A stretch of DNA of 46,735 nt from Deferribacterales bacterium (GTDB lineage Bacteria; Chrysiogenota; Deferribacteres; Deferribacterales; Geovibrionaceae), in contig JBFWLW010000017.1 of NCBI GenBank assembly GCA_050251945.1, positions 1 through 46,735 of the forward strand, written 5' to 3'. Within the stretch, counting starts at the first letter, position 1, and each line of letters starts with the position of its first letter. The position numbers and the translations under genes are program-made. Shown here piece by piece: positions 1 to 46,735 of this stretch. The notes under the pieces are model-generated. The model searched no databases, was not told the DNA's origin, and saw only the letters and a program-made list of their open reading frames with translations.

Positions 1-308
1 TGGGACATATATTACAGCTTTCATAAATTGGCGCAGTGTAATATAAGAAATAAACAAATAAAAAGGACATAGATGTGTTACCTATGTCCTCGGTTTATTC
101 TGTTACATATCTGTGTGCAGAACAATGTATGATTAGTTTCTGTTGGAAATTTCGTGTAAAATAGGTTTCAGGATGAAACCCGCGGAAAGAATAAAATCAG
201 ATTTATCTGATTTTATGAGTGCAGCGTGAGCGTAATGAGGCATTGCCGATTGGAGCGTTTGCGAAATTTTTCCATGGATGGAATAAATTTCGGGGTAAAA
301 TAGACATG

Positions 309-360
309 AAAAAGCCCCCGCACCGCCTTGAGAACCAAGACCGTTTTTAACGGGGGCTTT
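309..360 (-). terminator. GC-rich stem (AAAGCCCCCG/CGGGGGCTTT) with long structured loop and T-run; probable intrinsic terminator
   Basis: 10-bp inverted repeat at 311-320/351-360, followed by TTTTT on the minus strand. Confidence 0.45.
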
Positions 361-541
361 CTTGAACTGAGGTATTAATCTTCTTACCTCCTGATTTATT
401 TTAACAACCGTGCAAAGCCTTCTTTTCACACGAGACTTTATAAGCGTCTCCCACTTGTTTGCTTGCGTTTGGTTGATACTTCTAACATAGTATCTGCCTG
501 TATTTCTGCAAGAGGAAAAGTTACATTTTTTTGACAAAGGC

Positions 542-811
542 TCATGTTGGACATATCCTGCGAAGCCATGAAGCTATGCCCGCCGGAAGGTGATATGTCA
601 TCCTGTCGGAGACCTCCGCTATCATGACACATGTTTCCGGTTTCAGGTAATCGACAAGGGAGCCGAATATTTCTTCTGATGAGCTTTCTGTGCGCAATAT
701 CCACGCGTCTTTTTTAAAACGCACCCCGTCGTGTCTGTTCAGTTCGCCCGTCACGGCAGATTCTGTGGAAAGGTCGTTGTTGAAATCACAGCTCACTATG
801 AACGTTCTCAT
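542..811 (-). CDS. Small Cas2/VapD-like ferredoxin-fold protein (often annotated SinR-family or Cas2-like)
   Basis: 89 aa; pattern MRTFIVSCDF...DAWILRT.SS.EIF..L..YL.....VMIAEV...WL recalled for this family; purine-rich RBS (AAAGGGGG) upstream. Confidence 0.55.
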   Translation of the reverse strand: MRTFIVSCDFNNDLSTESAVTGELNRHDGVRFKKDAWILRTESSSEEIFGSLVDYLKPETCVMIAEVSDRMTYHLPAGIASWLRRICPT

Positions 812-952
812 GAAGACCCCCTTTATTATTTATACACTTATTGAAAATTATATTGTCAAATCAGACAAATTAGGTTATAAATAACAATTATACGCTATGG
901 TTATAAAATTCACAGATACATGAGCGGTATTTATGTCTATTTAAGGTGATAT

Positions 953-1369
953 ATGGCCGACTATAGAAAATACGCATGTGAAATAAGTGGTAAGCTCTTC
1001 AAAGATATCAATAAAAAAGGTATCAGGCGGGAAAAGCTGGCAAAAGAGCTTAACATCTCCGAAAACCAGATAAAGAACTATGCCTACGACAGCACAAAAT
1101 CAGCCACTCTGGAAAATTTTCTGCATGTTCTCATAACCTACCGCTGTGAGGCTGTGCTTGATCACCTTGCCAGGGATATGGGCTACAGCATTTTCAAACT
1201 GCCGGAGATACAGCAAAACGGGACAGGTCTGACAGAATCTTCCGCGGAAGTTCTTTCCGCCGTATCGGCTGCTGTGGGCGCAGGACTTAAAGACGGCGAC
1301 TGTGCGGAAAAAGTGCGTTTAATACGAAAAGCCATCGAAAAACTTCTGGTGCTTGAAAAAAGCATCTGA
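953..1369 (+). CDS. HTH regulator resembling phage regulatory CII family proteins
   Basis: N-terminal HTH (REKLAKELNISENQIKNY), LDHLARDMGYSIFKLP, C-terminal helical LKDG..AEK..IRKAIEKL; RBS AAGGTG. Confidence 0.6.
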   Translation: MADYRKYACEISGKLFKDINKKGIRREKLAKELNISENQIKNYAYDSTKSATLENFLHVLITYRCEAVLDHLARDMGYSIFKLPEIQQNGTGLTESSAEVLSAVSAAVGAGLKDGDCAEKVRLIRKAIEKLLVLEKSI

Positions 1370-1492
1370 TATCCGGTAAAGTCCTTTCATAATTTTCTCT
1401 TTCACTTTGGTCTGTTGATGATTATCTTTAGTTTTTGATATATAATTTATTACCGTATACAATCTGACCAGTTATATTAATGGAGGGAAATA

Positions 1493-3211
1493 GTGAAAAG
1501 ACTTTTTCCGCTGTACTACAACAAAGTGAGTCCGTGTTATGCCAGAGACCACATCGGCAACCACGGATGCTACGCCAGAAACGATATTCCGAGATTCCTC
1601 TTTCTCGCCTCCGAAGGGCGTTTTGAGGAAGCTTTTTATGTTTTAAAAGATACCAACCCTTTCAGTTCAGGCTGCGGACGCTTCTGCGACCATCCCTGCG
1701 AAACAGCCTGCAACCGGACTAAGTTCGATCAGCCCGTGGACATCAAGGCGCTTGAGCGTTTTGTTTCCGATTACGGATATTCAAAGGGGCTTGCACCGCA
1801 AATGCTTGCGGGCGATAAGGGGAAAAAGATAGCCGTGATAGGTTCCGGTCCTGCAGGGCTTTCGGCAGCATATTTCCTTTCGCGCCACGGCTACCGCGTC
1901 GACGTTTACGAGAAACAGCCCGTAGCAGGCGGTCTGCTCACACAGGGTATACCCGCTTTCCGCTATCCGCGGGACGTTTTCGATAAGGAGCTTGACTTCA
2001 TCAAGGCATCCGGCGTGAACGTCAAATGCGGCGAAGCCATAGACAAAAACAGATTTCTGAACATCGCCCGCGACTATGACGCTGTTATAGTCGCGACAGG
2101 CGCGCATAAGCCTGTGGAGATAGGCATAGAGGGCGAGAAGACAACGGGCGTTGAATCGGCAATACCTTTCCTGCGCAAGATAAATTTCGGTAAAGCGGAT
2201 GAGCTTAAAATTAAAAAGGGCGAGAAGATAGGCGTCATAGGCGGCGGATATTCCGCCATCGACGTAGCCAGATGCAGTGTGCGTCTGGGTGCCGAACCGA
2301 CAGTTGTCTACCGCAGAACCCGCAGCGAGATGACAGCCCACTCCGGCGAGGTTGACGATACAATAAAAGAGGGTGTGTCGTATAAATTCCTCCGGCAGCC
2401 TCTGCGTATAGAGAAGCACGGCGACAAGCTGAAACTGGTTGTTCAGGTGATGAAACTGGGTCCCGTGGACGAGAGCGGGCGGGCAAAACCGTTCGCCGTT
2501 TCAGGCGCTTTTGAGGAACTGATGTTCGACCGCATCGTGCTTGCCGTGGGCGACAGACCTGACCTTTATTTTGTCGGTGAACGCTTCTCAGTGGATTTCC
2601 CGCGCATGGTCTGCCCTGACCTTCAGCATGAGGAAAGCAGTAAGGTCTTTATAACCGGCGACGCTGCCATGGGTTCTGTGGAGAACACAGGCATGGTTGT
2701 CAGGGTTGTCGGACTGGCGCAGGACACCGTTCGCTCAGTCCGTGAGTTTCTGGGCGAAAACGTGCCGCAGGAGACCAAGCGCGAAATAGCTTTTTACAAC
2801 ACGCTTAACACTAAATATTTTGATACCGCCGGACGGCTCATTGAAGAGGAACTGCCCCACGAAGAGCGCAGGGGCAACTTTAAAGAGGTTGTTCAGACCA
2901 TTGAAGGGGATATGGCGATGCTTATGGCTTCCCGTTGTTTCAATTGCGGTATCTGCATTAAATGTGACTGGTGCTACTTCTATTCCGACGGTTCTCTGGT
3001 TAAACTGGATAAAGAGTGGGTGCCTACGAAAGATGAACATTACTATGAATTTATAGAAGAAAATCTGTGCAGTGCAACATATAAGAGCGTCGAGGCGTGT
3101 CCCCGCTCCGCATTGACCGTTACGCCGGAGGGTTCCAGACTGGACGACTTCCGCAAGTGTCAGTATATATCCGCCTGCGAGATAACAAAAGGGGAGTGCA
3201 AAAATGATTAG
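1493..3211 (+). CDS. gltD: GltD-like FAD/NAD(P)-dependent Fe-S oxidoreductase (glutamate synthase small-subunit-like) with C-terminal ferredoxin motif
   Basis: GRFCDHPCETAC, GSGPAGL, VIGGGYSAIDVAR, C-terminal RCFNCGICIKCDWC; GTG start with GGAGGG RBS. Confidence 0.8.
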   Translation: MKRLFPLYYNKVSPCYARDHIGNHGCYARNDIPRFLFLASEGRFEEAFYVLKDTNPFSSGCGRFCDHPCETACNRTKFDQPVDIKALERFVSDYGYSKGLAPQMLAGDKGKKIAVIGSGPAGLSAAYFLSRHGYRVDVYEKQPVAGGLLTQGIPAFRYPRDVFDKELDFIKASGVNVKCGEAIDKNRFLNIARDYDAVIVATGAHKPVEIGIEGEKTTGVESAIPFLRKINFGKADELKIKKGEKIGVIGGGYSAIDVARCSVRLGAEPTVVYRRTRSEMTAHSGEVDDTIKEGVSYKFLRQPLRIEKHGDKLKLVVQVMKLGPVDESGRAKPFAVSGAFEELMFDRIVLAVGDRPDLYFVGERFSVDFPRMVCPDLQHEESSKVFITGDAAMGSVENTGMVVRVVGLAQDTVRSVREFLGENVPQETKREIAFYNTLNTKYFDTAGRLIEEELPHEERRGNFKEVVQTIEGDMAMLMASRCFNCGICIKCDWCYFYSDGSLVKLDKEWVPTKDEHYYEFIEENLCSATYKSVEACPRSALTVTPEGSRLDDFRKCQYISACEITKGECKND

Positions 3212-4400
3212 GAACGACGAATATTCGGCCTCCCGAAATCTGAGTGTAAACGACTTTTCCGGCGGCGAGCTTGGATTGCCGCAGGGTGCCTGCGGTCTGC
3301 TCGCGGTGGCGGGGGATTTCAAACTCAGCGCACTTCTGAAAGCGGCGAGATGCCTCCAGTACAGAGGACGTACCGGAGCCGGCGTCACGCTTAAAAGCCT
3401 TTACAGAGATACAGGCTTTTTCAACTTCCACATCATGTTCCGCAGCGGTGACAAGATTGCCGAACTGGAACAGGTGCTTATCACCATGGGGCTTCGCATC
3501 CTTGAAAAGAAGGATATGGTTCAGCGCAAGTATTATTATGAATACGACCTGCCTGTGATAATGCATTACAGCATCATTCCGCCCTCGCCGGAGGAGATGA
3601 TGTTCCGTGAAAAGATAAAGGACGAGGGCATATATATCAAACGCGTGGTTGCGCGTTTCAACCGTATATACATTGACGATGCCCGAATCTTTTCAAGCTC
3701 AAAATACAACGGCACCTTCCTGACGGCGTTCGAGCTTCAGGATACGATAGACATATATGATATGCACCAGTATGAGGACAGATTCTACGACGCATGTCTG
3801 ATCCACCTGCGCTGGCCTACCAGTCAGGGGCGCGGTCTGTGGTGGGGACCCCAGCCGATTTCTCTGGGCGAAGTGGCGGGCGTGCACAACGGTCACCTTT
3901 CAAGCGACATGGCAAACGCAAGGGCGCTGGAACAGCTTGAGATAATGCTCACCGTCGGCACGGATTCCGAGGCGATATTCCTTTCGGTGGAATATCTTCT
4001 CAGAAGCGGTTACAGCCTTGAGGAGATAGAATGGATAATGTGCCGCAAGTTCCCGCAGGAGGTTCGCCTCATGGCACAGGATAAGCAGGATCAGTATAAC
4101 AAGCTGATGGAGGATCCGCTTCTGTTCCGTATGAAAATGAGCGGTCCCGCAACTGCGATAACCCTTGTTGACGACGTTCTCGTGGGCTTCACGGACAGAG
4201 ACCATCTCCGTTCGTTTTCCGTAGGTGTTAACGAGAAGATAGCACTGCTCGGCTCCGAGCAGAGGGCGGTTATCTCCGCGGCGTATTTCATGCACGAGGA
4301 ACTTAAGATGTTCGACCCCGAAGCCGGATGCATAGTCGGTTTCAACGTTAAGAACAAAGCGGTTTCCAAACTGGACTATGGGTGGAAGAAAAATGACTGA
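3204..4400 (+). CDS. Class II (Ntn) glutamine amidotransferase, stand-alone glutamate synthase domain (GltB1-like)
   Basis: Leader ending QGA|CGLLAV, QYRG, HLRWPTS, HNGHL, GTDSE; overlaps neighbours by 8 bp. Confidence 0.8.
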   Translation: MIRNDEYSASRNLSVNDFSGGELGLPQGACGLLAVAGDFKLSALLKAARCLQYRGRTGAGVTLKSLYRDTGFFNFHIMFRSGDKIAELEQVLITMGLRILEKKDMVQRKYYYEYDLPVIMHYSIIPPSPEEMMFREKIKDEGIYIKRVVARFNRIYIDDARIFSSSKYNGTFLTAFELQDTIDIYDMHQYEDRFYDACLIHLRWPTSQGRGLWWGPQPISLGEVAGVHNGHLSSDMANARALEQLEIMLTVGTDSEAIFLSVEYLLRSGYSLEEIEWIMCRKFPQEVRLMAQDKQDQYNKLMEDPLLFRMKMSGPATAITLVDDVLVGFTDRDHLRSFSVGVNEKIALLGSEQRAVISAAYFMHEELKMFDPEAGCIVGFNVKNKAVSKLDYGWKKND

Positions 4401-7119
4401 TATAAAAAGAGACGTTGTCTTCAAAAGACAGATAAAATATACGGAACCCGACTCCCGCGGCATTTTTGCACAGGGGGCTAAATACTGGGTAAAGGTTACG
4501 GATGAGATTGAAGAGCCGGGCAGGGGATGTGTCCACTGCTCAACCTGCGTCGAGTCCTGCACACACAACCTCACGAACCCGTCGTCTTCCAACGGCGTTT
4601 TCAGCATGGAGGAGGTCTGTTACGATGCGGACGGGAACCGTGTACGCGCGGATGATGCGGACAAGGTTCGTCTTATCGAGAAGATACTCTGGATAAACCC
4701 CGACGAGTGCTGTAACTGCAAAAGATGCGTTAAAATGTGTCCCCAACGGGCAATCAAGGTATACGAAAACCCCGATTATCACGATATCGGCGTTACGCTC
4801 ACCGGACACGAGGAGATAAACAACATCCTCAGCCGTGCGGCGGGAAAATCAAGCATATCGTCCGCACATCTGGGACGGGGCAAGTCAAAGCTTTATACCG
4901 ACTGGCTCATAGACGCGGCGGAGATACTCTCACCCACGCGGGATCATATGAACGAATATGCGGGTCAGATGCGCAGTATGACGCTCGGCAAACGCCATGC
5001 AAGATTCAGATGCGACGTGCCGATAATGGACGTTCACCAGTCATACGGCTCGAACAGCCATGAGGCGGTTCTGGCAAGGATGATGGCATGCGTTAAGCTC
5101 GGCAGACCGTTCTTCACAGGGGAAGGATACATCCACCCCGACATGATGCCCGCCGCAAGCCACTGTATTCTGCAGTTCGGCTCAGGCGGTTTCGGTCCCT
5201 GGGTTGAACTGGACAAGTTCGCCGGAATATCCATGAAATACGGTCAGGATGCGAAAAAAGGCAAGGGCGGCAGACTGCAGGATAAGAAGAACGACTATGA
5301 GATAGCGCTTCTTCGCTGTGTTGAGGCGCTCAGACACCTAAGCTCGCCCAACCCTCAGCATTTGCAGTATTCCATTGAGGAACTGCCCATGCGCGTCGAA
5401 TCCCTCCGTGCGCTCCTTGGCGATGAAAAGCTTATAGGTGCGGACGTTTACGGCACGGCATGGAACTTTCCTGAAATATGCGTCGCCATAGCGAAAGCCG
5501 GATTTGACTACATAACCATAAAAGCGGGCGACGGCTCCACTGGCGCCGCACACCTTGTTGATCTCCAGAACAGAGGTCTGAATATAATCTATCTTACCCA
5601 CAAAGCTGACCTTGCACTCCGTCAGGAGGGTCTGCGCGAACACGTTTCCATAATCTCCGAAGGCGGGGTCATGGATTCATTCGGCGCGATGCTTACTATG
5701 CTTGCAGGTGCGGACTTTGTCGGTATGGGCATGCGCACGCTCCACGTTCTGGGCTGTACGCTCTGCCAGCGCTGTCATACAGGTCAGTGCGCATGGGGTA
5801 TCACATCCAGAAAATTCGGACACCGCATCGACCCTGCCACCGCCAGCGACGGCATTGTGCGTATGATTAAGAGCTTCCACGAGGATATGGAGGGCATGGC
5901 GGCAGGACTTGGCATGTCGAACCATGCGGACGTTATCGGTGCCCGCCGTTTCCGTTACCACGGAAGCGACCCGCTGTTGTTTGAAACGTTCGGCAGGGGA
6001 GAAACACCCAAGCAGGTACCCCATGTGGATGTTAAGGAACGCACCAAAAAGATATTCAAATCACGCGAGGTTTCATACGCAGAAGATACTGAAAAATTTG
6101 AAAAAATTCTGCAGAATATTGACGGTGAAAACCTCAAGATAGACGTAGGTTTCGACCAGATAGAATCAATGCAGCTCAACCACCTTATGAAAGAGGCGGC
6201 GGACAGGGGCGTTAAAAAATTCTATCTGGATAACGTTATGGGACAGAGAACCATCGGCACGGGGATCAAATGCGATGAGATCACCGTCAGAGGGCTTGTG
6301 GGCAACCATGCTTTCGCCTTTGCCCGCGACGTGAAAATAAACGTTATTCCGAACCACAGCACCATCACCACTGTTCCCGCAAATGCTCAGGTTGGCGTTG
6401 CAAACACGTCAAACCCCACTGAAATAAATATAGCTGGCGACGTGAGCGACCTTTTCGCGGCGTATGCCATCAGCGGAACGTTCCGCGTTGCGAAAAGCGG
6501 CGGCGTGCGCAACCTGCTGCTTATGAAAGCGGGTTTGCCCGAAGAGTGGAAAAAGACCGATGCGGAAAAATATGTCGGTGCGGACAAGAACGTGATACTG
6601 AACGAGCTTGTGCGCAGATATCAGAAACGCAAAGCCAGACGTGTCAAAACAACATGGGGCGACTTCCTGAAAGCCTTTGAGCAGAAACTTCACAACAGAA
6701 AGCCTCCCGTTGCCGTTTACGGTCTCGGACATGAAAAGGGCATGGGCGACTATTTTATGGAGTATGCGCAGGGCGGTATAGGTGTTGTTCTTAATGTCGT
6801 GAACCGCGAAACCCCCATCGGCTACTATGTATGCAGCGGTATGACCGCAGGTGCGGCGTATATCCGAGGCAATGTGGAAGAAGAACGGCTTGGGGTCGGC
6901 GTGCGCAAGATAGATTATCTCACCATGGCAGATACGGAATTTCTGAAAGAGCAGATAGACGCTTTCCTTGAAACTTTCAGCGGTATAGATATTGACCCTG
7001 AATACAACGAGAGCCTGAAAGCATTCCGGACTCAGTATGAAACCGAACCGAACAGTGTGTTTGGCGGGTTTTGCAAGATTATACCGATATCGAGCTTAAC
7101 CACCGAATCCAACGAATAG
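4393..7119 (+). CDS. gltB: Glutamate synthase-like subunit: N-terminal 2x[4Fe-4S] ferredoxin + FMN domain + GXGXG beta-helix
   Basis: CVHCSTCVESC and CCNCKRCVKMCP; SYGS, TGEG, KYGQDAKKGKGG, GDGSTGAA; 3Fe-4S motif CTLCQRCHTGQC; C-terminal GMGDYFMEYAQGG and SGMTAG; start taken at the ATG overlapping the upstream stop. Confidence 0.85.
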   Translation: MTDIKRDVVFKRQIKYTEPDSRGIFAQGAKYWVKVTDEIEEPGRGCVHCSTCVESCTHNLTNPSSSNGVFSMEEVCYDADGNRVRADDADKVRLIEKILWINPDECCNCKRCVKMCPQRAIKVYENPDYHDIGVTLTGHEEINNILSRAAGKSSISSAHLGRGKSKLYTDWLIDAAEILSPTRDHMNEYAGQMRSMTLGKRHARFRCDVPIMDVHQSYGSNSHEAVLARMMACVKLGRPFFTGEGYIHPDMMPAASHCILQFGSGGFGPWVELDKFAGISMKYGQDAKKGKGGRLQDKKNDYEIALLRCVEALRHLSSPNPQHLQYSIEELPMRVESLRALLGDEKLIGADVYGTAWNFPEICVAIAKAGFDYITIKAGDGSTGAAHLVDLQNRGLNIIYLTHKADLALRQEGLREHVSIISEGGVMDSFGAMLTMLAGADFVGMGMRTLHVLGCTLCQRCHTGQCAWGITSRKFGHRIDPATASDGIVRMIKSFHEDMEGMAAGLGMSNHADVIGARRFRYHGSDPLLFETFGRGETPKQVPHVDVKERTKKIFKSREVSYAEDTEKFEKILQNIDGENLKIDVGFDQIESMQLNHLMKEAADRGVKKFYLDNVMGQRTIGTGIKCDEITVRGLVGNHAFAFARDVKINVIPNHSTITTVPANAQVGVANTSNPTEINIAGDVSDLFAAYAISGTFRVAKSGGVRNLLLMKAGLPEEWKKTDAEKYVGADKNVILNELVRRYQKRKARRVKTTWGDFLKAFEQKLHNRKPPVAVYGLGHEKGMGDYFMEYAQGGIGVVLNVVNRETPIGYYVCSGMTAGAAYIRGNVEEERLGVGVRKIDYLTMADTEFLKEQIDAFLETFSGIDIDPEYNESLKAFRTQYETEPNSVFGGFCKIIPISSLTTESNE

Positions 7120-7365
7120 CCACGGGTTATATGCGGTGCATTTCTGCGTTAAAAAATGAGAAATCCTTATCATGTACTGATATGTACACTCAAAAGATTT
7201 CTCATTTTTCGCCTTGAACTGCTTGCACCTAACCCGTGGTGTTGTAACTGCAATTTTTGCCCAGCGCCTTGAATCGCTTGGCTCTAAGCCGGGTCTGTAG
7301 CATCGCGATGACCTGCTCGGTTCTAAAAAGAGATGATACGTAAGAACTTGCACCTAACCCGTGGC
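7119..7365. repeat. 247-bp palindromic intergenic element with 11-bp terminal inverted repeats and internal 18-bp direct repeat
   Basis: GCCACGGGTTA (7119-7129)/TAACCCGTGGC (7355-7365); CTTGCACCTAACCCGTGG at 7222 and 7347; AAAAATGAGAAATC/GATTTCTCATTTTT internal stem. Confidence 0.7.
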
Positions 7366-7375
7366 AGAAAATCAC

Positions 7376-7409
7376 GTCTCTGCGAGGAGCATAGCGACGA
7401 AACAGTCTC
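7376..7409. repeat. REP-like hairpin unit (GTCTCTGCGAGG...CGACGAAACAGTCT family)
   Basis: Matches units at 11195, 12441, 34804, 36466, 40486, 46570. Confidence 0.75.
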
Positions 7410-7420
7410 AATTACATAAA

Positions 7421-7452
7421 AAAAGCCCTCTGATTTATTTCAGAGGGCTTTT
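7421..7452. terminator. Bidirectional rho-independent terminator
   Basis: AAAAGCCCTCTGA-tttatt-TCAGAGGGCTTTT between convergent genes. Confidence 0.85.
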
Positions 7453-7454
7453 AA

Positions 7455-7557
7455 GGTTGTTGATAAACTTGTTAAAAGTTAATGACAGCAATTTATGTCT
7501 TCGCGAGGAGCGCATGTGACGACGCAATCCCGCATTTTACTGACTTTGTCATCAGTC
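7455..7557 (+). mobile_element. MITE-like element (GGTTGTTGATAAA...TTTGTCATCAGTC ends) enclosing a REP-like unit
   Basis: Imperfect terminal inverted repeats shared with 36587-36766 and 46534; no ORF. Confidence 0.55.
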
Positions 7558-7592
7558 TGGGCTTTTGATTATCTTTTAATGCCGGATATCTG

Positions 7593-8324
7593 CTATTCGC
7601 TTCCCATCGCATCCGTGATGCCGACCTTTTTGTATCCTGCCGGAATGGAGAATTTACCGTTTTCAATGGGCTTTGTGGAAACCGATTGCAGTACGGTGAT
7701 GTATGAGTCCATTGCTCCCGCGCTCATGGGGACGCCGGGTATGCTGTGAACCGTCTTTTCATAGATCACATAGCCGACCTTTTCGGATATTTCGTCCAGT
7801 TTAGTGCGCACAGGGTCAACGTTACCCTCAAAATCCATTACCTTAAGCCAGTTTTTAAGTGCCGCTCCGTCTATTTCGTTCAGAATAAGCTGACGCACCT
7901 GCGGTGAAACGCATATCTGCGAAGTTGCGGGCTGGTTCTGCAGACCGACATCATACCTGTCGCATGCGTATCCTCCGTATTCTCCTTTCCCTGTTTTCTT
8001 GATGACCACGGGAGCCTTTGCCCCGTTTTCCATATTAAACTGCTTCACCATTTCGGGGTCAACCCCATCCATGTCGCCTTTGTTCATTTCGGCAAGTTCC
8101 TTAAAAGTTGCCTTGAAATATGTTTTTCCTTCCGGATTAAACCCGTAGACTGTCTGGGTTTTCAGGTCGGTGATATTAAGAATTTGTCCGTTCTCCTGAA
8201 CGGCCACCCTGTTTTTTGAAAAGTAGCTGGTGGAGACAACTCCGTCAGTTTTTTCGGTCAGGGTTACGTCGGCAAAAGCATACATCGCAAAAAATGTTAA
8301 TACAATTACCAGAAGGCTCTTCAT
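7593..8324 (-). CDS. Secreted protein, DUF4412-like
   Basis: Signal peptide MKSLLVIVLTFFAMYAFA; KKTG...GGYACDRY and C-terminal FSIPAGYKK typical of DUF4412; GGAG RBS. Confidence 0.7.
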   Translation of the reverse strand: MKSLLVIVLTFFAMYAFADVTLTEKTDGVVSTSYFSKNRVAVQENGQILNITDLKTQTVYGFNPEGKTYFKATFKELAEMNKGDMDGVDPEMVKQFNMENGAKAPVVIKKTGKGEYGGYACDRYDVGLQNQPATSQICVSPQVRQLILNEIDGAALKNWLKVMDFEGNVDPVRTKLDEISEKVGYVIYEKTVHSIPGVPMSAGAMDSYITVLQSVSTKPIENGKFSIPAGYKKVGITDAMGSE

Positions 8325-8517
8325 ATATGATGCTCCGTTACACACAAACGTTATAAACCAATTATATGATACCTTATCTGAATAGATAAATAAATAGTCA
8401 AACTTTATCCGTCAGGTAAAAATCACGTTTTATGTCCTTTTTTTGTGTTATAATCCCAATTAGCTGATATTGCTATTTATAATTTTTTACTGATTGACTT
8501 TTAATTGGAGTTTTACT

Positions 8518-10407
8518 TTGCAGGACAGTAAAAGAGCCGTTTTGCTCTTCGTGCTTCTATCAGTTCTGACCATAGCCGCCGGCGCTGCTGTTGCCGTGTA
8601 CTGGTATGAGAATACCAAGTCCATCTACGAACAGCGTCTGATTGAGATAGTGCGCGCCCGCAAGGACATCTTCATATCTGTTTACGCACGGCTTTATGAA
8701 GACAGCCCCGAAACGGCGGCGGCGGACGCCATTGATATACTCAGAAAAAGTTTTAGTCCGACAGTATATAAAAGATATTCCACAGAGTTTTACACTGCCT
8801 CGCTCACAGGCGGCAAGTTTGCAGTTTTAAGCCACAGCAGGCGCGATAATCTTGATGAACATTCAGGTGATTTTTCAAACGTTCCGTCGGATTCCATACT
8901 CGCCATGGCGCTTTCGGACAGAAGCGGGCTTACGTCAGCTATGGATTTTACCGGAGAAAAGGTTCTTGCCGCATACGATCATGTGGATATAGGGAACGTC
9001 CGCTACGGCATGGTGGCGAAGATAAAGTATATAGACGTAATATCCCCCAAAACAAGAGCGGTGGTTTCGTCGGTGCTTATGGCGCTGGTGATAATCGTCG
9101 GCGGCGGTCTGGGGTTTTATATATTCTCCTCGCGCCGTGTGGACAGGCTGGTCAAGGCGAAGAAGGAACTTGAACTTTACGGAAATATTTTCGACAGTCT
9201 GGACGAATACGTCGCTTTTCTTGATAAGAATATGAGATACCTGTCCGCTAACAAGGCGTATCTGACCATTCTTGACGCGAAACCGGAGGAGATAGTCGGA
9301 AAGCCGTTCGGCGAAAAAATGAAAAAAAACCAGATGGACGAAATACTCTCGCCATACTTTGCAAAGGCGCTCAAAGGGAGCTTTGTGGCGTTTTCAGGCT
9401 GGTTCTCTCTGCCGGGCAGAGGAGAAACATATCTGGATGCATCGTTTCTGCCGCATATCGTTGAGGGCGAAGTGCAGGGTATTGTCGTGCGAGCCAGTGA
9501 CAGAACACAGGAAGCGGTTGCGAAAGAGGCTCTGATAGCCCGTTCCAGAGAACTGCAAAGACTTACTTCCGATCTTGAGGAGCGGGTGCACGAGGAGACG
9601 GCGAAGCGCATGATGCAGGAACAGCTTTTCTTCGAGCAGAAGAAATTTGCAGATATGGGGCAGATGATAAATGCCATAGCACACCAGTGGCGCCAGCCCA
9701 TAAACTCCGTAGGACTGTATATTCAGCTTGTATATGAAAGTTTTAAAGATAAATCGCTGGATGAGGATATGCTGGAAAACTTTAAGACGGATTCCATTAA
9801 ACTCATTCAGCATATGTCAAAAACAATCGACGATTTTCGCAGTTTCTTCAACCCGAGGAGCGAGGAAACTTCTTTTGAGGTTATCAAGGCGGTGATAGAC
9901 ACAGTATCCCTTGTGGAGGCACAGCTTAAGAACGTTTCAATAGATTTTGCAGTGACATGCCGATGCAGAGAACGGGATTTCGAGGTCTGTAACAACCTTC
10001 TGCGTCCGCCGTGCGAACTGCCCGAAACGCTTGTTAACGGTTTTTCATCCGAATTTCGTCAGGTGCTTATGAACCTTGTTCAGAATGCGAAGGATGTTCT
10101 TTTCGACAGACAGGGTAATAAAAAGGTGACGATCGCGGTTTCCGCTCTGGACGAAAACGTAACGGTATCAATCTCCGACAACGGAGGCGGTGTGCCTGAA
10201 AGCATAAAGAAAAAGATATTCGATCCGTATTTCACAACAAAACCGGAGGGCAAAGGCACGGGGATAGGGCTTTATATGTCGCGCCTGATAGTTGAAGAAC
10301 ACATGGGCGGCAAGATATCGGTGTATAACGACGAGGCGGGAGCCGTCTTTGTTATAATCCTGCCGAGGGTCAGCCCGAAGATGAAGAAGATTAATCCTGC
10401 AGTGTGA
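8518..10407 (+). CDS. Membrane PAS sensor histidine kinase with Cys4 insert in the ATPase domain
   Basis: Two TM segments, PAS domain, H-box IAHQWRQP, N-box MNLVQNA, DNGGG, GTGIGL; TTG start after GGAG (ORF open from 8494). Confidence 0.9.
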   Translation: MQDSKRAVLLFVLLSVLTIAAGAAVAVYWYENTKSIYEQRLIEIVRARKDIFISVYARLYEDSPETAAADAIDILRKSFSPTVYKRYSTEFYTASLTGGKFAVLSHSRRDNLDEHSGDFSNVPSDSILAMALSDRSGLTSAMDFTGEKVLAAYDHVDIGNVRYGMVAKIKYIDVISPKTRAVVSSVLMALVIIVGGGLGFYIFSSRRVDRLVKAKKELELYGNIFDSLDEYVAFLDKNMRYLSANKAYLTILDAKPEEIVGKPFGEKMKKNQMDEILSPYFAKALKGSFVAFSGWFSLPGRGETYLDASFLPHIVEGEVQGIVVRASDRTQEAVAKEALIARSRELQRLTSDLEERVHEETAKRMMQEQLFFEQKKFADMGQMINAIAHQWRQPINSVGLYIQLVYESFKDKSLDEDMLENFKTDSIKLIQHMSKTIDDFRSFFNPRSEETSFEVIKAVIDTVSLVEAQLKNVSIDFAVTCRCRERDFEVCNNLLRPPCELPETLVNGFSSEFRQVLMNLVQNAKDVLFDRQGNKKVTIAVSALDENVTVSISDNGGGVPESIKKKIFDPYFTTKPEGKGTGIGLYMSRLIVEEHMGGKISVYNDEAGAVFVIILPRVSPKMKKINPAV

Positions 10408-11179
10408 TCGTTCCTTTAAGGTAGTCCGCGCATTTTCCCGCTATCAGAACCCTGTCATAGTCAAGAGTGCAGAACAGCAGCCCGCCTCGCTTTGAAACCT
10501 GTCTTGCGATTAAAAGCTTTTTGCTCAGCTTTTCCGTCCAGTAGGGCGTCAGAAGGCAGTGTGCGGAACCTGTCACCGGATCTTCGCTGATTCCGATGTT
10601 CGGGGCGAAGAACCTGCTTACAAAATCACATGAAGAACCTTTCGCAGTTACTATTACTCCTCTGAGAGAAAGCTTTTTCAGTGCCGCGAAATCCGGCTTC
10701 ATATCAATGATATCCTGTTCGTTCTCGAATACCGCCATATAGTCGGAGGCGGAATAGACCTCGATAGGTTTAAATCCGAGCGCTTCCGCAAGACCTTCCG
10801 GTTCTGCGCAGGGTTCGTATTGTGCGACAGGGAAGTCTAGTTCGAGGATGTCGCCCTTGTTTTTAACGCGCAGTGCGCCGCTTTTTGACTGAAACTCAAG
10901 TATCTGTCCGGTGAAACCTTCGTGGTGGAACATCACATGTGCGGACGCAAGGGTGGCGTGTCCGCAGAGGTCTACCTCTGTTTCAGGCGTGAACCAGCGG
11001 ATATGGAGCCTGCCTTCTCGGGTGAAGATGAAGGCTGTTTCAGAAAGGTTGTTTTCTGCGGCGATCTTCTGCATCAAATCGTCGGAAAGTTCCGCCGACA
11101 GAGGACATACGCCCGCGGGATTGCCTCCGAACACGTTTCCTGTAAATGCATCTATTTGATAAAATCTGATCTCCGCCAT
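10391..11179 (-). CDS. PhzF-family isomerase/epimerase
   Basis: YQIDAF...GGNPAGV, NLSETAF, EVDLCGHATLA, EDPVTGSAH. Confidence 0.92.
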   Translation of the reverse strand: MAEIRFYQIDAFTGNVFGGNPAGVCPLSAELSDDLMQKIAAENNLSETAFIFTREGRLHIRWFTPETEVDLCGHATLASAHVMFHHEGFTGQILEFQSKSGALRVKNKGDILELDFPVAQYEPCAEPEGLAEALGFKPIEVYSASDYMAVFENEQDIIDMKPDFAALKKLSLRGVIVTAKGSSCDFVSRFFAPNIGISEDPVTGSAHCLLTPYWTEKLSKKLLIARQVSKRGGLLFCTLDYDRVLIAGKCADYLKGTITLQD

Positions 11180-11194
11180 GATTAACCTCTTAAT

Positions 11195-11262
11195 AGACTG
11201 CTTCGCTTCGCTCGCAGAGACCGTTGAAGGTCTTTGCGAGGAACGAAGTGACGAAGCAATCT
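11195..11262. repeat. Inverted pair of REP-like units
   Basis: AGACTGCTTCGCTTCGCTCGCAGAGAC ... GTCTTTGCGAGGAACGAAGTGACGAAGCAATCT. Confidence 0.8.
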
Positions 11263-11265
11263 TTT

Positions 11266-12258
11266 TTATATGTTCTGGATTTTAAGAACTATTTTGCCGA
11301 AGTGTGCGTCGGCTTCCATCATTTTATGCGCTTCCACAACTTTTTCAATGGGGAACACATCGGAGATGATGGGAACGATGCTTCTGTCTGCGAATTTAGG
11401 CAGTGCAGTTTTCGTGAATTCCGCAACTATCTCGCCTTTCATGGATACCGGGCGGCTTCTGAGTACGGAGCCGATTATCTGCTGACGTTTTACCATCATC
11501 AGAGCAAGGTTGAGTTCCGCCTTGATACCGCTTATGACGCCTATTATGACCAGTCTGCCTGCATATCCCAGAGAGTCCATATTGGGTTTCAGGTATTTAG
11601 CGCCGACGTGGTCGAGTATCACGTCCACTCCCTTTTTATTGGTGAACTCTTTGACCGCTTCGGAGAAGTCGGGAGTGGTTGTGTAGTCTATAACAAGCGC
11701 CGCGCCGAGTTTTTTGACGTTCTCCATCTTAGAGGGAGCCGCTGTGATTATATATTTTGAATCCGGTGCAAGTGCGTTCGTAAGCTGTATAGCGGCAGTG
11801 TTAACACCGCCTCCGCCGCCGTGGAAGATGGCGGATTCGCCGTTTTTCAGTCCGCCTATCATGAAGACGTTTGAAAACGCCGTGATGTATGATTCGCAAA
11901 CGCATGCAGCCTCTTCGTATGTCATGGAATCCGGGATAGGCATGAGGTGGCATGCATATGCAACTGCATATTCGGCATAACCGCCGCCGCCGACCAGAGT
12001 CATTACCCTGTCTCCTTTTTTCCATCCTTTGACATCCGCGCCCAGCTCCTCAATTATCCCTGCGACCTCAAGCCCGAGGATCTCGGAATCGCCTGCGGGG
12101 GGCGGATATTTGCCCTCTCGCTGAACAAGGTCTGGTCTGTTGACGGATGTTGCGGCAACTTTTATGAGAACCTGATCGGCAGAGGGTGCGGGTTTTTCTG
12201 CCTCGCCGACGTACATGTTTTCTGCCGGTCCGAATTCTTTGAGCAGGACTGCCTTCAT
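11266..12258 (-). CDS. NAD(P)H:quinone oxidoreductase (PIG3/zeta-crystallin, MDR family)
   Basis: SVNRPDLVQREGKYPPP, LGLEVAG, GGGYAEY, HFGKIVL; start MKAVLL after GAGG RBS. Confidence 0.92.
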   Translation of the reverse strand: MKAVLLKEFGPAENMYVGEAEKPAPSADQVLIKVAATSVNRPDLVQREGKYPPPAGDSEILGLEVAGIIEELGADVKGWKKGDRVMTLVGGGGYAEYAVAYACHLMPIPDSMTYEEAACVCESYITAFSNVFMIGGLKNGESAIFHGGGGGVNTAAIQLTNALAPDSKYIITAAPSKMENVKKLGAALVIDYTTTPDFSEAVKEFTNKKGVDVILDHVGAKYLKPNMDSLGYAGRLVIIGVISGIKAELNLALMMVKRQQIIGSVLRSRPVSMKGEIVAEFTKTALPKFADRSIVPIISDVFPIEKVVEAHKMMEADAHFGKIVLKIQNI

Positions 12259-12440
12259 TTTTTGTACCTCCAATGCATCTTTGAACAAATAGTAAAATAA
12301 GCTGTTGAATACAGCGTTAGTTTGGCACAAAAAAGCTGTTTTGAAAATATGAAAAAAACCTCCGTGCGACTTAACACTTGAAATTTGCGGTCAACAGTTT
12401 AAAATCGTTTTTTTCCGTAGTTTATAATAAAAAGATAATG

Positions 12441-12517
12441 AGATCGCTTCGTTGTTTTAGTCCCCGCGAAGACTGAAACCGTCTCTGCGAGGAAGCCGGA
12501 GGCTGACGCGGCAGTCT
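12441..12517. repeat. Inverted pair of REP-like units in the leader of the ABC operon
   Basis: AGATCGCTTCG...CGCGAAGAC / GTCTCTGCGAGG...GACGCGGCAGTCT. Confidence 0.7.
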
Positions 12518-12536
12518 GCTTTTAAAAGGTGAGTTT

Positions 12537-13502
12537 ATGAAAAAAATATTAGCAGTCGTTCTTTCGCTGGTGTGCTTTTCGGCATATGCGGCGGGCGGAC
12601 CAAAACAGATAGGTATTTCCCAGATAGTTGCGCATCCCGCTCTTGACGCTGTTCAGAAGGGTATCATTGACGGCGTTGAAAAATGCGGACTTAAAAACGG
12701 TAAGGACGTTGTTTTCGACGTTCAGATTGCCAATGGAAACATGGTGACGGCAGGGCAGATAGCCGACAAGTTTATCGGTGCCAAAAAGGACGTTGTTGTG
12801 GGCATCGCAACCCCTACGGCTCTTGCTCTTGCAAGCGCGTTTATGAAAAATTCGCCCAAAACACCCGTAATCTTTTCTGCTGTGACCGACCCTGTCGGTG
12901 CAAGGCTGGTTAAGGACATCAAAAGACCCGGCGGAAATATCACAGGTGTGAGCGACATGCTCCCTATCGACACACAGTTTCAGCTTATATACGACATGGG
13001 GCTTAAACCGAGGGCTGTTGGTATAATCTATAACGCAGGCGAGCAGAACAGCCGTTCACAGCTTGATCTGACGAAAAAGGCAGCCGCCGCCCGCAAGGTC
13101 AGGCTGATTGAGCGCGCCATCGCGAGTTCGGCAGACGTTGCCGCTGCCACAAACGGTCTTATGGGTCAGGTGGACGCTATATTTATAACGACTGACAACA
13201 CGGTGGTTTCCGCTCTGGAATCAGTGCTTAAAGTTGCCAACGCCAACAAGGTTCCGGTCTTTATGTCTGATACGGATTCCGTTAAACGGGGCGCACTGGC
13301 GGCGAGAGGTTTTGACTATTACAAACACGGTCTCCAGACAGGCGCTATGGTTTGCAGAGTGCTGAAAGGTGCTAAGCCTGCCGACACGCCTGTGGAGTTT
13401 CAGCATGACCTTCAGCTTGTTATAAATGCTAAGACAGCGTCGATTCTGGGCTTTAAAGTTCCGGCAGTTATGCTTAAAAAAGCTGACGAAGTAATAAAAT
13501 AA
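12537..13502 (+). CDS. ABC transporter substrate-binding protein (putative Trp/Tyr family)
   Basis: Signal peptide; IGISQIVAHPALD, IATPTA, FSAVTDPV, NITGVSD, DNTVVS. Confidence 0.9.
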   Translation: MKKILAVVLSLVCFSAYAAGGPKQIGISQIVAHPALDAVQKGIIDGVEKCGLKNGKDVVFDVQIANGNMVTAGQIADKFIGAKKDVVVGIATPTALALASAFMKNSPKTPVIFSAVTDPVGARLVKDIKRPGGNITGVSDMLPIDTQFQLIYDMGLKPRAVGIIYNAGEQNSRSQLDLTKKAAAARKVRLIERAIASSADVAAATNGLMGQVDAIFITTDNTVVSALESVLKVANANKVPVFMSDTDSVKRGALAARGFDYYKHGLQTGAMVCRVLKGAKPADTPVEFQHDLQLVINAKTASILGFKVPAVMLKKADEVIK

Positions 13503-14392
13503 TGACGACATACGCTTTGCTGGGAGCCGTTGAGCATGGACTTCTGTTCAGCCTCATGGCTCTCGGTGTTTTTCTTACGTTCCGTGCGCTTGATTTCCCC
13601 GATCTGTCTGTGGACGGCTCGTTTCCCATGGGTGCGGCGGTCTGCGCGGTGTGCATTACAAAGGGTGTCAATCCTTATGCCGCCGTTGTTGCAGGCGGTC
13701 TTGCAGGAGCCTGTCTGGGTTTCGTTACCGCTTTTCTCAATACTAAATTAAAAATTTTAAACCTTCTGGCGGGTATCCTTACGATGATAGCGTCATATTC
13801 GGTCATTCTGCGCATTATGGGTATGCCGAACCTGCCGCTTCTGGGCTATGACACTATTTTCACACCCATTGAGAATCTAGGGTTTTCGCCGCAGACGGCC
13901 GCGATAATCTTTTCCGCATGTGCTGCCGCGCTGGCGGCGCTTTTTCTCATATGGTTTTTCCACACGGACATGGGGCTTGCGCTCCGCGCCACTGGAGACA
14001 ATATGAAGATGGTGCGTGCGCAGGGGATAAGTACCGACAGGATGGTATTTATAGGCGTTTCTTTCAGCAACGGTCTGGTTGGACTTTGCGGGGCGATAGC
14101 CGCCCAGTCGCTTGGCTTTGCAGATGTCAACATGGGCATAGGCACGGTTGTTGCGGGGCTTGCGTCCGTTATCGTCGGTGAGGCGGTGCTTTCAAGCCGC
14201 AGTGTTCTGCGTGCGGTGATCGGTGTTATTCTCGGTTCAATGATATACCGCATGGCTATAGCCTATGCGCTTTCGTTCCAGATAGGTGATTTCCGCTTCT
14301 CTCCCGGCGACCTGAACATGATAACCGCGGTTATAGTTGTTGCGGCACTGACGTTTCCGGGGATGCGCAGAAAAGTTGGGGTCGGAAAATGA
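13502..14392 (+). CDS. ABC transporter permease (same family)
   Basis: LDFPDLSVDGSF, LRATGDN, GLASVIVGE; multiple TMs; TAATG coupling. Confidence 0.9.
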   Translation: MTTYALLGAVEHGLLFSLMALGVFLTFRALDFPDLSVDGSFPMGAAVCAVCITKGVNPYAAVVAGGLAGACLGFVTAFLNTKLKILNLLAGILTMIASYSVILRIMGMPNLPLLGYDTIFTPIENLGFSPQTAAIIFSACAAALAALFLIWFFHTDMGLALRATGDNMKMVRAQGISTDRMVFIGVSFSNGLVGLCGAIAAQSLGFADVNMGIGTVVAGLASVIVGEAVLSSRSVLRAVIGVILGSMIYRMAIAYALSFQIGDFRFSPGDLNMITAVIVVAALTFPGMRRKVGVGK

Positions 14393-15183
14393 TAGAACTT
14401 GTTAACGTACGCAAGGTGTTCAACCCGAAAACGGTGAACGAGAATGTTGCCGTAAAGGGACTGAATCTTAAAATAGAAAAAGGCGAGTTCGTTGCCGTGA
14501 TAGGCAGCAACGGAGCCGGAAAATCCACAATGCTTAACCTCATAGCAGGAATACTGTCGCCTGACGGCGGGCAGGTTCTGGCAAACGGGCGGGACATAAC
14601 TGCGCTTGCGGATTATAAGCGCGCATCGTTCATCGGTTCAGTGTTTCAGGATCCGCTGAGCGGCACTGCAAAGTCGCTGACCATAGAGGAAAATTTGGCG
14701 ATAGCCCTTAAAAGGGGGCAGAGCAGGTGGTTCCGAAAGGGTGTTAACAGGAAAAACAGGCAGTTTTTCAGTGAAAAACTGGCAACGCTGGGGCTTGGGC
14801 TTGAGAACAGGCTTAAGAGCAACGCGGGGCTTCTTTCCGGCGGTCAGAGGCAGTGCCTTACACTTCTGATGGCTGTGATGGCGAATCCTGAAATACTTCT
14901 TCTGGACGAACATACGGCGGCTCTTGACCCGAAGACGGCGGAACTTGTGATGAGCCTCACCAGAAAACTGGTTGAGGAGATGAACCTGACATGCCTGATG
15001 GTGACGCACAACATGAAACAGGCGATAGAGTTCGGTTCGCGCATTATCATGATGCACGGCGGCGAGGTTGTTGTGGATGTGCGCGGCGCACAGAGGCAGG
15101 GGCTTAAGGTGGCAGACCTGATGCACATGTTTGAACAGGTGCGCGGCGAGGGCATAGAGGATGACAAACTTCTGCTGTCTTAG
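14389..15183 (+). CDS. ABC transporter ATP-binding protein
   Basis: GSNGAGKST, LSGGQRQ, LLLDEHTAALDP, VTH. Confidence 0.93.
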   Translation: MIELVNVRKVFNPKTVNENVAVKGLNLKIEKGEFVAVIGSNGAGKSTMLNLIAGILSPDGGQVLANGRDITALADYKRASFIGSVFQDPLSGTAKSLTIEENLAIALKRGQSRWFRKGVNRKNRQFFSEKLATLGLGLENRLKSNAGLLSGGQRQCLTLLMAVMANPEILLLDEHTAALDPKTAELVMSLTRKLVEEMNLTCLMVTHNMKQAIEFGSRIIMMHGGEVVVDVRGAQRQGLKVADLMHMFEQVRGEGIEDDKLLLS

Positions 15184-15192
15184 ATAAAAATG

Positions 15193-15224
15193 AGATCGCT
15201 TCGGGCTGAAGGCTTCGCGAAGAC
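15193..15224. repeat. Single REP-like unit
   Basis: AGATCGCTTCGGGCTGAAGGCTTCGCGAAGAC. Confidence 0.7.
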
Positions 15225-15343
15225 TAAAACGAAGGTGAAACGGCCTCATTCATTTTCAATCTTAATCTGACATTTCTTTGATAATAAAAACAAGGCGATG
15301 CTTTATATTAAATAAGCGGCAAAACTCCATTGTGAGGCATGTC

Positions 15344-17080
15344 ATGTCAGTTCAGAAGCGTACCTTTGTTTTTATCACTGCTATTATAATTCTCATATGT
15401 ACAATATACACCTGTCTTCTGGAATATGAGGGCGCACGGCAGGCAGCGCAGGCGTCGCGGGAGAAGAAAGAGGTCATAACAGGTCTTTACAATGATTTCC
15501 CCATCCGCATCGACAAATTATTAAGCCAGAAAACAAGAGAGCTGGCTTCCGACAGGGACGTAGTTTCAGCTCTGAAAAAAGGCGACAGAACCGCCCTGGC
15601 TTCTGCCGCATATAAACTTTATGACAGGATGTCGGACGAGTTCAACCGCGAAAAGATCATCATGAATTTTATAATGCCCGACGGCACAATTCTTCTGCGT
15701 ATGTCCGTTCCGAAAAAATACGGAGATGCAATGAATGGCAGCAGAGTGCTTTTCGACAGGGCGGTGCAGACGGGTTTTGCCCAGTCCGGAACGGAAGAGG
15801 GACTGAGCGGGGTTTTTATCCGGAATATCCTTCCGATCTATTCCGACGGCGTATGCATAGGCTATGCAGAGGCGGGCGTTACCCTTGATTTTCTGGTGAA
15901 ACGCATAAGCGCCACCATGAAAATGGATGGGGCGGTTCTGATTTTCAGCAGATTTGCCGACGCCATATCCGGCATCACGGACTATACGAGATTTTCCGAC
16001 AGATACATGCTTTTCAGCACCGACGACGTGCTTTTCAGGTCAATACTCACACATTTTTACGGAAAAGACGGTGAGGATTCCCACGAGTCGTATCATGACA
16101 AAAGATACCATATCATAAACGGCATAGATATTCCCGACGCAACGGGGACGGTAATAGGCGAACTGGTGTTCCTTTCCGACGAGACGGGGCAGTATCATAA
16201 GATGATGCGCCATATCGTAATTTCTGCTCTCATAGGTGTATTCATAATCCTTATCTCAATACTTGTGATGAAGCGTAACTTTATCGACCTGATAGGCGAT
16301 CTGGAATACAGGCACAATAAGATTGAGCAGAAACTCAAAGATTACAGCCGCAATCTTGAAACTCAGATGGATACGGCACTTGAGAAGCTTGCCGAATCCG
16401 AACAGACCATACAGAACCGGAAAAAGATGTCCGACATAGAGCGCATCACCGACGCTATGTCCCAGAAGCTTGCGAAACCTCTGTCATATATGAAGAACAG
16501 CATACAGAAGATGGAGAACAGCGAAGCCGCTAAAGAACAGCTGGGGCTGATAATGGAGATGGAACAGTATCTTGACGAGGTGAACAGCTATTTCCGCAAA
16601 TACGACGGGAAAGAGGTATTTGACGTTTCGGAGGAGATTCAGGCGCTTCTTTACATCATGCGCAGTCACCTGAAACAGAACGACATAAAGGTCTATCTTA
16701 CGGAAAAGGACGATATCAGCATGGAGGTTTTCGGGTACAGGGGCGAGTTTAAACAGGCTCTCATGAACGTTATAACCAACTCTGTGGACGCTCTGAAAGT
16801 GAAACACCCCGACTCGGTTGATTTTGAAGCGGCTGTCCGTATAAATGTGGAGGTGGACGGCGGAAGCGTACGGGTCACCGTTACGGACAATGGAGGCGGA
16901 ATTGAGAACATCGCACGGATATTCGATTCCGGTTACACCACAAAGGGGAGCGGATACAGCGGTCTTGGGCTTTTCATTGCCAAAAATATAATCGAAAAAC
17001 ATATGAACGGGCGCATCTATGCACACAACACAGATGACGGCGCTTCATTTATCATCCTTGTTCCCGCCTTTCAGTCCTGA
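15344..17080 (+). CDS. Cache-domain sensor kinase-like protein with degenerate H-box
   Basis: Two TMs flanking a Cache-like region; intact N/G1/G2 boxes (MNVITNS, DNGGG, SGLGL); H-box reads DAMSQKLAKP; start MSVQK after GAGG. Confidence 0.8.
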   Translation: MSVQKRTFVFITAIIILICTIYTCLLEYEGARQAAQASREKKEVITGLYNDFPIRIDKLLSQKTRELASDRDVVSALKKGDRTALASAAYKLYDRMSDEFNREKIIMNFIMPDGTILLRMSVPKKYGDAMNGSRVLFDRAVQTGFAQSGTEEGLSGVFIRNILPIYSDGVCIGYAEAGVTLDFLVKRISATMKMDGAVLIFSRFADAISGITDYTRFSDRYMLFSTDDVLFRSILTHFYGKDGEDSHESYHDKRYHIINGIDIPDATGTVIGELVFLSDETGQYHKMMRHIVISALIGVFIILISILVMKRNFIDLIGDLEYRHNKIEQKLKDYSRNLETQMDTALEKLAESEQTIQNRKKMSDIERITDAMSQKLAKPLSYMKNSIQKMENSEAAKEQLGLIMEMEQYLDEVNSYFRKYDGKEVFDVSEEIQALLYIMRSHLKQNDIKVYLTEKDDISMEVFGYRGEFKQALMNVITNSVDALKVKHPDSVDFEAAVRINVEVDGGSVRVTVTDNGGGIENIARIFDSGYTTKGSGYSGLGLFIAKNIIEKHMNGRIYAHNTDDGASFIILVPAFQS

Positions 17081-17143
17081 CTCTTGACATTGCGTACTGA
17101 TGTGCAATTATATGAAAAATTATATATTGCATGGGAGGTCGGG

Positions 17144-17758
17144 ATGTCCGAAAGATTCGATAAAGCAGCAAAAAACTGGGATGAGAAACCGCGCAGGGTT
17201 AAACTGGCGAAAAATATATGCGCAGCTATCAAAGAACGCGTGAAAATAGACAGAAACAGCAGGATAACTGATTTCGGAACCGGAACGGGGCTTATTCTGC
17301 TTGGGCTTTCTGATGTTGCGGGCAGCCTGACCGGAGTTGATTTTTCAAAAGGGATGCTTGATGTGCTGAGAGAGAAGGCGAAGACAGCCGGAATAGAGAT
17401 AAACACCCGCGAATTTGATATAGAAAAGGATGATTTTGAACCGGAAGGCGCGGACATCATCACGGCGAGCATGGTAGCCCATCACCTGCAAAATCCGGAA
17501 AAACTTTTCAGCAAGGCATATAAAGGGCTTTCAAATGGCGGATATCTATGCGTCAGCGATCTTTGCGAAGAGGGCGGCGATTTCCACGATAATCACAGCG
17601 AGGTGCATCATCACGGATTCAGCTTGGCGCTTATGAAAGAGCTTTTTGAAAAGGCGGGATTTAAAGACGTGGTCATTGAAAACGCGGCGGAGATAGAGAA
17701 GGAAAGAGGCGGCGTTGTCACCGCCTATCCCGTATTTTTAGCGACAGGCGTTAAATAG
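17144..17758 (+). CDS. Class I SAM-dependent methyltransferase
   Basis: FDKAAKNWD, DFGTGTG, GVDFSKGML, SMVAHH; GGAGG RBS. Confidence 0.88.
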   Translation: MSERFDKAAKNWDEKPRRVKLAKNICAAIKERVKIDRNSRITDFGTGTGLILLGLSDVAGSLTGVDFSKGMLDVLREKAKTAGIEINTREFDIEKDDFEPEGADIITASMVAHHLQNPEKLFSKAYKGLSNGGYLCVSDLCEEGGDFHDNHSEVHHHGFSLALMKELFEKAGFKDVVIENAAEIEKERGGVVTAYPVFLATGVK

Positions 17759-18380
17759 CCTCTGCCGCTTCGTTTTGTTTTTTCCCTCTGAGCAGATGCA
17801 CCAGAAGATATACTATCGGTGTGTCAAGAAGGGCTATCACGAGTTTCACAGCCCACTGCCCGAGGATAAGCGGAATGACGGGCATCTGTCCGTAGAACGC
17901 TATCATTATAAATATGACCGAATCCAGAAGCTGCGACATGGCTGTGGAGAGGTTGTTGCGAATCCAGAGGTGTTTGTCCCCTGTCTTTGCTTTTATGAAA
18001 TGGAACAGCCATACGTCGTGATACTGGCTTATGAGATATGCCGCAAGGGACGCAGCTATTATCCTTGATGAGGATGAGAGCACGGACGCGTATGCACCCT
18101 GATTCTGCCAGAAGGGCGCCGCAGGCAGTGCCACCGATATCTGGATCAGTACGGCGACAATCGCAAGGCTGATGAATCCGCCTGTAACTATGTTGTTGGC
18201 GGTCTTTCTTCCCCAGACCTCGGTTATTGTGTCGGACATTATGAATGTCACGGAATAGGCGAGTATACCCGCAGGTACAACAATACCCGCTATTATTATT
18301 ATCTTGCTGGCGAGAACCGAGGCTATCGTCAGTGATGAAATAAACACTGCCGTGAGTACGGCAAGACTTCTGTCGTTCAT
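17751..18380 (-). CDS. yhhQ: Queuosine precursor (preQ0/preQ1) transporter, VUT family
   Basis: TFIMSDTITEVWG, ASLAAYLISQYHDV, LWIRNNLSTAMSQLLDSVIF, ALLDTP. Confidence 0.9.
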   Translation of the reverse strand: MNDRSLAVLTAVFISSLTIASVLASKIIIIAGIVVPAGILAYSVTFIMSDTITEVWGRKTANNIVTGGFISLAIVAVLIQISVALPAAPFWQNQGAYASVLSSSSRIIAASLAAYLISQYHDVWLFHFIKAKTGDKHLWIRNNLSTAMSQLLDSVIFIMIAFYGQMPVIPLILGQWAVKLVIALLDTPIVYLLVHLLRGKKQNEAAEAI

Positions 18381-18455
18381 TTTTCCCTCTTTTTGGTGTA
18401 TAACTGCGGAATATATCCCGATGCGGGTTAAAAATCCAGATAAATGTGAGGCGAT

Positions 18456-18932
18456 ATGCGTTACTGGCTTATGAAATCGGAACCCGGGTGTTTTTCCATG
18501 GAGGATCTGAAGGCTCTGCCGGAAAGTACAAGTCCATGGGACGGAGTGAGAAACTATCAGGCGCGCAACTTCATGCGCGACGATATGGAGATCGGCGACA
18601 GGGTGCTTTTTTATTATTCAAACTGCGAGGAACCGGGTGTTGCGGGGCTTGCTGAGGTTGTAAGCGAATCCTATGCGGATTTCACAGCCTTTGATCCCGC
18701 AAATCAGCATTACGACCCGAAATCAATTCCTGAAAAGCCGATATGGATGATGGTGGACGTTAAATATATAGCCAAGTTCGACAGGCTCGTGAGCCTTAAA
18801 GAGATAAAGACGGACGGAAGACTTTCCGGTATGGAGCTGGTGAAAAAAGGTTCCAGACTGTCCGTTCAGCCTGTTTCAGCGGATGAATACGGCGTAATAT
18901 TAAAGATGGCGGGATACAATGAGAAGAAGTGA
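18456..18932 (+). CDS. EVE domain protein (Thy28-like)
   Basis: MRYWLMKSEP, WDGVRNYQARNFMR, GDRVLFYYS, SRLSVQPV. Confidence 0.95.
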   Translation: MRYWLMKSEPGCFSMEDLKALPESTSPWDGVRNYQARNFMRDDMEIGDRVLFYYSNCEEPGVAGLAEVVSESYADFTAFDPANQHYDPKSIPEKPIWMMVDVKYIAKFDRLVSLKEIKTDGRLSGMELVKKGSRLSVQPVSADEYGVILKMAGYNEKK

Positions 18933-19389
18933 AAAACAGCTTACGGACGAAGAGACTGCGGAACTGCTTAAAAAGGGCGAAGTGATGTATATCTCGCTGG
19001 CTGACGGAGGCGTGCCGTACGGTGTTGCCATGAACTACGGATACAAGGACGGCGCCGTATACCTGCACTGCGCATACGAAGGGCGCAAGATGGATATCAT
19101 AAAGAAGAACCCGAAGGTGGCTTTTATGGTTGTCACCGCCGGCGAACTGATAAAAAAGGAAACCTCATGCGGCTGGACCTGCGCTTTTACCAGCGTAATG
19201 GGCGACGGGACAATTGAGATCGTTACGGGAGATGCGGAAAAGCGTGCCGGACTGGATGCCCTGATGGAACATTACGGCAGATTTGAAAACAGCTATGCCG
19301 ACAAGATGGTTGAAAGAACCTGCGTGCTGAAACTGACTATTGAGAACTGCACGGGCAAAACTTCACCGGCGCCTGCAAAAGGGGAGTGA
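18919..19389 (+). CDS. Pyridoxamine 5'-phosphate oxidase-family / NimA-like flavoprotein
   Basis: MRRSEK, PYGVAMNYGY, YLHCAYEGRKMD...NPKV, SVMGDG, TGK. Confidence 0.88.
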   Translation: MRRSEKQLTDEETAELLKKGEVMYISLADGGVPYGVAMNYGYKDGAVYLHCAYEGRKMDIIKKNPKVAFMVVTAGELIKKETSCGWTCAFTSVMGDGTIEIVTGDAEKRAGLDALMEHYGRFENSYADKMVERTCVLKLTIENCTGKTSPAPAKGE

Positions 19390-19390
19390 G

Positions 19391-19879
19391 ATGTCCAAGG
19401 ACAAATTTCCCGTTACTCAGGCGATAAGGGTTCTAAGGGACAATAAAGCGGATTTTGAACCGCATCTTTACGACTATGTGGAGAAGGGCGGAACTAAACA
19501 TTCCAGCGAAGCGCTGGGGGTGGATATTCATATGGTCATAAAGACCATAATCCTTGAGGACGAAACGAAGACCCCCATCGTGGTGCTGATGCACGGCGAT
19601 AAGGAGATTTCTCTTAAAAAGCTCGCAAGGGATATCAACGCCAAAACTTTAAAGCCCTGCGAACCGGATACGGCGAACAGGCATACCGGATATCTCGTGG
19701 GCGGAACATCGCCGTTCGGCACGAAACGCGCCATGAAAGTGTATATGGAGAAGACCATAGCCGACCTGCCTGAAATTTATATCAACGGCGGCAAGAGAGG
19801 TTTTCTTGTGTGTATAGATCCGGCCGTTGCCGTAAGGATTCTGAAACCCGCAGAGGTTGAGGTGGCGATAGACAAATAG
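19391..19879 (+). CDS. ybaK: Cys-tRNA(Pro) deacylase
   Basis: TQAIRVL, VIKT, TGYLVGGTSPFG, NGGKRG. Confidence 0.92.
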   Translation: MSKDKFPVTQAIRVLRDNKADFEPHLYDYVEKGGTKHSSEALGVDIHMVIKTIILEDETKTPIVVLMHGDKEISLKKLARDINAKTLKPCEPDTANRHTGYLVGGTSPFGTKRAMKVYMEKTIADLPEIYINGGKRGFLVCIDPAVAVRILKPAEVEVAIDK

Positions 19880-19957
19880 CGGGCATTTTGTTTTGACTAC
19901 GGTGCTTAACGAAGTTAAACTATATTATTCTATGTCTTTGTGAATATGAGATAACTG

Positions 19958-21337
19958 ATGAATGAACATAACGCAGTAAGCCGCCGTGTGGTGTCCGTTG
20001 CCGGATTTTCGCTACTTTTTGCCTATATCCTTTCTTTCCTTTTTGAAGGGAGGGTTCTCTACAGCGTGATGGAATATTACGGTGCGTCGGAGAAGAACCT
20101 TATTCTTTCTGCCATCGTTGCTCATTTCGCCGGGCTTTTCACATGCGGCTTTTTCGTGCGCTCCCTGCGCAGGGCGAAACAGACGGTTCTGGCCGGCATG
20201 ACTGTGAGCCTTTTCTGCACCGTTCCGTTCTATTTCAAACCGTCGGCTCTCTGGTTCGTGTCGCTGGTGACAGCGGGCTACGCTTCAGCCTGTGCCCTTG
20301 CTTCATGGGGATATTTTCTGAAAGTTTTCACGCCGAAAAACCAGCGCATAAAGACGTGCGCCGATGTTCTCATATATTCCAACATACTTATGATACTGGT
20401 TAATATGTCTGCTGTTCATATTTCGCATACGGTGGGTCTTACCCTTTCGCTTGCGTGTATTGCGGCGGGTGTATTTTTCATATGGAAGCTGCCTGCAGAG
20501 GTGCAGGAGAAAAAATGCAGCACGGCGGGCGGAACAAAGAAACCTATGCTGATCCTTTTTCTGTTCGTTTTCGTGATTACAATAAATTCCGGGCTTATGT
20601 ACGAGGTGCTGAATCCGGCTTTCGAGCATCTTACAACGCTGACAAGCTGGTACTGGGCTGTTCCGTATATTGCGGCGCTGGCTGTAATGCGCAACCTGCC
20701 GGGCAGGATAAAGCGTTATGTGATACTCTATGTCGGCATGGCGACCATAATGGCGTCGTTCATCTTTTTCATGCTTCTGGGCAGGGATACGGTTGACTAT
20801 CTCATAGTGAACACCCTGATGCTCGGTGCTTGCGGCATATTCGACCTTTTCTGGTGGAGCATCATAGGCGAGATGCTTGATTATACCGACAATCCGGTGA
20901 AGATGTTCGGCATGAACCTCTCGGCAAACGTTCTGGGTGTGCTTTGCGGCGGTGCGCTGGGCATGTTTATGACATCCGCGGATCTTGCTGATTCCGAGGT
21001 CGCCGTGATAGCTCTCACCGTGGTCTGCATCACCCTTGCTATGCTTCCGCTTCTGAACCGCATGCTTATTATGAAGCTCAAAGGTCATGCGTATCTTGTG
21101 GAAGAGGATTATGTCACCGAAACTGCGCAGATTCAGAAACTGCCGGTTTTTGAACCGCTGACAGCCCGCGAGCAGGAGGTTCTGAAACTTATCCTGACGG
21201 GTGGATCCAACAGGGCGATAGCCGATTCGCTGAACATCAGCGAAAGCACCGTTAAGACCCATGCACGCAACATCTTTTCAAAATATAATGTGAGCACCCG
21301 TGCGGAACTCATTAGCCTGCTTCTTACAAACAAATAG
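19958..21337 (+). CDS. Multi-pass membrane protein with C-terminal LuxR HTH (one-component membrane regulator)
   Basis: About 12 hydrophobic segments; C-terminus LTAREQEVL...SNRAIADSLNISESTVKTHARNIFSK. Confidence 0.88.
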   Translation: MNEHNAVSRRVVSVAGFSLLFAYILSFLFEGRVLYSVMEYYGASEKNLILSAIVAHFAGLFTCGFFVRSLRRAKQTVLAGMTVSLFCTVPFYFKPSALWFVSLVTAGYASACALASWGYFLKVFTPKNQRIKTCADVLIYSNILMILVNMSAVHISHTVGLTLSLACIAAGVFFIWKLPAEVQEKKCSTAGGTKKPMLILFLFVFVITINSGLMYEVLNPAFEHLTTLTSWYWAVPYIAALAVMRNLPGRIKRYVILYVGMATIMASFIFFMLLGRDTVDYLIVNTLMLGACGIFDLFWWSIIGEMLDYTDNPVKMFGMNLSANVLGVLCGGALGMFMTSADLADSEVAVIALTVVCITLAMLPLLNRMLIMKLKGHAYLVEEDYVTETAQIQKLPVFEPLTAREQEVLKLILTGGSNRAIADSLNISESTVKTHARNIFSKYNVSTRAELISLLLTNK

Positions 21338-21830
21338 TCTAAATATCTGATAACTTGCCTTCTCATACTTTAGTATTAGACATTTTCTTTGAAATTTCAG
21401 CCTTATGGTCGATGTATTTTCCGCAATTTACGTCTATGCTCGGTTATGAATGGCGATACGGCAATAACAGCGGCAGCTGTGGAGATAACTGCGGAGAGAA
21501 CAGGAAAGCTTGTGACTGCGGTTTTTTCGTTGACCGGTGGATGAACGTTCTGCACCTGCTTTGTCCGGAAATAGGTTCGGATATTTGGTGACAATTTTTC
21601 CGGTGTGTTTGCTTATGACCGGACAGATGGTGCGGCGGATGTATCAGCGGCGAAGGTTATTCGCAGTGGTTTTCGGAAAATGGCGGTCGCTGTTTCGGGT
21701 TATGTGAATTGTGGAACAGATATGGTAGCGGGTTGAATACAAACTGAGTTCTCTGCATATTCAAAAAGGCATGCATTGATATAAAAAAAGGTGCCGGTAT
21801 GTTATTGCGCAGACCTTCGGGTTCTGTAGT

Positions 21831-21862
21831 AAAAAAAGCGGGTGTGAAAGCCCGCTTTTTTT
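21831..21862. terminator. Bidirectional intrinsic terminator
   Basis: AAAAAAAGCGGG-tgtgaaag-CCCGCTTTTTTT. Confidence 0.85.
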
Positions 21863-21927
21863 CTTGAGGTATAATGATATGAGCAAGCGCAGCGGAGTTC
21901 GCAGCATCCGCGGCGCATAGTATCCTG

Positions 21928-22164
21928 TCAGAGAAATTTTGAAAGCTCGGCAAGTTCCTTTGCCGCAGTTTTTTCCAGACGCGCGTCGATACTGTTTCTT
22001 ATGTATTGATTCTTCGCGTTTATCACCGCTTTTGAAACTGCCTGCATCTGCTGGGCGACGTTAAGCTCGGCATCACCTTCGATCAACATTTCGATGACTT
22101 TCGATAAATGCCCGTTTGCCCTTTGCAGTCTTTTAACAATATCTTCGTTTGCCGCCTGTTCCAT
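21928..22164 (-). CDS. CsoR/RcnR-family (NcrB/InrS-like) repressor lacking metal ligands
   Basis: DIVKRLQRANGHLSKVIEM...VAQQMQAVSKAV..AK; C-terminal ELSKFL; no Cys. Confidence 0.85.
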   Translation of the reverse strand: MEQAANEDIVKRLQRANGHLSKVIEMLIEGDAELNVAQQMQAVSKAVINAKNQYIRNSIDARLEKTAAKELAELSKFL

Positions 22165-22169
22165 GTAAG

Positions 22170-22193
22170 TATCCTATCCTAGAGGATAGGATA
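22170..22193. promoter_or_regulatory. Palindromic operator, probable autoregulatory site of the CsoR-family gene
   Basis: Perfect inverted repeat TATCCTATCCT-ag-AGGATAGGATA ending 5 bp before the start codon. Confidence 0.7.
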
Positions 22194-22285
22194 TGTCAAT
22201 CAAAAAATATAAAAGTCGTTTGAAAATCCTTGACGCAATATAGCCGAAAGTGCATATTTGGAGGGTGATACTTCGGAGGATGAAA

Positions 22286-22768
22286 ATGAAAAAAGTGATC
22301 TTTCTGCTTATAGCGCTTATGTCCCTGTTCCTTCTGTCCGGATGTTTCGGCAGCAAGGAGAAAACCGAAAACAAACAGGGGATACAGACCGTATCCAAAG
22401 GCTATTTAGAGGAGCTTAAAAAGCAGTATGCAGGAAAAACACTGGTAGTCAATTTCTTCGCTTCGTGGTGTCCTCCCTGCCGCGGCGAAACACCCGACTT
22501 TGTGAAAGCGTATGAAAAATACAAAGACCACGATTTTGTTATCGTCGGTATATCTGTGGATAAAACGGCAGAGGATGCGCAGAAATTCGTCGATGAGTTC
22601 AAAATAACCTACCCCGTTGTGCACAGTGACGACAGCCTCGGCATGGAAATGAGCGTTAACACCATCCCCGTTTCTTTCATTTTCAAACCGGACGGCAAGC
22701 TGTTTGACAGGGCGGAAGGTCCCCTTACAGAGAACCAGCTTGAATATATTGCTACAAAATTGAAATAA
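22286..22768 (+). CDS. TlpA/ResA-family thioredoxin lipoprotein
   Basis: Lipobox LLSGC; VNFFASWCPPCRGE; TIP; GGAGG RBS. Confidence 0.9.
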   Translation: MKKVIFLLIALMSLFLLSGCFGSKEKTENKQGIQTVSKGYLEELKKQYAGKTLVVNFFASWCPPCRGETPDFVKAYEKYKDHDFVIVGISVDKTAEDAQKFVDEFKITYPVVHSDDSLGMEMSVNTIPVSFIFKPDGKLFDRAEGPLTENQLEYIATKLK

Positions 22769-22847
22769 GTTCCGGATTTGCCATTGATTTTATGTTTGGC
22801 AAAACTATTTTTATGATAGGAATTACGGTTGATCCGGAGGAATCTTA

Positions 22848-23327
22848 ATGATAGAGACAACGGTTAAATGTGTCATCAGAGAACCCCTTACGTCCAGATA
22901 TGTTCTTTTGCTGGAAACGCTTTGCGGACACTATCTTATCCCTGTCAATGTCGGAGATCTTGAGGCGGAATCCATTTATTGTGTTTTAAACAGGATCAAC
23001 ACCCCCCGACCCATGACATACGAATTTATCGCACGTATCATAGACAGCATAGAGGATGCGAATATTGACCGTGTTGTCGTTGACAGGTACGAACAGGGCA
23101 ACTATAAGGCGAGCATCTATGTTATGTGCAGCAAGTCCGAGAAAAAGATAGACTGCCGGCCTTCCGACGGAATTGCCCTTGCCACGCGAATGGGAGTTCC
23201 TGTTTACGTAGAAGATGAAATCCTATGCCCCGCCTGCTGTGTTGACCGCACAAACATCAACGAAAAAGACAACAAGGTTCTTGCAAACCTGATAGACGAT
23301 CAGGACGGTCCTCTCTGGCACATCTGA
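22848..23327 (+). CDS. Bifunctional nuclease family (DUF151) protein
   Basis: IPVNVGDLEAESI, PRPMTYE, IDCRPSDGIALA.RMGVPVYV. Confidence 0.88.
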   Translation: MIETTVKCVIREPLTSRYVLLLETLCGHYLIPVNVGDLEAESIYCVLNRINTPRPMTYEFIARIIDSIEDANIDRVVVDRYEQGNYKASIYVMCSKSEKKIDCRPSDGIALATRMGVPVYVEDEILCPACCVDRTNINEKDNKVLANLIDDQDGPLWHI

Positions 23328-23436
23328 AATCTTTCGTCCTTTTTTTATCGTGATATATAATGAAATTGCCGTTTAAGATTTTATATGTGTATAATAAGTG
23401 GAAGTGTTTATTTGATTATTATTTCGGAGTTTTCCG

Positions 23437-25434
23437 ATGGAGAAAGACTTTTTCCGTTCCATTATCAGCAAGGCTGACTTTGGCTATATACTTTTAAGTT
23501 CCGACGCTGCCGAAAATTTCCGCGAAGCTGTCATTCTGGACGCAAACGATGCGTTCTCCGCTATGACAGGCTGCACCGCGGCGAAACTTATCGGCAGGAA
23601 CGTAGCCGATCTGGAATGTCCGTTCTTTACGAACGACTTTGAAAGCATCGTTAAAGATGCGATAACCATCCCCGTTTTCTATTTTGTTGCCGAGCTTGGC
23701 AAAGGGTTTCACATCGAATCGGTGAGATCGTCAGGCGGCGAACTTGCGCTTATTGTGCGTGACGACAGCGAAGTGTCGTCCGCTGTCACTGCACTCAGAG
23801 AGAAACAGGAACAGCTCAAAACACTTATCAACGCCACACCCGACCTTATCTGTTTTAAAGACAGCAAAGGACGCTGGCTGGAGGCGAATTCAAGCTGTCT
23901 TGCCGCTTTTTCCCTTAAAAAAGAGGACTTTACAGGTAAAAACGATCTCGAACTCACAAACTACACCCTTCCCATATACAAAGAAGCTCTTGATGCCTGC
24001 GCTCATTCGGACGAAATGACATGGCAGAATAAGGTGATTAACCGCGAAGAAGAGGTTGTCGCAATGCCCGACGGTGTCGTGCGCGTCTTTGATACTATAA
24101 AGGTTCCGCTGTTCTACGATGATGAGAAGACTATGCGCAAAGGTCTGGTGGTTCTCGGAAGGGACATAACCGACCTGAAAAATGCATACGACGAGATAAG
24201 ACGTCAGGCGGGGCTTATAAAATCCCTGTTTGACGCTATTCCCGATTTTATTTTCTATAAGGATGCTAACGGCGTGTATCTCGGCTGCAACAAATCTTTT
24301 GCTGATTATGTCGGCGAAGATCCGGATAAGATAATCGGAAAGACTGATTTCGACCTTTTCAGCGACGAGGTTGCGAAAGAATTCATAGCCAACGACAGAA
24401 TAATGTTTGCGATGCGCCAGCCACGCGTGAATGACGAATGGATTGAGTTGAAAAACGGCGCAAAACGCCTTGTCGCTACGGTGAAAACTCCTTATTTCGG
24501 AATAAATGGTGAGCTTGAGGGTCTGCTTGGTATCAGCCGCGATATAACCGAGGTTCACAAACAGTCGCGTGAACTTCAGGAGATTAATTCCAACCTCCAC
24601 GACACCATCGTCAAAGAGACCGAGAAGAACAGAAAATACGAACAGATTCTTTTTAATCAGAAGAAACTTGCCGATATAGGCAACATCATAAGCGCCATGG
24701 CACACCACTGGCGTCAGCCTCTGAACGCTTTGGGGCTGTATATTCAGGATATCTGCCAGACATACAGGGACGGCAGTCTGGACAAAACCTACATCAAGGG
24801 GTTCGAGACCACCTGTATGCAGTTGATTGGCAGCCTTTCTGCAACTATTGATAATTTCAGTGAATTTTTCAGACCGCAGGGCAACAGTTCTGCTTTCAGG
24901 GTGATGTCCGAGGTTCGTGAGATTCTGAAAATATATGAAGCTAAACTCGCTTATCACGGGATCACATTCAACGCTTCATGCATCTGCGGTTCAAACTTCA
25001 TGGACTGTCAGGGCTTTTACGATAATTTGGGATGCGAATACTCAAACGTTATGGTCGACGGGTACAAGGACGAGTTTAAACAGGCATTTATCAATATTCT
25101 CCAGAATGCTGTTGACGCTGTGGATGAATATTCTGATGAAGTCAGAAAGGAAAAGACCATTTCGGTTGACGTCGATCTGGACGGCGAGCGTATCGTTATA
25201 AAAATATTCAACAACGGCAAAACCATACCGGAATATGTCGCGGAAAGGATATACAATCCTTATTTCACCACAAAGGGCGAAGGCAAGGGCACAGGCATAG
25301 GTCTGTATCTTACTAAGAACATCATAGAGAACTATATGCACGGAAAGCTTTACTTTGAAAATATGGAAAGCGGGGTTGTGTTCTATATCGTTCTGCCTGT
25401 CAGGAAACCTGATCCGGTTTCCCGCTCAGTCTGA
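23437..25434 (+). CDS. Cytoplasmic multi-PAS histidine kinase with Cys4 insert
   Basis: Three PAS-like repeats (PDLICFKD, PDFIFYKD), MAHHWRQP, INILQNA, NNGK, GTGIGL. Confidence 0.92.
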   Translation: MEKDFFRSIISKADFGYILLSSDAAENFREAVILDANDAFSAMTGCTAAKLIGRNVADLECPFFTNDFESIVKDAITIPVFYFVAELGKGFHIESVRSSGGELALIVRDDSEVSSAVTALREKQEQLKTLINATPDLICFKDSKGRWLEANSSCLAAFSLKKEDFTGKNDLELTNYTLPIYKEALDACAHSDEMTWQNKVINREEEVVAMPDGVVRVFDTIKVPLFYDDEKTMRKGLVVLGRDITDLKNAYDEIRRQAGLIKSLFDAIPDFIFYKDANGVYLGCNKSFADYVGEDPDKIIGKTDFDLFSDEVAKEFIANDRIMFAMRQPRVNDEWIELKNGAKRLVATVKTPYFGINGELEGLLGISRDITEVHKQSRELQEINSNLHDTIVKETEKNRKYEQILFNQKKLADIGNIISAMAHHWRQPLNALGLYIQDICQTYRDGSLDKTYIKGFETTCMQLIGSLSATIDNFSEFFRPQGNSSAFRVMSEVREILKIYEAKLAYHGITFNASCICGSNFMDCQGFYDNLGCEYSNVMVDGYKDEFKQAFINILQNAVDAVDEYSDEVRKEKTISVDVDLDGERIVIKIFNNGKTIPEYVAERIYNPYFTTKGEGKGTGIGLYLTKNIIENYMHGKLYFENMESGVVFYIVLPVRKPDPVSRSV

Positions 25435-27613
25435 AATCCATCACAACGGTGAGTCCGCCAAGATGGTTGTTGAACGCCGCCACCTTGCCGCCGAGGTTCT
25501 GTTCAGTCAGAACCTTGACCATATAGAGACCGATACCTGAAAACTTCGCGTCGTTTTTTGTTGAAAAATACGGCTCAAAGATGCGTCCCAATATTTCCGG
25601 CGGAACGCCTGTTCCGTTGTCCTCCACGCTTATGGTGACCCTTTCGTCTGAACATACTATGTTTATGGAGATGCTTCCCTCCATGTCCGGCTGTTTCTCC
25701 ATGCGGTCGATTATCGCCTCATAGCTGTTGCTGAGTATGTTCATGAGCATCTGGCGAAATTCCCCCGGCTGACCGTAAAGCGTTATCTCGCTGCATCTTT
25801 CGCATGACTGACATGGAGAAAAGTGTATGTCCGGTTCCCGCCTGCACATGAACTTTGTTTTAATGTTTTTTGAGGCGATATGTACGGAAAGCAGTGCGTG
25901 GGTGTTTTTCAGTTCATTAACAACATTGAATTTTTCTTTTCTGTCTCCTGTTTCAAAGAACAGTCTGAAATTGTCTATGGTATCAGACATCTTTTTTATC
26001 AGCAGCATGGCTGTTTTTTCAAAGTCGGTGTATTGCGGCGATGTTTCGTCAATGTTCAATGTGTCCGGTACGGATTGCAGCATAATACCGAGTGCGTTCA
26101 ATGGCTGTCTCCATTGGTGGGCTATGGCGCTTACCATAAGACCCATATCCGCCAGTTTTTTCTGTTCCGCCAGAATGTGCGATTGTCTGCGGTTCTTTTC
26201 AACCTCTTCCTCAATACGCTTTTCAAGGTTTTTATTGATGGTTTCCAGTTCAATGTTGAGCTCACGGAGCTTATTTTCCATTTCGATGGAGTGAGTTATG
26301 TCAAGGCAGTTGAACAGCAGCGACCTTTCGTCCATTTTGACAGCCTTGGCTATCATAGCTGTCTCTTTCCCTGTTCTGCTGACCATGTACAGAACGCCGG
26401 AGTTGCTGCCTTCGTGAAATGCCTTGGAATAGAATTTATTTATGTCGGTGCGTCTGTTTTCAGTAACAAAATCGTAAAGGCTTTTTATCATCAGTTCGTT
26501 CTTTTTCATTCCGACCATATCAAGAAACCGCATATTGGCGTCAGTAAATATCTTTGAATCGTTAGTAGTGAAAATAGACATGGGCGAATTATCTATGTAT
26601 TCTTTATATTTCTCTTCGCTGACAAGCAGTTTGTTGATTGTCTGCTCGTGTATCCTTTCGAGTGCCCCGACAGTTCTGTTGAACCCGATGCGGATAAGCA
26701 GAAGAGAGATGATGCAGAATACCATTGTTATGAAGACCACGCTGAGAGTGTACGAAAGCATCGCTGAGACGTCGGATGTAACGTCTTTGGCGTATATGAA
26801 CCTTCCCATCTCCCTGCCTTTTGCCGAATAGAAGCGCATATCGTCGGAAATGCGGTAATGCATGTTGCCTATGTTAACCATATCCGGCAGTTTGTCATAA
26901 TTTCTGACAGAATTGAGCAGCCTTCTGAACATGGCTTGGTCGGTGTTCTGCATGAGGGCATATCTGCCGTATCGCGGCGCACCGTCTATTTTGTTTGCGT
27001 CGGTGTCCGCAAGCACAGCCATGCTGTAGCCTGTTGCCTGCTCCATTGCCCTTCCGTAATATTCGAGCGATGTACCGAGTTCAACAACGCCTATAAGGGT
27101 GCCGCTGCGGTAAAGAGGCAGAGCTGAAAATTGGAATATTTTGTCGGTACATATTTCATATGCGTTGCCTGCGGCTTTCCCTGAGAGTTCGTTTAATGCG
27201 GCGTCAGATATCGGTTTTGGGCAATGGTCGGTTCTGCGGTCGCTGGAAAAGAGCAGTCTGCCGTCTTTTGCAATGATGCGGAAAACAAAGGAATCGTCAG
27301 GGAATTCAAAATCCAGAGCGTTGGTGTGCATGGACATCCTGCCCATGAGAAGAGGTATGTCCCTGTTATCCACAGCCTCTATCAGAGACGAGTCGTATAC
27401 AACTCTGTTCAGGTTTGATTTAAGCACACGAGAAAGCTGAGATGTAAGAAATCTCTGATTATTTTCAACAATATAACCTTCCTGCCTCATGGCAGAGTTA
27501 TATTCAAAGTAGCGCACGGTTATGTTTGAAACCGCGAAGAATACGCATACAGTTATGAGTACAATACTGACGTAAATAAATGTTTTCTGTTTAATGCCTT
27601 GGTTATATTCCAT
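25400..27613 (-). CDS. Membrane Cache+PAS histidine kinase with Cys4 insert
   Basis: Two TMs, PAS, IAHQWRQP, MNILSNS, DNGTG, SGIGL; overlaps the convergent kinase by 35 bp; start could be 27646. Confidence 0.9.
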   Translation of the reverse strand: MEYNQGIKQKTFIYVSIVLITVCVFFAVSNITVRYFEYNSAMRQEGYIVENNQRFLTSQLSRVLKSNLNRVVYDSSLIEAVDNRDIPLLMGRMSMHTNALDFEFPDDSFVFRIIAKDGRLLFSSDRRTDHCPKPISDAALNELSGKAAGNAYEICTDKIFQFSALPLYRSGTLIGVVELGTSLEYYGRAMEQATGYSMAVLADTDANKIDGAPRYGRYALMQNTDQAMFRRLLNSVRNYDKLPDMVNIGNMHYRISDDMRFYSAKGREMGRFIYAKDVTSDVSAMLSYTLSVVFITMVFCIISLLLIRIGFNRTVGALERIHEQTINKLLVSEEKYKEYIDNSPMSIFTTNDSKIFTDANMRFLDMVGMKKNELMIKSLYDFVTENRRTDINKFYSKAFHEGSNSGVLYMVSRTGKETAMIAKAVKMDERSLLFNCLDITHSIEMENKLRELNIELETINKNLEKRIEEEVEKNRRQSHILAEQKKLADMGLMVSAIAHQWRQPLNALGIMLQSVPDTLNIDETSPQYTDFEKTAMLLIKKMSDTIDNFRLFFETGDRKEKFNVVNELKNTHALLSVHIASKNIKTKFMCRREPDIHFSPCQSCERCSEITLYGQPGEFRQMLMNILSNSYEAIIDRMEKQPDMEGSISINIVCSDERVTISVEDNGTGVPPEILGRIFEPYFSTKNDAKFSGIGLYMVKVLTEQNLGGKVAAFNNHLGGLTVVMDFRLSGKPDQVS

Positions 27614-27667
27614 AGTGAAGTATAACCCGCGAAAGTTGACATTCAAATGAAAGTTGATAAAAAAGAG

Positions 27668-27696
27668 AGCGGCGTGCGTCTGATAAGCACGCCGCT
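27668..27696 (-). terminator. Intrinsic terminator after secF
   Basis: AGCGGCGTGC/GCACGCCGCT stem, then CTC and a T-run on the minus strand. Confidence 0.75.
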
Positions 27697-27703
27697 GAAA
27701 GAG

Positions 27704-28597
27704 TTATTTCTTTTTGACTGTATAAACCAGCGCACTGGCGACAGCGATTGAAGAGTATGTACCTATTATGATACCGATGAGCAGTGTGAATGCGAAGCCG
27801 TTTATCACCTCTCCGCCGAAGAAATACAGCGCTATGACTGTAAGCAGCGTCAGGAAAGATGTAATTATCGTACGGCTGAGTGTTTCGTTTATGCTGAGGT
27901 TTATAAGGTCTCTAAAAGACATCTTGCCCTCTTTGTCCTCGTGCATCGTTTCCCTTATGCGGTCAAAAACGACGATAGTGTCGTTAAGCGAGTAACCCAC
28001 AAGAGTAAGGATAGCCGCAACCACAGAGATAGATATCTCTTTTTCCATCAGGCTGAAAAAACCCATGGTGATTATAACGTCGTGGAACAGCGCAACTACC
28101 GCCGCCACGGAGAATATTATCTGGAATCTGAAAGCAACATAGATAAGGATACCTATCAGAGAGTAAAGAACTGCGTAAATAGCCATCTTTTTCAGTTCCT
28201 TACCAACCTGCGGACCAACCTGTTCAACCCTTTCAACCTCGAACTTGTTATCTTTCATCTTCTCCTGCAGTCCGAGTTTAATGGAGTCGGATACGTTTTT
28301 GAGGTCTTTGTCGTTCTTTACGACGCGGATAAGAACCTCTTCGTCGGTTCCGAAGTTCTGAATTATAGTTTCTCCGAGTTTCAGTTCATCCACAACAGAG
28401 CGGATAGCGTTCAGGTCGGGCGCTTTTTCAAACTTGACCTGGATTATTGAACCGCCTGCAAAGTCGATACCGTAGTTGAAACCCTTCGTTACCATTAGCG
28501 CTATGCTGATGGCAATGAGCAGTCCGGAAAAGGCAAAGAAATAATACGCTTTGCCCATGAAATCTATTTTTGTTCCTTGTTTTATCAATTGAAACAT
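27704..28597 (-). CDS. secF: Protein translocase subunit SecF
   Basis: GIDFAGG, VGPQVG, HDVII, GYSLNDTIVVFDRIRE, TLSRT, GTYSSI. Confidence 0.97.
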   Translation of the reverse strand: MFQLIKQGTKIDFMGKAYYFFAFSGLLIAISIALMVTKGFNYGIDFAGGSIIQVKFEKAPDLNAIRSVVDELKLGETIIQNFGTDEEVLIRVVKNDKDLKNVSDSIKLGLQEKMKDNKFEVERVEQVGPQVGKELKKMAIYAVLYSLIGILIYVAFRFQIIFSVAAVVALFHDVIITMGFFSLMEKEISISVVAAILTLVGYSLNDTIVVFDRIRETMHEDKEGKMSFRDLINLSINETLSRTIITSFLTLLTVIALYFFGGEVINGFAFTLLIGIIIGTYSSIAVASALVYTVKKK

Positions 28598-28613
28598 GTC
28601 TTGCTCCCTCCGG

Positions 28614-30158
28614 CTATATGCTCAGTGATTTGACATCTTTTTTGCCGAGGAAGGTCCAGAAGACCGCCTTAGTAACAAAGATAGCCGTGAAAAGGGAAGC
28701 CACGATACCGATTGAAAGCGTTATGGCGAAGCCCTTGATGGGGCCGGTGCCGAACTGGAACAGAACAATCGCAGCGATGATCGTTGTGATGTTCGCATCC
28801 ATGATCGTTGAAAACGCTTTTTCGTAACCGTATTCCAGAGCGTTCAGCGGGGTTCTGCCCAGCCTCAGCTCTTCACGCACACGCTCGAAGATAAGCACGT
28901 TCGCGTCAACAGCCATACCCACGGTAAGGATTATACCTGCTATACCGGGAAGGGTGAGCGTTGCGCCGAACTGAGCCATAACCCCGAGGATGATCACAAA
29001 GTTTGTGAACAGTGCGATGTTCGCAACCCAGCCTGACCATCTGTAGTAGATACCCATGAACACAACGATAAGGACGAAGCCGATGGCTGATGCCTTAACT
29101 CCTGCGTTGATGGAGTCCTGACCGAGTGAGGGACCGACGGTTCTGTTCTCTTCGATTTTAACGGGAGCGGGCAGCGAACCTGCGCGAAGAACTATCGCGA
29201 GGTCTTTCGCTTCCTGCATGTTGGACATACCGTCGATATATGCGGAACCGCCGGGGATCTTTGACTTGATGACGGGCGCGCTGTACACGTTGTCGTCAAG
29301 AACTATCGCCATGCGTTTTCCGATGTTTTCTCCGGTAAGCTCTTCAAAGAGTTTGCTTCCTGCCGCATCGAGCTTAAACTCGACTATGGGCTGGCTGTAT
29401 GTGTTTGAGAAGCTCACCTGTGCATCCGTAAGATAGTCCCCTGTGAGAACCACGTCCCGTTTCAGAACAAAAGGTATCTTGCTGACAGCGCCTGTGGCTT
29501 TGTCTGTGTGTTTCTGGTAAAGGATGATATCGTCAAAGGGAATGTTGCCGCTTGCCGCTTCCGCTTCGGAAACTGTGTCGTCAACCATATGGAAAGTAAG
29601 CTGTGCCGTTTTACCGATAAGGTTGATGGCGCGCTCAGGGTCTGTGATGCCGGGGAGCTGAACGACCACCTGATTGGTTCCCTGTCTCTGGATGATGGGT
29701 TCGGCAACGCCGAACTGGTCAACCCTGTTCCGGACAACCTCAAGCGACTGGTCGATAGCTGATTCCTTGATCTCTTTGACCGCTTTGGGGTCAAGGATAT
29801 AGGAGAGTGTGTTCTCCTCGGAGATGCTGACATCCTGAAGAGTGTTATAGCTCTTGGCTATGACGTCTTTTGCCTTGTTAAAGTCTTCGGGGGTTTTAAG
29901 GGAGATGTTTATTTTTCCCCCGCTGGCTTTCTGTACATAATTAAAGTTTATTTTTTCGGCTGCAAGCTCTTTTCTGAGCTGTACAACGGTGTTGTCGATT
30001 TTGCCTTCGACAGCTTTGTCTGTGTCGACACCGAGTACAACGTGCATACCGCCCTGAAGGTCGAGACCGAGATTGATCTTGTCCTTAAGAGGGAACATTG
30101 AATAGAGCGACCAGGCGAGAAGAATTAAAATTACTGCCCAGCGGACTTTCAGGTTCAT
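28614..30158 (-). CDS. secD: Protein translocase subunit SecD
   Basis: LGLDLQGG, RVDQFGVAEP, LRAGSLP, VGPSLG, GMAVDANVLIFER. Confidence 0.97.
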   Translation of the reverse strand: MNLKVRWAVILILLAWSLYSMFPLKDKINLGLDLQGGMHVVLGVDTDKAVEGKIDNTVVQLRKELAAEKINFNYVQKASGGKINISLKTPEDFNKAKDVIAKSYNTLQDVSISEENTLSYILDPKAVKEIKESAIDQSLEVVRNRVDQFGVAEPIIQRQGTNQVVVQLPGITDPERAINLIGKTAQLTFHMVDDTVSEAEAASGNIPFDDIILYQKHTDKATGAVSKIPFVLKRDVVLTGDYLTDAQVSFSNTYSQPIVEFKLDAAGSKLFEELTGENIGKRMAIVLDDNVYSAPVIKSKIPGGSAYIDGMSNMQEAKDLAIVLRAGSLPAPVKIEENRTVGPSLGQDSINAGVKASAIGFVLIVVFMGIYYRWSGWVANIALFTNFVIILGVMAQFGATLTLPGIAGIILTVGMAVDANVLIFERVREELRLGRTPLNALEYGYEKAFSTIMDANITTIIAAIVLFQFGTGPIKGFAITLSIGIVASLFTAIFVTKAVFWTFLGKKDVKSLSI

Positions 30159-30160
30159 GT

Positions 30161-30481
30161 TTATTTTTTCTCCTGTTCGGTGACTTTCTGTGCTATGCCG
30201 TTTTTGGTGAGCTTAACGGTAACACCGTCTGCTATTTCAACCAGAAAAGTGTTATTGTCGAGAACTTTGGTCACTTTGCAATAGATACCGCCTCCGGTGA
30301 TGAGTTCATCGCCGGCTTTTATGGCGTTCAGCATGTTCGCATGCTCTTTTTGTTTTTTCTGCTGAGGTCTGATAAGCAGGAAGTAGAATATACCGAATAT
30401 CACGACCATCATAAGAAGAGGCGCGAAAGGGCTGCCCTGTGCTGTGGCTCCGTCTGCTGCATATGCGATACTATTGAACAT
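30161..30481 (-). CDS. yajC: Preprotein translocase subunit YajC
   Basis: FYFLLIRPQQKKQKEH, GDELITGGGI. Confidence 0.96.
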   Translation of the reverse strand: MFNSIAYAADGATAQGSPFAPLLMMVVIFGIFYFLLIRPQQKKQKEHANMLNAIKAGDELITGGGIYCKVTKVLDNNTFLVEIADGVTVKLTKNGIAQKVTEQEKK

Positions 30482-31591
<1,110 letters not shown>

Positions 31592-31608
31592 TTATATCCT
31601 TTATATTT

Positions 31609-31697
31609 TCTCCCTCCTTTAACAAAGGAGGGCTGGGGTGGATTTTCATCCTGTTTAATGTAAATCCCCCTTAATCCCCCTTTTTCTAAGGGGGAGA
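31609..31697. repeat. Inverted pair of CCCCCTTT..AAGGGGG-type hairpin repeats
   Basis: CTCCCTCCTTTaacAAAGGAGGGctggggtggattt ... aaatcccccttaatCCCCCTTtttctAAGGGGGag. Confidence 0.65.
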
Positions 31698-31707
31698 TAA
31701 AATCCAG

Positions 31708-31728
31708 TTATTCTATATACATAGCGTC
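31708..31728 (-). repeat. Duplicate of the last 7 codons of queA (DAMYIE-stop)
   Basis: GACGCTATGTATATAGAATAA versus GATGCTATGTATATAGAGTAG at 31827-31847; 18/21 identical, all differences synonymous. Confidence 0.8.
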
Positions 31729-31826
31729 CATGAGCCACGGTTTTTTCCCGTCCTGAGGAAAAAACCGCCAACGCAAGCCAAAGCAGAGCCTTGTCTTGCT
31801 CACGCGAGCGGGTCTAATCCTGAAAC

Positions 31827-32852
31827 CTACTCTATATACATAGCATCGCCGTATGAAAAGAATTTATATTTTTTTTCGACGGCGTGTCTGTATGAATTCA
31901 TTGTCAGGTCGTAACCTGCGAACATACTCACCAGCACCAGAAGCGTTGATTTCGGCAGGTGAAAGTTAGTTATCATGCGGTCAATAATCCTGAATTTATA
32001 TCCGGGTTTGATGAAAAGGTTGGTATCGCCGCAGCCCGCCTTTATGCTGCCCTCTTCGTATGCCGATTCCAGTGCGCGTACCGCAGTGGTGCCGACTGCG
32101 ACAAGCTGTCTGCCGTTTGCCCGCAGATGGTTTATCTCTTTTGCCGTTTCAGGCGAAATGTAATATTTTTCCCAGTGCATGTCGTGGTCTTCCAGATAGT
32201 CCGCCTTGACCGGTCTGAAAGTCCCTATGCCTATATTGAGGGTCAGTTCAAGTATCCTGACCCCTTTCTGTCTCAGTTTTTCGAGTATCTCTTCGGTAAA
32301 ATGCAAGCCCGCCGTGGGTGCCGCAACGGATGCCTCGTCCGCGGAATATACCGTCTGATATCTGCTGGCGTCCGTTTCGGTGTCCTCTCTGTGTATGTAC
32401 GGAGGCAGAGGAATATGCCCGAATCTGTGCATGATTTCCGACGGGTCGGTGCTGAAACGTACAAGACGTGTTCCGTCCTCCCGCATCTCTTCTATGACAG
32501 CGGAGGCATCAGGAAAATTCAGTTCCGTTCCCTGTTTAACGTTGCCTTTTGTCAGGCAGAGACAATGGTCATCTTCCAGTTTTTCCAGAACCAGAAGCTC
32601 AACCAGCCCGCCTGTGGGCTTTTTTGCATAAAGGCGCGCCTTCATGACGCGAGTGGAGTTCACCACCAGAAAGCAGTTTTCGTCTATCATTTCCGTGATG
32701 TCCGTGAACACACGGTCGGATATTGTGCCGTTCGCACGGCTTATATGCATCAGCCTCGATGTGCCTCGGGTCTCGGCAGGATTCTGAGCGATAAGCTCTT
32801 CCGGCAGGTTAAAGTCGTAATCCGTTACAGGTGTCTTAGATATTATCCGCAA
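31827..32852 (-). CDS. queA: SAM:tRNA ribosyltransferase-isomerase
   Basis: DFNLPEELIAQ, PLPPYI, RYQTVY, VAAPTAGLHFT, TNFHLPKST, FFSYGDAM. Confidence 0.98.
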   Translation of the reverse strand: MRIISKTPVTDYDFNLPEELIAQNPAETRGTSRLMHISRANGTISDRVFTDITEMIDENCFLVVNSTRVMKARLYAKKPTGGLVELLVLEKLEDDHCLCLTKGNVKQGTELNFPDASAVIEEMREDGTRLVRFSTDPSEIMHRFGHIPLPPYIHREDTETDASRYQTVYSADEASVAAPTAGLHFTEEILEKLRQKGVRILELTLNIGIGTFRPVKADYLEDHDMHWEKYYISPETAKEINHLRANGRQLVAVGTTAVRALESAYEEGSIKAGCGDTNLFIKPGYKFRIIDRMITNFHLPKSTLLVLVSMFAGYDLTMNSYRHAVEKKYKFFSYGDAMYIE

Positions 32853-34212
32853 GATATTTCTTAACCTTATCAGTGTCGTTGTCCATCAGGATACATTTTT
32901 TAGGCAGATCCTCCAGCTTTGATATTCCGGACGGAACCGAGGGTTTTACCCCTGCTGCCTTTTCGGCAACTTCCGGGAATTTTGCCGGATGTGCTGTTGA
33001 AAGGCAGATATAGTCCGCATCGTGGAATTCCAGAGCCGCGCCCACTCCGCATGCGGTGTGGGGGTCGAGGATATATTTGAATGTATTGTAGAAATACTGA
33101 ATGACAGTTTCTGTCAGTATGTCGGATGCGCTGAAAGTGCCGAACAGCTTCTGAGTATCCTTTATTTCTTTGCCGGTGAAGGTGATTTTGCCTGTGGCTT
33201 TCAGCTCCGCCATTTTTTCGATAACTTTAACGCTGTTCTCATTATAAAGGTAATATAAAAAACGCTCGAAATTTGAAGCAATCTGAATGTCCATGCTGGG
33301 GCTGTGAGTTATCACAACGTCCTTTATGCTGTAGTCGCCGTCGTTTATGAAACGGGAAAGGATGTTGTTCGAGTTGGTGGCGAGGATGAGTTTGTCAATG
33401 TTCAGACCCATGCGCATGGCGAAATATCCGGCAAATATATTGCCGAAATTGCCTGTAGGGACGACGAAACGTATCTTTTCCGCGCCCTGTTCCTGCGCGC
33501 GGAAGTAGCCGTAGAAATAATAGACCACCTGCGCCAGAACCCGTGCCCAGTTTATTGAGTTCACCGCGCCGAGTTTATTCTGTTTTTTGAATTCAACGTC
33601 TGCAAAGATGGCTTTCACCATGTCCTGACAGTCGTCGAATGTACCGTTGACAGCAACGTTGAAGACGTTTTCGTCGGTGACGGAGGTCATCTGCATTTTC
33701 TGAACGCGGCTTACCCTGCCTTCGGGGTGGAGGATGAATATTTTTATGTTGTCTTTGCCGCGCACGCCGTAAATTGCCGCGGAACCTGTGTCGCCGCTTG
33801 TCGCGCCGATGATGTTCAGCTTTTCGCCGCGCTCTTTCAGAATATATTCAAACAGGTTGCCGAGAAGCTGGAGCGCAACGTCTTTGAACGCGAAGGTGGG
33901 ACCGTGGAAAAGCTCCTGAACGAACAGTTCGCCTTTCTTTATAACGGGTGCAACTTCGGGAGTGTCGAAAGAAGCGTAGCTTCTGTCTATCAGCTCTTTA
34001 AGGTCGCTTGCAGGGATGTCGTCCGCGAACCTGCTCAATACCGCATATGCAAGTTCGGGATACGTCATTTTTGACATTGCTTTAAGTTCGTCTTTGGTCA
34101 GGGCGGGTATCTTCTCAGGGAGAAGAAGCCCTCCGTCTTCCGCCAGACCCATCATGACGGCATCCTTGAAACCGACCGGTGTAGTTTTTCCTCTTGTGCT
34201 GATATATCTCAT
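32836..34212 (-). CDS. thrC: Threonine synthase
   Basis: MRYISTRG, ELFHGPTFAFKD (PLP Lys), ATSGDTGSA, NSINWAR, VPTGNFGN, STAHPAKF. Confidence 0.97.
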   Translation of the reverse strand: MRYISTRGKTTPVGFKDAVMMGLAEDGGLLLPEKIPALTKDELKAMSKMTYPELAYAVLSRFADDIPASDLKELIDRSYASFDTPEVAPVIKKGELFVQELFHGPTFAFKDVALQLLGNLFEYILKERGEKLNIIGATSGDTGSAAIYGVRGKDNIKIFILHPEGRVSRVQKMQMTSVTDENVFNVAVNGTFDDCQDMVKAIFADVEFKKQNKLGAVNSINWARVLAQVVYYFYGYFRAQEQGAEKIRFVVPTGNFGNIFAGYFAMRMGLNIDKLILATNSNNILSRFINDGDYSIKDVVITHSPSMDIQIASNFERFLYYLYNENSVKVIEKMAELKATGKITFTGKEIKDTQKLFGTFSASDILTETVIQYFYNTFKYILDPHTACGVGAALEFHDADYICLSTAHPAKFPEVAEKAAGVKPSVPSGISKLEDLPKKCILMDNDTDKVKKYLADNI

Positions 34213-34236
34213 CTTTGCCTCTTCCGGTGAAAAAAC

Positions 34237-34255
34237 AGGGGGCATAAAGCCCCCT
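34237..34255 (-). terminator. Hairpin/terminator between ndk and thrC
   Basis: AGGGGGC-ataaa-GCCCCCT followed by GTTTTTT on the minus strand. Confidence 0.6.
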
Positions 34256-34281
34256 TTTCAGATTATTTCGTTTTGAAAAAA

Positions 34282-34698
34282 TTAAACAAGTTCAAGCTGA
34301 GAGAAGAAGTAAGCTATCTCCTGTGCAGCAGTTTCGGGAGCGTCGGAACCGTGAGTTGCGTTGTTGTCGATGCTTTCGCCGAATTCCTTTCTAAGTGTGC
34401 CTTCTGCCGCGTCTTTGGGGTTTGTTGCGCCCATAAGGTCGCGCCAGCCTTTGATGGCGTTGTCTTTTTCAAGAACCATAACTATGCAGGGGGCGCTGCA
34501 CATAAAGCTTGTAAGGTCGTTGAAGAAGGGACGTGCAGAGTGAACGGCATAGAAGCCTTCGGCTTCAGCCTTTGTCATATGCATTTTTTTCAGACCTACT
34601 ATTTTGAAGCCCACTTTTTCAATTCTGCTGATGATTGCGCCTGCATTGCCTTTTGCAGTTGCGTCGGGTTTGATGATTGCGAATGTTCTTTCCATCAT
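34282..34698 (-). CDS. ndk: Nucleoside diphosphate kinase
   Basis: [24 protein letters not shown]. Confidence 0.98.
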
Positions 34699-34803
34699 TA
34701 ATCCTCTTGGTTTGTTGTTTTATTTGTGCATGTATGCTCTAGCATAAGTTATAAAGATATGCAATTTTTTTCGGGCTTCGCACAAAAAAGCGAAAAAATA
34801 TGA

Positions 34804-34868
34804 GACTGCTTCAGGCGTAAGCCTTCGCAGAGACGTCTCTGCGTGGAACTGGAGCGACGCGGCAGTCT
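34804..34868. repeat. Abutting inverted pair of REP-like units
   Basis: GACTGCTTCAGGCGTAAGCCTTCGCAGAGAC|GTCTCTGCGTGGAACTGGAGCGACGCGGCAGTCT. Confidence 0.75.
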
Positions 34869-34873
34869 GTCTT

Positions 34874-35761
34874 TTACTTAAGGTAGCCTTTCACCGTTTC
34901 TTCCAGTTTATGCCTTTCTATACCCATTGTTGTGAACGCGCTGTCTTCCGGGCAGACGTTCCCTTCGGTGAGCATGATGAACTGATCTTTCGTTATGGGG
35001 AACCAGTCGGTCTTGCCGAACATGCCTATCGCAGCTTTGATGAATACCTCGGGTACCGGAAGCAAAAGGTGGCTTTTGCCCAGCACACGGCTTATCATTT
35101 GCAGAAGTTCCTTATAGGTCACGGCGTCAGGTCCGCAAAGACTGTATGTCTTTCCTATGGTCTCAGGCGTTTCGATAGCTTTAACGAAGCAGTCCGCCAC
35201 GTCCTGAACGTATATCGGCTGCATCGGATATGAACCGTTGCCGAAATAGCTGAAAACAGGCGTTTTTTTCATGTAACCGGCAAGCATGTTTATGAAGGTG
35301 TCCTGCGGACCGTATATGAGCGACGGGCGGAATATGGTATAGTCCAGCCCTTTGGTCATTACGGCGTTTTCGCCGCGGCATTTGGTTATGTGGTACATGC
35401 TCACAGCGTTTTCCCGTGTGCCGTTGGCTGACATGTGGATGAAGCGTTTAACTCCGCACTCCGCCGCCGCCGAAGCTACGTTTTCGGATGCGCGGGTGTG
35501 CATGTTCTCAAAGGTTACCCACTTGCGCGGGAACTCGCGGATTATCCCGACAAGATGAATGACCGCATCCATTCCATGCATCGCCTTCGTCAGGCTGACA
35601 TGGTCAAGCACGTCTCCGTAAAGCTCCACCGCTGGGTGTTTAAGCTTTTTTTCGCTGCCTCTGCGTATGAGGGCATAGGGTGTGTATCCGTGTCTGTTCA
35701 GCGATTCGATGACCGCGTTGCCGACGAAGCCTGTGGCTCCTGTTATCAGTACCTTTTTCAT
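34874..35761 (-). CDS. NAD-dependent epimerase/dehydratase, NDUFA9-like atypical SDR
   Basis: ITGATGFVG, VIHLVGII, HMSANG, YHITK..GE, FRPSLIYG, QPIYVQDVA. Confidence 0.88.
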   Translation of the reverse strand: MKKVLITGATGFVGNAVIESLNRHGYTPYALIRRGSEKKLKHPAVELYGDVLDHVSLTKAMHGMDAVIHLVGIIREFPRKWVTFENMHTRASENVASAAAECGVKRFIHMSANGTRENAVSMYHITKCRGENAVMTKGLDYTIFRPSLIYGPQDTFINMLAGYMKKTPVFSYFGNGSYPMQPIYVQDVADCFVKAIETPETIGKTYSLCGPDAVTYKELLQMISRVLGKSHLLLPVPEVFIKAAIGMFGKTDWFPITKDQFIMLTEGNVCPEDSAFTTMGIERHKLEETVKGYLK

Positions 35762-36423
35762 ATGACATGCTCCTTTTTGAAACTGAAGAAACCTGTCCTG
35801 CTGACAATTATATGGTCTGCCATGACTATATCCAGCGCGCCAAGCGCCTTTATAAGCTTGTCTGTGAGGGTTATGTCCTCTTCCGAAGGGTTAAGACCGC
35901 CCGCCGGATGATTGTGCGCCACGATAACGAAGCTTGCCTTTTTTTTCAGTGCCTCTTCCGCTATCTCGCGCGGGTAAACAGAGAGTCTGTCCACTGTCCC
36001 TTTGAAAAAGGTCTTGTAGCCAAGAAGCTTTTTGTTCACATCCATGAACAGTGCAAAGAACTGTTCCTTCTGTTCGTATCCAATGCGGAAACGGAGGAAG
36101 GATGCCGCCTTTTCCGGATTGTCGATTGTCACCGACTCCAGTTCTATCTCTTCGTAGCTTATGCGGGAATAGAGTTCTTTCAGCACGGAGAAGAAGAATT
36201 TCGCCTCGTCCCCCAGCCCCTCCACGTCTGCCATGGAATATCCCGCAACGCCGCTTATGCCGCCTGCTTTTTCTATAAGAGCCTTCGCCTGAGGTTTAAC
36301 GTCTCTGCCGCGAATCACATATCCGAGCAAAAGTTCTATAACTTCATAGTCATACAGAGATTCAGGCTCTTTTGAAAACCTCTGTTTGAGCCTTTGTCTA
36401 TGTCCGGTGTAATGTTCTTTCAT
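35758..36423 (-). CDS. radC: RadC-family JAB-domain protein
   Basis: GHRQRLK, DYEVIELLL, GTVDR..VYPRE, HNHPAG..NPSEED, DHII. Confidence 0.95.
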   Translation of the reverse strand: MKEHYTGHRQRLKQRFSKEPESLYDYEVIELLLGYVIRGRDVKPQAKALIEKAGGISGVAGYSMADVEGLGDEAKFFFSVLKELYSRISYEEIELESVTIDNPEKAASFLRFRIGYEQKEQFFALFMDVNKKLLGYKTFFKGTVDRLSVYPREIAEEALKKKASFVIVAHNHPAGGLNPSEEDITLTDKLIKALGALDIVMADHIIVSRTGFFSFKKEHVI

Positions 36424-36465
36424 AAGGTAAATATATCATAAACGGGTTAAAAGTGTAAATGAAAG

Positions 36466-36575
36466 AGACTGCTTTAGCTCATTGCAAGCCGCTCGTTCAG
36501 CCTGCGTCTGGTGTTGCAAGCTCCTCGCAGAGACTTTTTTTGTCTTCGCGAGGAGCATACGCGACGACGCGACCT
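36466..36575. repeat. Inverted pair of REP-like units, first with expanded loop
   Basis: AGACTGCTTTAG...CTCGCAGAGAC-T7-GTCTTCGCGAGGAGCATACGCGACGACGCGACCT. Confidence 0.7.
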
Positions 36576-36586
36576 CGCATTTTCCT

Positions 36587-36766
36587 GACTGATGACAAAG
36601 AGGAGAAAAGACTAGATTGCGTCGCTTTATTCGACAAATAGTTTAAAGTGGAATCATTCAGCCTTCGGCTAGTGCTCGCAAAGACGGAAAGAAAAACCTG
36701 TCTCTGCGAGGGCTTAGCCCGAAGCAGTCTAATGTTTCTGTATGAATCTTTAGATTGTCAACAACC
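36587..36766 (-). mobile_element. MITE-like element enclosing two REP-like units
   Basis: Ends GACTGATGACAAAG...TTGTCAACAACC; 36700-36766 is a near reverse complement of 46534-46601; other end identical over 14 nt to 7544-7557. Confidence 0.6.
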
Positions 36767-36770
36767 TGGC

Positions 36771-37103
36771 GCGTGTTTATCCCGCTTTTTGCGTTGTCAA
36801 AAAATGACAGGAAGTCATTTTTGGGTTGGATATAAAGACACATGGATGTGTCTCACGGAGTGAATTTTGGCATTTTATGACAAAAATTTATGAAGTGTGA
36901 GCAAAGTGCGTGTTTATCCCGCGTTTTGCGTTGCTCAAAAATGACAGGAAGTCATTTTTGGGTTGGATATAAAGACACATGGATGTGTCTCACGGAGTGA
37001 ATTTTGGCATTTTATGACAAAAATTTATGAAGTGTGAGCAAAGTGCGTGTTTATCCCGCGTTTTGCGTTGCTCAAAAATGACAGGAAGTCATTTTTGGGT
37101 TGG
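36771..37103 (+). repeat. 137-bp tandem repeat (about 2.4 copies) of GGA-loop hairpins; candidate CsrA-binding RNA
   Basis: Copies start at 36771, 36908, 37045; hairpins AAAAATGAC-AGGAA-GTCATTTTT, AGACACA-TGGA-TGTGTCT, TCAC-GGA-GTGA. Confidence 0.9.
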
Positions 37104-37165
37104 TATTTAAAAACGTTTCTTGCTTTTTGCCGTCAATTTAATATTATCATGTGGGAGGTGAGGAT

Positions 37166-37492
37166 ATGTTCGGACTTGGATTCGGTGAAATAATTTTGAT
37201 TCTTGCCATCGCACTGGTGGTTGTCGGGCCTAAAAAACTGCCCGAAATAGCGAAGGGACTTGGAAAAGCATACGGAGAATTCAGAAAATACATGAATGAA
37301 TTCAAAGATGCGGTTAACGTCGGTATCGACGAAGTTGAAAAACCCAAACCCTCTCCCGCTCAGAAAGTTTACGAAGAACATTACAAAGACACAGTAAAAG
37401 ATGAACCCTCTACTGTCGATGCTGAACCGGTAAAGGCGGAACCTGCGAAAGAGGAGCCTGCGAAGGCGGAGGAGAAGAAACAGGATGCCTAA
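37166..37492 (+). CDS. tatB: Twin-arginine translocase TatB/TatA-family subunit
   Basis: MFGLGFGEIILILAIALVVVGPKKLPEIAKGLGK; directly upstream of tatC. Confidence 0.88.
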   Translation: MFGLGFGEIILILAIALVVVGPKKLPEIAKGLGKAYGEFRKYMNEFKDAVNVGIDEVEKPKPSPAQKVYEEHYKDTVKDEPSTVDAEPVKAEPAKEEPAKAEEKKQDA

Positions 37493-38252
37493 CGAGAAAG
37501 AAACGGGCGTTGAAGCAAAACAGCCCCTTATGGAACATCTGGAGGAGCTCAGAAAAAGGCTCATTCGTGTATTTATAATCGTTGTAATAGTTTTCAGTGT
37601 TGTTTACAGCAACAGCAAGATATTTATGGATTTTGTAACAGCTCCGGTGATTGAGGTTCTGCCCGCACATGCCAGCCTTTCTATGATAAAGATAACAGAG
37701 GGATTTTTCGTGGAGCTTAAGCTCTGTGCAGTTGTTGCGGTCTTTTTCAGTATGCCCGCAATATTCTATGAACTCTGGAAATTCATTGCTCCCGGGCTTT
37801 ACGCACAGGAGAAGAAGTACATCGTCTCCTTCGTAATATCAGCCACCCTGCTTTTCATCGGCGGTGCGGCGTTCGCATATTACGGCGCGTTTCCGTTCGG
37901 CTTCAAATTTTTCCTCAGCTATGCGCAGGGAGATATAACCGCTACGCTTTCGCTGCAGGAATACCTCGGCTTTTTTACGAAGATGATAATGGCGTTCGGA
38001 TTTGTTTTTGAAATGCCCGTTTTCACCTTCTTTCTGGCAAAGATGGGATTTCTGACATCAGGAATGATGAATAAATACAGAAAATATTCCTATCTCGGGA
38101 TATTCATCATCGCGGCGATACTTACGCCGCCAGACGTATTTTCGCAGATGATGATGGCTTGCCCTATGATGATATTGTACGAAGTTAGCGTCTTTGTTGC
38201 TAAAATTTTCGGACGCAAACGTGAGATCAAAGAGGAAGATGTCTACGCCTAA
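37485..38252 (+). CDS. tatC: Twin-arginine translocase TatC
   Basis: HLEELRKRL, WKFIAPGLY, FEMP, AAILTPPDVFSQ. Confidence 0.97.
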   Translation: MPNEKETGVEAKQPLMEHLEELRKRLIRVFIIVVIVFSVVYSNSKIFMDFVTAPVIEVLPAHASLSMIKITEGFFVELKLCAVVAVFFSMPAIFYELWKFIAPGLYAQEKKYIVSFVISATLLFIGGAAFAYYGAFPFGFKFFLSYAQGDITATLSLQEYLGFFTKMIMAFGFVFEMPVFTFFLAKMGFLTSGMMNKYRKYSYLGIFIIAAILTPPDVFSQMMMACPMMILYEVSVFVAKIFGRKREIKEEDVYA

Positions 38253-39228
38253 TATAGTTGATAAATTCGGCAGAGAGATAAGATATCTCAGGATATCCAT
38301 CACAGACAGGTGCAATTTCAGATGCAAATACTGTATGCCGATACACGATTTTAACTTCATCCCGCATCCGAACATCCTTTCGTACGAAGAGATGATGCTC
38401 GCTGTGGAGGTGTTTGTCGAGCTTGGCGTCCGCAAGGTGCGCGTTACCGGCGGTGAACCGCTTGTGCGCCGCGGTGTCGACGTTTTTCTGGCAAAGGTCG
38501 GAAAGCTCGAGGGTATAGAAGAGGTGACCATCACCACAAACGGCTCGCTGCTGAAACGTCATGCAGACGATATAAAGGCAGCAGGTATAAAGCGGATAAA
38601 CGTCAGCCTTGATTCACTGCGCGAGGACAGATATGCCTCTATCACAGGCGGATTCGGTATGGCACAGATACTGGACGGCATTAAATATGCCAAAAGTATC
38701 GGACTTGGCGTTAAAACAAACACGGTCGCCATAAAGAATTTCAACCACGACGAGATACTGGATTTCTGCGAATTCGCGGTGAAGAACGACATCAACGTCC
38801 GTTTCATCGAGTTCATGCCTGTGGGCAACTTTGAGGAATGGAAGGATACGGGACCCATCACCGGAAAAGAGATACTGGATATCATCGGCACAAAATACAA
38901 ATATGAACAGATTCAGAAAGAGAAGCTCTCGGGTCCGGCAGTCAATTATAAACTGTCCAACGGTGCCAGAATAGGCATCATAACGCCCATCTCTAACCAC
39001 TTCTGCGCCGACTGCGACAAACTGCGCATTACAGCGGACGGAAAACTCCGCCCCTGCCTGCTTTCCGATGCGGAGATAGACCTTATGCCCGCTATCAGAA
39101 GCGGAGACAGGGAGGCTGTGCGCAAAGAGATAATCAACGGACTGCGCCTGAAAGAGAAAGAGCACCATCTGATGTCGGAGCACAGGGATGAGGGATTCAA
39201 ACGCACAATGTCCAAAATCGGCGGATAA
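38239..39228 (+). CDS. moaA: GTP 3',8-cyclase (Moco biosynthesis)
   Basis: YLRISITDRCNFRCKYCMP, TGGEP, FCADCDKLR...LRPCL, C-terminal MSKIGG. Confidence 0.97.
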   Translation: MSTPNIVDKFGREIRYLRISITDRCNFRCKYCMPIHDFNFIPHPNILSYEEMMLAVEVFVELGVRKVRVTGGEPLVRRGVDVFLAKVGKLEGIEEVTITTNGSLLKRHADDIKAAGIKRINVSLDSLREDRYASITGGFGMAQILDGIKYAKSIGLGVKTNTVAIKNFNHDEILDFCEFAVKNDINVRFIEFMPVGNFEEWKDTGPITGKEILDIIGTKYKYEQIQKEKLSGPAVNYKLSNGARIGIITPISNHFCADCDKLRITADGKLRPCLLSDAEIDLMPAIRSGDREAVRKEIINGLRLKEKEHHLMSEHRDEGFKRTMSKIGG

Positions 39229-40480
39229 TTTCAGGCTTGCCTGCGGAGAGTCTGCCATTGACATAACTCTGCCGAAATCGGCGGAGATGATAAAAGCTGA
39301 GAAACGCATGACCGCCATGACTGACGGACAGATAAAAGACGTTCTGTCCGCTGACGGCGTCATGTCCCCGAACCTGTACGAAACTATAGAAGATGCAGAA
39401 AAGATACTCGTCATCCTGCCCGATGCCACAAGAAAATCCGGCGCTGAAAAGATTCTGCCTGAACTGACAGCGTATGCGAGAGAAAAGGGCAAAGAGCTTG
39501 ACTTCATCATAGCTGTCGGCACGCACAGACAGCCAACCGAAGCCGAACTCAGAAAGATAATGACACCTGAAATATATGAAAAATATTCAGGAAACATACT
39601 TCGCCACGACAGCGAGAACTATGCCGATATGGATTTTTACGGCATAACGAAGCGTAAGACCACGGTTCTTCTGAACAAAGCATACAGACTTCACGACACC
39701 ATCATAACTGTAGGTTCCGTCAGTTACCACTACTTCGCAGGCTACGGCGGCGGACGAAAGCTCATTTTTCCGGGTCTCGGCGGACATAAGGCTATAACGG
39801 CAAACCATAAGCTTGCCATAGACCCCGTCGAAAAGAAGCGCCACATCAATGCCGTTACAGGCAACCTCAGAAACAATCCGGTACACGACGACCTTGTGGA
39901 AGCTGTGATGATAGCCCGTTCGGGTCACAACTTCTACGCGGTGAACACGATTCTCACGGAGGACGGACAGATAGCCGACATGGTGTGCGGCGATCTTTTT
40001 ATGTCCCACATTGAGGCGTGTAACAGGCTGGATTCCTATTGCCTTTACGAAGCTGAAGAAAAATTCGACCTGCTGTTTGTCAGCGCAGGCGGATACCCTA
40101 AAGATATAAATATGATACAGTCCCAGAAATATCTGGACAGAGTTCTCCCTCTGGTGAAAGAGGGTGGGCGGATAGTGTTTTTTGCCAAATGTCCCGACGG
40201 CTACGGAAATAAATTCTTCGAGGATTTTTTTGATGTGAAGCTCAGTTCGGATATGCTCAAAGGGCTTATGGACGACTATAAGATAAACCGCCAGACGGCT
40301 TTCAATCTTAAAAGCAATCTGGAAAAGTTTGAAGTGTATCTTTATTCAGATTTTTCAGAAACCGACTGCGAACGCATGGGCTTCGTGAAGTTCGCAGACC
40401 TCTCAGGCTTGGCAAACCTCGCAGCAGGTGCCGACAGAATAGGTTTTGTTCCTTACCCGTCAGATTTATTCGTTAAATAA
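39188..40480 (+). CDS. larA: LarA-family nickel-pincer-dependent alpha-hydroxy acid racemase/epimerase
   Basis: PDATR, AVGTHR, HYFAGYGGGRKLIFPG, ANH, AGGYPKDIN, CPDGYG; start uncertain (overlaps moaA). Confidence 0.85.
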   Translation: MRDSNAQCPKSADNFRLACGESAIDITLPKSAEMIKAEKRMTAMTDGQIKDVLSADGVMSPNLYETIEDAEKILVILPDATRKSGAEKILPELTAYAREKGKELDFIIAVGTHRQPTEAELRKIMTPEIYEKYSGNILRHDSENYADMDFYGITKRKTTVLLNKAYRLHDTIITVGSVSYHYFAGYGGGRKLIFPGLGGHKAITANHKLAIDPVEKKRHINAVTGNLRNNPVHDDLVEAVMIARSGHNFYAVNTILTEDGQIADMVCGDLFMSHIEACNRLDSYCLYEAEEKFDLLFVSAGGYPKDINMIQSQKYLDRVLPLVKEGGRIVFFAKCPDGYGNKFFEDFFDVKLSSDMLKGLMDDYKINRQTAFNLKSNLEKFEVYLYSDFSETDCERMGFVKFADLSGLANLAAGADRIGFVPYPSDLFVK

Positions 40481-40485
40481 ATTTT

Positions 40486-40613
40486 GTCTTCGCGAGGAGT
40501 ATTGCGACGACGCGACCTTATCCGCAGGCTATGCGTGGAAGACTGTTTCGCTTATTATTCGGCAATTAAATATAAGTAGACTCATTCAGCCTTCGGCTAG
40601 TGCTCGCAGAGAC
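40486..40613. repeat. Pair of REP-like units between convergent genes
   Basis: GTCTTCGCGAGGAG...CGACGACGCGACC and AGACTGTTTCG...TCATTCAGCCTTCGGCTAGTGCTCGCAGAGAC (3' part shared with 36654-36685). Confidence 0.75.
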
Positions 40614-40615
40614 AG

Positions 40616-41491
40616 TCAGTATGAGTTAATATTCGTACCCGCCGCGAAAGGAAAATCTTCGGGTTTAAAGCCTTCGATTTCAGTGAACAGTATCGTGCCG
40701 CTGCCGCAGGCTATCTCTATGCCGTCGTCGGATATGTTGAGAACAGTCCCGACGTCTCCGTAATCACCCTGCCATTTCTCCGGTTTTGCCCGCCAGACAA
40801 CGTATCTTTGCCCTCCCGAAAGGAAATAAGCCCCGAAATACGGGTGGCTGTATGCGCGTATATGATTGTAAAGACTGAAAGAATCCCTGTTGAAGTCTAT
40901 AAGTGCGTCCCGCGTGCGTTTCCTTTGCATGTAAAATGCCGCGGCATCGTTCTGAGGAACGGGTGTAAAGCCGTCAATCCCTTTGATATAAAGAGCTTTT
41001 ATGAATTCCGCACAGGTAACTGCGTACTTTGCAATGAAGTCTTCGGGGTAATCCTCGAAACCAATTCGTAACGGCGTTTTATAAATCACGTCGCCGCCGT
41101 CGATCTTTTCCCCACGAAGGTAAAAAGATGCACCGCTGACTGCCACGCCGCGCTCAAACTGCTCCGTAACGGCACTGTAACCCCTGTACAGCGGGAGTTG
41201 TGAGGGATGAGCATATATGACGGGAAACTCCGCACCGTCAAAGAAATCTTTGGTGAAATCCACGCATACCGGAAGTCCGATATCTCCGAGGATGTCCTCC
41301 GACTCCGAAAAATTATTTGAGCTGAGGTAAGTTATTATAAAGTCTTTTTCAAACCTTTCAAAGCCGCATGCAAGACCAGTGCGCTGGAAACCTCTGGTGT
41401 AGGTTACAACACGGGGGAAAAGTCCTTCAGATTTCAGGTCTTCCAGAAGCATCACGCCTGTGACATTAGCTGTGAACAGGGTTATGTTCAT
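40616..41491 (-). CDS. Formyltransferase-family protein (Fmt/ArnA-like, divergent N-terminus)
   Basis: HPSQLPLYRG, IDGGDVI, C-terminal IDF...YNHIRAYSHPYFGA and IACGSG. Confidence 0.8.
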   Translation of the reverse strand: MNITLFTANVTGVMLLEDLKSEGLFPRVVTYTRGFQRTGLACGFERFEKDFIITYLSSNNFSESEDILGDIGLPVCVDFTKDFFDGAEFPVIYAHPSQLPLYRGYSAVTEQFERGVAVSGASFYLRGEKIDGGDVIYKTPLRIGFEDYPEDFIAKYAVTCAEFIKALYIKGIDGFTPVPQNDAAAFYMQRKRTRDALIDFNRDSFSLYNHIRAYSHPYFGAYFLSGGQRYVVWRAKPEKWQGDYGDVGTVLNISDDGIEIACGSGTILFTEIEGFKPEDFPFAAGTNINSY

Positions 41492-42006
41492 GTATTTTTC
41501 CGCCTCACGATGAATGTGATACCTAAAATTAAGATAACAATTGTTATGACATATATGTACATATAAGACGGTTCCGCATCGCTGTAAAGCTTTAAGCTTT
41601 CGCCTGTGTTCAAGGCTCCTATGCCTTGGAAGGTATTGTCATGATATATTGAATCTATTGCGCGCACCGCTTTTCCGCCGGAGGTCACCTCTGCGTGGAG
41701 GTTCTCCTGTGCCGGCAGGTCAGGCCCAATGAACTGAACGTAATATGCCGCTCTCACAGGCTGCGGCACATCGCCTGTTCTGGAGGCAATGCTGAATCCT
41801 TTCAGCGGGGCTTTCATTTCATATGCCGTATAGAAGCATCCGTTCCCGTCGGGCATAAATCCTTTTTCTGGGTCGGGCGACCACCCGCATACCGTTTCTT
41901 TTATCTCAAAGGACGAGCGTTCGTGTATTACGTTTATATCCAGTGTTCCCAAAGCCGATGCGTTAAGGGAGAAAAGGAATGTCAGAAAAAAAATCGTATT
42001 TTTCAT
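41488..42006 (-). CDS. Hypothetical exported protein with C-terminal membrane anchor
   Basis: Signal peptide (..LNASA); C-terminal hydrophobic helix plus RRK; ATGA overlap with the downstream gene. Confidence 0.7.
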   Translation of the reverse strand: MKNTIFFLTFLFSLNASALGTLDINVIHERSSFEIKETVCGWSPDPEKGFMPDGNGCFYTAYEMKAPLKGFSIASRTGDVPQPVRAAYYVQFIGPDLPAQENLHAEVTSGGKAVRAIDSIYHDNTFQGIGALNTGESLKLYSDAEPSYMYIYVITIVILILGITFIVRRKNT

Positions 42007-42296
42007 GATATTAAACCCCGAAAATTATAGAACATTGCAACCGTTTTAATGATATCAAAAAAATCAGACAGTTTCCACCAGAGCATAAGTTCATCTTTGT
42101 TTAACCGCCGATAAGGCTTAAATCAGCGTAGTTTAGGCTTGTTAATAGATTGTGCGCCTGCTGTTTTTACACTCGGCAAAATCTAACAAAATTATAGACA
42201 TGGATTTATAATTGTGTTATACGAAATTGTATACAGTATACCATTGGCGTATTAGTGCATGTCAGTGCATAAAGATAAATTTCCGTGGAGTGTGTA

Positions 42297-44264
42297 ATGG
42301 CACAAGTTTGCTACGGGTACTATAAGGATACCAAAATAGACAACAGAGGAAAAGACAGGTCTGATTGGACGGACTCTCCGTTCAAAACGCCTGACGAGTA
42401 CAGGGACAAACCGCTTAAGGTCTTTATAGACTGGGACGGTTTCCTTGTTTTTGACGAAAATGCAGATATTCTCGCGGCTCTTGCCAACTATATGCTTGAA
42501 ATCAGCGGTCACGGCTGCTGCGGACGCTGCTTTCCGGGCAGGGTCGGAACACGTCTTCTTGCCGAACAGCTTATGAAGATGAGAGCGGGTGCCTGCGAAA
42601 ACTCCGACATCGAAAAAACGGTGGAAATGGCGGAGTCAATATTCAATTCCGCGAAATGTACGGTAGCCCCCACATCCACCATCCCCGTTAGACTTTTCCT
42701 GACACACTTTAAAGATCAGATAACAAAACAGGTGAACAAGGACGGAATGGAGTTCTACCGCAAGGTAACGGCACCCTGCACGGCAGGATGCCCCGCGAAC
42801 GTACAGATTCCGGAGTTCATTGAACAGATAAAAGATCACAGATATATGGAAGCGCTGGCGACAATCCGCGAGACCATGCCCCTTCCGGGCGTATGCGGAC
42901 GCGTCTGCCCCCACCCCTGCGAGGCGAACTGCCGCAGAGGGCTTGTTGACGATACACCCGTCAGCATCATGGTTCTCAAACGCGCACCATGGGATTTTGA
43001 ATATTACAATAACAAGACTCCGAAACTGCCCGAAAAAGCAGCTGACAAAGGCAAAAAAGTCGGTATCGTGGGCGCCGGTCCCGCAGGGCTTACTGCGGCT
43101 TACTACCTTGCTCTTATGGGCTATTCGGTGAAGATATACGAATGGATGCAGGAACCCGGCGGTATGGTGGCTCTCGGTATCCCGGATTACAGACAGCCCC
43201 GCCACCTTCTGCGCCGCGAAGTTGACATCATAAAATCGCTGGGCGTTGAGATTGAATACGGCAAAAAGCTGGGCGATGAAAAAGACGACATCACAATTGA
43301 ATATATGAAAAAGAATTACGACGCTGTTCTGCTCACCATCGGTGCATGGAAATCGAGAGATATGGGTATCGAGGGTGAAAAAGAGGGATACAGCGGAGTC
43401 TTCGCAAGCGGTATCGGCTTCCTCCGCGAACAGGCAGAGGGCAAGGATACGGGCGTTAAGGGCAAAAAAGTTGTTGTAGTGGGCGGCGGTAACACTGCCA
43501 TCGACTGCGTGCGCGTTGCCCTGCGCGAAGGTTCTGCCGACGTTAACCTCGTTTACAGACGTTCCCGCGCTGAAATGCCTGCGGAACCATGGGAAATAGA
43601 CGACGCTATGGAAGAGGGCGTTAACTTCCACTTCCTCTGGAACCCCACAAAGGTAATAGCCGAAAACGGCAAGGTTGTCGGCGTTGAGGTTGTGGAGATG
43701 GTTCTGGGCGAACCGGACGAATCCGGCAGACGCAAACCGGAACCGAAAGCAGGATCTGAAAAAATAATACCCTGCGATGTCATTATTCCTGCTATCGGTC
43801 AGTTCACCGACCTGACCTTCCTCACGGAAAAAGAGGGGATCGCAGTTACGAAATGGAACACGTTCAAGGTCAGAGACGACCTTTACGATACCACCGACCC
43901 GAAGATATTCTCCGCAGGCGACTGCGAATGGGGTCCCATGACGGTTGTTAAGGCTATCGGCGCTGCCCGCTGGTCTGCGCTGATGATAGACCGTTTCCTC
44001 GAATCAGGAGCACCCTACCTTACGGAGCAGGAAACACTTGAGGTTTCGCTCTATAAGAACAAGGTGTTCGACAAGGCGGAAAAGGTCTGCGAACTTGAGA
44101 CACCCACAATTCACAGGACGCATCAGGCAAAAATGTCGGGCGAGGCAAGACGCAACAACTATGAAGAGGTGGAGAGATCCTTCACACTTCAGCAGGCTTA
44201 TGACGAGGCTACCAGATGTCTTCGCTGTGTGCGGATGGCAATGGTCGGTCTGGGAACGAAATAA
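42297..44264 (+). CDS. sfrB: SfrB-like NADPH-dependent flavoprotein (GltD family with N-terminal Cys-rich domain)
   Basis: N-terminus MAQV...IDNR...DWDGF...CCGRCFPG..GT recalled as Geobacter SfrB-like; GRVCPHPCE, GAGPAGL, GGGNTAID, EATRCLRC. Confidence 0.8.
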   Translation: MAQVCYGYYKDTKIDNRGKDRSDWTDSPFKTPDEYRDKPLKVFIDWDGFLVFDENADILAALANYMLEISGHGCCGRCFPGRVGTRLLAEQLMKMRAGACENSDIEKTVEMAESIFNSAKCTVAPTSTIPVRLFLTHFKDQITKQVNKDGMEFYRKVTAPCTAGCPANVQIPEFIEQIKDHRYMEALATIRETMPLPGVCGRVCPHPCEANCRRGLVDDTPVSIMVLKRAPWDFEYYNNKTPKLPEKAADKGKKVGIVGAGPAGLTAAYYLALMGYSVKIYEWMQEPGGMVALGIPDYRQPRHLLRREVDIIKSLGVEIEYGKKLGDEKDDITIEYMKKNYDAVLLTIGAWKSRDMGIEGEKEGYSGVFASGIGFLREQAEGKDTGVKGKKVVVVGGGNTAIDCVRVALREGSADVNLVYRRSRAEMPAEPWEIDDAMEEGVNFHFLWNPTKVIAENGKVVGVEVVEMVLGEPDESGRRKPEPKAGSEKIIPCDVIIPAIGQFTDLTFLTEKEGIAVTKWNTFKVRDDLYDTTDPKIFSAGDCEWGPMTVVKAIGAARWSALMIDRFLESGAPYLTEQETLEVSLYKNKVFDKAEKVCELETPTIHRTHQAKMSGEARRNNYEEVERSFTLQQAYDEATRCLRCVRMAMVGLGTK

Positions 44265-44279
44265 GGCGGAGCGGACAAA

Positions 44280-46487
44280 ATGGCTGAAATTATCATAAAT
44301 AACAAACCCTATTCTTTCAGCGAGGGCGAGTCCATTCTCGATGTGGCAAGCAGAAACGGGATAAAGATTCCCACCCTGTGCTACCTGAAAGACATCACCC
44401 CCACTGGAGCCTGCAGACTTTGTCTTGTTGAAGTGGACGGAGCCGACAGACTTCAGGCGGCCTGCGTGACATATGCAATGGACGGAATGAAGATAGACAC
44501 CGAAAACGAGAGAGTATGGGCGAACAGAAAGCAGATGCTTGATTTCATACTCATAAAGCACCCGCTGGACTGCCCCGTATGCGACAAGGCAGGCGAGTGC
44601 GAACTCCAGAACACCGCTTATGAATTCGGTATGATGGAAGAAATAGTCACATCAGACAAGCCGAAAGACCCGGTGGTTAAATGGAACAAAATAGTCTATA
44701 ACCAGAACCTCTGCGTTCTGTGTGAAAAATGTATAAAATCCTGTCACGAAATGACGGGATGTTCCGCTCTTAAGATGGAGGACAGGGGATTTTTCAACCA
44801 CGTCACTCCTTCAAAGGGCGACACTCTGAAATGCGATTTCTGCGGAACCTGCATCGACAGATGCCCAGTGGGCGCTCTTCTGGATGCACAGTTTCACCAT
44901 GCCGCAAGAGTATGGGATCTGGAAAACACTGTTACATCCTCCGTTTTCTCCCCATGCGGCGAACAGGTTGAATACGGCACTATGAACGGACAGATAATGC
45001 GCGCCACCGCTGTGGGCAGCGGACAGATATCATCATCCGACAGATTCGCTTATAAATATCTGGATGCCGATTCCCGCGCACTTAACCCCGCCATCAACGG
45101 AAAAGATACAAACTGGGATGAAGTAACAGCTCTTCTTAAAGGTAAAATAACCGGACTGAAAGGTTCTGAGGTTGCTCTCATCGCATCCGCGTCGCTCACA
45201 AACGAGGCGTACGCGGCATATAAAAAACTCATGACGTCGATCGGTTCTTCAAATTATGTGTCTGAAACTGACCTTTACTACGGCGGTTTCTACGCAAAAT
45301 ATGCCGAAAAATTCGGCACAATGGAAAACATAGGCACTCTTGACGACGTTGCTGAAAGCGACATGGTATTTGTTATCGGCGCCGACTTCCGCAGAGAATG
45401 TGTCGGCGTTAAGCATAAAGTTATGAGCGCGGTCATCAAAAACAACGCTCTGCTCTATACTGTCGGCACAAGAAAATATGAATACGATTCGTTCGTTGCG
45501 AAATCGTTTATGGCTGAATACGGTGACTTCGCAGGCGCACTGGAACTTGTGAAACAGGACGCGCCAGCTCCGAAAGCCTCATCAAACCCTAAGGTCATAG
45601 AGGTTGAAAACGACCCCGACAGATACATCCCCGTACACCTTGCCAAAGCGAAAAAGGTAACAGTGATAATCGGTAACGAATATATGCAGTCAGGCTCTCC
45701 CGCTGAAGCTGTTCTTGCTTTCTGTGATTTCATAGGTCAGGAGAAGCTGAAATCCGTCATAGTGCTTAACGATCAGGTTAACCATATGGGTGCCATTGTT
45801 GCGGGATTCATGGGCGGATACACTGCGAAACAGCTTGAATCAGACCTTAACGCCGGAAAGATAAAACTGCTCATCAGCGCCGGATTTAACGGTGTGAAGA
45901 GCTGTCCCCATGCTAAAAGCCTTGAAGCGGCATTCAGCAAAGCCGGAACTTTTGTTGCGGCCGACCTGTTCAAAGACGGTTCAGCTAAAAACGCTCAGGT
46001 TATTCTCGGCGTGAAAGACAGCCTTGAGACTGTTGGAACCTTCACAACTCTGGACGGCAGACTTGTTCCTGTTAACCGCGTTGTAATGGCGAAAGGCACT
46101 CAGAAAACACACGTTCAGACTGCGGCGTATCTCGGCGAGATAATCGGTTCCGAAGTGAACTCGTGTGCTTACGAAACATTTAAAAGCGAAGTGGCACCTA
46201 TCTTCGGCGCACAGGATATGGATATGGGCGAAGTTGACGGGCACGTTGCGAAAGTTAAGACGAACAAATGGGAAAAGACGGCATACACCTATGCGAAACC
46301 CGCAGAGAAAGAGTGCATTATGCCTGTTAACCCCAGATATCATACGAACATAATGACTGCGAAGTCATATCTTCCCGCCACAGAGGAGCACAGGGAATTC
46401 CACTTTCCTGTTGTTGCGGAAAAGGTCACTTCCGCCGAATGTGCGGACATCGCGAAAGGTGTTCTCTGTGTAACGAAGGAATTCTGA
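44280..46487 (+). CDS. sfrA: SfrA-like Fe-S protein (NuoG/FDH-alpha fold)
   Basis: 2Fe-2S IPTLC..GACRLC..AC; HPLDCPVCDKAGEC; CVLCEKC; CDFCGTCIDRCP; degenerate molybdopterin-fold C-terminus. Confidence 0.8.
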   Translation: MAEIIINNKPYSFSEGESILDVASRNGIKIPTLCYLKDITPTGACRLCLVEVDGADRLQAACVTYAMDGMKIDTENERVWANRKQMLDFILIKHPLDCPVCDKAGECELQNTAYEFGMMEEIVTSDKPKDPVVKWNKIVYNQNLCVLCEKCIKSCHEMTGCSALKMEDRGFFNHVTPSKGDTLKCDFCGTCIDRCPVGALLDAQFHHAARVWDLENTVTSSVFSPCGEQVEYGTMNGQIMRATAVGSGQISSSDRFAYKYLDADSRALNPAINGKDTNWDEVTALLKGKITGLKGSEVALIASASLTNEAYAAYKKLMTSIGSSNYVSETDLYYGGFYAKYAEKFGTMENIGTLDDVAESDMVFVIGADFRRECVGVKHKVMSAVIKNNALLYTVGTRKYEYDSFVAKSFMAEYGDFAGALELVKQDAPAPKASSNPKVIEVENDPDRYIPVHLAKAKKVTVIIGNEYMQSGSPAEAVLAFCDFIGQEKLKSVIVLNDQVNHMGAIVAGFMGGYTAKQLESDLNAGKIKLLISAGFNGVKSCPHAKSLEAAFSKAGTFVAADLFKDGSAKNAQVILGVKDSLETVGTFTTLDGRLVPVNRVVMAKGTQKTHVQTAAYLGEIIGSEVNSCAYETFKSEVAPIFGAQDMDMGEVDGHVAKVKTNKWEKTAYTYAKPAEKECIMPVNPRYHTNIMTAKSYLPATEEHREFHFPVVAEKVTSAECADIAKGVLCVTKEF

Positions 46488-46510
46488 TAATTCTTTGAAA
46501 TCAATCATTA

Positions 46511-46531
46511 AAGCCGGTCTTGTGCCGGCTT
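46511..46531 (+). terminator. Hairpin downstream of sfrA
   Basis: AAGCCGG-tcttgtg-CCGGCTT; weak U-tract. Confidence 0.5.
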
Positions 46532-46533
46532 CT

Positions 46534-46627
46534 GGTTGTTGACAAACTACAGATTCATACAAAACCATTAGACTGCTTCGGGCTAAAGCCCTCGCAGAGA
46601 CTTTTTTCGTCTTCGCGAGGAGCACTA
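46534..46627 (+). repeat. MITE-like end followed by REP-like pair
   Basis: GGTTGTTGACAAAC...AGACTGCTTCGGGCTAAAGCCCTCGCAGAGAC...GTCTTCGCGAGGAGCACT. Confidence 0.7.
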
Positions 46628-46735
46628 GAGCATATCACGAAATAATTAACGTATATTATGATTTGTTCGATATATTATGAATGAAACATGCAAGCAAAGA
46701 TACCCGACAGCGAGCCTTGGCTGCATATGAACAAG

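Follow-up and report, generated by a model that had tools for sequence, protein, structure and literature searches.

The ATPase domains of three divergent histidine kinases encoded on one contig of a Deferribacterales bacterium each carry a short segment with four Cys directly before the N-box helix, and the question raised by this locus is what such a segment is and what it does in that place. To our knowledge, the catalytic domains of sensor kinases have been treated as uniform, the known metal sites being located in input domains. A sequence-only reading of the window, by which is meant the whole analysed stretch of 46,735 nucleotides, had proposed a lineage-specific kinase subfamily with a Zn, Fe or Fe-S site in the catalytic domain that could gate many pathways.

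The first kinase, HK1 (8494..10407, + strand), is a membrane sensor kinase with PAS, DHp and HATPase_c domains, and no receiver gene was found on the same contig. Its H-box reads HQWRQP (9682..9699, +), with Gln at both H+1 and H+4. The Cys insert of HK1 (9958..10014, +; CxC-x7-C-x7-C) is flanked by the edge strand of the CA sheet and a short strand preceding the N-box helix. HK2 (23437..25434, +) is a cytoplasmic multi-PAS kinase with the H-box HHWRQP (24703-24720, +) and the insert CxC-x6-C-x8-C (24979..25035, +). HK3 (25400..27646, − strand) is a membrane kinase with dCache_3 and PAS domains, the H-box HQWRQP (26102-26119, −) and an insert with five candidate ligands, C-x6-H-x3-C-x2-C-x2-C (25793..25846, −). 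An extra Cys in HK3 (25652..25654, −) closes the neighbouring strand, roughly where Cys501 is found in SrrB, and was present in HK3 and all four of its orthologues. The HK2 and HK3 ORFs are convergent with 3′ ends overlapping by 35 bases, and this neighbourhood was maintained in all five genomes having both genes. A fourth kinase, HK4 (15278..17080, +), served as internal control. It is a degenerate member of the same group with a short loop at 16694-16735, just as had been read from the sequence. HK4 has SQKLAKP at 16460-16480 in place of the phospho-accepting His and retains the N and G boxes, and is likely a pseudokinase of the same H-box clade. PF02518 (HATPase_c) scored above the Pfam cut-off in HK1, HK2, HK3 and HK4. 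The sequence-only reading was thus right about the three segments, which are in frame, inside HATPase_c kinases, and have the positions and spacings given above.

Other genes of the window include three at 1493-7119 (+) that resemble a split glutamate synthase, namely a GltD-like flavoprotein, a 398-aa ORF (3204-4400) without a Pfam match, which we take to be amidotransferase-like, and a ferredoxin + Glu_synthase protein. At 42285-46487 (+), a fusion of NADH_4Fe-4S, Fer4_20 and Pyr_redox is followed by a NuoG-like molybdopterin-fold protein, and the two might possibly form an electron-bifurcating pair. The ORFs at 953-1369 (+, 138 aa) and 41488-42006 (−, 172 aa) matched no Pfam family at E 0.001.

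Neither chance nor artefact accounts for the segments. Cys makes up 1.3% of the long ORFs of the host genome, giving a probability of about 1e-4 per segment of at least four Cys in 19 residues, and its frequency was 8.5% in the long loops vs 0.7% elsewhere in the same kinase cores; chance clustering was ruled out on these grounds. A wrong frame or an overlapping-ORF artefact was rejected because the peptides lie in frame amid conserved kinase elements and are kept in orthologues. Absence of the Cys from orthologues had been named beforehand as one result that would speak against the proposal, and all four Cys were retained: in the HK1 orthologues of 7/7 other genomes (57-96% identity) and in those of HK2 and HK3 in 4/4 other genomes read, the HK2 count leaving out two remoter relatives (L077 and L078, 46% identity). 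A scan of contigs with one 73-aa query returned 6 close orthologues together with matches to the N-box alone. The closest named records were from Seleniivibrio and other Deferribacterales. An alignment of 13 HK1 orthologues (HK1 plus 12 out of the 16 nearest relatives in the database) showed the four Cys to be invariant vs only one of the 15 remaining insert positions. The statement that little else is conserved is correct to that extent, but it overlooked the register of a hairpin, in which +7 is Phe and the last Cys often follows a Pro. Likewise, a count of exactly four Cys describes HK1, HK2 and HK3 and not the family, in which the inserts have 0-6 Cys; four Cys in a fixed motif were therefore discarded as the mark of the family.

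The genome of the host, which is Seleniivibrio-like, contained 63 kinase-like ORFs, of which 62 could be aligned. Twenty-five of these formed one clade characterised by the H-box H-Q/H-W-R/K-Q-P. A long loop, defined as at least 24 residues between fixed anchors (mostly 29-33; most ordinary kinases have 11-18), was found in 15/25 kinases of the clade and in 0/37 of the others. Judged from these sequences, the insert appears to consist of 15-20 extra residues common to HQW(R/K)QP sensor kinases. In the host family, a profile of the insert matched all 16 genomes (6-16 copies per genome); elsewhere in the phylum it matched 4/52 genomes, and a Cys-rich insert was seen at three of these four loci. 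The profile under-counts, since a kinase of a distant family of the phylum (L197, G022:C10:39907-43701), with a 30-residue loop harbouring 3 Cys and 3 His, was missed at E 1e-8. One further clade member (G000:C2:45454-47010, −) displayed a 46-residue version of the insert with 4 Cys and 3 His.

The insert was also found in records named Nitrospirota (Thermodesulfovibrio hydrogeniphilus, Ca. Magnetobacterium, Magnetoovum and Magnetominusculus), Desulfobulbaceae, Riflebacteria and Magnetococcales. The claim of a subfamily therefore stands and the claim of a narrow lineage does not. The spread was taken from database matches of which about one quarter carry names. It should be read as a minimum, and the family comprises at least several hundred sequences. 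In the open-access literature searched, subscription journals and supplements being outside its scope, no paper on the insert or on the HQW(R/K)QP H-box was found, and the insert is apparently an undescribed but real variant of sensor kinases.

Most of the wider H-box clade is without the insert. A short loop was present in five of five plasmid-borne clade kinases of Campylobacterota and in 75/76 clade kinases from a metagenome scan (80 loci, picked by flanking motifs). In a tree made without the insert (103 rows sampled from 298), short-loop members nested among insert-bearing ones. The trait clustered in the FastTree phylogeny with the insert removed, requiring 15 changes vs at least 60 when shuffled; the insert groups of Deferribacterales and Nitrospirota were joined there without support, and the backbone was weak. 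The identical position, length and register would nevertheless argue for a single homologous insert.

The ligand pattern was followed through several sets of sequences. Of the 119 HK1 relatives, 114 had the first Cys and 111 the last; Cys stood at +2 in 85 and at +3 in 13 more, and 63 had the middle Cys. A long loop was found in 112 of the 120 relatives of P0111, a Nitrospirota member, and these displayed the first Cys in 107, the last Cys in 105, a His at +3 in 97 and a His at +1 in 69. All 97 with the His at +3 also had the last Cys, and only three of the 112 had a Cys at +2/+3. The Nitrospirota type may thus be written C-H-x-H...C, with His replacing Cys. In the HK1-relative set, a His at +6 to +8 and the middle Cys were mutually exclusive, the His occurring in 1/65 sequences with that Cys vs 17/52 without it, these being kin and therefore not independent. 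Conservation in both sets is inflated because the ranking was by likeness to queries that contain Cys. A less biased count was made of every long loop read from four genomes (n = 46), in which 0, 1, 2, 3, 4 and 5 Cys were found in 11, 5, 2, 8, 15 and 5 cases, respectively. The variance of 3.3 vs a binomial 0.9 indicates that the Cys come and go in an all-or-none manner. The Cys-free paralogues retained the length of the insert (28-33 residues between anchors) and its hairpin register. In the host genome (G000), a long loop without Cys occurs in the paralogue at C4:246614-248296 and a short loop in the one at C7:2274-4286.

Clustering of 337 sequences at 65% identity left 142 non-redundant long loops. 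Their ligands were distributed as C-C-C-C (n = 44), C-H-none-C (n = 32), C-C-none-C (n = 12), none (n = 10), end Cys only (n = 8), C-C-H-C (n = 7) and others (n = 29). First and last Cys were both present in 111 of these loops, a tight pairing that fits a metal or a disulfide alike, and about one third of the loops had only three obvious ligands. A tree-aware test of joint ligand loss pointed in the right direction without reaching significance (8 independent pairs, median p 0.125 and 0.375). His cannot form disulfides. The exchange of His for Cys and the odd numbers of Cys are therefore better explained by a metal than by disulfides, and three or four conserved, mutually exchanging Cys/His are what is expected of a tetrahedral Zn site.

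The AlphaFold2 model of the HK1 core had a mean pLDDT of 85.6 (blocks 85/64/80), the insert loop (64) being the weakest part of the CA model. The insert is placed in this model between the edge strand 109-115 and a strand 138-141 that runs into the N-box helix, with a bridge at 122-123. The model of P0243 from Thermodesulfovibrio hydrogeniphilus, made with an alignment hand-picked from insert-bearing matches, had block pLDDT values of 96/89/84 and displayed a strand 370-376, a strand 381-383, a helix 386-392 and Cys395, with Cys376 and His379 predicted at the turn between the strands. The insert is thus predicted to fold on the sheet edge as a hairpin (HK1) or as a hairpin with a short helix (P0243).

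The DHp-CA fold matched those of HK853 and ThkA, and Foldseek returned canonical kinases alone. A search of 177,635 sequences of solved structures with the insert profile gave no kinase match and a single unrelated one at E 0.27. In Pfam, no metal-binding family matched more than one of 39 insert segments even at E 10; sixteen families matched one segment each (best E 0.005), and none of the CDGSH, Fer4, Rieske, RING and HypA families matched the segments consistently. Among the best 25 NCBIfam matches per protein, the PAS domain alone reached the cut-off. The ESM Atlas yielded unnamed fragments and also HATPase clusters, mostly of Campylobacterota, aligning over 155-160 of 180 residues. A known metal-binding domain was accordingly unsupported by Pfam, solved-structure sequences, Foldseek and the ESM Atlas.

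The kinases of the clade are also unusual in their H-box and in their surroundings. In the host genome, position H+1 was Gln in 20, His in 4 and Lys in 1 of the 25 clade members vs Glu or Asp in 35/37 other kinases, H+4 was Gln in 24/25, and the phospho-accepting His was present in 24/25. The clade thus departs from the canonical H-E/D-x-x-T/N motif, while the N, G1, F and G2 boxes for ATP binding are intact. A receiver domain was encoded within 1 kb of 2/25 clade kinases vs 28/37 of the others. This orphan status and the Gln after the phospho-His make autokinase activity of the clade doubtful. In CrdS, according to one study, the H+1 change E372Q abolishes kinase and spares phosphatase activity, whereas the H+4 change N375Q abolishes phosphatase activity (PMC3510030). 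By analogy, Gln at H+1 may point to phosphatase-only sensors of the BumS type, and Gln at H+4 would point against them. The chemistry of the clade is accordingly unreadable from the canonical rules, the ATP boxes being intact. The receivers beside the Campylobacterota members had as best matches about six related receivers of the host genome, of which, by names read from sequence, four stand alone, one has a GGDEF-like domain and one has PP2C/ATPase-like domains. These are candidates for shared targets of the orphan kinases. In the host genome they lie at C13:55170-55586, C14:50763-52067, C9:65147-65566, C7:34250-35977, C23:8822-9178 and C4:133469-133912.

Cys/His exchange, all-or-none presence of the Cys and the hairpin models together favour a metal site, probably for Zn, over disulfides or an Fe-S cluster. 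The explanation preferred here, to which we give about even confidence on the basis of sequences and models, is that the insert would be a small Zn-binding knuckle bracing the sheet edge and tuning the kinase, and not required for its activity. One Zn(II) would be bound via the first Cys, the Cys/His at +2/+3, a variable third ligand and the last Cys. Such a site would mainly brace the sheet edge and the strand into the N-box helix, which might bias the balance of kinase and phosphatase without switching it; paralogues losing ligands would either retain a hydrophobic hairpin or drop the insert. A structural rather than an essential role is suggested since the insert is repeatedly absent, its ligands are lost and most clade members have a short loop. 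Loss of the insert or of its ligands was seen in about one third of long-loop paralogues. The earlier idea of a metal site in the catalytic domain is hence upheld as probable from the conserved, His-exchanging and jointly lost Cys, with Fe-S not favoured. The idea of a gate on many pathways fared worse: of the 46 long loops from the four genomes, 16 have no more than one Cys, and absence of the insert is recurrent, with short-loop members nesting among its carriers; a master switch is therefore unsupported.

Other readings were weighed against the structural Zn knuckle. The insert might instead be a redox or metal switch similar to that of SrrB, in which thiol oxidation, through either loss of Zn or a new disulfide, would constrain the sheet edge and alter the output of kinase and phosphatase; some ten sensors per genome that are otherwise unrelated would thereby gain a second input. 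We consider this unlikely, though more probable than the other rivals. The named hosts of insert kinases are anaerobes or microaerophiles, the insert begins in the loop of SrrB Cys464, and an additional Cys close to position 501 is found in 30/260 clade sequences, including HK3. The partner is missing in the remaining 230, however, many clade members are without the insert, 16 of the 46 long loops counted above have 0-1 Cys, and two disulfides are impossible in the His-rich versions. Alternatively, the catalytic domain might contain an oxygen-labile site made of an Fe-S cluster or a lone Fe. This would be most plausible for HK3, where C-x2-C-x2-C was kept in 5/5 orthologues and, in our view, resembles a ferredoxin core; the opening of the CDGSH [2Fe-2S] motif is similar to CxC-x6/7-C, and [2Fe-2S] sites with both Cys and His ligands are known. 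Against it, Pfam gave no Fer4 match in HK1, HK2 or HK3 and no CDGSH or ferredoxin family in the 39 segments (one weak Rieske match, E 0.045), the ligands differ freely in number and spacing, and a surface loop of 16-19 residues would be small for a cluster. We regard this as the least probable of the readings.

The persistence of length and hairpin register in Cys-free paralogues is also consistent with a clade-specific surface on which a common receiver, a sensor domain or a second kinase would make contact, Cys and His being secondary and no stable metal being bound. The orphan state of the kinases and the six or so related receivers would fit such a surface, and c-di-GMP binds the edge of the CA sheet in CckA, according to a review (PMC8534201). 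The surface residues of the insert are nevertheless the least conserved and the Cys/His the most, and Campylobacterota members lie beside receivers of the same type without having the insert; a contact surface is accordingly improbable, though ranked above Fe-S. Finally, the insert might be a redox-labile Zn-thiolate knuckle at the SrrB site, through which about ten orphan sensors per genome with the H-box Gln would read thiol or metal status and signal, possibly as phosphatases, to a few shared receivers. This reading appears rather improbable. If true, many sensors would converge on few receivers under one metal gate, in anaerobes belonging to two or more phyla, and the shared receivers would be the stand-alone receivers, the receiver-diguanylate cyclase and the receiver-PP2C.

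The insert places a Cys/His mini-domain on a spot of the CA domain for which redox control has been documented, in SrrB. Four-Cys, His-swapped, Cys-free and insert-free paralogues occur in one genome and constitute natural controls. In cultured strains, these controls would allow a test of the idea that control is generally exerted at the back edge of the CA sheet, and of the role played by the large HQW(R/K)QP clade in the absence of an acidic residue after its His. If the metal is merely structural, the insert will be a useful family marker and little more.

Among known systems, the canonical HisKA/HATPase_c kinases (Thermotoga HK853, ThkA, WalK and the FlrB-like 9p6i) share the DHp-CA fold and intact boxes with the insert kinases, and HK853 likewise has one Cys in the loop that bears the insert. 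They differ from the clade in having Glu/Asp at H+1 and Asn/Thr at H+4 where the clade has Gln. NreB and AirS, whose Fe-S clusters are located in N-terminal sensor domains according to a review (PMC8774646), are also sensor kinases with a Cys-rich site that could report oxygen or redox state, but in the insert kinases the ligands lie in the CA domain directly before the N-box and exchange with His. The five plasmid-borne Campylobacterota kinases read, among them one of Sulfurospirillum adjoining reductive dehalogenase genes, belong to the same H-box clade; unlike the insert kinases, all five are without the insert, and three of them lie beside a receiver gene. BumS of Campylobacter, described in two papers as a sensor without kinase residues that is capable of phosphatase activity alone (PMC11796366, PMC12469816), provides a precedent for phosphatase-only sensors.

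The closest precedent is SrrB of Staphylococcus aureus. The chain of PDB 6paj has two Cys 37 residues apart, at the end of the edge strand and at the end of the next strand, and these are taken to be Cys464 and Cys501 because the spacing agrees. According to three reviews (PMC8199190, PMC8774646, PMC8534201), the Cys464-Cys501 disulfide is redox-responsive and affects autophosphorylation; about 60% of the activity remains in the oxidised state, which makes SrrB's own switch a partial one, and the site lies in the catalytic domain opposite to the catalytic site. A similar pair, Cys455/Cys494, likewise opposite to the catalytic site, is proposed there for E. coli NarQ. The premise that catalytic domains offer no thiol precedent is thus unsupported, since the SrrB disulfide begins in the same loop as the insert. 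As in SrrB, the first Cys of the insert is in the Cys464 loop, from the edge strand to the pre-N-box strand, and remote from the active site. The Cys found near position 501 in HK3 and its like fall in one alignment column in 24 of the 30 cases, while HK1 and HK2 are among the sequences without this partner. SrrB itself combines a loop of normal, short length with two Cys and the canonical H-box HELRTP, whereas the insert kinases have 15-20 extra residues, three to five Cys/His and HQW(R/K)QP. The spot taken by the insert therefore has a regulatory precedent in SrrB, but the insert, with its Cys501 partner mostly missing, is not itself the SrrB switch.
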